From positions 1 to 55,435 of IMG/VR virus record IMGVR_UViG_3300019880_000002: a stretch of 55,435 bases of DNA; one strand, given 5' to 3'. How positions within the stretch are numbered: the first letter of the stretch is position 1; each line of letters opens with the position of its first letter. This document shows positions 1 through 55,435 of the stretch, piece after piece. A program made the translations under genes and the position numbers. The notes beneath the pieces are model-generated. The model ran no database searches and was not told the origin of the DNA. It worked only from the letters and a program-made list of their open reading frames with translations. This DNA is from a virus (taxonomy: Duplodnaviria; Caudoviricetes).

Positions 1-126
1 AGCCTTGAGGAACGGAACGATGAAGTTCCACACAGTTGTCACAACAGCTGATATGACATTCCAAGCAGCTGTCCACAATCCTACAATGCCCGCAACAGCC
101 CAACTGAATACGAACACAACAGACGT
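1..126. repeat. Terminal direct repeat, copy 1 (circular assembly overlap)
   Basis: 1-126 is identical to 55304-55429, and the TMP reading frame continues through the junction. Confidence 0.95.
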
Positions 127-2478
127 GACGAACAAGTTGATGGATGCAAAGATCAAATTTATGATGGCAATGACGAACTGTCCGATGGAGCTGCCCCAGA
201 AGGTTTGCCATATGGTTGTAATGATAGCAGAGTAGCGACTGACCATCTCTACTATACCTGCCCAGATGCCTTGGAAGAAGCTAACAATGCCATTCCAAAT
301 GCCTACGAAGAATGCAGCAATGCTATTCCAGATGGCGACAGTATGTTCAGCTACCCAGCTCCAGCCCTTAGGAACGTTCACTACGAGCCAGTCGATCAAC
401 CACTTGATACCAACAACCAGTGCTACGATAGCGACGCCTACAGCTACGACAGCTGCAACGAAGGCTAGCATCGATAGGAGCACAGCACCAACGAATGCAC
501 CAGCTAGGATGACACCGACTACAACAGCTACCTTCATGAACTGCTTCACAAGCCATACCAGTGCACTGACGATCATGTCGATCGAACCCTTGTGTTCCTG
601 GTACTGCTTAGACAGCCATTCAATCGCGGGAGCGACTACGTGAGTAATGACCCAACCAACAGCTTGGAAGGCAGTCGCTAGAATCGACTTGATGAAGTTG
701 GCAACCTCTTTAAGAGCCGGAAGCATCTTCGAGATGAACAACTGGAACAGTTCTCGAACACTAGGCCCGACACGATTCTCCATGATGTCTGCAAGCTTAG
801 TCAACGCAGGACCCATATACTGATCCCATGCAGCCTTGACACCTTGTGCCGCAGGGACAACTACGTCGAGCCAGAACGACTTAAGAGCACTCGCCATGTC
901 GTGTAGAATGCCTCGGAAGGTAGCACTCTTCACCCAGGCAGTTACAAGTATTGCAGCGAATGCACCTAGCGCTGCAATAAGACCTACGACGACACCGATC
1001 ATCCAGAAGAAGGATGCACCAGCACCAATAATCGCAGCTGTGATACCTGCCAGCGCACCTAGAACGATAAGCACAGCGCCTGCAATGATCCCAAAGATGC
1101 TTACGATCAGAATACCAATTGCAATAACCTTCTGCATGCTAGGACTCAAGGCGTTGAAACCTTGCAGTAGCTTGTTCGCCCACTTCAATAGAACAATGAA
1201 GGCAGGCGTAACAGCATTGCCCATAGCTACCTGGAGGACTTTCCAGTTGTTACGTAGGAGCTGAGTTTGCGCAGCCATAGTACTAGCCATGGTGTTGTAT
1301 GCATTCTCGAATGCTCCATTAGCATTCTGCATGTCGTGCAAGAAGCCGATGTACTCATCGAGCTCACCTGGACGCAGCAATACTTGGTCTAGGAATCGCC
1401 GTGCTTGAATCGTTCCGCCAGCACCCTTGAAGATCTCAACCAGTGCCTTAACACGATCAGCATTCGGAAGTGCCAAGAGGTATGTCTGCAGGTTCTTAAG
1501 TGACTGCTCCATTGGCAACATGTTACCTGCTGCATCGCGAACCTTAATGCCTAGGTTCTCCATGCTAGTAACAGCCTTAGGATTCGACATAGCGTCGAGT
1601 GCTCGTGCAGCAGAAGAGGAAGCCATTGCAGCTGTAAGACCGTTACGAGTCAAGTACGCAAGCATGGCCGCGACAGTCTCAAAGCTCTGTCCAGCACGAG
1701 TCGCTGATGGAACAACTCGACCGAACACACTAGAGAAGTCTGCGTAGGTGCCAACACCCTTACGAACCAACTGGAACTGAATATCCAGCACGTCGTTAAC
1801 CTTCTCAAGCGGAATGTTGAACGCGTTGAGAATTGGAATCGTGCCTGAAGCTGCATCCTGAATAGACACCTGTCCAGCCACAGCTGTCTTAGCAAACGCA
1901 CCTAGCAGCATCTCGGCTTGCCCTAGGTTAGCGTTGGTCGAAGAGAGAATGTTATACAGTGCAGGCTGAATCTCTTCGAATGGTACAGCAATGTTTCTAG
2001 CGACCTTAAGACCTACCTGAGAGATCTCTTCCAGACTCGCCTTAAAGTTATCGACCTGGGTAGCTGTCAATGAAACTTGACGAGCGTACTCTTTAGCGAC
2101 ACTAATAGACTGACCCAGGAATACTAAACCAACAGCGCCCGCGATAGCTACACCAGAACCAACAGTGATTAGGGTAGCACTAACCGTATGCAAAGCATTG
2201 GCGTACCTAACAGCTTGACGATGAGCTCGTTCGAGTTCAGCCGCCTGCTGGTTAAGCTGACGTGCGATAAGCTTTTGTCCATCGATCTCGGCTCGGCTAG
2301 CTCCAGTAGCTGCAAGGTACGCAGCCCGCTCTGCAGCCAGCCCAGCACGATTTCGAAGGTTCTCAGCTTCCGCCAAGCGTCCGGCTCTGGTCAGCTCGCG
2401 ACCGAAACCTCGGATGACACGAGAGGCCTCGTCCCTTGCCTTAAGGACGAGGTAGAGGTTTCGTGTCGCGAGAGCCAT
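1..2478 (-). CDS. Tape measure protein, 5' part (continues at 55303-54635; about 1048 aa in total)
   Basis: ATG at 2478 directly after the chaperone G-T stop (MALATRNLYLVLKARDEAS...); same frame as ORF 54635..55420 across the overlap; Ala/Gly-rich; lies between tail chaperone and Dit. Confidence 0.9.
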   Translation of the reverse strand, partial: MALATRNLYLVLKARDEASRVIRGFGRELTRAGRLAEAENLRNRAGLAAERAAYLAATGASRAEIDGQKLIARQLNQQAAELERAHRQAVRYANALHTVSATLITVGSGVAIAGAVGLVFLGQSISVAKEYARQVSLTATQVDNFKASLEEISQVGLKVARNIAVPFEEIQPALYNILSSTNANLGQAEMLLGAFAKTAVAGQVSIQDAASGTIPILNAFNIPLEKVNDVLDIQFQLVRKGVGTYADFSSVFGRVVPSATRAGQSFETVAAMLAYLTRNGLTAAMASSSAARALDAMSNPKAVTSMENLGIKVRDAAGNMLPMEQSLKNLQTYLLALPNADRVKALVEIFKGAGGTIQARRFLDQVLLRPGELDEYIGFLHDMQNANGAFENAYNTMASTMAAQTQLLRNNWKVLQVAMGNAVTPAFIVLLKWANKLLQGFNALSPSMQKVIAIGILIVSIFGIIAGAVLIVLGALAGITAAIIGAGASFFWMIGVVVGLIAALGAFAAILVTAWVKSATFRGILHDMASALKSFWLDVVVPAAQGVKAAWDQYMGPALTKLADIMENRVGPSVRELFQLFISKMLPALKEVANFIKSILATAFQAVGWVITHVVAPAIEWLSKQYQEHKGSIDMIVSALVWLVKQFMKVAVVVGVILAGAFVGAVLLSMLAFVAAVVAVGVAIVALVVGIKWLIDWLVVNVPKGWSWVAEHTVAIWNSIAAFFVGIWNGIVSFFQGIWAGIVEMVSRYSAIITTIWQTFWGSSIGQFVIAIINLIFASINLFVTSVVFVFSWAVAGIVGLWTAAWNVISAVVTTVWNFIVPFLKA

Positions 2479-2714
2479 TTAAGCCGCCTTCTGCTTCGCC
2501 CTATCGAGTGCCGCCTTTTCGTTGTCAGCAATAAGGACTTGCTCGAATAGGAAAACGAAATATGCATCTTGGTCAAGAAGACCGCCAGCGCCTGGTAAGA
2601 CCTTCAGATTTTGACACATTCTCACCAAGCTAAGAATCTGACCTACTTCGTAGTCAGCTTCCCGATTCATGATGATTGATGCCCTGATCCGAAAGATGAG
2701 ATCAGGCTTGGTTA
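2479..2714 (-). CDS. Tail assembly chaperone G-T extension (-1 frame)
   Basis: The -1 frame after GGGAAAA reads ITKPDLIFRIRASIIMNREADY... into ORF 2479..2670. Confidence 0.85.
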
Positions 2715-3155
2715 TTTTCCCAACTCATCCTTAAGCGAAGTCTTTGCCTCACGCTCGAAGTCGTTCATGTCGCCAATGAGTGTGGAAATCTCATCGCCAA
2801 CACGAGGGTCGAGATTCTGCACGTCAGCTGGCTTGCGAAAGTCGAGTGGACGCTCACCCTTCGACTCGTCGTTCTCATCGATGAGTCCCGTCAAGTTGTG
2901 ATCAACAATACACTTGGCAAACTCTGCCAACGTAACGAACTCATTGATCAGGGACACTTCAGCATCGACGTTCCGCGAACCTTCTTTGGAGCTATCCATC
3001 GCGAAGCGCATCTTCATCGCTTCGGCATCCTTATGGAGTTTCTCTCCATAAGCCAAACGACGGAGCTCGACCCAACCACCTGCATCCCCGTTTACACCAG
3101 GAAGCGTAGTCAGTTCGAATCGCTCCGTCGTCTTTACAACTGTAGCCCTTGCCAT
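2712..3155 (-). CDS. Tail assembly chaperone (G)
   Basis: MARATVVKTT..., 147 aa, just upstream of TMP, ends on a slippery heptamer. Confidence 0.85.
   Translation of the reverse strand: MARATVVKTTERFELTTLPGVNGDAGGWVELRRLAYGEKLHKDAEAMKMRFAMDSSKEGSRNVDAEVSLINEFVTLAEFAKCIVDHNLTGLIDENDESKGERPLDFRKPADVQNLDPRVGDEISTLIGDMNDFEREAKTSLKDELGK
2715..2721 (-). other. Programmed -1 frameshift site GGGAAAA
   Basis: X XXY YYZ heptamer immediately before the TAA of the chaperone gene, with an open -1 frame to 2479. Confidence 0.85.
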
Positions 3156-3240
3156 TCTCTTCACCCTCCGATATGACGTGGTCAGCCGGTCCGTGTGTTT
3201 GTAAGCCCACAGGGCGGCTTTAAGTAATGCAAGTCTCAAC

Positions 3241-3340
3241 CTAAGAGACCTTTGTTAGACAAACCTGCTGGTGTTTGTATCTAGAGTGTAGATTCATTTA
3301 GTCTCTTGTGGTATCTCTATGGTCTTATTAACGTCTCTTA
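3241..3340. repeat. AT-rich GAGAC/GTCTC palindromic element, copy 1 of 4
   Basis: CTAAGAGACCTTTGTTAGACAAAC matches 30497-30520 at 23/24; 3290-3304 is the exact reverse complement of 19493-19507. Confidence 0.75.
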
Positions 3341-3593
3341 TGATTGCTAGGCTTTGATCAATTGGGACATCGATCTGGTGTGCCCGCAGAGCTTCAATGA
3401 GTGCGACTTGGTACCGCAGGGAGTCTGTACGCTGTTGGTTAACGAGCGTATGCACTTGCTCAACTTGTTCGTGTGTCTTCCTGCTTTGCCGTAAGATTGG
3501 AATCAGAACAGTAATAGCCGTCACCAAGCCACCTAGTGCTATAAGCACGGTTGCGCTGGCTGTGATGATCCCTGCTACTGTTGAGTCTGGCAT
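3294..3593 (-). CDS. Membrane protein (N-terminal TM plus coiled coil; holin-like)
   Basis: MPDSTVAGIITASATVLIALGGLVTAITVLIPIL hydrophobic stretch; start abuts the tail tube stop. Confidence 0.65.
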   Translation of the reverse strand: MPDSTVAGIITASATVLIALGGLVTAITVLIPILRQSRKTHEQVEQVHTLVNQQRTDSLRYQVALIEALRAHQIDVPIDQSLAIIRDVNKTIEIPQETK

Positions 3594-3594
3594 A

Positions 3595-4857
3595 TTAGGA
3601 AACGTTCTCCTGCGTCTTGATCGTGATCGTGTACGAGTTGCCCGCACCATCGATTGCCATCTGGTACGCGATGCTTCCTCGGATCAGATCACCTTCACCA
3701 CTCAAGCCCAGCTCGTAAGTGTCCTTGACAGTCACCGGAGTCAGAAGAGCAATAGAGTTGTTCGCACCCTTGGAAGCTGTGAGCGTAACCGTCTGGGACG
3801 TCAGTGCCTTGAAGGCATCGAAGTCCGTTCGATCGACGAAGTCCCGCTCCGCCGTAAGGCTCATTGAACGCTCACCGAACTTGATGAACTGAGCCCCGCG
3901 TCCAGTGTTCTTGAGACGGTACTGAGGCTCGGCATTGTCTTCGCAGGTCCACTCGAAGGAGTCAACATCGAAGACAGCCGTGGCGGTCGGGATCTCCATG
4001 CTGTACTGACCGGCACCGAACGGTACGGACGTAGTGAACGAAGGCACAGGAAGTGACTGCGAAGCTTCGTCACGACCGACGATGCCTACCGTCAGCATGA
4101 GCATGCCATCTGTGATGGTAAACTTAAAGCTCCCGACAACGCATCCAACGAATCCGAACACGGCACCATTGCGTTCGATCGTCACGCTCAGTGTGCGCTG
4201 TGGGACTGCCGCAGGTGTAGGCGTGCACACGTAGGTGAAGTTGGTAGGTCCACCAGACTTGACGATTGCAGTTCGCGAAGCGTACAGCCAATGGATGACG
4301 ACGTCTTCCAACGCCTCCATCTCGATGTCACCTTCAACGTGTACGTCACCAGCAACAGCTCCGACGATGTCTGCCGTCTTACGAATCGGACGACGCCAGT
4401 TCGTTGCCTGCTGGAACTGAAGCGACTCGGAGTTGATCGGGAAGAACTTCCCAGGTGCTACGTACACGCCACCATTGCTGGCTGTGTTCACCAATGGGAA
4501 AGCTCCCGCAGGTGCTCCGACTGCTGCATCATTGAACGTTGTAACTGCGCCGACAGTCGTAAGCAAGAGCTCAGAGCCTGTAGCACCAGCAGCAGCTGTC
4601 CGATAAATCTTGTAGCCAGTAGCACCTGATACTGCAGCCCAGAGAAGGGTAAGTGTAAGGTTACCGGCTGAGGTTGTTCCGGTGAGCTCGTTCGAAATCG
4701 TCGTCTCACCGAAGGTGTTGATCGCCGTGATGTAGTACTTGTACGTTCCAGCGGTAAGAGCACCGCCGGCAACAGGTGTAGCAGAAGTGGCAACAGGCGG
4801 CAGCAATACCTCGGCGGCAAGGCCACACTGTCCACTAGCACCAATGCCCGGTGGCAT
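3595..4857 (-). CDS. Major tail (tube) protein with inserted FN3/Ig-like domain
   Basis: GASGQCGLAAE...YVAPGKFFPINSESL tube-type N-terminus interrupted by about 110 aa of beta-rich sequence; position upstream of the chaperone. Confidence 0.85.
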   Translation of the reverse strand: MPPGIGASGQCGLAAEVLLPPVATSATPVAGGALTAGTYKYYITAINTFGETTISNELTGTTSAGNLTLTLLWAAVSGATGYKIYRTAAAGATGSELLLTTVGAVTTFNDAAVGAPAGAFPLVNTASNGGVYVAPGKFFPINSESLQFQQATNWRRPIRKTADIVGAVAGDVHVEGDIEMEALEDVVIHWLYASRTAIVKSGGPTNFTYVCTPTPAAVPQRTLSVTIERNGAVFGFVGCVVGSFKFTITDGMLMLTVGIVGRDEASQSLPVPSFTTSVPFGAGQYSMEIPTATAVFDVDSFEWTCEDNAEPQYRLKNTGRGAQFIKFGERSMSLTAERDFVDRTDFDAFKALTSQTVTLTASKGANNSIALLTPVTVKDTYELGLSGEGDLIRGSIAYQMAIDGAGNSYTITIKTQENVS

Positions 4858-5085
4858 TTAGACCTCCTCTGTTTCGGTCGCGTCCTGCTCCTCGATGACC
4901 CGAGCAGTAAGTACAACGGACGGCGCGAAGTTGCCCTTGCCGATCTTGTACCCATTGATCTTCTCGAACAGCTCGAGAGTGTGTGCGCTTAGCACCTTGG
5001 TCTCACCAGCGACGAACTCGCCGACCGTCGGAATCTGGCAAGGGTACTCTGACCTCACCTCGAACTGTATACTCACTGCAGTCAT
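4858..5085 (-). CDS. Hypothetical virion protein
   Basis: 75-aa ORF with RBS, tightly packed in the structural operon. Confidence 0.7.
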   Translation of the reverse strand: MTAVSIQFEVRSEYPCQIPTVGEFVAGETKVLSAHTLELFEKINGYKIGKGNFAPSVVLTARVIEEQDATETEEV

Positions 5086-5098
5086 GGTACTCCTTGTC

Positions 5099-5572
5099 TC
5101 ATGCTACCGGCAGCGACGTTTTGTTCTTGCCGTACCAAGTCAGTCGAGCCGACCTGTACAACGTTTCCCTCTTGTACGTGTATCCTGATTCGTTGTTACG
5201 AACGAAGCCATGAATCACGTTTGGTGTTACTCCACCATTTGTGAGTTGCAAGTCTTGGTGTACCAGCATCTCGATGTCGTATGCGATCTGGTCGCACTCT
5301 AGTCGAGTCAGCTGATTCTCCTGTACTTTATTATGGTAGACCAAGATATAAATCTCGAACTCGTTTTGTGTCATGCTAGGTGCGCCGTCGAGCTGGCGTG
5401 TCTTATCACCAGGCTCCACACAAACCGACGGAGTAGCAGGAATTCGATCTTGGTCGCCATAAAAGACATCAACTACAGGAACTCGAAACGTAGCTTTAGC
5501 TGCATCGATCTTAGCAACCAGGAGTTGCGCAATGACTGATATGTCTGACGTGTAAGGATATGGACCTGTCAT
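5099..5572 (-). CDS. Tail terminator / tail completion protein
   Basis: Position and size; FYGDQDRIPATPSVCVEP motif; ATGA overlap with the upstream gene. Confidence 0.65.
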   Translation of the reverse strand: MTGPYPYTSDISVIAQLLVAKIDAAKATFRVPVVDVFYGDQDRIPATPSVCVEPGDKTRQLDGAPSMTQNEFEIYILVYHNKVQENQLTRLECDQIAYDIEMLVHQDLQLTNGGVTPNVIHGFVRNNESGYTYKRETLYRSARLTWYGKNKTSLPVA

Positions 5573-6258
5573 CCGAGGTTCCAACTCCTTCCGACTTGAT
5601 CAGCTCGATCTTCCATCCAGTCAATGAAGATCTCCTGGATCTCTTCGATGTCCGAGACTTGGAATAGAGCGAACTCTCGTGCAGGGATCACAATCTTGCT
5701 TTGCTTCTTAGCTGGAGTTGCGCCGAGGAACAACTCCATAGCACGATCCTGAATTTCCTGAGCAGTCGCTCGAGGTCCAAGTTGCTTACGTGCAATCTGT
5801 CCAATGCTGCCGTAGCCTTCCTGGTGGATGTTTCCATACCAGACTGCGGAAGGTAGTGCACGGATAGAAGCTGACGTTTGTCCGATAGTCCAGACGGAGA
5901 AGCTACTCGCTACAGCTCGCAGGGCACCAGTACGTATAAGGATAGGCCGAGAACTACCTCGGACCTTAACTGTGTACGATGCTAGTGGTTCCCAAGGTTC
6001 GGGCCTACCACCCTGCTCGAAGTTCTTACGAATGGATGGCATCATCACAAGTCGGATTGCCTTCTCAAGAGGCACTCTGTACGACCTGATATCAATGCCG
6101 AGTCGGTCGATATCCTTCGCGACGATACCCAGCGAAGGATGGAATGACCAACCAGCGTAGAGAACTCGATCGAACCGAACTCCACCATAAATGGATCGCT
6201 TGATATCCGACAAGCGCAGTGGGGAGTTTAAGATAGGTTCGCGAGGAAGATCAGCCAT
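5569..6258 (-). CDS. Neck / virion morphogenesis protein (Mu gpG-like)
   Basis: NFEQGGRPEPWEPL..., ILIRTGAL, YGNIHQEG and IPAREF motifs typical of the family. Confidence 0.75.
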   Translation of the reverse strand: MADLPREPILNSPLRLSDIKRSIYGGVRFDRVLYAGWSFHPSLGIVAKDIDRLGIDIRSYRVPLEKAIRLVMMPSIRKNFEQGGRPEPWEPLASYTVKVRGSSRPILIRTGALRAVASSFSVWTIGQTSASIRALPSAVWYGNIHQEGYGSIGQIARKQLGPRATAQEIQDRAMELFLGATPAKKQSKIVIPAREFALFQVSDIEEIQEIFIDWMEDRADQVGRSWNLG

Positions 6259-6268
6259 ACACCCTCCT

Positions 6269-6718
6269 CTAGAAGCGCATTCCCATCGAGAATGCGGCTG
6301 GACCTAGGGAAGGATCTTCCAACGTAGGCTCCATGGCAGAGGAGGCATCCGTTGGGTAGAACACAGGGGAACCGGAAATGTCCACGATCCCTGGAAGCTC
6401 AATAGTACCGGCGAGCAAACCTGCGATGAGGTTGTTTGCGTTTTCCTTCAGCCGGTCAGCGTAGTTGTTTCCAACCTCGATGTCCTCGGAGTACTGCTTG
6501 TCATACAACCAAGCTATGTACAGCTTCGAGATGATGGTGCGCACGAGCTTGGGAGTTGTGAGTGTGTCGACCCAAGTATCGGAAGTGTCAGTAATGCTTC
6601 CGAGCTGAACAACTACCTCTTCCTCGATATGCTCGAGAAGGGGTAGGTCGAGGGAGGCGATAGTCAGCTTCGTGCCTTCGGCCCATGCTTGCGCTTCCGC
6701 AATGCTGATCCTAGACAT
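6269..6718 (-). CDS. Head-tail adaptor (Mu gp36-like)
   Basis: 149 aa after the capsid genes; TPKLVRTIISKLYIAWLY pattern. Confidence 0.65.
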   Translation of the reverse strand: MSRISIAEAQAWAEGTKLTIASLDLPLLEHIEEEVVVQLGSITDTSDTWVDTLTTPKLVRTIISKLYIAWLYDKQYSEDIEVGNNYADRLKENANNLIAGLLAGTIELPGIVDISGSPVFYPTDASSAMEPTLEDPSLGPAAFSMGMRF

Positions 6719-6753
6719 ATCGCCACCCTCCCTACAACCTGTTACTTACTTGG

Positions 6754-7041
6754 TTACGGCTCGACCGGAGGTTCAACCGGCTCAGCAGAGGCCGCCTCGA
6801 CCTCGGCGTCGAGCTCAGTGTTCTTAGCGATCAGGTCGTCAACGGCAGTGAGCGCCGCGGAGGTATCGCCGGCCGCGATGAGACGACGTACGTCCTTGAG
6901 CAGCTCGACCTGTCCAGTCTGGAGGTCTGCAAGCTTCGCAAGCAGATCGGCCATGTTAGCCATGAACTGTTCTCCTTCTTGTATGAGGGACGTGAAACTC
7001 TGAATACTTTCGTAGAGCTTCAGAATTGCCGGATCAGTCAT
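6754..7041 (-). CDS. Hypothetical coiled-coil protein
   Basis: Helical ORF within the head operon. Confidence 0.6.
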   Translation of the reverse strand: MTDPAILKLYESIQSFTSLIQEGEQFMANMADLLAKLADLQTGQVELLKDVRRLIAAGDTSAALTAVDDLIAKNTELDAEVEAASAEPVEPPVEP

Positions 7042-7043
7042 GA

Positions 7044-7433
7044 TTACTTCGCAGGAGGTGTCGTTGCCTTCTTAGGAGCCGGAGTTTCTTCCTTCTTCTC
7101 CGATTCCTTGACTTCGATGATCTCACCAGTCACCGTGTCACGAACGACCTCAGCATCGCCTGCAGGGCTCTCGCCCTCCGGCACAGCGTTCTCAGCATTG
7201 GTCTTGTCTGCACGAAGCTTGGAAAGTTCCAGCTCGAGGTCCGCGATCTTCTTATCGCGCTCATCCGGCTTCTCGTCGTCCGGATCACGCTCGGTCAGGA
7301 CTCCAGCTTCCCAAAGCGCGACCATCGCTTCCTTGGAGAGGCCCTCGACTACGTCACCGGGCTGGAAGACCTTGTCCTCATTCGGAGCATCGCCGTGAAC
7401 GATCTTGCTCGTTGCAAAGTACTGCTTCGCCAT
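7044..7433 (-). CDS. Hypothetical head-associated protein
   Basis: GGAGG RBS; directly follows the major capsid gene. Confidence 0.75.
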   Translation of the reverse strand: MAKQYFATSKIVHGDAPNEDKVFQPGDVVEGLSKEAMVALWEAGVLTERDPDDEKPDERDKKIADLELELSKLRADKTNAENAVPEGESPAGDAEVVRDTVTGEIIEVKESEKKEETPAPKKATTPPAK

Positions 7434-7446
7434 CTTACACCTCCCC

Positions 7447-8439
7447 TTACGCTACAGCGGTCTTGATCAGGTAGCCGGCAATGGCCTTACCAGCATCGGC
7501 GGTGCCCGGGTCGCCCTGAGCAACCAGCTTGAGGTCGTAGTAACGGCAAACCCGAACCAGATCGGACTTCCGCTTCTCCTCACGCCAGCGATCCACGTAC
7601 TGCATCGAGCCACCCGGGTTGCCGGACCAGCCGAACTCGTACCCGAAGGCAGGAACCTTCAGGCCAGCACGCTCTGGTACCCATGCCAGGATGATGTCCT
7701 TGCCCCAGAGGTAACCGAGCGACGCCGGTTGACCCAGAAGAGCATTGTCGATGCCAACGCCTGGGATGATAACCTCACCCAGACCAATCACCGCGGCGAT
7801 CAGCTCGGACGAAACGATGCCTCGCTCCGAGTACTTGATGCGCTCGATGAAGTCGGGGTGATCCTCCAGGATAGTCATGACCTGGTAGGGAATCACCGCC
7901 TTGTTTGGCTCCATGAAGATGCGAGCGTGTACAGCCGACTTGCCCGTACGGAGCACCGAGATCGGATCCGAGTTGACATAGTCGTTGAACTGTGAGGTAC
8001 CAGACAGCGTCACCGTGTTGGTCGAGGCGTAGTTGGCAGCAGTCGTGGCGAGGTCCTTCATGGCCTTCTCGCGACCGAGCCACACCTTGGACGTGACGAG
8101 CTCAGTGCCATCGCGATCCGGAGACAACGGACTGTCGGCGTTCCACCGCTCTTCGTCAGTCACCGGAATCTGAAGCGAGTGCTCCTGTGCGTAGTACGTA
8201 TCGGTCGAAAGCGCGAAGCCAGGAATCTCATTGGCTTCCGTTCCCGGCGCACGAACGTCGTTCTGAACGCTCCAGCCTTCACGGCCGAAGACGTAGTACT
8301 TGTCAGACTGCTTACGGACAGGAACGACGGGGAAAAGACGTTCTCCCACGAGACCGTTGTTTGGCCATGCCACACTGATGTTCGTAAGAATCTGATCGAT
8401 GTGAACGTTGACCGAACCTGTCGGGTTGTAAACTGGCAC
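7447..8439 (-). CDS. Major capsid protein
   Basis: 330 aa; HIDQILTNISVAW...FPVVPV..., VRAPGTEA and PAFGYEF motifs; position after protease and decoration genes. Confidence 0.9.
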   Translation of the reverse strand: MPVYNPTGSVNVHIDQILTNISVAWPNNGLVGERLFPVVPVRKQSDKYYVFGREGWSVQNDVRAPGTEANEIPGFALSTDTYYAQEHSLQIPVTDEERWNADSPLSPDRDGTELVTSKVWLGREKAMKDLATTAANYASTNTVTLSGTSQFNDYVNSDPISVLRTGKSAVHARIFMEPNKAVIPYQVMTILEDHPDFIERIKYSERGIVSSELIAAVIGLGEVIIPGVGIDNALLGQPASLGYLWGKDIILAWVPERAGLKVPAFGYEFGWSGNPGGSMQYVDRWREEKRKSDLVRVCRYYDLKLVAQGDPGTADAGKAIAGYLIKTAVA

Positions 8440-8457
8440 TTCTTCCCTCCCTTCAGG

Positions 8458-8907
8458 TTACGATAGGACCGCGCCGACGCCAGGCGTCAGCAGCACATCG
8501 ATGAGGTCGCCGGCGGCAGGAGTACCGATCGGCACGGGGCCAACTACGATGCCGAGCACGGCGTTGGTTGTAACTGCCAACTTGACGCCGCCTGAGTTCG
8601 CGCCTGTACCGCTTGGCGCAACCCTCGAACCAAGAACGATCGTACCAGGCGTGTCAGAAACACGCACCTTGGTGATGCCCAAGATTCGAACATCGACCAC
8701 AGCCTTGCCAAGAGCAACCTTGGTAGCATCGACGTTCTCCTGGACAACACCAATGCTGAATGCCGTAGCAGTAGCATTCAGGTCGATCTTGCCGGTCGCG
8801 CTGTTGATCGCAACACAACGGTACGCGAGCACACCAGCCACAGCGGAAGAGTTGTACGTCGCAAGGACATCAAAGCCCTTGTCAAGTACGTAGTTTGCTC
8901 CAGCCAT
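8458..8907 (-). CDS. Capsid decoration/cement protein
   Basis: Small Gly/Ala/Val-rich beta protein ending AAGDLIDVLL, between scaffold and capsid genes. Confidence 0.75.
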   Translation of the reverse strand: MAGANYVLDKGFDVLATYNSSAVAGVLAYRCVAINSATGKIDLNATATAFSIGVVQENVDATKVALGKAVVDVRILGITKVRVSDTPGTIVLGSRVAPSGTGANSGGVKLAVTTNAVLGIVVGPVPIGTPAAGDLIDVLLTPGVGAVLS

Positions 8908-8922
8908 CTAGTTCACCTCCCC

Positions 8923-10089
8923 TTACGCCTTGAACTGGTAGGTAGCTTCGCGGTAGTCAGCGAAGAGCTGCGGGTTCTCACGAGCGATGACCTCAACGGC
9001 CGACCCGTAGTTGGAACCCTTGTTGGTGTCCATGTACTGCTGAATCATGTCGTTGAAACGCTTGGTGGCATCAGACTCTTCAAGCCGACGACCAGAGTGA
9101 CCCAGTTCGGACAGATCCACCATCGCGGTACCGTTCATGACCTTGCCCATGAACTCAAACAACGCCTTGGCCGCCTCAGGAGTCGACTTCAGCATGATGT
9201 TCTTGACTTCCTCTTTGACAGAAGGAGCCAGGGCGTACGTCTTGCCACGCTGCAGCTCGGCGAGCTGGGAGTTAACCTCCGTCAGCCGCATTGCCGTCTG
9301 CATCTCGGTGAGCTTCTTGTCCTTCTCCTGAACCTCAGCGAACATCTTTGCGAACGCGGGGCTCGCTTCGACGAGACGCATGAGCTCCGGGTCAAGGCCC
9401 TCGGTCGGGTCCTTCTTCAGCTTCTCGACTTCTTCGCCGAGCTTCTTGTTGTCTTCCGTCAACTTGACGACGCCCGAGGCCATCTCACCCAGCTTGGCGA
9501 GTACTTGCTCTTCGGTCGAAGTTTCGGCTAGACCAAGAAGCGTGCACAGCTTCTTTAGATCCACTTCTGCCTCCGGTGTGGGTGGTGCCTTGGGCGGTCC
9601 TTCAGACAGAAGCTCCGACAAGTTCACAGGCAGGAGGTTCTTCATAAATGGCCGATTAGTAAGACCACCACCGAAGAGAACGTCCTTGTGTGACGAGCCA
9701 GTAGCGTCCGTCCACTCGTCGACGAACTCCGCCGAGAAGTAACGGTACTCCTTGTCCTTGATCGACTGGGCTGCAGCAGGCGTAAAGTCAACCTGCAAAT
9801 GCAAGCCATCACTTTCGACCTTAGCATCCTTGACCCATCCAGCAGCCAAGTTACCCTTTACAGGGTCAGCCTTATGATCGTAGTCGATATCAGGATCGAT
9901 ACCGCGCGTCTTGGTCTTGACACTATTCGCCAGCGCGGTCAACTTAGATGCGTCGAAATCCATCTTGCCGTACAGCGGATGCTGGTACTGACCGAATGGA
10001 AGTGCATGCACCCAGGTCGTAGCACCTCCGCTTGTATCACTCAGAGTAACCTTCGCGAGGTCGACCCACCAGCCAAAGTGCTTTTCCAT
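8923..10089 (-). CDS. Prohead protease-scaffold (Mu gpI-like)
   Basis: IDYDH, AAGWV, EYRYFSAEF and GLTNRPF protease motifs, followed by a coiled-coil C-terminus. Confidence 0.9.
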   Translation of the reverse strand: MEKHFGWWVDLAKVTLSDTSGGATTWVHALPFGQYQHPLYGKMDFDASKLTALANSVKTKTRGIDPDIDYDHKADPVKGNLAAGWVKDAKVESDGLHLQVDFTPAAAQSIKDKEYRYFSAEFVDEWTDATGSSHKDVLFGGGLTNRPFMKNLLPVNLSELLSEGPPKAPPTPEAEVDLKKLCTLLGLAETSTEEQVLAKLGEMASGVVKLTEDNKKLGEEVEKLKKDPTEGLDPELMRLVEASPAFAKMFAEVQEKDKKLTEMQTAMRLTEVNSQLAELQRGKTYALAPSVKEEVKNIMLKSTPEAAKALFEFMGKVMNGTAMVDLSELGHSGRRLEESDATKRFNDMIQQYMDTNKGSNYGSAVEVIARENPQLFADYREATYQFKA

Positions 10090-10112
10090 CTTTGCGGTAC
10101 CTCCTCACATTG

Positions 10113-10161
10113 ATTATATCATATCCAACGCTTCCGGGCCAACAATTCACTATATCTCAGT
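10113..10161 (-). promoter_or_regulatory. Putative late promoter for the head operon
   Basis: TTGGCC-N18-TATAAT with a 25-nt box shared (24/25) with 19382-19406. Confidence 0.75.
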
Positions 10162-11706
10162 CTATTTACCTCCCGAGGCATCCCTACCACTATTCGCCGC
10201 TATCGGCTTAGCAGCCGGTGCAGCCTTCTGTCGGGGTGGTCCTGCCCGTGAAGGTTCGGGAGCTCCAGGTGCATTGGGATCTCCTTCAGATGGATCTGGC
10301 TGAGGAGCCAATACACCAACAAGGCGTGACGTTGCTGTATCCATTGGAGGCAGGTCAGTCTCTTCACGTAGCTGCGCTTCCAAAACATCGTCAGGAGTAA
10401 TAAGACCAGCTCCGACGAAGTTACGAATCGCAAAGCTTAGGGTACGAAGATCATTCCATTCGCCAATACGCCGGGCACGCAGCTTGGGGTACTTGCCCCG
10501 CTTGAAGTTGAGATCGACAAGCTGTCTGATGATATGCTTGTTGAAGATGTTCGAGATACCATTAGCGAGGTACCTTGTGGACTTGAAGAACATGTCGGTG
10601 GACGTCTCTTGAGGTGACGCTTCGTCCATGAAGGGTGCAAGGATGTTTGTCTTGATCTGGTCATTGTGGTGGTCGATCGATTCGATACACGAAACTGGTT
10701 GCCCTTCCAATTTCGCAAACAGGATCTCCCAGTTCGCAGGTACCACGATGTGAGCACGATCGTTAGTTCGAAGGTTACGACCGAGTTGATCCGCGAGCTT
10801 CTTGTCGTCGGGCGAGAAGCCAGGCGGAAGCTTAATAACAGGTACCCCGATACCGTGCCGCTCTTTTTGAATAGCGTCGATCTTGTAGAGCGTGTCTTTG
10901 TAGTACCAATGCTTATAAGCCGACCGAAGTACCGAGATGCCACGAAGGTCACCAGCCTCTGGCTCAAGTGAGAAGACTGCAAGCTTGCGGATTGGAATGA
11001 ACTGACCCAGATTCAAATTGGGTCCCCCAACATCAAGTGGTGCGAAGTTGTTGTACTGATTACCGTACGGAACGAATGGCTCCATAATGATACCTGCAGG
11101 CCCTCCTTGGTCGTCGAATACCCACTCCCTGATATCCAAGGGATGACGAGGACCAAGCTTTCGAAGGACAACCTTGCCATCATCGTTGAAGGTGTAGACC
11201 TTCTCGAAGACCATGTAGCCGTACTCGAACATCAGCAACACATCGTCGAGTACTTGCGACCAGTCCACATTCATATCGTCGAACAGGCAGTTCTCGACGA
11301 ACTTGGCAATGTTCGTATCCAGCGCACTATCACTGGCTGGTTGGATAAACCAATGGGCAGCTTGGATAGGTGTCTTCAACAAACGAAGCGAACCACGAAT
11401 TGCCCCATCGTTGCGCTTCATATCGTACCACTTACGAATACCAAGCTTGTCTCGAAGCTCCGGGATCATCTCATCACGAGTCCAGGCAGTCCATGGGCTC
11501 ATCGACGTGTAGCCCAACTCCTGAATGTCCAGGAGATCAGGCTGCGCCAACTTGATAGAGGAACCACGCTCAGCTACGACAATGTGTGTACCTACTCCAG
11601 GAAGTGATCCCAGATCAGCACTCACAATGTCGTACCGTTCCATAAGCTCTTGAATGGTAGTTTCACGGTACTGTGAGAGTGCCGCGCTACCCGGGTCCGC
11701 GCTCAT
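10162..11706 (-). CDS. Portal protein (Mu gp29/DUF935-like)
   Basis: 514 aa; YGYMVFEKVY, GISVLRSAYKHWYYK and ERHGIGVP motifs. Confidence 0.9.
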   Translation of the reverse strand: MSADPGSAALSQYRETTIQELMERYDIVSADLGSLPGVGTHIVVAERGSSIKLAQPDLLDIQELGYTSMSPWTAWTRDEMIPELRDKLGIRKWYDMKRNDGAIRGSLRLLKTPIQAAHWFIQPASDSALDTNIAKFVENCLFDDMNVDWSQVLDDVLLMFEYGYMVFEKVYTFNDDGKVVLRKLGPRHPLDIREWVFDDQGGPAGIIMEPFVPYGNQYNNFAPLDVGGPNLNLGQFIPIRKLAVFSLEPEAGDLRGISVLRSAYKHWYYKDTLYKIDAIQKERHGIGVPVIKLPPGFSPDDKKLADQLGRNLRTNDRAHIVVPANWEILFAKLEGQPVSCIESIDHHNDQIKTNILAPFMDEASPQETSTDMFFKSTRYLANGISNIFNKHIIRQLVDLNFKRGKYPKLRARRIGEWNDLRTLSFAIRNFVGAGLITPDDVLEAQLREETDLPPMDTATSRLVGVLAPQPDPSEGDPNAPGAPEPSRAGPPRQKAAPAAKPIAANSGRDASGGK

Positions 11707-11748
11707 GTTCTGTAACCTCCCACAGGGCCGAGTAATTCTGGTTGCGAA

Positions 11749-13758
11749 TTAAATCTCGTCATCGATGATGACAACTAGGGTTTCCGGATCTTGATATTCG
11801 ATGGTTTTGGGTTCGTAGTAGTAAATTGCATCTGTAGTAACTATTGCCTGGACGGTAGGCTCTGTATACCATACGACGTCTATTTCAACTTGGTACCCGA
11901 TAAAAGGCTGTCCAAGTTTTTGACTGCTTACGATGCCATGTGCTTGAACTTGTAGTGCGAGGAGGCCCAGACTTACAATAGGACTTCCAACTGCCTGTGA
12001 ACTTGTGATGCCTTGCGGAGTAACAGTTACAGATCCAGTAGTGATTACAGCATTGCCGAATCGTTCACTCGAAGTTATTCCCTGGGCAGCTACAATAGCT
12101 GCGGCAGCTATACTTGGTTGGCCAAGGCGCTCCGAGCTTGGAATGCCTTGTGCTGTAACTGTATAGGTTGCCGTTACTTGTGGATTACCAACCCGCTCAG
12201 AGCTTGGAATGCCTTGACTGTTAACTGCAACAATAACAGCGATGCTCGGTTGGCCAACGCCTTCGCCTGTCGAGATAGAAGTCGCTTGGACCGATGTAAC
12301 AGTGCCAGCATTGGCGTTACCTACCAGTTCTGAACTTGTGATACCTTGTGCATTGACTGTTACCGTGGTAGCAATGCTTGGTTGACCAACACGTTCTGAA
12401 CCTGGAATACCCTGAGCCACTACGGATGTAGCTGTAATGACTGCCGGATTACCAACTGTTTCAGATGAAGGTATACCTTGAGCATTTACAGTTACAGTTG
12501 AAGTGACTGCTGGATTACCTACGCGTTCGGAGCTAGTTATACCTTGTGCGTTTACGGCTGTGATAACGGTTACGGAAGGGTTACCTAGTTGTTCGCTACT
12601 CAGGATACCATGTACAGGAACGTTAACTGTTGACGTGATTGTTGGTTGACCAAGACGTTCAGATGTCGTTATGCCTTGTGCGTTTACAGTTACCGTTGTC
12701 GTTATACTTGGTTGCCCGAGTTGTTCACTGCTGGTAATACCGTGCACAGCTACTGTTGTGATAGTAGCTACGTTAGCATTACCAACTGCTTCACTACTCG
12801 GAATACCTTGAGCTGGGACTGTAACTGTAGTCGATATTGTAGACTGTCCGAGCTGTTCACTACTTGGGATGCCTTGAGCATTTACGGTTATCGCAATAGA
12901 AGGCAAACCGAACTTTTCGTCATTCGGAATGCCTTGCGCCGCTACGTTTTGATCGGGTGCAGCTGCCTGGGCATACGATGCGTACCTTGAGTTGTGGGCT
13001 AGAATCAACTCGAACAGCTGAAGCGGCGTCATGTTGATTCTGTATGTGGAACCTATTGCTGGACTACTTCCAGGCTCTTCAAGGACTTCTGCATATGTCC
13101 AAGATAGGTTTGTACTCGTTGCTGGAAGGGTTACGTTAAGTGTATTTCCGGCGCCGTTGACATCATCTGCAGAAGTTCGACGGAAGAACCCGTATGTGAT
13201 AGAAGTACCAATATCAGTACTGCCACCGTCTACAATTGTGCATCCGGTACCTGCTGTTTGTGACCCCATAACGTCCCAGTCACAAACTACAATGAAGCCC
13301 TGACCATTTGTACCTTGTGCTGTATAGTTTTGGGCAATGGTCGCTGCTGATGCCGAACCAGCTTTGCCATGAGCACCAATAGGGCTAGCGATGTTCTGAC
13401 CTGTTATTACTAATACCTTAAGGGCCGCTGCACGAAATCCTGATGCCGCGCCATTAGTAATAGTAACGGTCATTGCTGCACTAGTACCAACTACTGCCCA
13501 CCATGTAGCTGCTTGACCATCTTTGGTTGGTGAGTCTGCTCGGCTCTGCCAATCGAGTAGAGCCCAACTTAAATGAACACCGAGGTTGTCCGTTATAGAA
13601 GGTGCACTAGGCGGCGTTGTGTTTTGTGAGTTACCAGACCATCTAACTAGGAGTAAAGATCCTGCTGGTGGTGTGAAGCTAGCACTAGTGACTGTAGCTA
13701 TAGTGCCGTTGCTCTGCGTGGCAATGATAGGGGTTGAAGCATCGATAGCCAGTGCCAT
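11749..13758 (-). CDS. Fibre-like protein with about 16 copies of a 22-aa repeat
   Basis: Globular beta-rich N-terminus, then tandem VxAQGI(P/T)SSExxG(Q/N)P repeats. Confidence 0.75.
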   Translation of the reverse strand: MALAIDASTPIIATQSNGTIATVTSASFTPPAGSLLLVRWSGNSQNTTPPSAPSITDNLGVHLSWALLDWQSRADSPTKDGQAATWWAVVGTSAAMTVTITNGAASGFRAAALKVLVITGQNIASPIGAHGKAGSASAATIAQNYTAQGTNGQGFIVVCDWDVMGSQTAGTGCTIVDGGSTDIGTSITYGFFRRTSADDVNGAGNTLNVTLPATSTNLSWTYAEVLEEPGSSPAIGSTYRINMTPLQLFELILAHNSRYASYAQAAAPDQNVAAQGIPNDEKFGLPSIAITVNAQGIPSSEQLGQSTISTTVTVPAQGIPSSEAVGNANVATITTVAVHGITSSEQLGQPSITTTVTVNAQGITTSERLGQPTITSTVNVPVHGILSSEQLGNPSVTVITAVNAQGITSSERVGNPAVTSTVTVNAQGIPSSETVGNPAVITATSVVAQGIPGSERVGQPSIATTVTVNAQGITSSELVGNANAGTVTSVQATSISTGEGVGQPSIAVIVAVNSQGIPSSERVGNPQVTATYTVTAQGIPSSERLGQPSIAAAAIVAAQGITSSERFGNAVITTGSVTVTPQGITSSQAVGSPIVSLGLLALQVQAHGIVSSQKLGQPFIGYQVEIDVVWYTEPTVQAIVTTDAIYYYEPKTIEYQDPETLVVIIDDEI

Positions 13759-13784
13759 TGCTCAACCCCCAATCGTCAAACAAA

Positions 13785-14099
13785 CTAAACGTTCAGGCCG
13801 ATCAGGTGCTTAGCGTCGAAGTAGAAGTCGTTGGTTGCTGGCTGTGTAGTAAGTCCCTTTGCGATGTTCGAAAGCGTTTTCATGGCTGCGAATGCCGCAC
13901 GAATCTGGGTAATCTCTGGTGAGGTATAGCCGAGGCCACCACTCACACCTAGAAAAGCGTCAGTACCAAGTGTAGCATCGTCGAGGAAGCCATCCTTAAA
14001 TTGTACACAGGCTAGCAAAGCACCTCGGACATCTACAATCATTGCGCCCATACGATTGTCGAGGTCGGCCTTTGTCACGGTATAACCAGTAGTCATCAA
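13785..14099 (-). CDS. Hypothetical protein (fibre block)
   Basis: 104-aa ORF, co-oriented and tightly packed. Confidence 0.7.
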   Translation of the reverse strand: MMTTGYTVTKADLDNRMGAMIVDVRGALLACVQFKDGFLDDATLGTDAFLGVSGGLGYTSPEITQIRAAFAAMKTLSNIAKGLTTQPATNDFYFDAKHLIGLNV

Positions 14100-14105
14100 G
14101 TCCCC

Positions 14106-14672
14106 TTAGTTGAGTCGCTGACAGGTGATGTTGTACGTAGTTACGGTATTACCAGCAGCCGAAGCGTTCCAGGTCCAAGAAACGCCGATACGATTGTCTA
14201 CTGTCGTGTTAATAGCTACAGTGCGAAGGGCAGCAGTGATCGGGATCGGTGTACCTGCAAAGGCGATTAGTGACGTGCCGAACTCTATATCGCCCTCACC
14301 AATCATCGTTCCTGCTGCGCCTGTCTTAAGAACCTTACCTCGCCACTCCATTCTCCACGGCCACGCTACTGGAGTTGTACCAGTAGTGATCGCTGAAGCA
14401 AGTGCAATGTCAGTTACGACAGTAGGAGTCACACCATCATCGAGGTATGTACCAAGATGCAATCCTGGTGTAGCAATGACACCAGTTGCACAACTGTACT
14501 CGCCCTCAGCTTCGATCTTGATGACATCGCCGGTGAAGAGTGTACCAGCAGGAATACGTGGAATCGGGAGAGGACTAACATCCCTCTTGGTCGTGAACGT
14601 GTTAGCCGCTGTACCGCTTACGGTTGCAAAGGGACCGAAGCACTCAACGATCGAAGCGCCACCTAATTTCAT
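14106..14672 (-). CDS. Hypothetical virion protein (beta-sandwich)
   Basis: 188 aa, Thr/Gly-rich. Confidence 0.7.
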   Translation of the reverse strand: MKLGGASIVECFGPFATVSGTAANTFTTKRDVSPLPIPRIPAGTLFTGDVIKIEAEGEYSCATGVIATPGLHLGTYLDDGVTPTVVTDIALASAITTGTTPVAWPWRMEWRGKVLKTGAAGTMIGEGDIEFGTSLIAFAGTPIPITAALRTVAINTTVDNRIGVSWTWNASAAGNTVTTYNITCQRLN

Positions 14673-14681
14673 GAGTGCTCC

Positions 14682-15554
14682 TTACAGCTTGAAGATCTTG
14701 TTGACGCCGTTATCCCACGTAACAACGATGTTGCCTCCGTTAGGGGTAACCGGAAGTCCTGAGCCGGTGTTCGGAGCAAGGCCACGGGCTCCGGCAGTAA
14801 CGGTGGTGGAGGAAACCGTGAGAGATCGATCTCCTGCATTTGCCAGTGCTGTGAGAGTTGCCGACTGTCCTGTGGAAAATGCAATAACAGTTCCGTTAGG
14901 AATTCCATACTTCAGAGGCTCCACCAGAAGAGTTGTACCAGCCGCCAGGTTTGTGTTCGCCACAACGATCTGCTTGCCTGTGATGATTGCTACCATCTCA
15001 GACGTGGCAGCTACGGTAGTGTCTCGGATAATCCCGATCACTTCTACCTGGTTGCCCGTGATCGCCGTGAACGTCGTGTCGTTAGCATCTGCCACGCCAC
15101 CAACGATCGTATTGCCTGCCAGGTTGACCTTGCCTGCAGCAGCTCCTACGAGAGAGGCATCGAAGTCATCCCAGAAGTCAGCTGAAGTTGAACGTCCGAG
15201 GTTGATGCAGTAGCCACCAGCTCCGACACCGTTACCGACAGCGTTAGCTCCTGTGACGGGGTCAGTCAGGCTAAACACGGAACCCGAGGCAGCTGCAATC
15301 ACCCACAGGCCGTTACCTGATGTTCCTGTGGCAATACCATCGACGTAAACAACATCGCCTGTAGTGAAGCCGTGCGCAACTGCAGTAGTTACGACGATTG
15401 GCGTAGCGTTGGTGCTCGAGGTAATCTGTCGAATACCTGCATCTGAAGTAGTAGGTGTGACATCCATCAGCACAGCAGAGAAGGTTTGGCCGTCCCAGTC
15501 CAGGGAGCCTCCAAGGAACTTCTCTCGGGCCAGTTCGAACAAAGCATTGGTCAT
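14682..15554 (-). CDS. Minor virion/fibre-associated protein with inserted beta-barrel
   Basis: NALFELAREKFL...VTPNGGNIVVTWDNG frame with an internal TNATPIVVTTAVAHGFTTGDVVYV insert. Confidence 0.7.
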   Translation of the reverse strand: MTNALFELAREKFLGGSLDWDGQTFSAVLMDVTPTTSDAGIRQITSSTNATPIVVTTAVAHGFTTGDVVYVDGIATGTSGNGLWVIAAASGSVFSLTDPVTGANAVGNGVGAGGYCINLGRSTSADFWDDFDASLVGAAAGKVNLAGNTIVGGVADANDTTFTAITGNQVEVIGIIRDTTVAATSEMVAIITGKQIVVANTNLAAGTTLLVEPLKYGIPNGTVIAFSTGQSATLTALANAGDRSLTVSSTTVTAGARGLAPNTGSGLPVTPNGGNIVVTWDNGVNKIFKL

Positions 15555-15901
15555 GGTCGTGTTACCTCCGGACTGAGTGAAGCGAATCCTTGAGCGAGCC
15601 TAATTACATTTGTCGGGCCTGTGTATACTTCAATATCCCAGTATCCATCTGTCCAGACCATAGGAGCAGTGATGTCAGCACCGACATTGATCGTGACAAT
15701 ACCACCTGGACCGTTAATGCTAATCCTACCATCTTCTGTCGTGCCTGACATCAAGACAACTGCAGATGGTGGCGTTGCTCTAACCTGGAATCTACCCAGG
15801 TATCCGACAAGACTCTTAACTGTCCTGTCTTTGTTGAACGCCGCGATAGACAACTGGAAGTTAGCGCCCTGAGGTACGGTAATGTCGTGCTTGGTTGTCA
15901 C
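15551..15901 (-). CDS. BppU/LtfC-like beta-sandwich fibre adaptor
   Basis: DITVPQGANF...GYWDIEV...RLAQG...LSPEVTR pattern. Confidence 0.65.
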   Translation of the reverse strand: MTTKHDITVPQGANFQLSIAAFNKDRTVKSLVGYLGRFQVRATPPSAVVLMSGTTEDGRISINGPGGIVTINVGADITAPMVWTDGYWDIEVYTGPTNVIRLAQGFASLSPEVTRP

Positions 15902-15985
15902 TACTCACCTCCTGGAGTTCCTCTAAAACGTTAATTCAAACGCGCTGAATCAACATTAATCGCAAGATCCGTGTAATCACTAAGG

Positions 15986-17485
15986 TCAGAACCGGCCAAG
16001 GAGTTCCGACTGGAAGAACGAGGAGGCGCTACTGTCGAAGACAGAATCGCTAGCTCTTACAAGGTCTTCCAGGTTATAGATTTCGCTCAGCTTTGCTGTT
16101 GCACCGAGCTTGAAGATGTGCATAAAAGCATACCGGATCGCGTCAAGCGCATGGTTGTCGTGCTGCCTTGCGTCTTCACGGACGTTTCGGAGTTGCTTAC
16201 CCATGTCGGGTGCCCGGTAGTTGTTGAACTCTCGAATGGTATTCCTACAGCTATGGTCGACGAACAGCCACGGCTCAAGGATAGGGGTTCCGTATTCATC
16301 GAGAATTCCTACTTCCCTCGTCTGGAGGAAGCCCTTAACGAGCTCTACACCTTCACGCCATCCGGATTGGGAGCTGTGACGACCTTGGTACTCGTTACTA
16401 ACCTTCGCCGTGCCTGACTTGGATCGAGGATCCGCATAGCAAGGCGCAAGCGTGGTGGAAACTTCCAGTACTGATTCTGGGCTCGCTGCGTCCCCAAAGG
16501 CAAGGTCGATCTTCCAACCAGCAGGATTCGGCCTCGCCTTGATCTCGCGAATGTGCTGGGAGAGCATCATACCGGCCTTGTAGTGCTCCCGCCATATGTA
16601 CACTCTCCCCCAAGGGTCGACCTGGAACTCGATACACGCAAGCGGGTTCGTAAAGCCCCAGTCGAACGCCATGTAGTTAGGCCAAGCTGGATTGTACACG
16701 TGCTGTCTAACGTGTATAGTCTCTTGAAACTCTTCATAGATCTTACCGACGAAGGCATTGAACATAGCTGCGATCTCCTGATCGAAGAACGCAGGTAGTA
16801 CCGTCGCCTTAATCAGTGCTACTTCCGGGTCGTCAATGCCTCCGGGGTAGACATATGGATTGTCCCAGCTCGGGAACTGCCACGACGCGTAGTCCTTGAA
16901 CACCGGATCCGGACTACGCCCAAGCGCCCAAAGGTCGTACAACCAATTGAAGCCCTCAGGAGTAGTAGGAAAAGTAGCCCATCCCTTTGCATCCGCAAGC
17001 GCCGGTCGAATAAATCGCTCCCACGTATCCTTGCGGTGCTTGGCAGCTTCCGACATGATAGCCCCGTTGAGCTTCTCGCCAACAAGGTTTTCAGGATGGT
17101 CTGCTGAGCGGCACTCAATCCTTGTCTGCCACGGGAACTCGATCCACATCTCGCCGCCGCGCTTGGAGTACGCCTTCTTAACACGCTTATCCAACCCTAG
17201 CTTCTGACCGATAATCAAGTCGTCCCAGATGACCCGAAACTCTTTTTCGGCCAGGTCGTACGTAGGTCCGACGATCCAGAATCGGGATTTTGGCAAAAAC
17301 AACTCCGCCCCACAGTCTCGGCCCGCCATGTGCGACTTCCCGAATCGCCGCCCGCAACAAGGAACACGGAAGCGACTCGGGGAGTCATGGAAGAGCTTCT
17401 GCTTGGGGTGTGGTACATACCCCACTAGGTCGAAGTACTTCTGCTTGGATAGCATGAGATTACGTACGATCCCGGAATCGTCCAA
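15986..17485 (-). CDS. terL: Terminase large subunit
   Basis: PHPKQ, Walker A CGRRFGKS, MSEAA, PTTPEG, nuclease DWGFTNP and HALDAIRY. Confidence 0.95.
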   Translation of the reverse strand: MDDSGIVRNLMLSKQKYFDLVGYVPHPKQKLFHDSPSRFRVPCCGRRFGKSHMAGRDCGAELFLPKSRFWIVGPTYDLAEKEFRVIWDDLIIGQKLGLDKRVKKAYSKRGGEMWIEFPWQTRIECRSADHPENLVGEKLNGAIMSEAAKHRKDTWERFIRPALADAKGWATFPTTPEGFNWLYDLWALGRSPDPVFKDYASWQFPSWDNPYVYPGGIDDPEVALIKATVLPAFFDQEIAAMFNAFVGKIYEEFQETIHVRQHVYNPAWPNYMAFDWGFTNPLACIEFQVDPWGRVYIWREHYKAGMMLSQHIREIKARPNPAGWKIDLAFGDAASPESVLEVSTTLAPCYADPRSKSGTAKVSNEYQGRHSSQSGWREGVELVKGFLQTREVGILDEYGTPILEPWLFVDHSCRNTIREFNNYRAPDMGKQLRNVREDARQHDNHALDAIRYAFMHIFKLGATAKLSEIYNLEDLVRASDSVFDSSASSFFQSELLGRF

Positions 17486-17738
17486 AGCTCTCTGCAGCTG
17501 GCAGTGGAGGCATTGTCTCCTCGGGCTCGGAGTGCTTACTGGTGATCTCCAGCGTGGATGTAGAGGAGGTCGTACCAGTATTCGGTACTCCCCAGATTAC
17601 GCCGAGAGACAACAGCGCCGTCACAACAATGGCGGACCACTCAGTTGCAGTGATACCACCATCTGCAATAGCAGTTCCCCATGTACCGGCCGCAGCTACC
17701 AGTGCGCCGATAATCGCTTTTGCGTACTTGTCTAACAT
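17460..17738 (-). CDS. Holin-like protein (2 TM)
   Basis: KYAKAIIGALVA...ITATEW...GVIWGVPN pattern of actinophage holins. Confidence 0.65.
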   Translation of the reverse strand: MLDKYAKAIIGALVAAAGTWGTAIADGGITATEWSAIVVTALLSLGVIWGVPNTGTTSSTSTLEITSKHSEPEETMPPLPAAESFGRFRDRT

Positions 17739-17779
17739 TTCTGTACCACCCTCCCCTTATATAATAGAAGGCAAAGCTT

Positions 17780-17926
17780 TCAGATGATAAACGTCAGGGA
17801 CGCCAGTGCAAGTCCAAGGCTAATCAGCTCGACTCGGCCCCAACTGGACGTCCCGAACAAGGTACGCAGGAACGAAAGCGCAAAGCACAGGAACGCAAAG
17901 ATCCAAAGTAACCGATCAACACTCAT
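17780..17926 (-). CDS. Small membrane protein (48 aa, 2 TM; not in the ORF track)
   Basis: GGAGG RBS; MSVDRLLWIFAFLCFALSFLRTLFGTSSWGRVELISLGLALASLTFII. Confidence 0.7.
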   Translation of the reverse strand: MSVDRLLWIFAFLCFALSFLRTLFGTSSWGRVELISLGLALASLTFII

Positions 17927-17944
17927 TGCAAACACCTCCACTCC

Positions 17945-18196
17945 TTATGCAGGAATGTACTTCACCGCGACAAGGTTTTCGTTCACATCCGTACGCCGGT
18001 CTATGTTTGTATAGGTGATATAGTCCTTAGCTCCACCAGGAATGGTATCAAAGCGTCCTATACGAACAGTAATTAACTCGCCGGCTCCAAGTGCCGTAAT
18101 CGTACCAGGTAGTACCTTCTGGTAGGCTGCGTTGCCATTCACGGTCTTCGGCACAAACACCTGCACGTGTCGGTTTATCTTACGCAGCCAGGCCAT
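17945..18196 (-). CDS. Hypothetical protein
   Basis: 83-aa ORF abutting its neighbours. Confidence 0.7.
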   Translation of the reverse strand: MAWLRKINRHVQVFVPKTVNGNAAYQKVLPGTITALGAGELITVRIGRFDTIPGGAKDYITYTNIDRRTDVNENLVAVKYIPA

Positions 18197-18403
18197 CTAG
18201 TACCCCCGACGTGTTGCTATGGCAGCAGTTTGGGTACGCTGCCTCTTCGTAGCCGCAGGAGGATCGATAGTCTTCCTAGCTACCTTCGTCGTCGCCTTTT
18301 TGGCTGCCTTCTGTCGAACTGTCACAGCCGGCGCATCCTCAAAGCGCATTGGCCGCTTCTTCTTGCGCAGGTCTGCCTTGACTCGCTCGTCGCTTTTATC
18401 CAT
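18197..18403 (-). CDS. Small basic protein
   Basis: 68 aa, K/R/A-rich. Confidence 0.6.
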   Translation of the reverse strand: MDKSDERVKADLRKKKRPMRFEDAPAVTVRQKAAKKATTKVARKTIDPPAATKRQRTQTAAIATRRGY

Positions 18404-18408
18404 TGGGC

Positions 18409-18942
18409 TCAGGTCCTCTTGAAGTAGCGGTTAGTCTGCTTCATGCCCGTAGCCTTAATCAACGGCCCAGCCGCCGAACCCGGCTGCCCGAGCACCTGAT
18501 TCGTGTGGAACGAGGTGCCGGCAATTCGGTTGTCCGAGGTCGGCAAGGCTCCAGCTGGCGTTACTGCGCCTGTATCTACAAACGAGGTAGCGCCAAGCGC
18601 GGATAGCCCGATGAACAGCTCGGACCCTCCAACTCGGCCATACACTGCGTACTGTGTTCCAGCCGCTCCCGGCAGTGTAATGGTACAGATATTCGTCGTA
18701 CCACCGCCGACTACCGTGGTCCCAGCTGTGCTTGCCAGCGATTCTGCACCACCCTTCACAGCGCTAATCCGGTACGAGTACGTCGCAGCCGTCAGCGTGC
18801 CTCCAGCGCCCGAGTTACCGACCACGGGGGCGGACGGAGCAGCACCGGTAGCAGCCTGCGTCCCAGTCACCAGTATGTTGGCAGTCTCACCCTTGGCATT
18901 GCGGTACTGTACTGTATCACCGATATTCGCAGTCTGTAGCAT
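18409..18942 (-). CDS. Virion protein with an FN3-like domain paralogous to the tail tube insert
   Basis: GGTLTAATYSYRISA...YAVYGR...SEL...TSFVDTG...PAGALP aligns by eye with the tail tube insert. Confidence 0.75.
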   Translation of the reverse strand: MLQTANIGDTVQYRNAKGETANILVTGTQAATGAAPSAPVVGNSGAGGTLTAATYSYRISAVKGGAESLASTAGTTVVGGGTTNICTITLPGAAGTQYAVYGRVGGSELFIGLSALGATSFVDTGAVTPAGALPTSDNRIAGTSFHTNQVLGQPGSAAGPLIKATGMKQTNRYFKRT

Positions 18943-18998
18943 CTCAACTCCCGTCGCCTTCGGCGGCCCATGTCTTTAGCAATCCCACAGGCCGAACC

Positions 18999-19328
18999 TT
19001 ACCGTCCTTGCATCGGCTCCACATCGTTATCTGCGAGCTGCTTCACAAGCGCCATCAGCAGGTCATCAGCGCCACCTGACGTTGACTTAAAGCCGCCACC
19101 CACTACACCATCGATGATATAGCGCGAGGCCGCAAGCCGAACTTGCTCCGCCAGCGCATGGGCCGAAAGCCAGGCAACAGACTGCGCAGCCATGGGAGCA
19201 GCAGTCATTAGGATCTCACGAGCGAGCTCCTCGTGCGTCAGCTCCGGCCGGACAATCTTCTCGGTCTGAATCGCAGCGAGAGCCTCGTCAGAGCACCACT
19301 CCTGCGAATTACGATCAATGCGGTTCAT
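18999..19328 (-). CDS. Probable terminase small subunit
   Basis: First gene of the late arm; helical 109 aa with an EQVRLAASRYII motif. Confidence 0.6.
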   Translation of the reverse strand: MNRIDRNSQEWCSDEALAAIQTEKIVRPELTHEELAREILMTAAPMAAQSVAWLSAHALAEQVRLAASRYIIDGVVGGGFKSTSGGADDLLMALVKQLADNDVEPMQGR

Positions 19329-19357
19329 CTTTCCCCCATCTCTGGTGCTTCACCTTG

Positions 19358-19406
19358 ATTATAGCATCTCCGTAGTAAAAAGGCCAACAATTCATTATAT
19401 CTCAGT
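19358..19406 (-). promoter_or_regulatory. Putative late promoter for the terS operon
   Basis: TTGGCC-N18-TATAAT with the 25-nt box shared with 10137-10161. Confidence 0.75.
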
Positions 19407-19458
19407 ATTCCGCTATATCCGAGCCTCCTGTCTCTCACAACTTAGCTTAAGAATCATT

Positions 19459-19553
19459 ATAGACTCTAAATAGACTTGTTAGATCTCTACTTAGACTAAA
19501 TGAATCTCCGGTTTAGCTATAGAGGGAGCCTTGTTTGTCTCTTTAGAGTCTAT
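19459..19553. repeat. AT-rich palindromic element, copy 2 of 4
   Basis: ATAGACTCTAAA / TTTAGAGTCTAT 12-bp inverted repeat; shares a 15-mer with copy 1. Confidence 0.75.
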
Positions 19554-19660
19554 TATTCAATGTCATCCATTCCAAATTTAACTTCGCTGCGTCTTAGTTC
19601 CACGGACCGGTAAAGATCTTGAAAATTATGGTATAATATAGTTATAAGTACAGAAACAGC

Positions 19661-20070
19661 CGGCCAAATCCGGACATATCCGGACATTAGCCGATAAAGC
19701 TGGGGAAATCCGTACTTATCCGTATATTGACAACTAAATAGGGACAAGCTCCGATATATCGGGCTATACCAGAGGATATCCGGACCAATCACGACATAAG
19801 GGGATATACCATGGTAAAGCGGACTATAGCCGAGATTTTCGTAGTACCTACGGATAAAGCACCGTATCTACGGGTAATGCGGGAAGAAGGCGGATATACC
19901 AGGAAAAACCGGCTTAACGCATGGCCTTACGCGATATTCTGTGGTAAAGCGGTACATAAGCAGATTTAGTACGACAAAGTAAGGTTTTGCCGGATATCCT
20001 CTAGTATAGCCCGATATTGACGGACATAGACCGACATGGTCGGATATGTCATGGCTGATGATGATATATA
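19661..20070. repeat. Degenerate 10-bp tandem array (about 41 units, consensus near CGGAYATANC)
   Basis: Units at 19671, 19681, 19751, 19801, 19851, 19891, 19991, 20021 and 20041 are all in the same mod-10 register. Confidence 0.85.
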
Positions 20071-20164
20071 CCCCCATCTCCGTATAAGGATACGGATATG
20101 CCGCTACAGAGCAAAATGTCGGGCAATCGACACTTATATATCGCTACAGCCCCATATCGGAAAA

Positions 20165-20195
20165 GATCACGAGTACGTCCTAAGGGGACCCTACG
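20165..20195. repeat. 31-bp inverted repeat, left arm
   Basis: Reverse complement matches 20561-20591 at 28/31. Confidence 0.9.
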
Positions 20196-20232
20196 GAAGG
20201 TACGCATACACACCTAACGGAAGGTCAAGATC

Positions 20233-20532
20233 ATGGATATTCAGGCGTATGTCACAGAGGACGCTTACACCGGGTACGCTATCCACAAGGTAGTGAACCG
20301 GATCCTCCAGGACGCAGGCAGGGAGCCTATCCGTCCGCAGATGATGTACAATTACCTCCGGAACGGTCTCATCGTGAAGGGTGAGAAGATCTTCGGAGAG
20401 ACCCTCAGGACCGTAACGAACGAGGAAGTTGTAACGTTCCTCGTACGGTACATTGACAGGAACAAGATCGAGGTTGGGTCGGTTACTAACCCGGACCAGC
20501 TGGAACTCGATCTTGCGAGTGTTACAGAGTAG
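20233..20532 (+). CDS. Putative HTH DNA-binding protein
   Basis: IRPQMMYNYLRNG resembles VPPQVVYSYIKNN of 27532..28026. Confidence 0.7.
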   Translation: MDIQAYVTEDAYTGYAIHKVVNRILQDAGREPIRPQMMYNYLRNGLIVKGEKIFGETLRTVTNEEVVTFLVRYIDRNKIEVGSVTNPDQLELDLASVTE

Positions 20533-20560
20533 TACCCGAACGAACCAGTAAGTAAGGAAA

Positions 20561-20591
20561 CGTAGGGTCCTCTCAGAACGTACTCGTGATC
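20561..20591. repeat. 31-bp inverted repeat, right arm
   Basis: Pairs with 20165-20195. Confidence 0.9.
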
Positions 20592-21230
20592 CAGGAAGGC
20601 CACCCTAAGAAGGTAGTCTTTCTTGGGATACTCAGTATCTAGTGCCGGTTGTACCGGGTCCCAGACCGGACCCTGCCTTGAAGAGGATCTTGGTCGCTCG
20701 GGATCTTGAGCCTATAGTCTCGCGGGGGGACTATACAGGTCCATATCAAATTACGCTTCTCGTGCGATCTCGGGCATTCCGCACAATAGGTCCGTACCCC
20801 CTGGGTCTGACTTCACAAAATCCACACGGGCAGTCGGGCCGTGGGGCGAAGGGTCGGGGGAGGCGTGGCATGAGGACGTCGCAGGGAGTGCTAGGGCGGC
20901 GCAGGGGGTCCTAACCCGGGGCTAAAACCAGCATGGGTTGATCGTTTAGGATTTAAACGATAGATCAAACGCAATTAGCTCTCTTGGTTCAACTAACCCT
21001 CACTGTTTTCTCTCGGGTCGAATTACATGTTCCTCTCCGTTCGTATACTTTTCTTTACTATATATTACTATAAACCAATATTCTATTAGTAATATACATA
21101 CAAGCGGGAGATCCATCAACCAACCCAGTGTCCGGATCGCAACCTTCCTGCGACATTTAGACCTAGCGCTAGGAGGATTTAGACCTTTATGGAATGTTTT
21201 TCCGCATCTCATATCGGTCTAAATAGCCCC

Positions 21231-21262
21231 CTTGAAGTCGGTTGGTCGTTCTCCTATATAAT
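21231..21262 (+). promoter_or_regulatory. Early/middle promoter
   Basis: CTTGAAGTC...TATAAT with a 19-nt spacer; member of a 7-copy family. Confidence 0.75.
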
Positions 21263-21297
21263 TAAGGGAGATCAACCAACTAACCCATGGAGGAATT

Positions 21298-21684
21298 GTG
21301 GCTAAGATATACGACGATGACGAGTTTGAGAACTTGATGGCCCAATCCGGCCTAGAACAAAACGACCAACCAACCAATCAATCAACCAATCAATCAATCA
21401 ACCAGGAAACCAACCAACCAACCAGTCAACCAACCCTTAAGCCGCATAAAAAACCAGGTGCTCCAGCCAAGTACAATTGGGACGCATGGATCGATGGCAA
21501 ACTCCACGTTGCAGAACGCGGTGAAGACTTCGACATCCCTGCTATTGAATTCATGAATAGGTTACACAACTACGCTCGCCGCAAGGAACTATTCGTGAGC
21601 TCCGAGGTACTTGGTGATGGTAACGTTGAGTTCTGCTTTTACCGTTCAAAGGCTCTGCGTGAGGCAGCTAAGTACGGTGCCTAA
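21298..21684 (+). CDS. Hypothetical protein, KYxW-family paralogue 1, with a Q/N/T/P linker
   Basis: GGAGG RBS; KYNWDAWIDG motif. Confidence 0.8.
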   Translation: MAKIYDDDEFENLMAQSGLEQNDQPTNQSTNQSINQETNQPTSQPTLKPHKKPGAPAKYNWDAWIDGKLHVAERGEDFDIPAIEFMNRLHNYARRKELFVSSEVLGDGNVEFCFYRSKALREAAKYGA

Positions 21685-21955
21685 AGAAAAGTACCCCTGG
21701 AACGAATGGATGGATGGAGAAGAGCACCTCGTCTGCCCCAGAGACTACGAGGTAAACCTCTACCAGTTACGTGCTGCGTTGCACCAACGTGCATGGGTAG
21801 ATGGTGTAAAGGTAGTAACGAATGCTGTTGGCAGTGATATCCAATTCCATTTCATCCTAGATGATCGTACGCCTGAAGAACGAAAGTACGAGCGTCGGAA
21901 CAATGCGAAGAAGGTTAAGAAGCCCTTTTACGGTTGGGAGGAGGTCAAAGAGTAG
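21677..21955 (+). CDS. Hypothetical protein, KYxW-family paralogue 2
   Basis: GTG overlapping the end of the previous gene; KYPWNEWMDG motif. Confidence 0.8.
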   Translation: MPKEKYPWNEWMDGEEHLVCPRDYEVNLYQLRAALHQRAWVDGVKVVTNAVGSDIQFHFILDDRTPEERKYERRNNAKKVKKPFYGWEEVKE

Positions 21956-22206
21956 TGGAGCCCCCAATCGGATACATGCGTATGCAGTGGGATAATTGGC
22001 TTAACGGTCGTGCACATAAGATTAAATACGACAGTATAGGTGAGATGGCCTCTTTTATCGTAGAGCTGCGCAGACACGCTAAGATGCGGCATCTGTTCCT
22101 GCTATACAACAGCGGTCCAGAAGTGATGTTCATGACATTTGAAACCAAGGAAGCAAGGTGTCGTACCTTAGGGTGCGATGAGCCTGGACTACATTGGTGG
22201 GACTAA
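21955..22206 (+). CDS. Hypothetical protein, KYxW-family paralogue 3
   Basis: GGAGG RBS and TAGTG overlap; MQWDNWLNG motif. Confidence 0.7.
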   Translation: MEPPIGYMRMQWDNWLNGRAHKIKYDSIGEMASFIVELRRHAKMRHLFLLYNSGPEVMFMTFETKEARCRTLGCDEPGLHWWD

Positions 22207-22246
22207 GTAAGGCACAGAGGAATTTAAAAAAGCCCCCTTATAACCA

Positions 22247-22277
22247 CTTGTGTTCCAGAGAGAGCTACCTATATAAT
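22247..22277 (+). promoter_or_regulatory. Early/middle promoter
   Basis: TTGTGT-N18-TATAAT. Confidence 0.7.
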
Positions 22278-22359
22278 TAGTGTAGCAAGAAAAACAAAGC
22301 CACTTGACAAAAATGGGAAACAGCCATCAGAGCTCCGAAGCAACAGGAGGGTAAACTAA

Positions 22360-22662
22360 GTGGCAAACCTCGAATATGGAGAGGTACTCGAGTACATTAT
22401 GGCTCGGCGAGAAGCTGAGCTACGTGGGTATCGACTCGACAGCGAGACGTGGGCTGAGGAACGTGCTTTGGCATCGATGATGCAGCCTACGATCAACAAA
22501 GGCAAGAAGCTGGGTAAGAGGCCGATAAGTAGACAAGGTACTCTGAATCAGCAGATCATCGCCAAGAGTCCTGGAGATCGTCACAAAGGATTGGACTTCA
22601 TCAAGGCAGTCTATAGTGACAAGACCGGACAAGAGCAAGAGGATTGGACGATGAAGTTCTAA
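22360..22662 (+). CDS. Hypothetical protein
   Basis: AGGAGG RBS, 100 aa. Confidence 0.75.
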   Translation: MANLEYGEVLEYIMARREAELRGYRLDSETWAEERALASMMQPTINKGKKLGKRPISRQGTLNQQIIAKSPGDRHKGLDFIKAVYSDKTGQEQEDWTMKF

Positions 22663-22669
22663 AGACGTG

Positions 22670-22743
22670 AGGTGAGGGGCGGTTACCATTAGCCGCCTTT
22701 TACCTAAGGCGCTACTCTTAAACAACCGCGGGGGTTGTTTAAG
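22670..22743 (+). terminator. Tandem hairpins (terminator-like or structural)
   Basis: AGGTGAGGGGCGGTTA/TAGCCGCCTTTTACCT and CTTAAACAACC-GCGGG-GGTTGTTTAAG. Confidence 0.5.
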
Positions 22744-22774
22744 CCCACTCCTTCCATCACAAGGAGCCACAAAA

Positions 22775-23029
22775 ATGCAAAAGCTACACCCGGATGGCGT
22801 TGCTGCCCTCATCGCAGTAATTGTTGCGCCGGAGGATGTACGGCGACTCAAAATGCCACACAGTGACGCATTGTCCAGAGCGATCGATCGTCGTAGGGAT
22901 GAAGTGCTCCGCCTGGCGGCGCAGTATTACAGAATCCATCCATGCGATTTCGACAACAGCCGAGACTTCCCGCAGCAACGTAATGGAAGTCAAAACCTGG
23001 CCAAGCTGGATCGGCGGAACCTGCGGTGA
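22775..23029 (+). CDS. Hypothetical protein
   Basis: AAGGAG RBS, 84 aa. Confidence 0.6.
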   Translation: MQKLHPDGVAALIAVIVAPEDVRRLKMPHSDALSRAIDRRRDEVLRLAAQYYRIHPCDFDNSRDFPQQRNGSQNLAKLDRRNLR

Positions 23030-23331
23030 TGCTGCTCTTCGCACTCCTGTTTTGCTTTTCTCCGCCCTGTGGGCCTGAAGGTCAAGGGCCCGCGATTTGC
23101 CACTGGGACGCAGCAACCAGAGGCAACCATCAAGGAGAGAGTTACCTCCAGATCGGTCAAATCATCTTCTTTGGGGATGGTCGTACCCAAACGGTCGACT
23201 AGTTAGTACCCCAACGGTCAGCGGCAGTTGAAATATGACTGTAGCCTCGAAGGCACCGATGATCGCCACAATCCTAATTATGGTACCAAACGGTCAGTCC
23301 ATCGCTGATCGGGCCATATAGAGGAGGAACA

Positions 23332-23499
23332 ATGAAATACGTGTACGTGGTTTGGCAGCCCTCAGATCTCCCCAAGTTGGAGAACCTGTTGGCACGTCAA
23401 AGAAGGATCGACGACGCTTACGCATGGGAGTGCGAAGGTTGCGCCTACGACCCTAAGGTCGACGTCGAGTTGCTTGTGGATGGAGGCCAAGAACAGTAA
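23332..23499 (+). CDS. Hypothetical protein (55 aa; not in the ORF track)
   Basis: GAGGAGG RBS; MKYVYVVWQPSDLPK...CEGC. Confidence 0.65.
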   Translation: MKYVYVVWQPSDLPKLENLLARQRRIDDAYAWECEGCAYDPKVDVELLVDGGQEQ

Positions 23500-23571
23500 A
23501 GGACGAAACGCCGGGAGGCGTCGACCGTTCATGACGGTCCCGATGAGTCCATCACTCTGAAGGAGTACGAC

Positions 23572-23802
23572 ATGGGAATGCTTAAGCGTGAGGCGATGTC
23601 GTTGGTGGAGTACCTGCAGAACGTAGCAGGCATGGATACCAACTTCGAAGGCGACGTAGTGAAGATCGAGATCATGCTGCATCCAGACTTTGATTTGGTT
23701 GTCATCACGGACGAAGAGACGGCGTACTTCAATACGGATGCCGCTAGTCCATACCAAGGCGACGTTCTGTACCAGGTAGAAGGACCCGATGAAGTGGGGT
23801 AG
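23572..23802 (+). CDS. Hypothetical acidic protein
   Basis: AAGGAG RBS, 76 aa. Confidence 0.7.
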   Translation: MGMLKREAMSLVEYLQNVAGMDTNFEGDVVKIEIMLHPDFDLVVITDEETAYFNTDAASPYQGDVLYQVEGPDEVG

Positions 23803-23956
23803 AGGCAGCAGGGCTGGCAAATACCTCAAGGAGCGACCTGCAGGTAGTGTGTGTGACCACTGTGAATATACTAGTGGGATACGCAGGGTCGAGCTGTACG
23901 ATGCGGTTCGGTACCTATGTATGGAGTGTCGTAAGAGGATCCTTGAGTGGATCTAG
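23789..23956 (+). CDS. Small zinc-finger protein (55 aa; not in the ORF track)
   Basis: CDHC...CMEC pairs. Confidence 0.6.
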   Translation: MKWGRGSRAGKYLKERPAGSVCDHCEYTSGIRRVELYDAVRYLCMECRKRILEWI

Positions 23957-24057
23957 CAAGAGGAGAGTGGCGCAGCTTCAAAGTAGCGGCCACTCTTTCG
24001 ACCGGAATGCCCCTGTGGGAATTAGGAGACAGGGACCCGGTTGAACAGGAGGGTGAA

Positions 24058-24471
24058 GTGAATCAGATGGTGGAATACACCGACGTAGCCTGCAAGCGTT
24101 GTGGCTCTGAGCGAGGAGAACGGTGTGTGAATGCAAAGGGGCATGAAGTACCCCCTTCGCTTTCGCATAAGGCTCGTAGGGACCTAGCGATCGAGCTATC
24201 CAATCGGCGTGAAACTGAAGGCGCCAAGGGCGATGCATACTTCGCTGGAAGGGAAACCGACCTCACGAGGAAGGTACCTGAGGGATGGCAGCCAGATAGT
24301 ACAGGCGCCTTGGTGAACGGCATAAATCCGACGCTCGAGAAAGAGCGTCGGATCAAGCAGGTATTGTGGTCGATCAACTTCGCTCGTAAGGTTATGGGTG
24401 TATCGCAAGACCAGCTTGACCTCAACTTGGCCGAGATGATCGTTGATGGAGGCGTCGATGTTTCCTGCTAA
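24058..24471 (+). CDS. Zinc-finger protein
   Basis: CKRCGSERGERC...SHKAR; GGAGG RBS before GTG at 24058. Confidence 0.7.
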   Translation: MNQMVEYTDVACKRCGSERGERCVNAKGHEVPPSLSHKARRDLAIELSNRRETEGAKGDAYFAGRETDLTRKVPEGWQPDSTGALVNGINPTLEKERRIKQVLWSINFARKVMGVSQDQLDLNLAEMIVDGGVDVSC

Positions 24472-24751
24472 GGGTGCTCACCTCGAGCTGAACGAGAAGT
24501 ACCTTGCATGGATGCAAGGACGTCTGATCGAGATCGAGGCCGAGTATTCGGACGAGAACGCAGACGACGACAAGGATGCCGTCCTCGATGCTATGCTCGA
24601 ATACGAAGGTTGGGCCGAAGAGAAGGACAACTTCGGCCGTAAGGTCTTCGCTGCGACACCATACAAGGAAGGCGAGCTTCGCATCACTGTGGTTCACACC
24701 AAGCGAGGCGAGATCAGGCTCGACATCAGAGAATGGTTTGAAGGTAAGTAG
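24458..24751 (+). CDS. PC4/YdbC-like ssDNA-binding protein
   Basis: C-terminal ELRITVV...RLDIREWF motif. Confidence 0.55.
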   Translation: MFPAKGAHLELNEKYLAWMQGRLIEIEAEYSDENADDDKDAVLDAMLEYEGWAEEKDNFGRKVFAATPYKEGELRITVVHTKRGEIRLDIREWFEGK

Positions 24752-24795
24752 ACTTCCTACTTTGATCGTCGGCGAATGCAAGTTCGTCGTCGGTC

Positions 24796-25065
24796 ATGGA
24801 AGGAGGTATGGTGAAATACGCCGAAGCACTTCGCCGGTTGCACAACTGCTTCTTGGGCGAAGAGGATCTTGAGATCCGAATTGTCCTTACCGACCGACCA
24901 GATCTAGTTTATAGGGGCGGCACGCAGCTTGATGTCGTTCGAGTACACAAAACCCCCACCGGTGTTGTCATGATCGAAGGAGCTATCAGTGAATCCTGTG
25001 CTGAGCAGCCGCCAGTCGAAGGCACTCGAAGTAGGATGCCCGTACTGCGGACAGCAAAAGGGTAA
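24796..25065 (+). CDS. Hypothetical protein
   Basis: AGGAGG RBS near the start. Confidence 0.6.
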   Translation: MEGGMVKYAEALRRLHNCFLGEEDLEIRIVLTDRPDLVYRGGTQLDVVRVHKTPTGVVMIEGAISESCAEQPPVEGTRSRMPVLRTAKG

Positions 25066-25222
25066 GAAGTGTATCACCAAGGGTAAGTTGAATGCTGTCC
25101 CCCACAGCGCTCGACTGGTACAAGCATCCGAAGTGGCTGAGTTCAAGTCGAAGAAGCATCAGCGTCGTGCCGTTAACCACGGCTTCGTCGATGCTGGTGA
25201 GAAATTGACCTTCTCCGCGTAG
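24989..25222 (+). CDS. Zinc-finger protein (same finger type as 24058..24471)
   Basis: CPYCGQQKGKKC...PHSAR. Confidence 0.7.
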   Translation: MNPVLSSRQSKALEVGCPYCGQQKGKKCITKGKLNAVPHSARLVQASEVAEFKSKKHQRRAVNHGFVDAGEKLTFSA

Positions 25223-25280
25223 CTTTAATCGTCGATGCACGGGGGCATCGGCGGTTATGGATACGAAGGACAGGAGAAAC

Positions 25281-25568
25281 ATGTACGACCTAACTTGGTA
25301 TCAAGAGGAAGCAATTCGCAACTACGGGCTGTACATGGAAGTCCAGAAGAAAGTAAGCGCGCTGGAAGCGAATGCGCTCAGGTCAGCAGGAGGGTCTGTC
25401 AAGGCGCAATCGCAACTGCTAGGCGACGCAAGGACAGAAGCAGGATTTGAGTACAAGATTCGTTGCCAGCAGAGGACAACCTACCAGACGATAACGCTCC
25501 TGAACGTACAGATGGCAATCATGATGCAAGGACGAATGGCTTCCGTACCAATGCAGCGACAGGTTTGA
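25281..25568 (+). CDS. Hypothetical protein
   Basis: AGGAG RBS. Confidence 0.65.
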   Translation: MYDLTWYQEEAIRNYGLYMEVQKKVSALEANALRSAGGSVKAQSQLLGDARTEAGFEYKIRCQQRTTYQTITLLNVQMAIMMQGRMASVPMQRQV

Positions 25569-25600
25569 GCACAGGGGGCCCGAGTGTAAACTTGGACCCC

Positions 25601-25631
25601 GTGTAGTCAGACTTAGTTGTCACGGTATAAT
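25601..25631 (+). promoter_or_regulatory. Early/middle promoter (variant)
   Basis: GTGTAGTC...TATAAT with a 19-nt spacer. Confidence 0.6.
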
Positions 25632-25658
25632 TAAGGAAGACTAGTCAAAGGAGTACAA

Positions 25659-25850
25659 ATGCATCGCAGTAGCAACATCATCCAGCCCGTACAGGCGAGC
25701 AAGTTGAGCTGGCCGGATAAGTGGCGTCGGTACCTTCGGACATTCGATCGTTCGAAGCGAAGCCATGCACAAGCTGGATGGACAGTAGGACTGGTACTCG
25801 ATATATGGAACACGATTGATTCGTGTATGTCAATGCCAGCGAAGGCGTAA
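25659..25850 (+). CDS. Hypothetical protein
   Basis: AAGGAG RBS after the promoter. Confidence 0.55.
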   Translation: MHRSSNIIQPVQASKLSWPDKWRRYLRTFDRSKRSHAQAGWTVGLVLDIWNTIDSCMSMPAKA

Positions 25851-25933
25851 GGAATCCCACAGGGCCGCTTTGAATAATTGGCGCATTATAGAGGAGATAG
25901 CTTAGTAGCGAATCCTAACTACATAGGTACCAT

Positions 25934-26017
25934 GGAGATGTAGCTCAATGGTAGAGCGAGTGGTCACCGGAGAGATCTGGTTGTAAACTGTTGTAGGTTC
26001 GATTCCTACCGTCTCCA
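25934..26017 (+). ncRNA. tRNA-like RNA 1 (anticodon arm replaced by a GNRA-capped hairpin)
   Basis: Acceptor GGAGATG/CGTCTCC, D-arm GCTC-AATGGTA-GAGC, T-arm GTAGG-TTCGATT-CCTAC; middle ACCGGA-GAGA-TCTGGT. Confidence 0.8.
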
Positions 26018-26032
26018 CGGAAAGGAAATACC

Positions 26033-26179
26033 ATGCCGAAAGACGTAACGTACGTCGCGTTTCATCCGAAGGCGAAGATGCGTGCTGCACTTCTCCTTGC
26101 CAGTGTCTTGACATGTGGACTAGCCGCACCGATCTGGATAGGCTGGGAAATCAAGACGTGGAACAAGGTCTATTCTTAG
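26033..26179 (+). CDS. Small membrane protein (48 aa; not in the ORF track)
   Basis: AAGGA RBS; LLLASVLTCGLAAPIWIGW. Confidence 0.65.
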   Translation: MPKDVTYVAFHPKAKMRAALLLASVLTCGLAAPIWIGWEIKTWNKVYS

Positions 26180-26188
26180 GGGAGTACA

Positions 26189-26386
26189 ATGCGGTTCGAT
26201 GGTAACGATCTCGTTACGCTCTGCATCGGTTTTACTGGCGGCGTACTCTACTCGTACGTAATCTTACTCCTTCAGAAGTGGGTGCAACGTAAGCTTAACC
26301 AGCTCAGTAAGGATTTAGAGGATCTTGGCCGCTTGACAAAGGTTGATAGGCCGCCACATGAAGCTAGGAACCACGACTTTCTTTAA
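26189..26386 (+). CDS. Small membrane protein
   Basis: GGGAG RBS; N-terminal TM. Confidence 0.6.
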   Translation: MRFDGNDLVTLCIGFTGGVLYSYVILLLQKWVQRKLNQLSKDLEDLGRLTKVDRPPHEARNHDFL

Positions 26387-26393
26387 GAGACAC

Positions 26394-26425
26394 CTTGTAG
26401 TCCAGCTATATACCCAGCGTATAAT
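26394..26425 (+). promoter_or_regulatory. Early/middle promoter
   Basis: CTTGTAGTC...TATAAT with a 19-nt spacer. Confidence 0.7.
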
Positions 26426-26468
26426 TGAAGTAGAACAGCAAGGAAATGCCGGTGAAGAGCCATTGAGA

Positions 26469-26648
26469 ATGGTCGGTACATTTCCTTGTCGATCTGCCAA
26501 GACTGACAAAGATGGGAGGCTATCATGCGGCCCATTAGATAGTAAAGGGGTCTGTCAAAGACCACTGCACGTGACAGGACGCTGTGCTGAAGGTATGAAC
26601 TCTTTTCCCTTCCCAGGGGTCCTGCGTCCTGTCACCAAGACCGAATAG
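26469..26648 (+). CDS. Possible Cys-rich small protein
   Basis: 59-aa ORF after the promoter; stop overlaps tRNA-like RNA 2; weak RBS. Confidence 0.35.
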   Translation: MVGTFPCRSAKTDKDGRLSCGPLDSKGVCQRPLHVTGRCAEGMNSFPFPGVLRPVTKTE

Positions 26649-26741
26649 CTTATCGGTAGAGCATCATAAGGTCAGATTGTTTTCCCACCCTGCATCGGAA
26701 ACAGCCTTATGAAAGAGTAGGTTCGACTCCTACTTCGGTCA
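26639..26741 (+). ncRNA. tRNA-like RNA 2 (long extended arm in place of the anticodon loop)
   Basis: Perfect acceptor GACCGAA/TTCGGTC, D-arm GCTT-ATCGGTA-GAGC, T-arm GTAGG-TTCGACT-CCTAC; TCATAAGGT/GCCTTATGA plus TGTTTTCC/GGAAACA. Confidence 0.85.
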
Positions 26742-26769
26742 CGCAACACTCCATTCATCAGGAGGACAT

Positions 26770-27039
26770 GTGAAGACACTCCGCATTACAAGTACAGTAA
26801 CGGTCGTCACGAACGTCCCGTACAACGAGCACCACTACGGAAAGATGACGATCGAACAGGCTGTCGAAGCTGAGAGGGACACTGACCCTAAAGTCGTCTG
26901 GGAAGCTATTCAGATGGCTGTCCAGTCTGGGGAGTGCGAAGGCTCGCAGCAACGCAATGTCGACGTGATCGACGAAGACAATAGCGATGGAGCTGCAAGG
27001 TTCGCCCTCAGTGACATTGCAAGGAGCCTTCAAGCATGA
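26770..27039 (+). CDS. Hypothetical protein
   Basis: AGGAGG RBS. Confidence 0.75.
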   Translation: MKTLRITSTVTVVTNVPYNEHHYGKMTIEQAVEAERDTDPKVVWEAIQMAVQSGECEGSQQRNVDVIDEDNSDGAARFALSDIARSLQA

Positions 27040-27344
27040 CTACGTTGAAGACACACTTGCAGGAATGTCAGGCACTCTTCGACCAGAATGGCGACGTTGA
27101 AATCGTCGTCGAGTTGGTTGGTGGAGGGGATGCCACGCTTGAACGAGTAGAGTACGATGCAGAAGAGAACGTCGTCGTGTTCACCATCGTGCCCGACGAG
27201 ACCTCAGAGATTCCAGGACTGCCGCCAGGTGGCATGGAATTCAGAAATCGTCCTGACGCCCGCTACAGGGATGAAGGACCACTGACCAAGCCGCCCGCCG
27301 ACAGCCTGCCGGGCTTCGGGGTTGCCGAGCAGCCTGGTCAGTAG
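27036..27344 (+). CDS. Hypothetical acidic protein
   Basis: ATGA overlap, AAGGAG RBS. Confidence 0.75.
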   Translation: MTTLKTHLQECQALFDQNGDVEIVVELVGGGDATLERVEYDAEENVVVFTIVPDETSEIPGLPPGGMEFRNRPDARYRDEGPLTKPPADSLPGFGVAEQPGQ

Positions 27345-27350
27345 CAAGGT

Positions 27351-27413
27351 GTTGCCTGTATGGTTACAAGCTGGTCTGGGAGACAGCTGTAGGTTCGATT
27401 CCTACTAGGCACG
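27351..27413 (+). ncRNA. tRNA-like RNA 3 (minimal)
   Basis: TGCCTG/TAGGCA acceptor, T-arm GTAGG-TTCGATT-CCTAC, middle hairpin AGCTGGTCT-GGG-AGACAGCT. Confidence 0.65.
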
Positions 27414-27458
27414 CGGAGTAGGACCTTGAAATAGCCCCAAAAACATTTCAAGATCCCT

Positions 27459-27489
27459 CTTGCAGTCCAACTAGCTCAACCTGTATAAT
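27459..27489 (+). promoter_or_regulatory. Early/middle promoter
   Basis: CTTGCAGTC...TATAAT with an 18-nt spacer. Confidence 0.75.
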
Positions 27490-27531
27490 AAACATAGAAG
27501 GCAATACAAAACAACGTAGAAAGGCAACACC

Positions 27532-28026
27532 ATGACAACTCCAAACTTCGACGACACCGAGACCAAGTCGGAAGAGGCTGACCTTGATGTTGAGGTCAAC
27601 GACGACGACAACCTCGATGTGGACGTTCCGGATGACACCGATGACGCCCCCAGCGAGACCGTTGCCGAAGCCAAGCCTGCGAAGGCCACTGGTACTCCTC
27701 GGACGAAGGCGCCTGAAGGCTTCGTGAAGCCCGTTGAGTTCGCGAAGGTCCTCTCGGCGCACCTCGGCAAGACCGTTCCGCCGCAGGTGGTGTACTCGTA
27801 CATCAAGAACAACTCCGGTGAAAGCGCTCGCAACCCGTTCCCCGTGCACGAGCTCGACGGGTACGCGTGGTACGTCAAGCCCGAAGAGGGTCTGGCGTGG
27901 TGGGACGCAAAGAACGGCCGTGTCGCGGCGTCCAAGGAAGAGCGTGCTGCGAAGGCAGCCAAGAAGGCTGCAGCGCCTGCCGCTGAGGCTCCGGCCGATG
28001 AGACCCCGGCTGTTGAAGCTGAGTAG
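27532..28026 (+). CDS. Putative DNA-binding protein (acidic N-terminus, HTH-like core, Ala/Lys tail)
   Basis: VKPVEFAKVLS...VPPQVVYSYIKN; strongly C/G-ending codons; own promoter. Confidence 0.8.
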   Translation: MTTPNFDDTETKSEEADLDVEVNDDDNLDVDVPDDTDDAPSETVAEAKPAKATGTPRTKAPEGFVKPVEFAKVLSAHLGKTVPPQVVYSYIKNNSGESARNPFPVHELDGYAWYVKPEEGLAWWDAKNGRVAASKEERAAKAAKKAAAPAAEAPADETPAVEAE

Positions 28027-28037
28027 TACATAGTAAG

Positions 28038-28161
28038 GTAGGATCCGAAACCAGCCGTGAGGGCGTCCAATCGAATTGGGCCGGATCTACGAGCACAGCC
28101 AAGCTATTCCATTACCGTATCAGCCTCCCAAAGACTGAAGGAACCGGAAGCTTGGCTGTGC
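28038..28161 (+). ncRNA. Structured intergenic RNA (two stem-loop domains)
   Basis: GTAGGATCCG/CGGATCTAC multibranch; 13-bp GCACAGCCAAGCT/AGCTTGGCTGTGC. Confidence 0.45.
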
Positions 28162-28195
28162 GTAAATATAACTCCACTCATCAAGGAGAATACCA

Positions 28196-28266
28196 TGCCG
28201 AGAAGTAGTCTGGTGACTACGCCCTTTTGAGATTGGGATAGGTGGGTTCGATTCCCACCTCGGACT
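28196..28266 (+). ncRNA. tRNA-like RNA 4 (degenerate anticodon arm, 6-bp D stem)
   Basis: CCGAG/CTCGG, GTAGTC-TGGT-GACTAC, T-arm GTGGG-TTCGATT-CCCAC. Confidence 0.65.
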
Positions 28267-28296
28267 CTGCTACGTTAGCATTGGGTATACGACCAT

Positions 28297-28531
28297 ACCT
28301 GGCTAGCGGGTCCATTACAAAGCAGCTGCCTCCCGCGGCGTACGAAGTGAGCTAGGGAGATGGACGAAGTGAGGAGACCAAGCCAGGTTAGGACGGCCTC
28401 ACATTTGAAATGGTAAGGCCCTGACGTGGAGTGGAGTCGACAGAATACCACGCTGGAACTTGATCTTCGCATCCAGCTAGGACCCCTAAAAGGGTCGGTG
28501 GGAGACTGAGAAGCGTTGAAGCGTCAGGGCC
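28297..28531 (+). ncRNA. Large structured non-coding RNA candidate
   Basis: ACCTGGCT/AGCCAGGT enclosing GTCCAT/ATGGAC and CTCCC/GGGAG; GGCCCTGACG/CGTCAGGGCC enclosing three hairpins; no plus-strand ORF in the track. Confidence 0.55.
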
Positions 28532-28549
28532 GAACCTCCAAGGAGTAAT

Positions 28550-29104
28550 ATGGAATACACAGAGCCTTCATGGCAACGTCAGTTTGTGTGGAGCCCGTCT
28601 GGTAGGTTGATCTCGACCTGGAAGTCCGACGGGTACGGGCTTTACAATACAAACGACTTCAAGGCCATTAGCCACGAGATCGATGCCCTTAGGGATTCGA
28701 TTGTTGCCTCCTTTAGCAGGCCGTGGCCTACCTCCAAAAACGATAAGGGTGAAAAAGTGGGAGTATATACCGACCAGATGGACATCGGTACCGAAGTCGA
28801 TACCGTCGTGATGGACAAAGTTCGGCAGGCGACGATCGACAAAGAGGTCGCCAAGAAGATGACCTTCATCGAAGCGTACGGAAACGATCCATTCACCAAC
28901 GGAGACGTTCTTCGCTTCACGAAGCGTTTCGCAGTTGGCGCTCCCGATGGATACTTGTACGCAGCCATCAAGGTGGATAAGTACTGGTACACAACGGGCC
29001 CACGTGGTGCGAAGTTCACGTGGGACGAGTTCGTTGCCTGGCTCGTTGCAGGTAGCAACCCGGTCACGTTCGACGAGATCGAAAGCATGACGCCTTCGTA
29101 CTAG
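28550..29104 (+). CDS. Hypothetical protein
   Basis: AAGGAG RBS; YLYAAIKVDKYWYTTG motif. Confidence 0.8.
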   Translation: MEYTEPSWQRQFVWSPSGRLISTWKSDGYGLYNTNDFKAISHEIDALRDSIVASFSRPWPTSKNDKGEKVGVYTDQMDIGTEVDTVVMDKVRQATIDKEVAKKMTFIEAYGNDPFTNGDVLRFTKRFAVGAPDGYLYAAIKVDKYWYTTGPRGAKFTWDEFVAWLVAGSNPVTFDEIESMTPSY

Positions 29105-29110
29105 CACGAC

Positions 29111-29209
29111 AGGGAAGCTCACGTAGGGCACGGTAAAGCATCAGGCGAGAAGGCCGACGGGTCGCGTCGAGTCAGATGTCCAGGAGGTTCGAATCCTCCA
29201 TTCCCACGT
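29111..29209 (+). ncRNA. tRNA-like RNA 5 (extended arm)
   Basis: GGGAA/TTCCC, T-arm GGAGG-TTCGAAT-CCTCC, long arm GCATC...CGACG-GGTCG-CGTCG...GATGT. Confidence 0.6.
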
Positions 29210-29262
29210 AACAAGCTTTACTGGAGGGTGAAAGGTGCGCGGGTGATGGCGCGGCACCACAT

Positions 29263-29318
29263 GAAAGGGGTCGGCTGAGTTCGGCAAGCAGCTGAACAAG
29301 GTCGGCCCCTTTCTTTCT
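29263..29318 (+). terminator. Intrinsic terminator-like hairpin
   Basis: GAAAGGGGTCGGC/GTCGGCCCCTTTC followed by TTTCT. Confidence 0.6.
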
Positions 29319-29410
29319 GCGTCTTAAACGATCATGCGCCACTAACCTGATCCCGCCCTGTGGGTATCTGATCAACATGTACCGGTTGCCAAGGGTCATC
29401 AATTCGTTCC

Positions 29411-29442
29411 CTTGTAGTCAACACGGTATCCTATAGTATAAT
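29411..29442 (+). promoter_or_regulatory. Early/middle promoter
   Basis: CTTGTAGTC...TATAAT with a 19-nt spacer. Confidence 0.75.
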
Positions 29443-29459
29443 AAAGGATGGAGGTAAAA

Positions 29460-29675
29460 ATGTTGAAAGATCAGCTCCGTCTTAGTGAAGAAGATGCAGA
29501 ACTACTCGACGAGATCCTCGAGCAGAGTATCACCATCGAGGAAGAAGTCCTCGACACGGTGATTGACCAAGATCAAACTCCTGATACCATCGAAGGGTTC
29601 ATGGAGGTAGTGAGCACACAACAAGAGCGCATTGCACTACTGAGGCAGATGCGAGAGCGTTTAGGGGGACAGTAG
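29460..29675 (+). CDS. Hypothetical acidic protein
   Basis: GGAGGT RBS. Confidence 0.75.
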   Translation: MLKDQLRLSEEDAELLDEILEQSITIEEEVLDTVIDQDQTPDTIEGFMEVVSTQQERIALLRQMRERLGGQ

Positions 29676-30154
29676 TGCCAATTGATGCACGGACAGCAGA
29701 GCCAACTGACCCATTACCGGGTGACCTAACAGTTATCCCGGCCATGTTCGAGCATGCGAAGCTAGTTTACAACACCATGCTCGAGACAGCAAAGTTGGAT
29801 CCTGAGAACAACCTACCAACGTACGAAGGTCACTTGACGAACTTATTCAAGGGTCTTCGTCTTAGTGTTCCGTATTACACCACGATCAAGAACATGCTTG
29901 TCCAGATGGGTTGTATCGAACAGACCCGTCGTGGAGGAGGTAATGGAACGAGCAAGTGGGTACTATGGAAGCCTCCAGAACTTGAAACTTGGAAGGCAGC
30001 CGAGTTCAAGAACCCTCGGCATGGCAACAAGCAGACACGTACGGAGCAAATGGTTAAGGACTTGACGACCCGAATGAGGGAACTCGAGAACGTAATCATG
30101 AAGCAGCAAGACCAACTCAACGCACTAAAGGAGTGGACAAAGTTCAATGTCTGA
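29675..30154 (+). CDS. Putative winged-helix protein with C-terminal coiled coil
   Basis: LSVPYYTTIKNMLVQMGCIEQTRRGGG helix-wing pattern. Confidence 0.6.
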   Translation: MPIDARTAEPTDPLPGDLTVIPAMFEHAKLVYNTMLETAKLDPENNLPTYEGHLTNLFKGLRLSVPYYTTIKNMLVQMGCIEQTRRGGGNGTSKWVLWKPPELETWKAAEFKNPRHGNKQTRTEQMVKDLTTRMRELENVIMKQQDQLNALKEWTKFNV

Positions 30155-30500
30155 ATCAGTACAGACGACACTGGAGGAAGCTAGCCGCTGCCCGAAGTGC
30201 AACGAGGTCGGGGAGCTCCTCAAGAAGACACCAATCGCATCGCGATCTCCTAACGGAGCTCGACGTGAGGTGACTATTGGAGCACAACTTCACCACTTCA
30301 TGTGCATGAACACACGATGCAAGTGGTACAATGAAGTATGTCGACTCGTCCAGGTCAACCCTGATGGGTCGATTCCGCCGCCACAGGTGAAGAGGATCAA
30401 AGAGTTCCCGGTTGTGCCTGATCGTACGAGGGAAGTCAACGACGCGCTCGAACGTCAATTGCGTCTGGAGCTTGAAGGTGGCGCTGAGGTCTCACGCTAA
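30147..30500 (+). CDS. Zinc-ribbon protein
   Basis: CPKC...CMNTRC. Confidence 0.7.
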   Translation: MSESVQTTLEEASRCPKCNEVGELLKKTPIASRSPNGARREVTIGAQLHHFMCMNTRCKWYNEVCRLVQVNPDGSIPPPQVKRIKEFPVVPDRTREVNDALERQLRLELEGGAEVSR

Positions 30501-30586
30501 GAGACCTTAGTTAGACAAACAGCTAGGTAAAGTATTCTAAACACCAGATTCCTTTGGTCTAATAGCTCGTCTCTTAGGTCTTTTCT
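30497..30586. repeat. AT-rich palindromic element, copy 3 of 4
   Basis: CTAAGAGAC...TTAGAC...GTCTAA...GTCTCTTAG nested inverted repeat. Confidence 0.75.
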
Positions 30587-30670
30587 ACTAGTCTATAGCT
30601 TTGCTAGCTTAGGATTACGTTGACCTTGACGAGCTATTATACGAGTGGTATCCGGACGAAAGAGGGTAGC

Positions 30671-31180
30671 ATGGCAACGCGCCGTGAGATGGGATTGTCT
30701 GCTCGATCTGACATGAACATCCTTAGTGCTGGCTGGGCCGAAGTCTTCATGTCAGGCAACGAAGCTGAACAGACTAGCAAGGTAGCACAGGATATGTTCC
30801 ATTGTCCTCCCGGGCTTCGTAGCTTTCTCGAAGACGTAATCGAAGAAGGAATCGATCATGTCAATAGTGACATCACTCGGATGTACGAGAGTGGTCAACT
30901 TGAGGCTGGAACCGAAGAAGCATATAACCAGATCATGTACAGATTGGTTCATCTCACACGCTTCGTTAGCACTAGGATGTACGTACTCGGTCAGCACATG
31001 GTAACACGTTTGCCTTTTGACAAACTGACTCCGTGCCCATGTGACGTGTTGTACGAAGATGAGCTGGAAGACTTCTTGAAGCAGGCTTCGTACAACATGC
31101 AAGGCTATCGGAAGTCATTGAGAGGGGATGGGTTCGTAATCTTGAACTGGAACCCTGACAAGAAGCCGGAGCAGACATGA
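30671..31180 (+). CDS. Hypothetical protein
   Basis: ORF with a GAGGG RBS. Confidence 0.7.
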   Translation: MATRREMGLSARSDMNILSAGWAEVFMSGNEAEQTSKVAQDMFHCPPGLRSFLEDVIEEGIDHVNSDITRMYESGQLEAGTEEAYNQIMYRLVHLTRFVSTRMYVLGQHMVTRLPFDKLTPCPCDVLYEDELEDFLKQASYNMQGYRKSLRGDGFVILNWNPDKKPEQT

Positions 31181-31323
31181 AGCGTTGGATAAACCAGTAC
31201 TTCTATTCGTGTGGACTCCTACACTTGATTGGCAAACGGGCCTGGCCGTGGAATGTACGTATCGCCTGGTCTGAAGCCGGAAAGCGTTTGGAGAAAGCAC
31301 GTAAGCAGGGCTGGAGAGTGTGA
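31177..31323 (+). CDS. Small basic protein (48 aa; not in the ORF track)
   Basis: ATGA overlap upstream and overlap with the helicase start. Confidence 0.5.
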   Translation: MKRWINQYFYSCGLLHLIGKRAWPWNVRIAWSEAGKRLEKARKQGWRV

Positions 31324-32843
31324 TGAAGTTATACCCGTTTCAAAAGGACATGGTTGATAAGTTTGAATACGTTCCAAGTGTCCTTTGCGGGGATGACATG
31401 GGTACCGGCAAGACGTTCGAAGCCCTTGCATTGGACCTACGTAGACGAACAAAGCAACTAGACGGATACAAACAGACAGACTGTAAGACGTTAATTGTTA
31501 CACCGTCAACAGTTATGTCGTCGTGGGTTGATCACATCAAAGCCATTTGGCCCGGAGCCAAGGTAGCCGTGATCAACCCAAAAAGTCGAGGCGTCCTGAT
31601 CGCACAGCTTCAGGACAACTACCATTACTACATCATCCATTGGGAAGCACTTCGCCTGATAGATGAACTACGAGACGTTCATTGGTGGCACATCATCGCC
31701 GATGAGGTTCACCGCGCCAAGAACCGTAAGGCGCAACAGACACAAGCATTGTGGAAGCTCAAGACCAGTTACAAGACAGGCTTGTCTGGCACGCCAGCAG
31801 ACAATGCACCACAAGATCTATGGGCCATCTTGCACTGGTTGTACCCAAGGTATTGGTCAAGCTTTTGGAAGTTCAACAACTACTACGTCAAGATCCAAGT
31901 ACACACCAAGGGAGCCTGTACGGCCTTTACCATTAAGCCAGATGGCGAACAGGAGATGTGCGGAGGGTATCACAAGAACGGCTACCAAGCAGTAGTAGGA
32001 GTAGCTCACGTCGATGAACTCATGTCGATAATAGAACCCTACTACCTTCGTAGGCTTAAAGAAGACGTCATTGGAGACCTTCCCGACAAGTACTATACGG
32101 AGATCAAGGTCCAGCTTGCGCCAAGGCAACGTCGCATTTACGATCAAATGCGTTCGAACATGTTGGCTTGGGTAGGTAAGCACGAGCACGAACCAATCGC
32201 GGCTCCGATCGTAGTCGCACAGCTAGTTCGATTGAAGCAGTTTGCTCTAGGCTATGCAGAGCTAGAGACATTCAAGAGGAAGAACCGCGAGACAGGCATT
32301 GTAGAAGAACGTCAACGTGTCAAGCTGTCGGAGCCATCATCCAAGCTTGATGCAGTCATGCAGAAGATCGAGGACAACCCCAATAGGCAGGTGGTGGTAT
32401 TCAGTGAGTCGAAGCAAATTATCAATTTGTTTTCAGTTCGCCTACAAGCCGCCAGGATTCCACACGTTCTCCTCACCGGTGATACTCCGCAGACAGATCG
32501 GGGTGGTGTGGTGGATAGTTTCCAAAGAGGGACTGCCAGAGTTTTCGCTGGGACAATACATGCTGGTGGCGAGGGAATTACACTCACGGCCAGCTCCACA
32601 GTTATATTCCTTGACAGGACGTGGAACCCTTCGAAGAATAGGCAGGCTGAGGATCGTTGCCACCGCATCGGTCAGACGAATGCAGTCGAAGTAATCGACA
32701 TCATCGCAGATGATACAGTTGATCGTGGACGTTTGCAAACGATCAAGCTCAAGTGGTCGTGGCTCAAGCAACTGCTAGGCGACAAGACAGTGGAGAACGA
32801 TGACGACCTACACACCAACATGGACGAGCACGCATCGAAGTAG
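31320..32843 (+). CDS. SNF2-family DNA helicase
   Basis: DDMGTGKT, IIADEVH, LSGTP, QAEDRCHRIGQ. Confidence 0.95.
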   Translation: MMKLYPFQKDMVDKFEYVPSVLCGDDMGTGKTFEALALDLRRRTKQLDGYKQTDCKTLIVTPSTVMSSWVDHIKAIWPGAKVAVINPKSRGVLIAQLQDNYHYYIIHWEALRLIDELRDVHWWHIIADEVHRAKNRKAQQTQALWKLKTSYKTGLSGTPADNAPQDLWAILHWLYPRYWSSFWKFNNYYVKIQVHTKGACTAFTIKPDGEQEMCGGYHKNGYQAVVGVAHVDELMSIIEPYYLRRLKEDVIGDLPDKYYTEIKVQLAPRQRRIYDQMRSNMLAWVGKHEHEPIAAPIVVAQLVRLKQFALGYAELETFKRKNRETGIVEERQRVKLSEPSSKLDAVMQKIEDNPNRQVVVFSESKQIINLFSVRLQAARIPHVLLTGDTPQTDRGGVVDSFQRGTARVFAGTIHAGGEGITLTASSTVIFLDRTWNPSKNRQAEDRCHRIGQTNAVEVIDIIADDTVDRGRLQTIKLKWSWLKQLLGDKTVENDDDLHTNMDEHASK

Positions 32844-33249
32844 TACAGGATACGGCCCCAAGCTCAATAACGGAACCCTGATTGGTGAGTATAAACTCAT
32901 AACAAAGATGGACCTCGGTGAAGAGTACGAGGTCAAGATCGTGTTGGAGATGGGCAACGAGACTACCTACGGAGATCTTCCATGGGTACTCTCGTTGCCC
33001 TTTCCTGCGCTCTTAGTAAGGGGGCATGCACTTTGTAAGCGAGGGTTATATACAGCGTATGGAGCTGTGCCCTTCTTTATCGAATCTCGTCATGATCGCT
33101 TTACGCTTTGCGGATACAAGCAAGATGGCAAGTTCTTACAGTACAAGGACTCGGTCGGCCCTCTCAAGCCTCTCACTTGGCGAACAGCTGACAGGCTTGA
33201 GATTGAATTGTACATGATAAGGAGACCTTATGCACCAGTACTTCCATAG
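32800..33249 (+). CDS. Stand-alone paralogue of the tail receptor-binding head domain
   Basis: TYTPTWT...NGTLIGEYK...TTYG..PWVLSLP matches the C-terminus of 52726..53781. Confidence 0.7.
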   Translation: MTTYTPTWTSTHRSSTGYGPKLNNGTLIGEYKLITKMDLGEEYEVKIVLEMGNETTYGDLPWVLSLPFPALLVRGHALCKRGLYTAYGAVPFFIESRHDRFTLCGYKQDGKFLQYKDSVGPLKPLTWRTADRLEIELYMIRRPYAPVLP

Positions 33250-33535
33250 CAGTGGCATAACTGATCTCGATGCAATTCACAAGGAAGCAATGTATCGACT
33301 CATAGATAAGAAGTACCCCGAAGAGTCACTCATTCATTTGCACCCCAAGTACGTCAAAGGGATAAGTAAGGATATTCCTTGCGAGGTCACAACAGTTGAT
33401 CGCCTTAGGGACGAAGAGGATCTGAAGAAGGATCCAGATCACGAGTGGATCCTCTTCAGCAGAATCGATCCGGCATATGTACATCCTGGTACAGGAGCTC
33501 TAACCTGGAAGGAGAAAGATGCTGGGTCCGAGTGA
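33230..33535 (+). CDS. Hypothetical protein
   Basis: AAGGAG RBS. Confidence 0.7.
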   Translation: MHQYFHSSGITDLDAIHKEAMYRLIDKKYPEESLIHLHPKYVKGISKDIPCEVTTVDRLRDEEDLKKDPDHEWILFSRIDPAYVHPGTGALTWKEKDAGSE

Positions 33536-33725
33536 TGATGACGACCGAATCTGTGTGAACGCTACAGCTATCTGCACGTCAGAGAATGAAGTCGCAAGAG
33601 TAGCTGAAGTGTTAGCTCGAGCTGTAACTGGCCTAGCTCTTGAAGGCATAAACATCAATATGGGGTTCGTTCGAGTACCTGCCGACGAACCAATCGGACC
33701 ATTTGGACCTATCAATGGAGCCTAA
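33519..33725 (+). CDS. Hypothetical protein
   Basis: AAGGAG RBS. Confidence 0.7.
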   Translation: MLGPSDDDDRICVNATAICTSENEVARVAEVLARAVTGLALEGININMGFVRVPADEPIGPFGPINGA

Positions 33726-34134
33726 CAGTGGAGCTACTCCTCAAACTTACAGCCCTCGCTTTAGGAATCTGGATACTACTACTAGCGACGTTTCTTGGTA
33801 TCATCATCGTCAAGGGAGGCAAGCGTACCGAATGAGCATCGAAAGCAATACCATCCCTGGAGAAGTTGTACCAGATGGTTACCTCGAAATCAGGTTCCTC
33901 GAAACGTCCATGTTGTGTTTCAATTTCGAGGAGATCAAAGGTTGGCGTCTCGAGCACGGCTGGCTTCGAGTCTTCCTGAATACTCGTAACATAAGCTGGC
34001 CCTTCCATCGCATTGACACTGTCACAGTAGTATACAATTCGGCTGAAGTACAAGAAGCAATAGACGCTTCTAGAAAAGGTAAAGGTCCTACCGACACCTT
34101 CAGTTGTAACAAATGCGGAGGTGAAATCAAGTGA
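33715..34134 (+). CDS. Hypothetical protein (start could be 33832)
   Basis: ORF in an overlapping gene chain. Confidence 0.6.
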   Translation: MEPNSGATPQTYSPRFRNLDTTTSDVSWYHHRQGRQAYRMSIESNTIPGEVVPDGYLEIRFLETSMLCFNFEEIKGWRLEHGWLRVFLNTRNISWPFHRIDTVTVVYNSAEVQEAIDASRKGKGPTDTFSCNKCGGEIK

Positions 34135-34481
34135 AGTATGTCGTGTTGGAATTCGATAGCGATGACGATGCCGACGCGTTTGCGAGTACGATGCAAACCG
34201 TTCACGAAGAACCAACCCAGACCATCAGGGTGAGAGGCATCTTCAAGAAGCCTTCGCAGTTCTGTGAATGCCCTCCATCGAAGACAAGTGTGCGAGGACA
34301 GAAATGGGGATGGTGGATTCATAAGGACTGTGGTAAGCCAAAGCGTGGTCAGTGGCAACATGCTCGTAACCTCCTCGACCCGATTGACATCCCAGCAAGC
34401 GAGCGCAACATCTGGCTCGGAGTGGTAGAGGGAGGGCCCAAGTATGGTCGAACGGGTAGCTGGAAACCCTCGAACGTGTAG
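34131..34481 (+). CDS. Hypothetical protein with Cys/His cluster
   Basis: GGAGGT RBS; FCEC...HKDC. Confidence 0.7.
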   Translation: MKYVVLEFDSDDDADAFASTMQTVHEEPTQTIRVRGIFKKPSQFCECPPSKTSVRGQKWGWWIHKDCGKPKRGQWQHARNLLDPIDIPASERNIWLGVVEGGPKYGRTGSWKPSNV

Positions 34482-34676
34482 GTATTGTTCAGTTCAACTA
34501 AAGTGGAAAGGTGAGAAGTGGGTTGACCTTGAAACTTTAGCGGAGAAATGTCCTGAGTTCCATTGGGGACATCGACCCTCCAATGCACTTCGACCTGATC
34601 AGAAGAAAGCAATCGGACAGACGAATGTATGAATGCCGGTTGGGTTAGCAGCATCCCCACAGGGCCGAAATAGGAA

Positions 34677-34937
34677 ATGGATGAACTCTTGAATAAGAAA
34701 ACCATTGTCGGTTTGGGTTTGGTTGTTGTCGCTACATTGAGTGGTGCATCAGCTTGTCCTGAGCAAGGGCAGAAGCCAGAAGGTCCTCTCAAGACTTACC
34801 TCATCACACCTGCACCGGGAGCAATCGAGGGCCAGCCTTGCACTCGTGAGAGCCAAGAAAAGCTCGACGTTGGCTCTGGTGTGAACTACGTTTGTGCACG
34901 TGACATCTCGCGAGGATTGATCTGGAAGGTCCGCTGA
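34677..34937 (+). CDS. Putative lipoprotein/exported protein
   Basis: KKTIVGLGLVVVATLSGASAC signal-like sequence ending in Cys. Confidence 0.6.
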   Translation: MDELLNKKTIVGLGLVVVATLSGASACPEQGQKPEGPLKTYLITPAPGAIEGQPCTRESQEKLDVGSGVNYVCARDISRGLIWKVR

Positions 34938-34988
34938 GTTGAAGGCGTCTCAGAATCACAGACAGTGATATAGATGATTCTGAGACCC

Positions 34989-35020
34989 CTTGAGGTCAAC
35001 AGGGTGTTCAAGGGTATAAT
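34989..35020 (+). promoter_or_regulatory. Promoter of the replication/modification operon
   Basis: CTTGAGGTC...TATAAT with a 19-nt spacer. Confidence 0.75.
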
Positions 35021-35047
35021 TAAGTATAGTATAGGGGAGGTTAAAAA

Positions 35048-36352
35048 TTGAACATAAACGACTACATCGAATTGAAACTTACACACTCCATTCACACAAG
35101 CGAACGACTTAGTTTCCGAGGATGTCGACGCCGTCATCACTGGCTTTTTGTCGACAGATGGTACCCCCAAACGACTCCGAAGCCGCTAGAGTTCGGCTCA
35201 GCCTTTCACATGGCGATGGAAACGTTATATGATCCACTTCTATGGGGTAAGGACGCTGAGACTCGCGAGACACTAGCTCTGCTCGCATTCAAGAACAAGT
35301 GCATTGAGCAGAAGAACTACTACGTACAACAGAACAACGGACAAATTGACCCAGAGCTTGATCAGGACTTCAAAGAGCGCGTAGAGCTTGGCGAAGGAAT
35401 GCTTAGGTACCACTGCAACAAGGTCAGTCCCAAACTAGATGGGCACCTCAAACCGATCAAAGTCGAGATCGAGTTCGAGGTGCCTATTCGTGACCCTCAA
35501 GGCGAGCTTGTCTGGTGCAAGTGTGACCAGTGTTTTAAGCTTTGGGGAGGCTCCAAAGAAGGTGCTGTTCACCACGACAGGTGGCAAGAGTCTCTTGACC
35601 GCGACGTTGCTCAACAGTGGCTCGAAGATCGCATTATGGAAAGTATTTACCGCCGCAGCGTCTGGGAAGGTCTGCCGCTTACTTATGGTGGTCGCATCGA
35701 CTGTCTGATGGAAGATGATCTCGGCAAGCTTTGGATCGTCGATTGGAAGACAGCAGCAAGGTTGACCGGACAAGAAGAGGGCGATGGCCCCGACGAGTAT
35801 ATCTTGCTCGATGATCAGATCACATCCTACTGTTGGGCTCTGTGGGTGTTGGGCATCGACGTTGCCGGATTCATTCACCACGAAGTCAAGAAGGCATTTC
35901 CAGTAGAGCCTGAGCCCAATAAGCAGCAGCGCAAAGGGTGTTGGTACTCTGTCAACAAGATGCAGAACACTTCGTACGATCTCTACCTCGAGACCGTCAG
36001 TGAAGGAGATCCTGGAGGTTTAGCTAGTGGAGCGTACGATGACTTCCTCGCTTGGCTCAAAGAAGAAGGTCCAAGGTTCTACAGTCGGAAACAAGTTTTT
36101 CGTACGCCGACGGAACTGGGTCATGCAGGATATAACATCTGGCAAGAAGCGATGGACATCATCGATCCGGCCCTTCGTGTTTACCCTTCTCCTGGACGAT
36201 TCGCATGTACGTTTTGCGCTTATCGCCAACCTTGCCTTGGTACGAATCGAGACGAGGATGTGGAATACATGTTCCTTTCGAACTTTGAAAGGCGTGAACG
36301 TCGGTACTGGGAAGTCGAACCGATGAGCACGGAGAGTAAGGGCGGACGATGA
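35048..36352 (+). CDS. Cas4-like PD-(D/E)xK exonuclease
   Basis: N-terminal Cys, GRIDCL, IVDWKT, QITSY, CTFCAYRQPC. Confidence 0.9.
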   Translation: MNINDYIELKLTHSIHTSERLSFRGCRRRHHWLFVDRWYPQTTPKPLEFGSAFHMAMETLYDPLLWGKDAETRETLALLAFKNKCIEQKNYYVQQNNGQIDPELDQDFKERVELGEGMLRYHCNKVSPKLDGHLKPIKVEIEFEVPIRDPQGELVWCKCDQCFKLWGGSKEGAVHHDRWQESLDRDVAQQWLEDRIMESIYRRSVWEGLPLTYGGRIDCLMEDDLGKLWIVDWKTAARLTGQEEGDGPDEYILLDDQITSYCWALWVLGIDVAGFIHHEVKKAFPVEPEPNKQQRKGCWYSVNKMQNTSYDLYLETVSEGDPGGLASGAYDDFLAWLKEEGPRFYSRKQVFRTPTELGHAGYNIWQEAMDIIDPALRVYPSPGRFACTFCAYRQPCLGTNRDEDVEYMFLSNFERRERRYWEVEPMSTESKGGR

Positions 36353-36435
36353 ATCGCTGGGTAGTCATTGACGCAGTTGCATTTGTCCTTATTTGTGGGG
36401 GCGCTGTCTTTATCACTTTCGGCCTGTTAGGATAA
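36349..36435 (+). CDS. 28-aa single-TM peptide (not in the ORF track)
   Basis: ATGA overlap; fills the gap to the next gene. Confidence 0.45.
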   Translation: MNRWVVIDAVAFVLICGGAVFITFGLLG

Positions 36436-36436
36436 C

Positions 36437-37354
36437 ATGAGAATAATCGAAGGTCAACTTGCTAAAGTGACCGAACTCACACCTAGAACCATCGCAGGTC
36501 TGAAGCTGGAGAGAGTGGCAGATGTACCGCCGCACTTTAACCTACTCGTATACGGGAAGTCCGGTGTCGGTAAAACACGACTTGCCGGCTCAGCTTATGC
36601 TGTTCCAGAGATGCGTCGAATCCTCTACATCGACATTGAAGGTGGTGTGCTCACACTGCGGAAGGAATTCCCAGGGGTCGAGCGAGTTCGTATTACCACC
36701 TGGAAAGAGATGCAGATGGTATACGATGCCCTCTACGCTGGAGGGCACGGTTTCGCCACAGTCATTCTCGACAGTCTAACTGAGATCCAGAAGTTTAACA
36801 TGAACGAGATCATGTTGCAGCTCATCGAAGGCAAGGGCGACGAACGTGATATGGACGTCCCCAGCATTCGAGAGTGGGGAAAGAATCTCGAACAGATTCG
36901 ACGGTTCGTTCGCGCATTCCGAGATCTTCCGATGAACGTTATCTTCACAGCGTTGGAGCGAGAAGACAAGGACCGGATGAACCGTCCGATTAAGCTCCCG
37001 TCATTGAGCGGGAAGATGGCCCAGGAGGTTGCAGCCTTCTTGGACATCGTACTGTACTACAATATCAAGGAGGTGACCGAGGACGGCGAGACAAAGCAGG
37101 CCCGTATCCTGCAGTCAGCTGCTACCGAGTCAACGGTTGCAAAGGATAGGTCGGGGCTACTACCTCCTGTTCTTATCGATCCTGACATGGAACAGCTGTA
37201 CGACATCATCGTCCGACAAACGGCACTAGCCAGCCAAAAGAAAATGGCAATCGAAACCAAAGAAACTCCACCCACTCCTGAAGCAGCACCTGCAAAACCA
37301 GACATGAAAGTAACCGACGAAATGATCGCAAAAGCGATGGGAGTTAGCAAGTGA
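36437..37354 (+). CDS. AAA-family ATPase (Sak4-like recombination protein)
   Basis: YGKSGVGKT, IDIEGG, VILDSLT, AKDRSG; between exonuclease and SSB. Confidence 0.85.
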   Translation: MRIIEGQLAKVTELTPRTIAGLKLERVADVPPHFNLLVYGKSGVGKTRLAGSAYAVPEMRRILYIDIEGGVLTLRKEFPGVERVRITTWKEMQMVYDALYAGGHGFATVILDSLTEIQKFNMNEIMLQLIEGKGDERDMDVPSIREWGKNLEQIRRFVRAFRDLPMNVIFTALEREDKDRMNRPIKLPSLSGKMAQEVAAFLDIVLYYNIKEVTEDGETKQARILQSAATESTVAKDRSGLLPPVLIDPDMEQLYDIIVRQTALASQKKMAIETKETPPTPEAAPAKPDMKVTDEMIAKAMGVSK

Positions 37355-37905
37355 GTGAATACGACGAGCCGGCGTACGAGCAGGATGACGATGGTGGCCT
37401 ATATGTCAACTTCTCGGACGAGGAAGCGGCGTCTGAGTCGAGGGACATCGAGCCTCTCCCGACAGGTAAGTACCTGGTGACCATCACTGATGTCATCCTG
37501 AAGGAGTGCGGGCCGGATAGCAAGAACCCCGGCAAGGCGTACTATGCAATCGAGTTCACCGTTGGAGCTGATCGCAAGGCTGGACAGTATGTCAACCGCA
37601 AGTGCTGGACGAACGCAATGCTCTTCAACCCAGCACTGTACACCATCTCGAACCTGATGAAGGCATTCGGGCTGGTGGTTAGTCCAGGACGGATGAAGGT
37701 TCCTTCGGCTGAATGGTTCGTTGGCAAGGTCCTCATGATCGGTGGACTGTACGTCGGCGAGACCAAGGACAAGAAGGACCCCAGCAAGACCTACTCTCCG
37801 AAGTTCGAGCCGAAGGGCTTTTGGCCGGAGAGTAAGTGGGAAGAGTCGGGTGGTACTGCTACCGCCAAGAGTACTACGGGAGCCCGATCTTCTCTGTTGT
37901 CATAA
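37351..37905 (+). CDS. ssDNA-binding protein (DUF669-like)
   Basis: EPLPTGKYLVTITD...SKNPGKAY motif; context. Confidence 0.75.
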   Translation: MSEYDEPAYEQDDDGGLYVNFSDEEAASESRDIEPLPTGKYLVTITDVILKECGPDSKNPGKAYYAIEFTVGADRKAGQYVNRKCWTNAMLFNPALYTISNLMKAFGLVVSPGRMKVPSAEWFVGKVLMIGGLYVGETKDKKDPSKTYSPKFEPKGFWPESKWEESGGTATAKSTTGARSSLLS

Positions 37906-37907
37906 TG

Positions 37908-38019
37908 TACTGTAAAGAACCTCGTTAGGGTTCAGTTACAGTAGAAGACGAACCAGTACACCTTAGCGCTGCTACTGTCGGTGGGAGTAGACCGACGACC
38001 AACTGAGGTGTACTGGTTC
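37908..38019 (+). other. Two long intergenic hairpins before the primase gene
   Basis: TACTGTAA/TTACAGTA and GAACCAGTACACCTTAG/CTGAGGTGTACTGGTTC. Confidence 0.6.
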
Positions 38020-38046
38020 CTTCTTAACTGAATAGGACGGTGAGTA

Positions 38047-40317
38047 ATGACCGCACCGGCTACGCCGGAAGAACAACGCCTTCGTCAGGAAATGTTCTTC
38101 AAGCTGCTGTTCGGAACAGACGTAGAAGGGTACGTTTGTCTTGCCTACATGAATATGCTAGGTGGCAAAAAGAACTTTACGGAGGAGTTCTTCATGTACC
38201 CTGATGAGCTCCCCCGAATGATTCACAGCATAGCTCAAAACCGTTCCAGCAACAATGTGTACTTCTGTCCGCAGATACTCAAAACTAACCAACGTGCGCC
38301 TGGACAAAAGAGCGCAAGAACGAAAGACAATATCAAAGTTTGCACGGCAGCTTGGGCAGACCTTGACACATGCAATCCATCACTGCTCCTCGTTCCCCCA
38401 TCCATAAGCTTAGAAACGTCGGACAACCGATTCCACGCCCTGTGGGTGTTTGACAAGCCAGTTGCCCCCGAAATCGCTGAACAGATCAGTAAGAACATTG
38501 CATACCACCATGTCAATGATGGAGCTGACAAAGGCGGTTGGGACTTAACCCAATTACTTCGTGTACCGGCAACATTCAATCTAAAGTACCCCCTGCCCTA
38601 TGAAGTACGAATTGCGAAAATCTCACGCGATCAAGTTCTGCTTGAAGAGTTCAGCGTGTATCGTGAGTCGAGGATCAACACACTTACTCACGATCCAATG
38701 CCTGAGGTTCTTCCGACAGATACTGGAAATGACATCCTGCAGAAGTATCGTAGGTCGATCAATTCCATCGTGTTCAGCATTCATAGTCAAGTACCTGGTG
38801 ATGTAGAAGAGGAAGGTGGTTGGAGCAAACCTCTTTGGCAACTTCAAATGCTTTGCTTTGAGGCAGGAATGTCTCGAGAGGAAGTATTCATTGTAGCCTC
38901 AGATGCTGCATGCAACAAGTACAAAAGAGATGGTAAGCACCCACGCCTTTTATGGGACGAAGTATGTCGGGCGTATCTCACGACGGTTGAAAAGCTTAAC
39001 ATTCTGGTACCTGAAACGGAAAAGCAATCGCCGCTGATAACGTCCGAGGAACTTAAGTCGTTGGAGGGTTATGAAACGTTTGTAGAAAGGTACATCCAAT
39101 GGGCAAGTACCCTTGGGGACGCGGCGAAAGCATACCACCAAGCCGGCGCGCTTATGATCCTGTCCTCTTTGTTGGCTGGAACGATTCGCTTGCCGACGTC
39201 GTTCGGCGTTATCATGCCGAATCTGTGGTTCATGCTCCTAGCGGACACGACTCTGACACGAAAATCGACTGCTATGGACATAGCGATGGACATGCTGGAC
39301 GCAGTGGACGACAACGTGCTGCTCGCCACAGATGGGTCCCTCGAAGGTCTTATGCAGTCATTAGAGATACGACCAGGCAAGCCATCGATGTTCCTGCGCG
39401 ACGAGTTTTCCGGGCTTATCGAGGCCATGACCCGAAAAGACTACTACGCTGGTATGGCCGAAGCACTTACAAAACTATACGACGGCAAGACAATGAAAAG
39501 AGTACTAAAACGTGAAACAGTAACGGTTAGGGAACCATGTCTTCTAATTTTTGCAGGAGGGATCAAAACAAGGGTCCAATCACTCCTGACACTGGACCAT
39601 GTGTCTTCTGGTTTCGTTCCGAGGTTTTTGTTCTTGACTGCGGAGTCAGATGTCTCTACCTTGCAACCTTTAGGTCCACCCACCCCGGAGAACCTGGAGG
39701 GCCGACAAGAACTGATCGAGGAACTGGAAGAGCTGAGGGATAGATACATCGTCACCCATGAAGTCATTGTTAAGGGTAACGTCGTTGATATCTCCGAGGC
39801 AAGGTGGGATGCCAAGCTAACTCCTGAAGCTTGGCAAAGGTACAATCAGCTCGAAGCTACTCTGTTGTACTCAGGTGTTAATAGTGATCAACCGGACATT
39901 ATGACACCTGTGTATGACCGACTAGCCAAGTCAATCTTGAAGGTAGCCGTACTCATTGCAGCAACAAGGCCACAAGAGGAACTCGTGGTCGTCGAGATAG
40001 AAGACCTACTGCAAGCCATCATGTACGGCGAAGGCTGGAGAACATATGCTACCGAGATCGTAAATGGTATCGGGCGCTCCGCAAACGAGATTCTACTCCA
40101 GCGCGTCTTCAAGAGTATTCGAAAGCACCCTGGAATTGCTAGGTCGGTACTAATGCAATGGTACCACCTAGAAGCTAGACAAGCCGACATCATCTTTGGT
40201 ACGCTTGAACAACGAGGACTTATCCTGGCGACCAAGATGAACAGAACGTTCGTATACGAAGCAGCTGGGAGGCTGAAGTTCAATGACCCAAAAGCCCTTA
40301 GCCCTAGCCGTACTTAG
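38047..40317 (+). CDS. RepB-like primase fused to a DUF3987-type helicase domain
   Basis: WADLD, ETSDNRFHALW, LLRVP; C-terminal LTRKST, RDEFS, SGFVPRF. Confidence 0.8.
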   Translation: MTAPATPEEQRLRQEMFFKLLFGTDVEGYVCLAYMNMLGGKKNFTEEFFMYPDELPRMIHSIAQNRSSNNVYFCPQILKTNQRAPGQKSARTKDNIKVCTAAWADLDTCNPSLLLVPPSISLETSDNRFHALWVFDKPVAPEIAEQISKNIAYHHVNDGADKGGWDLTQLLRVPATFNLKYPLPYEVRIAKISRDQVLLEEFSVYRESRINTLTHDPMPEVLPTDTGNDILQKYRRSINSIVFSIHSQVPGDVEEEGGWSKPLWQLQMLCFEAGMSREEVFIVASDAACNKYKRDGKHPRLLWDEVCRAYLTTVEKLNILVPETEKQSPLITSEELKSLEGYETFVERYIQWASTLGDAAKAYHQAGALMILSSLLAGTIRLPTSFGVIMPNLWFMLLADTTLTRKSTAMDIAMDMLDAVDDNVLLATDGSLEGLMQSLEIRPGKPSMFLRDEFSGLIEAMTRKDYYAGMAEALTKLYDGKTMKRVLKRETVTVREPCLLIFAGGIKTRVQSLLTLDHVSSGFVPRFLFLTAESDVSTLQPLGPPTPENLEGRQELIEELEELRDRYIVTHEVIVKGNVVDISEARWDAKLTPEAWQRYNQLEATLLYSGVNSDQPDIMTPVYDRLAKSILKVAVLIAATRPQEELVVVEIEDLLQAIMYGEGWRTYATEIVNGIGRSANEILLQRVFKSIRKHPGIARSVLMQWYHLEARQADIIFGTLEQRGLILATKMNRTFVYEAAGRLKFNDPKALSPSRT

Positions 40318-41218
40318 CGGCGGGCTCGACTCCACTACGATGGTGTACGAGCTTATCGAACAGGGCTACCAAGTTGACTGCGTCTCGTTCAACTACGGGC
40401 AGCGTCACAAGAAGGAACTGAAGTTTGCAGCATCGACCTGTGCGATGTTGAATCTCAAGCACGACACCGTCGATCTATCGGGATTGACACACCTCATCTC
40501 GAACTCGGCACTCACCTCAGGACGTGCAGAGACTCCAAGTGAGGAGTTCAACAACGATTTCAACCAGCTTATCGACGTGCCTGAGGGTCACTACGCTGAA
40601 GATACTATGGCAGCTACAGTCGTACCAAATCGAAACATGATTATGATCTCCATCGCTGCTGGCATCGCTGTGAATCGTCAGGCGAAGACGATCGGTGTTG
40701 GAGTACATTCCGGAGACCACTTCGTCTATCCTGATTGTCGTCCGGAGTTCATCTTCGCTGCAGGGCAAGCCATCATCATGGGCAACATGGGCTTCCATAA
40801 CTTCGACATCGAGTTCGATCCTGAGGACCCTAAGTACGTGGATCTCGTTGTGCAGGGTTGGACGCGTATGGCGAAGCCTTTAACGACACCTTTCATGGAA
40901 TCGTCGAAGGCTGATATTGCCTTCAGGGCGCTCGAGCTTGGCGTTCCGCTCTTCATGACGTGGAGCTGCTATAAGGGTGGCGACAATCATTGTGGACGTT
41001 GTGGCACGTGTGTCGAGCGTCTCGAAGCAATTGACGAGGCCCAGAAGCGATGGGTTTGGGAGAAGCCAGGTATGAGTGTGCCCGTTGACCAAACGGTGTA
41101 CGATGACGAAGAGTACTGGCAGGTTGTCGTTCATGAGGCGAAGAAGGCAACTGCCGAAGAAGAAGAAGAAGAAGAAGAAGATGAAGGCTTCATGGATAAT
41201 CACTCCGAGGTATACTAA
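40283..41218 (+). CDS. queC: 7-cyano-7-deazaguanine synthase
   Basis: LSGGLDS, FNYGQRH, VPNRN, YPDCRPEF, TWSCY..HCGRCGTC. Confidence 0.97.
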   Translation: MTQKPLALAVLSGGLDSTTMVYELIEQGYQVDCVSFNYGQRHKKELKFAASTCAMLNLKHDTVDLSGLTHLISNSALTSGRAETPSEEFNNDFNQLIDVPEGHYAEDTMAATVVPNRNMIMISIAAGIAVNRQAKTIGVGVHSGDHFVYPDCRPEFIFAAGQAIIMGNMGFHNFDIEFDPEDPKYVDLVVQGWTRMAKPLTTPFMESSKADIAFRALELGVPLFMTWSCYKGGDNHCGRCGTCVERLEAIDEAQKRWVWEKPGMSVPVDQTVYDDEEYWQVVVHEAKKATAEEEEEEEEDEGFMDNHSEVY

Positions 41219-41955
41219 TGGTATGGATCAACGAGATCTTCGGACCAACAATCCAAGGTGAAGGATCCGCAGCAGGTAGACACTGCATGTTCATTCGTGT
41301 TGCGGATTGCAACCTAGAATGTTCCTGGTGTGATACAGCTTACACCTGGGCGTTCACTGCATCCAAGGCAGGCGCAACCGAAAGCGGACGGCTTTACGAT
41401 AAGGCTAGTAATCGCTACGTGATGATGTCATCTGAGGTTATTGACCGCCTACGCAAGCTATGGGATGTTAAGAGGCATCCGACCACAATCGTCATTTCTG
41501 GTGGCGAGCCTCTAATGCAGGCTCGTGACCTAGTTCCTATTATACAGGAGCTGAGCCAATGGGGTAACCAGATTCACATCGAAACGGCTGGCACACTCTT
41601 CTCACCTACCGCATTCGATTGCTGGGTAACACAATACAACGTATCGCCCAAGCTTATGAACAGTGGGAATTTACTTTCGAAGCGACGTAAAATCGAAGTG
41701 CTTCAAGACTTCGCAGAGAAGCCGCACGCATGGTTCAAGTTCGTTGTGCAGGATACTCCTGACTTTGGGGAAATCGATGAGCTAGTGGAGATGCTCAACA
41801 TCAATCCGAATCGAGTCATGGTTATGCCGGAAGGTGTAACTGCAGAAAGAAACATCGAAGTCGCACGTCGAATTGCCACACATGCTGTTAGTCGAGGCTA
41901 TGGACTTTCGTTCCGTACGCACATCCTGCTATGGGAATCTACAAGAGGGAAGTAA
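41218..41955 (+). CDS. queE: 7-carboxy-7-deazaguanine synthase (radical SAM)
   Basis: EIFGPTIQGEG, CNLECSWCDT, SGGEP, IETAG, SPKL. Confidence 0.97.
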   Translation: MVWINEIFGPTIQGEGSAAGRHCMFIRVADCNLECSWCDTAYTWAFTASKAGATESGRLYDKASNRYVMMSSEVIDRLRKLWDVKRHPTTIVISGGEPLMQARDLVPIIQELSQWGNQIHIETAGTLFSPTAFDCWVTQYNVSPKLMNSGNLLSKRRKIEVLQDFAEKPHAWFKFVVQDTPDFGEIDELVEMLNINPNRVMVMPEGVTAERNIEVARRIATHAVSRGYGLSFRTHILLWESTRGK

Positions 41956-41956
41956 A

Positions 41957-42307
41957 ATGGGAATGCATGGAAGCAACATTTTCCTGGATGATGGCCCGGG
42001 CGATAGTAGTTACCTCGCTAACACTCTGGAAGCAATTGTTCCAATCGAGTATCGTGTTGAGGTGTACAACGGATCAGCAGAGCCAGTCTTGACCCTAAGG
42101 ACGTGGGGCGGATGGAACATCGAGGGTTCATTCCTCTGTGTTCATGACGTGAATGGTTTGAAGGAAGCTCACATCATCGCCGAGGACGTGGAATACATCA
42201 AGACAGTCGAAGTTGCTGAGTACATGGCAGCCAAAGAAGACAAGCTAGCCATCATTCCTGGCGACAACAACTTCCTCAGTGCTACTGAGCAGATGGAGGT
42301 ACAGTGA
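41957..42307 (+). CDS. Hypothetical protein within the que cluster
   Basis: 116 aa, tightly coupled to queE and queD. Confidence 0.7.
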   Translation: MGMHGSNIFLDDGPGDSSYLANTLEAIVPIEYRVEVYNGSAEPVLTLRTWGGWNIEGSFLCVHDVNGLKEAHIIAEDVEYIKTVEVAEYMAAKEDKLAIIPGDNNFLSATEQMEVQ

Positions 42308-42759
42308 ATAGCTTCAGAGCAGGACTCTTCGTAAGACACAACGCGGAGATTGCACATCGTCTCTTGTTGTTGCCTGGCAAGTGTCAGCAAATCCATGGAC
42401 ACTCACTCGATGTCGAACTGAGCATCGCTGGACACATCGATGCAAATGGTATTCTAGCTGGTTTGGACTTCTCGAACGTGAAGAGTGTCTTCCGGGATTA
42501 CCTCGATACGATGTTCGACCACCAACTTCACTTGAACGCTGATGATCCATGGGCAAACATCCTGCATGCAGAAGATGGCGATGTAATGCTGATCAATACG
42601 ATGGGAGGGCTGCCAGGTCTTCGTACATGGCCTGGAGATCCAACCACTGAAAACTTCGCAAAGTGGATGTGTGAACACATGCACGAGAAGTTCGGATTGC
42701 CTGTCAAGATCGCCATCATCGAAACCCAAAGCAACGGTGCAGAATACGAGTTGGGATAA
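42304..42759 (+). CDS. queD: 6-carboxy-5,6,7,8-tetrahydropterin synthase
   Basis: AHRL, CQQIHGHS, DF, FDH, PTTENFA, ET. Confidence 0.95.
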   Translation: MNSFRAGLFVRHNAEIAHRLLLLPGKCQQIHGHSLDVELSIAGHIDANGILAGLDFSNVKSVFRDYLDTMFDHQLHLNADDPWANILHAEDGDVMLINTMGGLPGLRTWPGDPTTENFAKWMCEHMHEKFGLPVKIAIIETQSNGAEYELG

Positions 42760-43094
42760 TGGCCAAGAGAAATGGAAAGCAAAGTCGATTCTCACTTAGT
42801 GATCGACTTGCATCGATGGCCGAAAAGGCTGAAATCCGGCGCATGAAGAAGGAAGGCGCTAGCAGGGAAGAGATTGCACAAGAGCACCGATGGACGCCAG
42901 TACCTAACCGTAAGCACCTCCGAAGTGTGGGCATCAACATCACTCACTCAGCTTCGATGTACGGACGGCTTGTTCGCTACCGTCTTACTCCATGTTCCCT
43001 CCAAACGTCCGTTGCGATCCACACCATAGGATCTGATGGCAATACCAAGAAGTTCATTGTGCCTCGTGATCGATACGAAAACAAGGACGCCTAA
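42759..43094 (+). CDS. Hypothetical basic protein within the que cluster
   Basis: TAATG overlaps on both sides. Confidence 0.7.
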   Translation: MAKRNGKQSRFSLSDRLASMAEKAEIRRMKKEGASREEIAQEHRWTPVPNRKHLRSVGINITHSASMYGRLVRYRLTPCSLQTSVAIHTIGSDGNTKKFIVPRDRYENKDA

Positions 43095-43756
43095 TGCCAG
43101 GCGAGTCTGTAGTACCAGAAGAGTTCAAGGATATATTGAAAAGGCTTGGTGCAGATCTAGTGAAGCAGAATCCTAACATGTTAGGCTTCAAAGCCTTGGC
43201 CGATCCGGAGAAGGAGTCGATCGAAGCTGCAGAGGTTCTTCTTCGTACTGCAGCTGGCCTCGACGTGAATGACATGCATGGCAAGGACACACCAACGCGC
43301 TTCGTTCACATGTTGAAGGAGCTTACAGAGCCTCTTCCGATCAAGTGGAAGACGTTCCCGAACGATGGAATGGACGAGATGATCATCGTCCGCAACATTC
43401 CATTCGTTTCACTTTGTAATCACCACGTCATTCCTTTCATTGGAAAGGCTGACATCGGCTACGTTCCGGACGAGTCTGTAGCAGGCTTGAGCAAGTTTGC
43501 CCGAGTCGTACACCACTTCTCCAAGGCACTTCAAGTTCAAGAACGACTGACACAACAGATTGCCAACTTCCTTGAAGAGAACCTCAAGCCTAGAGGGGTA
43601 GCTGTTGTTATGGAAGCCGAACACCTCTGTATGACGATTCGAGGTGTACAGACACCAGGTACTAAAACGTATACGGCAGTCATGTCTGGTGTATACAATG
43701 ATCACGCTCGTACTGCAAAAGCCGAGTTTTTGGCAAGGCTGAATGGCGGACACTAA
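43094..43756 (+). CDS. folE: GTP cyclohydrolase I
   Basis: TPTR, SLCNHH, GLSKFAR, QVQERLT, HLCMTIRG. Confidence 0.97.
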   Translation: MPGESVVPEEFKDILKRLGADLVKQNPNMLGFKALADPEKESIEAAEVLLRTAAGLDVNDMHGKDTPTRFVHMLKELTEPLPIKWKTFPNDGMDEMIIVRNIPFVSLCNHHVIPFIGKADIGYVPDESVAGLSKFARVVHHFSKALQVQERLTQQIANFLEENLKPRGVAVVMEAEHLCMTIRGVQTPGTKTYTAVMSGVYNDHARTAKAEFLARLNGGH

Positions 43757-44124
43757 TGCCTGACATAACTGACGACTTCAAGCGGCAGGCTGACGAAGAG
43801 CACATGACCATTCGTGGATCGGCTAAGGCTGAAGAAGCAGCACTGTCCTTCGCACAAATAATCGCAGACCTAAGCGTTGAGTATGACGAGATGTCTATAA
43901 CTCGTCATGGTCTAGGCGCAGAGAAGTATGGTCCAGGAAAGTTCCTGGTCGTCGATACCATCCAGGAAGCACTAGAAGAGATTGTCGACCTTGGTAACTA
44001 CGTAAGGTACACCTTCATCAAGCTCCGACTCCTCCAGGAATCCATTGCACAGTCCTTGCCACCGGAAGGACTTGAGACAGGATTCATCAAGGCCAAGACG
44101 GCCACGTCAGTAAAGGAAAAGTAG
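43756..44124 (+). CDS. MazG-like all-alpha NTP pyrophosphatase
   Basis: GAEKYG...EALEEIVDLGNY (ExxEExxD) motif. Confidence 0.65.
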   Translation: MPDITDDFKRQADEEHMTIRGSAKAEEAALSFAQIIADLSVEYDEMSITRHGLGAEKYGPGKFLVVDTIQEALEEIVDLGNYVRYTFIKLRLLQESIAQSLPPEGLETGFIKAKTATSVKEK

Positions 44125-44879
44125 TGCGTGCAGCTTTAATTCCCCCGAAAGGCTTTGAGCATACGGCACTCGAGAGTGACATCCACCTCGTGCTACCACT
44201 TCCCCCACTGCTCAAGCGTCCAGACTACATTCGGACGTACGTCGAAGCTCGTAAGCGAGGCGACTACGTCATCCTCGACAATGGATGTGCTGAAGGTCAG
44301 CTCGTTGAAGGCAAGACGCTTCTGGACTTTGCCAAGATAATCAAGGCGCACGAGATTGTCGCTCCCGACATTATGGGCAACGCTGCACAGACGTTGGAAG
44401 CGACAAACATGTTCCTGGATGAGAACCCAGAGGCAGCTGACTACAACATCATGGCTGTACTCCAAGGTGAAACTCCAAACGAGATCCAATTCCTTCTCGA
44501 TCAGTTTGCCAAGCGTGACGAGATCGTTACCATCGGAGTACCGAAGGTACACGTCCAAAAGGCTGACACACCGATCCGTCGAGACATAGTCACAATGATT
44601 CACAGGCATTACCCAGGCAGGTTCCAGATTCACTTGCTCGGACTCAGCAATCAGTTCGCTGACGAAATGCTGGCAATCAAGTTCGATCCAGGCACCGTCC
44701 GCTCGATGGATTCCGCCCAGCCTTACAAGATCACTGAACGTGGCTGGTACATGTCAGCTACCTTTGCTGCTTCAGTAAGGCGGACTGGATACTTCACTTA
44801 CAAGAAGGAGGTCGATCTCAAACTACTGTCTGCGAACATCGCTACGTTCAAGGAATGGGCTGCGAGGCATGAAAGCTGA
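44124..44879 (+). CDS. TGT-fold (DpdA-like) deazaguanine transglycosylase candidate
   Basis: ILDNG, APD, VLQG, IHLLG and RSMDS motifs of the TGT TIM barrel; at the end of the que cluster. Confidence 0.7.
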   Translation: MRAALIPPKGFEHTALESDIHLVLPLPPLLKRPDYIRTYVEARKRGDYVILDNGCAEGQLVEGKTLLDFAKIIKAHEIVAPDIMGNAAQTLEATNMFLDENPEAADYNIMAVLQGETPNEIQFLLDQFAKRDEIVTIGVPKVHVQKADTPIRRDIVTMIHRHYPGRFQIHLLGLSNQFADEMLAIKFDPGTVRSMDSAQPYKITERGWYMSATFAASVRRTGYFTYKKEVDLKLLSANIATFKEWAARHES

Positions 44880-47259
44880 ACATCTTGGCGCTGACTGCTC
44901 TCACTGCCCGCTGCGAGACGGTGCGTATGTGCCTTCACAACACCCACAGGGAGTGCGGGAGCGAGTAGATGGCGAACGTAGATTAGTTGTAGTCGGTGAG
45001 GCTCCTGGATTTTACGAAGGGACCTACGGAAGACCGTTCACAGGACCTAGCGGAAAACTGCTGGATGCTGTCTTAAAGCATCATGGTATAAAACGAAGCG
45101 AGGTACTACTAACCAATGCTTGTCTATGCAGGCCTGAGAATAACGCAACTCCTCCTCGTAGCGCGATTGTTGCATGTAAGAATCGTCTCGCGAGGGAAAT
45201 TCGAGAATTCGAAACTACAGATATCGTTGCACTTGGTGGGACCGCAGGAACTCTTCTGGTTGACGATCCGGGCACAATTACCACGCTGCGAGTTGGGCCG
45301 CCTAAACTTGGCGCAAGGTTTCTCAATGCGCCGGAGGGGCCTGATAATACTATCCGAGTTATTCCGACTTGGCACCCGGCGTACTGTCTGCGAAATGCAG
45401 ATGCGTTCCCGGCCCTCGTATCCGACATTGGAAAACTGAAGGAGAGCAGTCGTGAGCCTTGGAGTGAACCTCAATGGCGAAGCTTTGACGATCCTGATCA
45501 GGCGCTCGCCGTCATCGCCGAACTGGGAGAGCTTGAAGGCCCTCTCGTCATTGATATTGAAGTCGGCATTGAAAAAGACGTTGCCGGAGACGATCACCCG
45601 AACAACTATTCTCTCCTCTGCGTGGGAATTGCTTACGCAAGGCGACGAGCAGTGGTTCTGGGTGAGCGTGCACTTGAAGACAGTACAGTGGTCGATGAAC
45701 TGCGGAAACTCTTCCGCGGAAAACGACTCATCGCCCACAATGGTAAATTTGATCTTGCCGGACTCTATCCAAGACTCGGCGCCTTGGAACTCTGGTTCGA
45801 CACCATGCTTGCCAGCTACTGCCTCGATGAACGACCAGGCAACCATGGTCTTAAGGTACTAGCTGTCGAAAAGCTTGGAGCTCCAAAGTACGACGACGAG
45901 ATCAGGCGCTTCATCCCGAAGCGTGGTAACTATGGTGATATCCCGCGCCCTATCCTTTACAAGTACAATGCAATGGATGTTGCTTGTACTTGGGACTTGT
46001 ACGAGATGTTCACGGAAGCAATGGAACGTGAAGATGTTCGTATGGTCCACGACTTCCTGATCAAGGCTTCTAACCAGCTCATGTACCTCGAGCTGAATGG
46101 AATCCACATTGACAAGGAAGCCATGGCTAAGCTTGATGCAGAGTACATGGGACGTCTCGAGCAACTCGAAACCGAGATGAACGAAGTCATCCAGAAGTCA
46201 ACAGGGCACCTGGACGATGGTAAGTGGCTCGGCATTAACCCAAGATCTCCAAAGCAAGTAAAGGGTTACCTGGAGACGCAGGGGGTCAACGTTGCATCTA
46301 CGAACGAAGAAACACTCACAGCGCTGCTCGCCAGATTGCCTGTCGGGAGTGCCCGAAGAGAGTTTGTCCGAGTTCTTCTTAGGTATCGACGCCAGCACAA
46401 GCTCTACAGTACATATATCGCTGGAATCCGTAAACGACTATACCGCGGACGTGTTTACACTACTTACATGCTCCACGGTACTACGAGCGGACGGCTGGCA
46501 TCTCGAAACCCGAATCTCCAAAACATTGTCCGTGATAAGGAGATCCGACGGCAGTTTGGTGTCACTCGACCAGACAACGTTCTGATCCAGTGTGACTACG
46601 CTAACGCGGAAGCACGTGTCATGGCTACGCTAGCCCAAGATGATTATCTTAAAACCATCCTCAGTAACCAAACACCAGGATATAAGTTCTTCAACGAACT
46701 ATCCGACCAGTTGTACGGTGCAGGCAAATGGGGCAAGGAGGAGTACATTCGTACGAAGGCATTCTTCTACGGCATTGCGTATGGACGTGAGTCGTGGTCG
46801 ATTGCAAGAGAGTACGGATTGTCAGCAAGAGAAGGTGAACGCCAGTATCGAGAGTTCCTGAATCTATTCCCTGGCGTGATGCAATGGCAAGAAGATATTA
46901 AGCACCATGTCTCGTCAGGTAAGCCTTTGGTCACACCATTCGGAAGGCGCAGACGGTTCTGGCTAATCACTGATAGTAATCGGAAGGATGTGATGAATGA
47001 AGCGCTGTCCTATTTGCCGCAAAGTACCGCAAGCGACATTTGCCTTAGCGCCCTTATACGTGTGCGTCCAATGTTGCGTGGTCTGGGTTTCCTCCGACTT
47101 ACTATTCACGACGCGCTCGTTGTCGAGTGCGCTGAGAGTCGTGCCGAGGAAGTATCAACACTTCTTAGTTCGGTCATGGTCGATGAGGGAAGACGGTACA
47201 CCGATTACATCCCCTTTCCCGTCGATAGTTCTATAGGCAAGAGTTGGGGTGACCTGTAA
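44869..47259 (+). CDS. Family A DNA polymerase with an N-terminal family-4 uracil-DNA glycosylase domain
   Basis: CSHCPL, GEAPG, HPAY (UDG); DIE, HNGKFD, YNAMD (exonuclease); SGRLAS, PNLQNI, DYANAE, KAFFYGIAYG, IHD (polymerase). Confidence 0.95.
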   Translation: MKAEHLGADCSHCPLRDGAYVPSQHPQGVRERVDGERRLVVVGEAPGFYEGTYGRPFTGPSGKLLDAVLKHHGIKRSEVLLTNACLCRPENNATPPRSAIVACKNRLAREIREFETTDIVALGGTAGTLLVDDPGTITTLRVGPPKLGARFLNAPEGPDNTIRVIPTWHPAYCLRNADAFPALVSDIGKLKESSREPWSEPQWRSFDDPDQALAVIAELGELEGPLVIDIEVGIEKDVAGDDHPNNYSLLCVGIAYARRRAVVLGERALEDSTVVDELRKLFRGKRLIAHNGKFDLAGLYPRLGALELWFDTMLASYCLDERPGNHGLKVLAVEKLGAPKYDDEIRRFIPKRGNYGDIPRPILYKYNAMDVACTWDLYEMFTEAMEREDVRMVHDFLIKASNQLMYLELNGIHIDKEAMAKLDAEYMGRLEQLETEMNEVIQKSTGHLDDGKWLGINPRSPKQVKGYLETQGVNVASTNEETLTALLARLPVGSARREFVRVLLRYRRQHKLYSTYIAGIRKRLYRGRVYTTYMLHGTTSGRLASRNPNLQNIVRDKEIRRQFGVTRPDNVLIQCDYANAEARVMATLAQDDYLKTILSNQTPGYKFFNELSDQLYGAGKWGKEEYIRTKAFFYGIAYGRESWSIAREYGLSAREGERQYREFLNLFPGVMQWQEDIKHHVSSGKPLVTPFGRRRRFWLITDSNRKDVMNEALSYLPQSTASDICLSALIRVRPMLRGLGFLRLTIHDALVVECAESRAEEVSTLLSSVMVDEGRRYTDYIPFPVDSSIGKSWGDL

Positions 47260-47350
47260 TGAAGTGGAAGACCATCGAGAAGATTCTGGTGGTCGTTGGT
47301 GCCCTAGTGGCTTTGCTATCGTACGCTACAGTATCTGGGGTGAAACTATA

Positions 47351-47671
47351 GTGCCTAGAGGACAAGCATCCGAAATAGGTGCGGAGCGAGTAGCTCCTAA
47401 TGGGTACAGGTATGTAAAGACAGGTACTGGCTGGGAGCTCTGCAGCCGCCTCATTGCAGAGAACCGGCTTGGTCGTAAGCTTCGAGCTGACGAGTATGTC
47501 ACGTTCAAGGATACCGACAGGACCAACCTCGACCCGAACAACCTACTGGTTCAACGACGTGGACGCTCATCCCTGAAGCGTCAGCTAGCTTTGGTCGACG
47601 CCCGCATCTTAGAATTGACAGCAACAAAGAAGGAACTGGAACGCAGGCTCAAGATTCAGCAGAAGCTATGA
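47351..47671 (+). CDS. Degenerate HNH-like protein with C-terminal coiled coil
   Basis: NGYRYVK...RLIAENRLGRKL..EYVTFKDTDRTNLDPNNL; the usual HH is replaced by TF. Confidence 0.65.
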   Translation: MPRGQASEIGAERVAPNGYRYVKTGTGWELCSRLIAENRLGRKLRADEYVTFKDTDRTNLDPNNLLVQRRGRSSLKRQLALVDARILELTATKKELERRLKIQQKL

Positions 47672-47755
47672 TCCTTCGCTTCTTAATCTGGTTGGGTATG
47701 ATCGATGTGTACACCTACCCAGAGAATCTAGATGTAAGCGTTAAGATAGACAATT

Positions 47756-47841
47756 AGAAAGACCTAAGAGACGTATAGAGAGACAAAATGAATGAGGGCT
47801 TTAGCTACAAGTACCTATCGTTTTGTCTCTCTTACGTCTCT
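47756..47841. repeat. AT-rich palindromic element, copy 4 of 4
   Basis: AGAGACGTA-T-AGAGAGACAAAA / TTTTGTCTCTCT-TACGTCTCT; 47756-47773 is nearly the reverse complement of 30568-30586. Confidence 0.75.
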
Positions 47842-47890
47842 CTGTTTGCGTAAGCTCAACACCCACAGGGGCTACTAGCGGCAAAAGGGA

Positions 47891-48037
47891 ATGGATGCAT
47901 ACATGAGTGCTACACAACTTGCATTGGGAATCATTATCACGTTTGCCTTCATGGTCGTAGCGCTAACTGCTATCGATGCATGGAAGAAAGTCAACGGAGC
48001 ACGTCTTGAGGACGATGGAAAGGACCCCGACGCGTGA
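47891..48037 (+). CDS. Small membrane protein (48 aa; not in the ORF track)
   Basis: LALGIIITFAFMVVALTAI TM; GTGA overlap with the next gene. Confidence 0.55.
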   Translation: MDAYMSATQLALGIIITFAFMVVALTAIDAWKKVNGARLEDDGKDPDA

Positions 48038-48477
48038 TCATTGTTGCAGGTGGTAGAAGGACAGGTAAGACGGAAGCGATCCTTCGATGGATTGCAGAGA
48101 GTCCTGAGATGCGTTGTGTCATCGTTAAGGACAATGATCGAGCAGCGTATATCATCGATAGGCTGCGCAGCTACATCAAGGACTACCCATGGAGGCAGCA
48201 TGTCATCACTGCTGGTCAGATTGCAATCGGCGGATACACACGAGGAAGGAACCCTGCGTTCCACTTCCCTGAGGTAGCCATCGACGACGCTGAAGAGGTC
48301 TTCTCCGTCATGTTCGGTGTGACTCTTGAGTTCATGTCGATGAACGCTACATACATCCCACTCGGACCTCAGCAGCCAGATGTCGTCAGAGCTCGTGCAA
48401 CGATTCAGACTGAGATCCATGATAGGCCTGTGCTCACCCTAATTGAAGGCGGAGAGTATGACTCCGATAAGTGGTGA
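48034..48477 (+). CDS. Small P-loop NTPase
   Basis: GGRRTGKT Walker A, VAIDDAE Walker B. Confidence 0.7.
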   Translation: MIIVAGGRRTGKTEAILRWIAESPEMRCVIVKDNDRAAYIIDRLRSYIKDYPWRQHVITAGQIAIGGYTRGRNPAFHFPEVAIDDAEEVFSVMFGVTLEFMSMNATYIPLGPQQPDVVRARATIQTEIHDRPVLTLIEGGEYDSDKW

Positions 48478-48997
48478 GAGGCCTCCAAAGCTGATCATCG
48501 CCATCGACCCCGGAGGTACAACAGGCATTGCTCACTGGATGCCTGCGGCTCATGACAAGCTCGATGGCTTTTGGGATCGCGAAGAAATCCCGGGGTGCGA
48601 TGATGATCAGGCACTAGCTTTCCTGTTCAGCCGACTGCGTCTGATTATCTCACGCACGGAACCCTTCACAACAATACCAAGGATTCACTTCCTCTACGAG
48701 AGCTTCGACTTCCGAATGAGCGAGAGGCACCGAGACAAGATCGACTACACAGCTGCAGAGGTCATCGGCGCCATTAGGCATTGGGGCCTCGGGTGTTCTC
48801 ACATCAAGTTTATTCGAGCAGGTGCCGGGCTCGGCAAAGGCTTCTGGTCGGATGACAAGATCAAACAAGCGGGCCTGTGGGTGCCTGGAAAACGTCACGC
48901 GATGGATGCCACGCGGCACTTGTTGAGATACCGTGCCTTTATCCTTAACGACCACTCACTCTTCGAACCGTTTCGACCTATAGCGGAGAGCGAATGA
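48443..48997 (+). CDS. RuvC-like Holliday junction resolvase
   Basis: IAIDPGGTTGIA, YESF, EVIG, HAMDA. Confidence 0.8.
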   Translation: MKAESMTPISGERPPKLIIAIDPGGTTGIAHWMPAAHDKLDGFWDREEIPGCDDDQALAFLFSRLRLIISRTEPFTTIPRIHFLYESFDFRMSERHRDKIDYTAAEVIGAIRHWGLGCSHIKFIRAGAGLGKGFWSDDKIKQAGLWVPGKRHAMDATRHLLRYRAFILNDHSLFEPFRPIAESE

Positions 48998-49185
48998 AAT
49001 ACAAGTACACCTTCCACTTCGTATACGGCAGCGTCACCAGCATCGATGCTGGTGGTCATCGAGATGAGGGACCCCCTTTTGCGTCAATTCTCCTGTTCGA
49101 AAAGCTAGGTAGCATCGAGCCTGGACTGATTGGCAAGGTCTACAAGGCGCACCTGTTGTACTGGACCCGTAGCGAAAACGAGTAA
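48994..49185 (+). CDS. Hypothetical protein
   Basis: ATGA overlap; last gene of the plus arm. Confidence 0.6.
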   Translation: MKYKYTFHFVYGSVTSIDAGGHRDEGPPFASILLFEKLGSIEPGLIGKVYKAHLLYWTRSENE

Positions 49186-49187
49186 AA

Positions 49188-49238
49188 CACTAGCCGGCAG
49201 CTGAGGGGAGGGTGAATGCCCCAGGCTGCCGGCTAGTG
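49188..49238. terminator. Hairpin at the convergence of the two arms
   Basis: 14-bp CACTAGCCGGCAGC/GCTGCCGGCTAGTG between convergent stop codons. Confidence 0.8.
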
Positions 49239-49250
49239 GTCTGTGTAAAA

Positions 49251-50051
49251 CTAGTAAGGCTGGAACCAGGATAGGTCGACTCCGACTACGCTAATGACCT
49301 GCGTCCTGATTGTGCCTGCGCCACCAGTTCTACGATGTTCGAGGTTCAAGGCTGCTACGTTACCATTGCTACCCTGCGATACCATGGATGAACGTTTTAC
49401 GATGAGATCCATGTACTGGAAGGCACCAGAGGGTACTGAGGTGGTCTGTGTGAACGTTCCACCATTTTCGGTGACGCGAAGCTCACTAGTGTTGCCGCCA
49501 TCGTTCTGAACGAGAACACGAATCCTGCAGTGCGCGTGATACATGTACCATTCAGCCGACATGATGAATGCGAACGTTCCAGACGTACTACTCTGGTACA
49601 CACCAGTAGTGAACGACTGATGCATGATCGGATCGTCCATACCACGTCGGTAGTTGGTAGAGTCAGACAAGATTGTGTCGCCTGACTTATCCATCACGCG
49701 GACTGTGGGGAAGCAGAAGGAAGGGTCAGCGACAAAGCCATCGACAGTAGTTAACTCGAGCGAAGGCTGACCTGAAGTAAAGTCCGCTCCAGGTACTGTA
49801 TCTGATCGATACACAACTAGTGACATACCGTCTTCGCCGTTGACAACGACGTTCGATCCTGCCGATATCCTACCTTCATTCGTAGCATCGTCACGAATTA
49901 CATCAAGGACTCCACCCTTGATTGTAATTCCACCAGTGTTCACGCCTGTGTTAGGTGCTTGTGGCGTACGCTCCAGAGCTGATAACCGTCGCTCGAGCTG
50001 TACGATCCTATCGATGAGGTCTGGATCGTTTCTATATCTGCCTCTACTCAT
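49251..50051 (-). CDS. Minor tail protein
   Basis: MSRGRY...DLIDRIVQLERRLSALER coiled coil followed by a beta-rich domain. Confidence 0.75.
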   Translation of the reverse strand: MSRGRYRNDPDLIDRIVQLERRLSALERTPQAPNTGVNTGGITIKGGVLDVIRDDATNEGRISAGSNVVVNGEDGMSLVVYRSDTVPGADFTSGQPSLELTTVDGFVADPSFCFPTVRVMDKSGDTILSDSTNYRRGMDDPIMHQSFTTGVYQSSTSGTFAFIMSAEWYMYHAHCRIRVLVQNDGGNTSELRVTENGGTFTQTTSVPSGAFQYMDLIVKRSSMVSQGSNGNVAALNLEHRRTGGAGTIRTQVISVVGVDLSWFQPY

Positions 50052-51129
50052 TTTCGTCTCCTGCGAAGAACAGGGAGAACTCGTCAGTGTTCTCTGACGA
50101 TTGAGGTTGAAGAGTCCACTTCGTGATGCGAGTCTGGAAGGTGAAGGTCGATGGGAAGCGTGCATCAGTCATAGTCACGCTACATGCATCGCCAAGGCTG
50201 AAGCTTCCGAACTCTGGAATCTTCTCCGCCTTAAGCGTTGGCTTGATGACCAGCATGGGGGGCCTTCGAATGATTGCTTCCTGTTCGGCAAAGCTAGCGA
50301 GCTGAGCTGCATCGTCGATATCCTTGCGAGGCGCGATCACATCCCAACGAGGTGATCCACCATCGATCATGTCCTGGTGAACAACTTCCTCAAAGAGCAT
50401 CGATGAGCCTTCACCAGATCCTAGCGTGAAGACATTCGTGCCAGCGTCGACCATCGATTCGGTAGCGTAGTAGTTCAAGAGGCTGCCCGGATACTCGAAT
50501 GTCAGCCGTGTGGGATCTGGACTACCTAGTGCCGGGTATCCGTAGCGCAATGTCTTGATGTACTGGATTCCTGACTTGGCGACGTCAATAGTCCAGTCGA
50601 AGCCATTAGAGGAATCCGACAACGTCGACATAACCTCGTCGTAGAACTTGAAGTCTGTGTCATCAACTTCTACTGCCTTACTCACTAGGAGTGGTGGCGT
50701 ATCTGATGGAAGGTTGATGTTTACGTTTCGCCCATCTACAGCTTGCATGTGTGTCCAAAGGTCCCTAAACAGAACGAGTTGTTCGATAGGACCTGTATGG
50801 ATTGAGGAGCGAATTAGTTGATGGGTTGGATAGTACTCAAAGCTCTGGCAGTATAGCTGTACTGACTTTGCCTGACTCTGATACGTACGACTCCAAACAT
50901 AACCACACCAAATGGGAATACCGTTCCGCTCGCACACAACGAATGTGCGTCCAGGAATAGTTGCATCCATTAGTGTCTGGTTGTCGTAGCCAGTCATGTC
51001 AAGGTGGAAAGATCCATCAAGTCTTCCACCGACATTAAGTTCCATGTCCATGTACGTACCATTCAAAGGGATCTCAGCGATCACCTGCTCGGTACGCATA
51101 GAGCTGAATACAAAGTTGTAGTCAGTCAT
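50044..51129 (-). CDS. Minor tail protein (Tal/baseplate hub-like)
   Basis: VCERNGIPIWCGYVWSR, GFDWTID, FSLGD pattern. Confidence 0.8.
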   Translation of the reverse strand: MTDYNFVFSSMRTEQVIAEIPLNGTYMDMELNVGGRLDGSFHLDMTGYDNQTLMDATIPGRTFVVCERNGIPIWCGYVWSRTYQSQAKSVQLYCQSFEYYPTHQLIRSSIHTGPIEQLVLFRDLWTHMQAVDGRNVNINLPSDTPPLLVSKAVEVDDTDFKFYDEVMSTLSDSSNGFDWTIDVAKSGIQYIKTLRYGYPALGSPDPTRLTFEYPGSLLNYYATESMVDAGTNVFTLGSGEGSSMLFEEVVHQDMIDGGSPRWDVIAPRKDIDDAAQLASFAEQEAIIRRPPMLVIKPTLKAEKIPEFGSFSLGDACSVTMTDARFPSTFTFQTRITKWTLQPQSSENTDEFSLFFAGDENE

Positions 51130-51153
51130 CGTGCTTCACCCTTTCCCACGATG

Positions 51154-51405
51154 CTAGCACTCGAAGCGCTTCTTCAGCTCCGCCATTGTGGCTGCAAGCT
51201 GCTTCCCGATCGGCGTTTGTGGCGGGCTCGTCCGATAGGCATCATCAAGCACATTCACGAGATCGCACCACTGTTGATTGCTCGATCGGTCGACATAGTT
51301 GGTGTACTGGATTGCCACCACACCCATGATGATCGAGGAGAGGAACGCGACCGCAAGTACGTACCAGACCGACTTATTTACGGTGGAGGTCTTGGGTTGT
51401 GTCAC
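51154..51405 (-). CDS. Lysis-cassette membrane protein
   Basis: N-terminal TM and two Cys; follows the holin-like gene. Confidence 0.65.
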   Translation of the reverse strand: MTQPKTSTVNKSVWYVLAVAFLSSIIMGVVAIQYTNYVDRSSNQQWCDLVNVLDDAYRTSPPQTPIGKQLAATMAELKKRFEC

Positions 51406-51661
51406 CTCCCACCTCCGAAGATCTCGGCGACGAATGCGACGAGCCCTGCTGCGGTTCCGAAGGCTGAGAAGGCGATGACTGCGTAGCGGTATTGCGTAAA
51501 GCCCAAAGAGCCGCCGCCCCGGGGAGGCCGATCATAGCGGTGAACACCAACAGTAACAGGGCGTCTACCTTGCCGGTAAACTGTTGGTACGCTATTCCCG
51601 CCAGGCCGCCCGTAAACAGTAGAACGTCCTTCACGATAATAACGAGTTTCTCTGTCTTCAC
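51374..51661 (-). CDS. Holin-like protein (2 TM)
   Basis: Two hydrophobic helices directly after the endolysin. Confidence 0.65.
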   Translation of the reverse strand: MKTEKLVIIVKDVLLFTGGLAGIAYQQFTGKVDALLLLVFTAMIGLPGAAALWALRNTATQSSPSQPSEPQQGSSHSSPRSSEVGGDTTQDLHRK

Positions 51662-51699
51662 GCATTCCCTACCCTTTCATCAGTAATGCGATCTCACAG

Positions 51700-52539
51700 T
51701 CAGGCTTTGGCAGGTCCGGAAGAAGCTGTACCACTTCCGCTGCCGGTAGTCGAGACTGTTATTGAGATCGGGACGTCGTGAGTGTGTGGCGCAAGGCCAC
51801 CTCCGCCAACGCCTAGCTCGTCGACGTTCTTGCCGAGGATGCCCGCATTGAACTGGGCATGCGTGATGAAGCGTTCTGGACCTGGAAAGGCAGCTTTCCA
51901 GCTATTGTACGTGTCGATGTCCTTAGCATGCTGGTACGTTCCGCCTCCGACTTTGCCAGCCTCGTGCAGATGCGGTCCAGCGTCACTGATGACGTAGTAA
52001 TCCATACCACCCAAATCCTTTCGTGCCAACCAAGCTTCCCAGGTCTCTCCTGAGAGCACTGATAGAATCATTTCCTGAGCAGGCCACTGATTACAGTAGA
52101 AAGACCACTCACTAATGTGTATATGCCATAGGTGCGAGGTGTCCGAGGTGACAGACACCCACGTGCCACTATCCGTGTTGCGCGACAGTCCATAGACCGT
52201 CGTTCCATTGAGTGTGCCGTAGAACTCACGCACTCCCAAAAGTCGATCGTCATTTGGATGAAGTGCAGCAGCTCGAAGCAATCCAGTTCGCTTCTTCATC
52301 TCTGCGTCGCTCAGCGTAAGGTCGATCGCTCGGGCCTTATCTTGCGGACCCTTTAGATCGAGTGGCAGCTTGATGCAGTAAGCACCTGGCCAGTTTGCCT
52401 TGTTCGCCTTGACGCTGTTGTGATAGCATACCTTATTGGCATAGATCCCACTAAGGCGTACACCTGGAAGGACAGCTGAACAACCTTCCCACAGGGCCCA
52501 CATCTCGTTGGTGATCATAGCCGGATTTGGATTAGCCAT
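51700..52539 (-). CDS. Endolysin (zinc peptidase-type catalytic domain)
   Basis: GIYANK..YHN, AIDL and HLWHIHIS metal-binding pattern; upstream of TM genes. Confidence 0.75.
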   Translation of the reverse strand: MANPNPAMITNEMWALWEGCSAVLPGVRLSGIYANKVCYHNSVKANKANWPGAYCIKLPLDLKGPQDKARAIDLTLSDAEMKKRTGLLRAAALHPNDDRLLGVREFYGTLNGTTVYGLSRNTDSGTWVSVTSDTSHLWHIHISEWSFYCNQWPAQEMILSVLSGETWEAWLARKDLGGMDYYVISDAGPHLHEAGKVGGGTYQHAKDIDTYNSWKAAFPGPERFITHAQFNAGILGKNVDELGVGGGGLAPHTHDVPISITVSTTGSGSGTASSGPAKA

Positions 52540-52715
52540 CACTTCAACCCCTTCGGGTTGACACCTTCGGAACGCCACTGATCGAACTCTTCATCAGTTA
52601 GGACAATGAGCCTCAAAGGGTTATCAACTCTACGAACTTTCCACTGACCGTCGATACGTCGGACCTGGTAGAGGTGCTCTTCGTCGAACAAATGCCAATC
52701 GTGATCGTCTGTCAT
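52539..52715 (-). CDS. Hypothetical protein (58 aa; not in the ORF track)
   Basis: GGAGG RBS; TGATG overlap with the endolysin start. Confidence 0.7.
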   Translation of the reverse strand: MTDDHDWHLFDEEHLYQVRRIDGQWKVRRVDNPLRLIVLTDEEFDQWRSEGVNPKGLK

Positions 52716-52725
52716 TTCACCCTCC

Positions 52726-53781
52726 TTAGACGTCGTACGTTATGTCCATGTCGCACCCATCGCCGGAAGCAAACGGAAATGGGTTAGTAGCAGTTACGAA
52801 TCCTACACAGCCTGGGCATATCTGAGTGTCAGTAATCAAATGCGTACTACCAGCGTGTGGACCATCCGAGCTGATGTCGTAGAACATGGCACTACCAGAA
52901 CGCTTGCCCATAGTAACGATTGCAGGCCCAGGCACAGTTGGCAAAGTGAAAAGCCAGAAACCGGAACCGAACGTCGTGGTCGACCCTACCGAAAGGTTGA
53001 CATGAACATTGACGGTGTTACCAGTCCACTTGTACTTACCTGATAGCGAGCCATTGCCAACTGCCGGTGAGGATGCGTTTGTAGTCCAGATCGGAGTATA
53101 AGCTGTCCAAGCGTTTACGAAGACGAACAGCCAGGTTGTTCCGCCATCCAACGTGATCAGGACATCGAGGGTGTTGATCTCGAAGATCATCTGACCGACG
53201 GGAACAGTCCCAGCAGCTGGTCTGGTAGTAGAAGTACAGGGGATTGTTCCAACAGGAAGCCATGTGCGCCTGTCAGTGATGTTCGCGTTGGTAATCGATG
53301 ATACTGCAGCACCAACAGCTATCTGAGCAAGGATCAAAGAGTTAGCAGGTGCAGCTGGAACAGCAGGTGAACCCGAAGGTGTACCTGCAATAACAACCAG
53401 CGAGCTAGAGTTCGTAGCACCGGAGTACTGCGAGTCCTGAACCTTGTAGCAGACGAGGTCGATACGAGCTAGCGTAGCATGTGCTGCGGTAACGCTCAGC
53501 GTGACATCAGCATCGTTCATTACACCATAGGCACCCTGGCTAGCATTCTCTGTACCAGGTACCCAAGCAACACCAGACTTGATGATGACTGCCATTGATG
53601 GCGAACCCGTCTGGGTTACCAACAGCTTGTTGCCTAGCGCACCATTTACTCCGCCACGTGAAACCAGGGAAGCTGATGCATTCGCTCCTGCGAGCAATCC
53701 GCTGATGTAGTTACGCTGCTGCACAGCAGTATGTGTAGCGCCAGCGTTCTGCAACCAGCCAGGAGGGTTAGTCTCTGCCAT
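52726..53781 (-). CDS. Minor tail / receptor-binding protein
   Basis: RIDLV...GTP...P..PANSLILAQI baseplate-anchor N-terminus; C-terminal WTAYTP...GKYK...FTLP head. Confidence 0.8.
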   Translation of the reverse strand: MAETNPPGWLQNAGATHTAVQQRNYISGLLAGANASASLVSRGGVNGALGNKLLVTQTGSPSMAVIIKSGVAWVPGTENASQGAYGVMNDADVTLSVTAAHATLARIDLVCYKVQDSQYSGATNSSSLVVIAGTPSGSPAVPAAPANSLILAQIAVGAAVSSITNANITDRRTWLPVGTIPCTSTTRPAAGTVPVGQMIFEINTLDVLITLDGGTTWLFVFVNAWTAYTPIWTTNASSPAVGNGSLSGKYKWTGNTVNVHVNLSVGSTTTFGSGFWLFTLPTVPGPAIVTMGKRSGSAMFYDISSDGPHAGSTHLITDTQICPGCVGFVTATNPFPFASGDGCDMDITYDV

Positions 53782-53783
53782 TG

Positions 53784-54635
53784 TTATCTCCAAGCATTTC
53801 TGTAGCTGACAGTTAGCGTTCCTGAACCGGATGCGCCGCCGAACCTAATGAACGTACTTCCAGCTCTGAATAGGAACCAGTCGGAAGATAGCATCGAGCT
53901 TCGACGGTTGGTTGTACCATTCAGAACAACTGTGCGAGCCGCAAGATCGATGACTAAGGTATCGCCACCCAGAAGAGTGATACTGAATGGTAGAACTTTG
54001 CCATCAGTATCGTTGGTGATGCGAGGGTCTACAACAGGTCCTGTGATGGTTAGGAGTGCTGGCGTAGGTCTGTTGCCTGAGTTAATGATGAACTGACCAT
54101 TGGGTGGTACAGTCGCACCGAAGCTTAGATTGAATCCGTAGCTGAACGCATAGCCTGTAGTTGCTGAGCCGCCGAATGGGATAACTATGTTGTTCAAGAG
54201 GTTGTCATAGATCCGAGGGTCTTCAGCATACATCAGGAACTGAACAGGACTCGCACCAATTCGTCGAGCAGTATCCCAATCGTACTTTACGCCACGAGGC
54301 TTAACGAAGATGACTCGCTCAGCTACTCCAGGCGCTTTAAGTACCAATGGAATAGGACTAGTCACAGGTGCATAGTTACCCTTGAGCGAATCGAAGTAGG
54401 TCTCTGAGGTAGTCACACTAGCGTAGGCAGTACCTTCAATGGAAAGGTCTCTACCAGTTTCGAACTCAGCATCGATGAAGCCACCATCTGTACCTTCATG
54501 GTCTCGGATCGTTTCTCTATAAGGCGCAGAGTCTAATCCGACCACCCGATCAACGTCGACGAAAGGAATACCGACACTATCGTCGTTCAGGACCACACCT
54601 GAATTGAGCTGGAACGTATAATCGGTGAGTGGCAT
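53784..54635 (-). CDS. Distal tail protein (Dit)
   Basis: Directly after TMP; AEDPRIY and NSGNRPTPALLTITGP motifs. Confidence 0.85.
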   Translation of the reverse strand: MPLTDYTFQLNSGVVLNDDSVGIPFVDVDRVVGLDSAPYRETIRDHEGTDGGFIDAEFETGRDLSIEGTAYASVTTSETYFDSLKGNYAPVTSPIPLVLKAPGVAERVIFVKPRGVKYDWDTARRIGASPVQFLMYAEDPRIYDNLLNNIVIPFGGSATTGYAFSYGFNLSFGATVPPNGQFIINSGNRPTPALLTITGPVVDPRITNDTDGKVLPFSITLLGGDTLVIDLAARTVVLNGTTNRRSSMLSSDWFLFRAGSTFIRFGGASGSGTLTVSYRNAWR

Positions 54636-55303
54636 TATAACCTACCATTCAGCAGGAAGCCTAATTCGGATGCGTGCCTCTGCGGCCGAATCTCTTGGGT
54701 AGTAATATTGAAGACCTGCTGGACACTCGAACCACCTGTTGCAGGGGCCTCAGTCAATCTATTGCTCAGCTTGCCAAGTGCTGAAGTAACTCCAACGCCT
54801 AGTGAGGGTTCTTGCGAAGCCATACCATCTGCGATCATCTTCACGATCTTTTGACCAGCTAAGAAAGGACTTCCCTTCCCTGACAGCGGACCAATCTTGG
54901 CCGGTGAGAATGGAAGGTGATCCCTAATGAGCTTGGTGATGTTACTGATGATCGAGGTAACCTGATTGATCTTGCTAGTCATACCATCAATCAGGCCCTG
55001 AATGATATTCTTGCCAGCCTGTACCAACATACCACCAGCATTGGAGAACAGGCTCTTGATGTCGTTCCAGATGTTATTGATGTTGTCTCTCGCCCTTCCA
55101 AACGCGGCGGAGATAACTGCAGTGACGTTATTCCAAATAGCTGAGGCCTGATCCCTAATTACATTCCAAACCCCAAGAACGAACCCGCGAATGAGTCCCC
55201 AATAGAACGTAGTCAATGCATAGATTGCGTTCCATGCACCAGAGAAGATACCAGACCACGTATTCCACGCTTGCGTCGCAAGAGCTGTAATGGTAGACCA
55301 TGC
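54635..55303 (-). CDS. Tape measure protein, 3' part
   Basis: Trp-periodic repeats, AGKNIIQGLIDG, LPFSPAKIGPLSG. Confidence 0.9.
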   Translation of the reverse strand, partial: AWSTITALATQAWNTWSGIFSGAWNAIYALTTFYWGLIRGFVLGVWNVIRDQASAIWNNVTAVISAAFGRARDNINNIWNDIKSLFSNAGGMLVQAGKNIIQGLIDGMTSKINQVTSIISNITKLIRDHLPFSPAKIGPLSGKGSPFLAGQKIVKMIADGMASQEPSLGVGVTSALGKLSNRLTEAPATGGSSVQQVFNITTQEIRPQRHASELGFLLNGRL

Positions 55304-55429
55304 AGCCTTGAGGAACGGAACGATGAAGTTCCACACAGTTGTCACAACAGCTGATATGACATTCCAAGCAGCTGTCCACAATCCTACAATGCCCGCAACA
55401 GCCCAACTGAATACGAACACAACAGACGT
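55304..55429. repeat. Terminal direct repeat, copy 2 (assembly overlap)
   Basis: Identical to 1-126. Confidence 0.95.
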
Positions 55430-55435
55430 ACGAAC

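Follow-up and report, generated by a model that had tools for sequence, protein, structure and literature searches.

Organization of the divergent early locus

The window analysed here, a stretch of 55,435 nucleotides from an uncultured soil phage, carries an array of around 460 bases with a regular 10-bp pattern, located straight after an early promoter. The original prediction had placed this array at the point where the two gene arms diverge, and the layout of the locus agrees with that: a leftward promoter-like site (19387->19358) lies on one side and the rightward genes start at 20233 on the other. The leftward structural arm opens with a gene (18999..19328, minus strand) that lies around 330 bp from the array, encodes a protein of 109 amino acids and is conserved in relatives with and without the array. 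It had earlier been labelled terS. The position of the gene fits this label, as does one weak PHROG match (phrog_2538 'terminase small subunit', E=0.011, residues 33-73), but Pfam yielded nothing for it and the ESM Atlas gave hypothetical viral clusters only, and the label is best considered tentative. The leftward promoter (19358..19387, minus strand) is of the sigma-70-like type, with TTGGCC, an 18-nt spacer, TATAAT and a TG before the -10, and showed 10 of 12 consensus matches in a consensus scan. It is overlapped by a 30-bp block (19378-19408) that is letter-for-letter common to co-occurring relatives and recurs in the loci of relatives.

Between the two promoters there is a cluster of short repeats of the TAGAC/GTCTAA type (19440..19560), which includes an inverted pair (19456-19475 / 19537-19556) of 20 nt with 90% complementarity. 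This motif cluster appears in relatives both with and without the array. As a candidate for a conserved cis site (regulator, cos or pac) it may be preferable to the array. Downstream of it lies a conserved promoter-like block, GATCTTGAAAA-N6-TATAATATAGTTA (19615..19644, plus strand), with an extended -10 (TGgTATAAT) whose TATAAT at 19632-19637 is the one noted originally as preceding the array; the array begins directly after the block. An exact-pattern scan recovered the block in IMG/VR and in metagenome contigs. It was not called by a simple -35/-10 scan because there is no good -35 at 16-18 nt, and, judged by its sequence, it probably functions as a promoter. At all array-bearing loci the periodic stretch begins at offset 0 downstream of the block, with an upstream P10 of at most 2.4. 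The array occupies the transcribed leader of the early operon and starts at the expected transcription start. A location within transcribed DNA is also what an RNA-level or transcription-coupled role would predict, a point that weighs against a function read on the DNA. Directly downstream of the array follows the first conserved early gene (20233..20532, plus strand), encoding 99 amino acids with an invariant RPQMMYNY motif.

A phased pattern with a period of 10.0 bp

A direct check of the nine decamers listed in the original prediction confirmed that they all occur at their reported positions and in one mod-10 register. Over the 41 units the column majorities were C20, G23, G30, A24, T23, A33, T25, A26, G16/T14 and C23. 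The four-base Fourier power in the array peaked at 16.2-16.3 for a period of 9.98-10.0 bp, whereas 500 dinucleotide-preserving shuffles reached a mean of 0.77 at 10.0 bp (sd 0.45, max 2.86) and a highest power of 4.52 at any period. In 200-bp sliding windows over the whole 55-kb stretch the ten best all began at 19551-20001, the next-best window beyond the array reached 2.44 (median 0.58, 99th percentile 2.30), and nothing comparable to the array was found. An exact integer period is not expected from the helical repeat of 10.2-10.5 bp alone, which speaks against a reading at the DNA level.

Written in two classes (W, A or T; S, C or G), the array holds its phase within around ±0.5 bp from 19645 to ~20110, thus over roughly 46 units and slightly longer than the ~410 bp proposed before. 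The units alternate between a W block of ~6 bp and an S block of ~4 bp (C-C-G-G type), which are half a turn apart, with TAkCCGGATA as the consensus. The physical premise behind the proposal, alternating W and S blocks with a period under 10.5 bp, thus holds. The information content is 4.9 bits/unit in the window and 3.4-4.9 bits/unit across arrays. The output of Tandem Repeats Finder was limited to 2.8 copies at 19660-19687 plus a pair of 20 bp at 20006-20044, and on this output a conventional tandem repeat or satellite, with copies at least ~70% alike, was rejected. What is repeated in the array is a pattern rather than a copied unit.

Mini-genes and bracketing inverted repeats

The array had been described as non-coding, which holds only in part. 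Inside it lies a mini-ORF of 52 codons (19811..19969, plus strand) with a Shine-Dalgarno-like AAGGGG upstream and a homologue in the nearest relative. The homologue in L010/L033 shows 67% amino acid identity, and given that the differences are spread 10:10:14 over the codon positions, this family is likely, though not proven, to be coding. Related arrays contain two to three clearly coding mini-genes. None of the mini-proteins could be assigned to a PHROG or Pfam family at E<=0.01.

The mini-ORF is situated wholly within the loop of an inverted repeat, of which the left arm (19756..19783, plus strand, 28 nt) is 96% complementary to the right arm (19990..20017, plus strand, 28 nt). Out of 58,653 window pairs compared within the array, this arm pair scored highest; the mean was 6.9 Watson-Crick matches of 28. 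A second pair (19673-19687 / 20036-20050; 15 nt, 87%) is nested around it. When the stem pairs were counted directly between the window and L010, and not from the MAFFT alignment, 19 were unchanged, none showed a one-sided change and seven (7/28) showed two-sided changes. The same organization recurs in 11 related arrays, where 23 of the 24 long inverted repeats enclose one mini-gene of 48-72 codons led by a Shine-Dalgarno sequence. The arms of these 24 pairs measure 25-40 nt, have 84-91% complementarity and are 180-380 nt apart, and neighbouring modules abut. The window holds one such module and relatives up to three or four, with arm sequences that differ between modules. In the outer stem of the family-A module, compared over three sequences, two-sided changes affected 8 of 31 pairs.

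Arms with compensatory changes point to RNA stems as a second layer of information in the array. The RNA 19645-20240 folds at -196 kcal/mol as compared to -155±6.4 in 100 shuffles (z = -6.4), and the Rfam 15 covariance models gave no matches at E<=1 on either strand of 19300-20300. The compensatory arms show that RNA structure is under selection and the sense strand is A-biased (see below), two observations that count against a function exerted on DNA.

Presence, loss and divergence of the array in relatives

Array-bearing genomes possess one array each, which always begins at the promoter-like block and never upstream. Its length varies across the group from 0.4 to 1.5 kb, or about 40-150 units. 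The phase is held within ~±0.5-1 bp over 480 bp in the window, 540 bp in L033, ~950 bp in L040 and ~1080 bp in L043; in the distal stretches of the L036 and L037 arrays the phase drifts, which speaks against a reading on DNA, and the L036 array includes some 9-bp units and never 11-bp units. The unit reads AAtCnGGnnA in relatives and TAkCCGGATA in the window. The S block varies by lineage (CCGG, CGG, TCG/GCG), while the W/S pattern and the period persist. On the sense strand of the related arrays the three W positions have A:T ratios of ~65:30, 80:10 and 70:11. Candidate functions connected to particular words were dropped. A decoy for CCGG restriction/methylase systems was rejected, since there is no avoidance of CCGG elsewhere (observed/expected 0.98-1.22) and the array of G009 has 0 CCGG; a sponge of the CsrA type based on GGA and a role of CCGG-N6-CCGG mini-hairpins were both rejected as GGA and CCGG are missing from related arrays.

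Sequence identity of the arrays among relatives is 54-73%; alignments under ~65% identity are unreliable, and indel lists from them were not used. As compared to the nearest relative, both internal indels of the array are exactly 10 bp, and among close pairs the indels were exactly 10, 10, 10, 10 and 40 bp. An indel of 298 nt between L182 and L205 represents the gain or loss of a whole module.

The array is missing from 10 of the 23 group loci in metagenomes (around half of the wider group), and the same runs also contain a relative without the array. Two genomes, G002 and G003, have no array, yet are nested inside the array-bearing clade (quick IQ-TREE tree, SH-aLRT at least 99). They retain TerL (81% and 78% identity), the 109-aa first gene (59-60%), the promoter block, the primase-helicase (72% and 70%), PolA (77% and 74%), SNF2, the exonuclease and Sak4, the replication proteins ranging from 64 to 79%. 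Going by these genomes, the array is dispensable: it was lost in a nested lineage that keeps terminase, replication genes and promoter block. Since the mini-gene cassettes and the array are either both there or both missing, the role of the array may concern the mini-genes rather than the control of the promoter.

A megablast of 18900-21000 against cultured phages gave no match, and neither did a sensitive blastn of the 1.1-kb array of L043. A sensitive blastn of 19330-20232 yielded only a 29-bp word, identical in six Caulobacter phage records, where it is part of a cluster at ~10-bp spacing. The genes adjoining this cluster in CcrRogue had no Pfam family. A shared 22-mer is present twice in one Dehalococcoidia MAG, both times between genes. 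On the evidence of these words, the clusters in Caulobacter phages and Dehalococcoidia look like small operator-type arrays. The closest cultured relative by TerL is at most 37% identical, and a TerL scan of genome contigs of 185,579 species identified no relative.

The pattern is maintained through coding sequence

In all 14 embedded ORFs analysed (14/14), 0 of 2000 codon-order shuffles reached the observed 10-bp amplitude and the phase was that of the flanks; for the mini-ORF at 19811-19969 the 10-bp signal was likewise reached by 0 of 2000 codon shuffles. With the phase fixed from the flanks alone, the projection on the W/S code amounted to 0.119, 0.125 and 0.195 (sem ~0.01) at codon positions 1, 2 and 3, respectively, and it was positive at each codon position in 22 of 22 ORFs. 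The third, synonymous positions carry the strongest code, which is therefore selected at the nucleotide level. At the centre of the W block 85-94% of the third positions are A or T, versus 46% in ordinary genes, and in the S block they are C (42-53%) and then G (42-49%). The third-position pattern is nearly reverse-complement symmetric, with an A excess of ~1.5:1. The amplitude inside the ORFs matches that of the flanks, although the homologues go down to 37-67% amino acid identity.

Substitutions show a constraint that depends on the position in the unit. Between the window and L033 they amount to 0.09-0.19 at the core A, T and G, A positions, while of the other six unit positions five show 0.30-0.44 and the sixth 0.26. 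Changes that preserve the W/S class make up 145 of 450 in arrays versus 1963 of 7220 genome-wide (0.32 vs 0.27), a small excess whose weakness counts against the DNA-level reading.

Search for a reader protein

Judging from family resemblance, the 99-aa protein encoded directly behind the array (20233..20532) is a candidate DNA-binding reader. Its family has 653 members at E<=1e-3, and among the best 150 of these, mostly sub-threshold Pfam matches were recovered to DUF1836 (22 members), HTH_17 (11) and MerR (1); the DUF1836 cut-off is exceeded by one family member, P0065. In the ESM Atlas, the clusters closest to the protein consist of small 'MerR family' proteins (0.90). The confident AlphaFold model (pLDDT 88), however, matched EF-hand pairs only, with Z at most 6.4; over the fold searches as a whole, the EF-hand matches of VIA-align stayed at Z<=6.5, within the noise of the tool. 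No winged-helix entry was listed in five fold searches, Foldseek returned nothing below E=0.1, PDB sequence searches with profiles of 19 and 102 sequences gave nothing below E=0.2, and tblastn of the 99-aa protein against phages gave no match. A presence/absence test identified no window protein that is limited to array-bearing genomes. Within the ORFs scanned, none reached the Pfam cut-off for HTH_17, MerR or a histone-like family, and no gene with a histone-fold, HU-like or p6-like product was detected.

A tentative model and its alternatives

The organization described above could be explained by a double-stranded-DNA shape code, read by a protein that coats or wraps the early cassettes and thereby gates early transcription. 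We regard this reading as tentative. The stretch itself is the promoter-proximal, transcribed 'cassette' part of the early operon, on which two layers are superimposed. The first layer, established by the data above, consists of the mini-genes (48-72 codons, led by a Shine-Dalgarno sequence) within inverted arms of 25-40 nt kept complementary through two-sided changes; most simply, these arms would pair over long distances in the RNA and thereby fold, process or stabilise each mini-cistron. The second layer is the 10.0-bp code, which extends over coding and non-coding DNA from around +10 to the last module. It may act in rotational positioning through anisotropic bendability, where a period below 10.5 bp would favour a left-handed path. 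A shape-reading protein might bind once per turn, on one face, uninterrupted over 0.4-1.5 kb, and candidates for it would be a head-to-tail winged-helix filament of the BldC/Xis/Cox/RdfS kind, of phage or host origin, or a nucleoid protein. A coat or solenoid of this kind would extend from the promoter and could gate transcription, by delay or shut-off, in the early cassettes as well as in the rest of the operon downstream.

Considering the fact that the array is found only in transcribed DNA, from the expected transcription start onward, the code could, as the main alternative, be read on the RNA, as A-rich stretches with G/C clamps every 10 nt in the early leader or mRNA. An oligomeric RNA-binding protein that takes up ~10 nt per subunit might be responsible, for which an exact integer period would be a natural ruler, or the mini-cistron RNA might be compact and resistant to RNase or Rho while its stems form. 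The A excess on the sense strand, the covarying long-range stems (two-sided changes in 8/31 and 7/28 pairs), the enclosure of a mini-gene by 23 of 24 inverted repeats and the folding of 19645-20240 (z = -6.4) all agree with this option. We nevertheless consider it rather unlikely. The synonymous constraint is on W versus S and not on a given base, the S block is reverse-complement symmetric and varies in sequence by lineage, and the W/S phase runs unbroken across arms of opposite polarity. In addition, A-form RNA helices have no 10-nt repeat, there is no Rfam match, the low folding energy may merely follow from the near-palindromic units, and we know of no RNA-binding system with a 10-nt ruler. 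Confinement to transcribed DNA and the exact integer period would also suit a transcriptional delay line, made of tandem elemental RNA-polymerase pause sites with a Y-G step every 10 nt. The pause signal is G-10 plus Y-1 G+1 (PMC12288461), and the geometry fits as G-10 and G+1 are exactly 10 nt apart. Matches to G-10/Y-1/G+1 on the sense strand, however, occur at 0.29-0.52 per 10 nt as compared to 0.26-0.38 in ordinary downstream genes, they are equally or more frequent on the antisense strand (18 vs 26 and 35 vs 46, sense versus antisense), and the Y-1 column is weak, with C at only 35-50%. Such a delay line is hardly credible.

Exact indels of 10, 10, 10, 10 and 40 bp in close pairs, the fast evolution of the array (54-73% identity) and the 2.8 near-perfect copies that Tandem Repeats Finder still detects at its 5' end might suggest a functionless relic, in which slippage of 10-bp units gave rise to the mini-genes and arms and the periodicity is decaying. 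If a relic were kept through protein constraint alone, the opposite of a third-position maximum would be seen. The maximum at third positions in 22 of 22 ORFs largely refutes this scenario; with an amplitude in the ORFs that equals the flanks despite 37-67% amino acid identity, position-specific substitution and a phase maintained over ~100 units, we consider it quite improbable. The original prediction suggested a spool for TerS, that is a packaging-initiation (pac/cos) site. Models of DNA wrapped around TerS rings exist, and the first gene of the structural arm, ~330 bp away, has the weak TerS match mentioned above (phrog_2538, E=0.011). This proposal is weakened by G002 and G003, which lack the array and keep the cognate terminase (TerL at 81% and 78%) and the 109-aa gene (59-60%), and by the absence of the array at 10 of 23 metagenome loci. 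Moreover, two promoters and the universally conserved cluster at 19440-19560 lie between the array and the structural arm, and the contigs of relatives end at arbitrary places; a packaging site is very unlikely. An origin scaffold, also suggested originally, would be an iteron array activated by early transcription. The cumulative GC-skew minimum at ~18-20 kb is consistent with this, and transcription-activated phage origins provide a parallel in their position downstream of a strong promoter. The retention of primase-helicase, PolA, SNF2 and Sak4 in the array-less G002 and G003 counts against it, the divergent orientation of the genes accounts equally well for the skew minimum, known iteron sets are far smaller than 40-150 units, and an A/T-rich unwinding element is not evident at the locus. 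We therefore rate an origin as a still fainter prospect than a packaging site. Finally, instead of acting on the phage's own promoter, the array might serve as a DNA decoy or sponge for a host DNA-binding protein; the titrated protein could be a regulator similar to BldC, a xenogeneic silencer or else a sensor in host defence that recognizes phased A/T-CG DNA. It is accessory, of variable presence and 0.4 to 1.5 kb in length, whole modules are gained and lost (e.g. the 298-nt indel of L182 vs L205), and short clusters of the same words are also found in unrelated phages and a bacterial MAG. Proteins like BldC are reported to be common across bacteria (PMC5859096), which also counts for a decoy. 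One array per genome nevertheless offers few sites to an abundant host protein, and titration leaves the abutment to the promoter and the course through the mini-genes unexplained. Furthermore, a host could not be traced through relatives, TerL being at most 37% identical to that of cultured relatives and without relative in the scan of genome contigs. On balance a decoy seems improbable.

Given the W/S premise and the selection at synonymous sites, the protein-wrapping or 'landing array' reading that was put forward originally is still the leading one, although the binding protein it calls for was not found. We infer that the code is read on DNA and by a protein, with transcriptional gating as the presumed outcome. 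A further, somewhat doubtful, formulation would be that of a chromatin-like, phase-locked W/S code that is written into promoter-proximal genes, mostly through synonymous sites, and marks hypervariable early cassettes, with as a novel kind of reader either a phage or host protein that builds a nucleosome-like, left-handed solenoid of 40-150 turns to work as an infection timer, or an RNA or transcribing-complex reader with 10 nt per subunit.

Implications

If the pattern is indeed read on DNA, it would constitute a rotational-positioning code over coding sequence outside eukaryotes and archaea, and a giant relative of the Xis/Cox/BldC operator arrays, ten- to twenty-fold longer. It would then offer a tractable model for the spreading of shape-reading filaments and for transcription gating. 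In the chromatin-like form the code would be a second genetic layer that overlaps protein-coding sequence and is coupled to RNA panhandles around the cassettes; to our knowledge, no phage regulatory system of this form has been described. The data also call for caution in annotation, as codon choice in small phage genes can follow a signal unrelated to the protein, with consequences for gene calling and for dN/dS-type inference on early 'ORFan' genes. The covarying panhandle mini-genes, which come and go as whole units downstream of a single conserved promoter, represent a new early-region architecture, and such a compact cassette system may house host-takeover or anti-defence functions. Both layers can be approached with synthetic DNA, without a known host.

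Comparison with known systems

A described equivalent of the array and mini-gene arrangement was not found in the literature searched. Several systems share part of its properties. Protein p6 of phi29, an abundant early protein, reads periodic bendability, acts as a repressor of an early promoter and forms wraps of several hundred bp. The array would share with it a periodic bendability signal rather than a sequence, but p6 works with a 24-bp (2 x 12) period and a right-handed wrap, at the genome ends. In the nucleosomal and archaeal-histone code, A/T and G/C steps recur at ~10 bp with a half-turn offset, over coding sequence. Both have W and S 5 bp out of phase, a period just under the 10.5-bp solution repeat and writing at synonymous sites. 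The differences are the setting, here that of a bacterial tailed phage in promoter, Shine-Dalgarno sites and gene set, and the strength of the signal, which in the array is exactly 10.0 bp, coherent to ~1 kb and far stronger than genomic nucleosome signals.

The arms of the modules resemble the stems that are cut by RNase III, an enzyme that cleaves long-range stems bracketing rRNA in rRNA operons and also processes the early mRNA of T7. In both cases complementary arms surround one gene and are kept by compensatory change, and the module arms give a duplex of at least 20 bp maintained by covariation, as expected of an RNase III-type processing stem. The T7 sites, however, are local intergenic hairpins, while the stems predicted here would be panhandles around each gene; the rRNA-operon and T7 systems have no 10-nt phased code, and a phage example of RNase III stems that bracket a cistron was not found in the literature searched. 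By analogy only, integron cassette arrays also have a strong promoter followed by variable, promoter-less small-gene modules with imperfect inverted repeats, and whole modules are gained or lost between relatives. Unlike in integrons, there is no integrase or attC-like common site here, and the arms are module-specific and flank both sides of the gene.

A further comparison is with operators of small winged-helix proteins. According to PMC5859096, BldC protomers read AATTXXXX(C), e.g. AATTCGGTC, the bottom strand of the whiI operator contains AATCCGAGC / AATTCGGAC, and BldC filaments assemble on direct repeats that vary in number, with a DNA bend of ~50 degrees per dimer. The MerR-like gp36 of phage D29, according to PMC12266134, binds direct repeats and represses the downstream genes. 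Known arrays of this wHTH type comprise 2-7 units on promoters or att sites, as opposed to ~46-150 units downstream of a promoter and through genes; the BldC crystal sites have a 9-bp period instead of 10.0 bp; and these systems have a winged-helix reader, which could not be shown in this phage. On the other hand, the BldC half-sites AATTCGGAC and AATCCGAGC nearly equal the window word AATCCGGAC. The BldC, Xis, Cox, RdfS and gp36 systems have in common units about one helical turn apart, with an A/T stretch (narrow minor groove) and a C-G contact, and the array likewise has direct repeats around one turn apart with these elements. Their readout is indirect, which allows degenerate sites, and the repeat number is variable, as in the array; promoters are repressed by the filaments, which bend the DNA or wrap it along a left-handed path.

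Periodicity of the array

We found that the alternation of A/T (W) and C/G (S) within the array (window 19645-20110) is periodic far beyond chance. The original prediction had set nine decamers in a single common register, and both their positions and the register are correct. Cutting 41 decamers from position 19661 onwards gives C, G, G, A, T/C, A, T, A, G/T and C as the majority bases of the ten columns; column 6 is A in 33 of the 41, and column 3 is G in 30. The Fourier comparison with shuffled sequences that was proposed along with the prediction gave a peak at 9.98-10.0 bp with a power of 16.2-16.3 (four-base sum), where 500 dinucleotide-preserving shuffles yielded a mean of 0.77 at 10.0 bp (sd 0.45, maximum 2.86) and a maximum of 4.5 over all periods from 2 to 20 bp. 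Among all 200-bp windows of the 55,435 bp, the ten with the highest power begin within 19551-20001; the next best reaches 2.44, and the 99th percentile over the whole window is 2.30. Between 19645 and ~20110 the W/S phase varies by no more than about half a base. Given that Tandem Repeats Finder recovered just 2.8 copies, at the 5' end, and that the information content is 3.4-4.9 bits per unit, the array is a phase-locked pattern and not a series of recognisable copies.

Genomic setting

The phage is siphovirus-like and the record is 85% complete according to the CheckV estimate. The stretch is present in sequencing runs labelled soil metagenome, from which it may originate, and we found no close cultured phage: the best TerL identity was 37% (an Arthrobacter phage) and the best PolA identity 29%. 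The tape-measure gene (1-2478) runs off the start of the record and an open frame at 54635-55435 runs off its end, where the tape measure seems to continue; this gives the record the appearance of an assembly, circularly closed or permuted, that was broken inside this gene. The records of relatives break elsewhere, and several of them are assigned direct terminal repeats.

The leftward structural arm encodes TerL (15986-17485), portal, major head protein and tape measure. The rightward early/replication arm encodes an SNF2 helicase, a PD-(D/E)XK exonuclease, a Sak4-like protein, a DUF3987 primase-helicase and a UDG-PolA fusion, a family-A DNA polymerase with an N-terminal uracil-DNA-glycosylase-superfamily domain (44869-47259). 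In addition, it carries a 7-deazaguanine precursor set, consisting of QueC (40283-41218), a radical-SAM/QueE-like gene (41218-41955), PTPS/QueD (42304-42759) and GTP cyclohydrolase I (43094-43756), the last followed by two unassigned ORFs within the region 40283-44879. This set suggests that the phage DNA contains modified guanines, in which case bulky major-groove groups would be found at the CGG blocks of the array, once per turn.

Between the arms lies a leftward sigma-70-like promoter (19387->19358). Next to it, a 30-bp block (19378-19408) is letter-identical in co-occurring relatives and forms a branching node in the contigs of the run. This block and a cluster of TAGAC/GTCTAA repeats (19440-19560) recur in all relatives, with or without array, and, for a conserved cis site (regulator, cos or pac), are more plausible candidates than the array. 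The array itself begins directly 3' of a conserved promoter-like block, GATCTTGAAAA-N6-TATAATATAGTTA (19615-19644). The word TTGAYAAYTNAATAG(C/G)G (19725-19742) occurs at the same place in relatives, ~70-110 nt past the promoter-like block, and is common to leaders with and without array. Several relatives have G runs (up to ~17) or GGGGGAGGGG words between the array end and the first conserved early gene (L043 11060-11085, L011 3840-3880, L012 3840-3870, L015 3870-3890); the window has neither.

Distribution among relatives

To gather relatives from IMG/VR and from metagenomes, we searched with protein seeds and scanned for exact matches to the promoter-like block. The array follows the block at offset 0 in 7 of 13 IMG/VR rows (the window, L032, L033, L036, L037, L040 and L043); the six rows without it include two unrelated, A/T-rich chance matches (L035 and L041) and the two ends of one contig (L038 and L039). 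Among 51 metagenome loci, some of which are duplicates of IMG/VR contigs, a group-specific GAT precedes the block in 23. In eleven of these an array starts at offset 0 and extends for up to 1475 bp, ten have none and two are too short to tell; no array occurs in the remaining 28 loci, which are unrelated and A/T-rich. Periodic DNA 5' of the block was found in none of the IMG/VR or metagenome loci, the upstream 10-bp Fourier power being at most 2.4 in loci of the group. Within the set of ten whole genomes and the window, every array-bearing genome has exactly one array and the six array-less genomes have none, save for a weak 250-bp patch in G002. The latter genome also shows a mini-array of ~7 GATTT-type units at 10-bp spacing (L013 5380-5450), ~1.3 kb into the early region and just 5' of a second TATAAT-like site.

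In a tree of eight concatenated core proteins (quick IQ-TREE search, SH-aLRT >=99 at the relevant forks) the array-less genomes G002 and G003 are sister to the window and G006, and the other members of the enclosing clade (G008, G009 and the basal G007) all have arrays. The tree requires two changes, which would most simply be one gain and one loss. Both G002 and G003 retain TerL, the 109-aa first gene of the leftward arm (18999-19328), the replication genes, the promoter-like block and the first early gene. An array-less relative co-occurs in the runs of the window; in its contig ~200 nt separate the promoter block from the first early gene. A presence/absence comparison revealed no window protein restricted to array-bearing genomes. 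The array is thus dispensable and, since array-less relatives keep terminase, replication genes and block, it is probably not the sole pac/cos site or origin of the phage; the proposals of a TerS packaging site and of an origin scaffold are thereby disfavoured.

The pattern runs through genes

Small ORFs led by strong Shine-Dalgarno sites are found in the longer arrays (at least five families, 48-72 codons), several with CxxC pairs and none with a match in PHROG or Pfam. Differences between homologues fall 132:116:176 over codon positions 1:2:3 (five families) and cysteines and motifs are conserved, so that the families are, as a set, protein-coding; for the window's own family the ratio of 10:10:14 is not decisive. 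In all 14 embedded ORFs the periodic phase equals that of the flanks, and the 10-bp amplitude was reached by none of 2000 codon-order shuffles each. When the flanks alone defined the phase, projection on the code amounted to 0.119, 0.125 and 0.195 at codon positions 1, 2 and 3 (sem ~0.01), and it was positive at every codon position in 22 of 22 ORFs, which belong to few families and hence are non-independent. At the W-block centre the third codon position is occupied by A in 52-61%, by T in 31-40% and by C or G in at most 15% of cases, and within the S block it is C, then G; the figures for third positions in ordinary genes of the window are 22% A, 24% T, 28% C and 26% G. A relic held by protein constraint alone would show its lowest signal at third positions, so the pattern is under direct maintenance at the nucleotide level.

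The substitution rate varies with unit position from 0.09 to 0.44, and changes that preserve the W/S class are in small excess (145/450 in arrays versus 1963/7220). Indels in arrays tend to be of whole-unit size: both internal indels between the window and L033 are 10 bp, L186 and L201 differ by one of 10 bp, and L182 and L205 by indels of 9, 1, 298, 10 and 40 bp, against one of 1 bp; those between L040 and L184 are 2 and 1 bp. The 298-nt indel between L182 and L205 shows that an entire module was gained or lost.

These modules are delimited by inverted repeats. We recovered 24 pairs in 11 arrays (25-40 nt, 84-91% complementary, loops of 182-379 nt), and 23 of them enclose one whole Shine-Dalgarno-led ORF. 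In successive modules the right arm of one abuts the left arm of the next, and arm sequences vary between modules while complementarity is kept within each pair. In the window, a pair at 19756-19783 and 19990-20017 surrounds the ORF at 19811-19969, and a second pair encloses the first. Comparison of the window stem with that of L010 (28 pairs) showed 19 unchanged pairs, seven two-sided changes and no one-sided ones, with one C·A mismatch retained in both genomes; in one module family from three genomes, 8 of 31 outer-stem pairs had two-sided changes. The simplest reading of these sequences is that the arms form long-range RNA stems, which, judging from their length, may be processed by an RNase III-type enzyme.

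A DNA or an RNA code

The best-supported interpretation is an early cassette region with two layers, in which RNA panhandles surround mini-genes and a nucleotide-level 10-bp W/S code is overlaid on them. Full-text searches of the main articles found no account of such an arrangement. As to how the code is read, the favoured, though tentative, answer is a DNA shape code, recognised by a protein that wraps the DNA or forms filaments on it and that would gate early transcription. The freest sites constrain W versus S and not a particular base, the S block (C, C then G, G) is reverse-complement symmetric, and its sequence shifts between lineages with the pattern kept, all of which argues for DNA; the array of G009 contains no CCGG at all. 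The same holds for the phase, which is unbroken across arms of either polarity, and for the W and S blocks, which sit half a turn apart, as in the classical rule of anisotropic bending.

The main rival, that the code acts at the RNA level, we regard as somewhat less likely. A reader of RNA, or one coupled to transcription, would fit the confinement of the array to transcribed DNA, the A excess on the sense strand and the RNA stems that are demonstrably under selection, as well as the exact integer period, with phase slips by 9-bp units and never by 11-bp ones. The elemental pause signal, as described in PMC12288461, has G-10 and G+1 10 nt apart. Chained elemental pause sites were rejected, since matches to the signal are not enriched relative to ordinary genes and do not favour either strand.

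Similar words elsewhere and known systems

A stretch of 29 bp identical to window 19659-19687 occurs in six Caulobacter phage records (CcrRogue and five related ones). In CcrRogue it belongs to an intergenic cluster of CCGG-N6 words ~10 bp apart (gp056/gp057; L004 2380-2530), which holds four of the nine CCGGACAT copies within ~100 bp and is flanked by genes without a Pfam family. A 22-mer search of the genomes of 185,579 species yielded only two matches, both in an uncultured Dehalococcoidia MAG (contigs L129 and L130), where one ~40-nt element of 4-5 units is found at two intergenic sites, one just 3' of a dnaB-like gene. Near-perfect 10-bp repeats of A-tract and CGG (3-5 copies), often as two opposed runs, were seen in unrelated viral contigs (L092/L117, L065, L100, L119 and L112), one of them between the end of a TerL-like gene and the next gene. 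On the basis of these short clusters the motif class is widespread; what is special here is its giant, gene-spanning form.

A candidate reader of the array is the product of the conserved 99-aa gene just 3' of it (20233-20532). Among the best 150 members of its family, 32 gave recurrent sub-threshold matches to HTH_17, DUF1836 and MerR, and its nearest ESM Atlas neighbours are 'MerR family' clusters (0.90), which is a lead only. The protein model (pLDDT 88) resembles only EF-hand pairs (Z<=6.4), which counts against such a role.

The array unit is close to the sites of head-to-tail winged-helix proteins. According to PMC5859096, BldC recognizes AATTXXXX(C), e.g. AATTCGGTC, and forms a filament on variable numbers of direct repeats by indirect readout, with a bend of ~50 degrees per dimer. 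Left-handed superhelical filaments are described for RdfS and P2 Cox in PMC11963761, where the modelled curvature of RdfS-bound DNA is called 'similar ... to nucleosomal DNA', and PMC12266134 reports that gp36 of phage D29 attaches to direct repeats and represses the genes that lie downstream.
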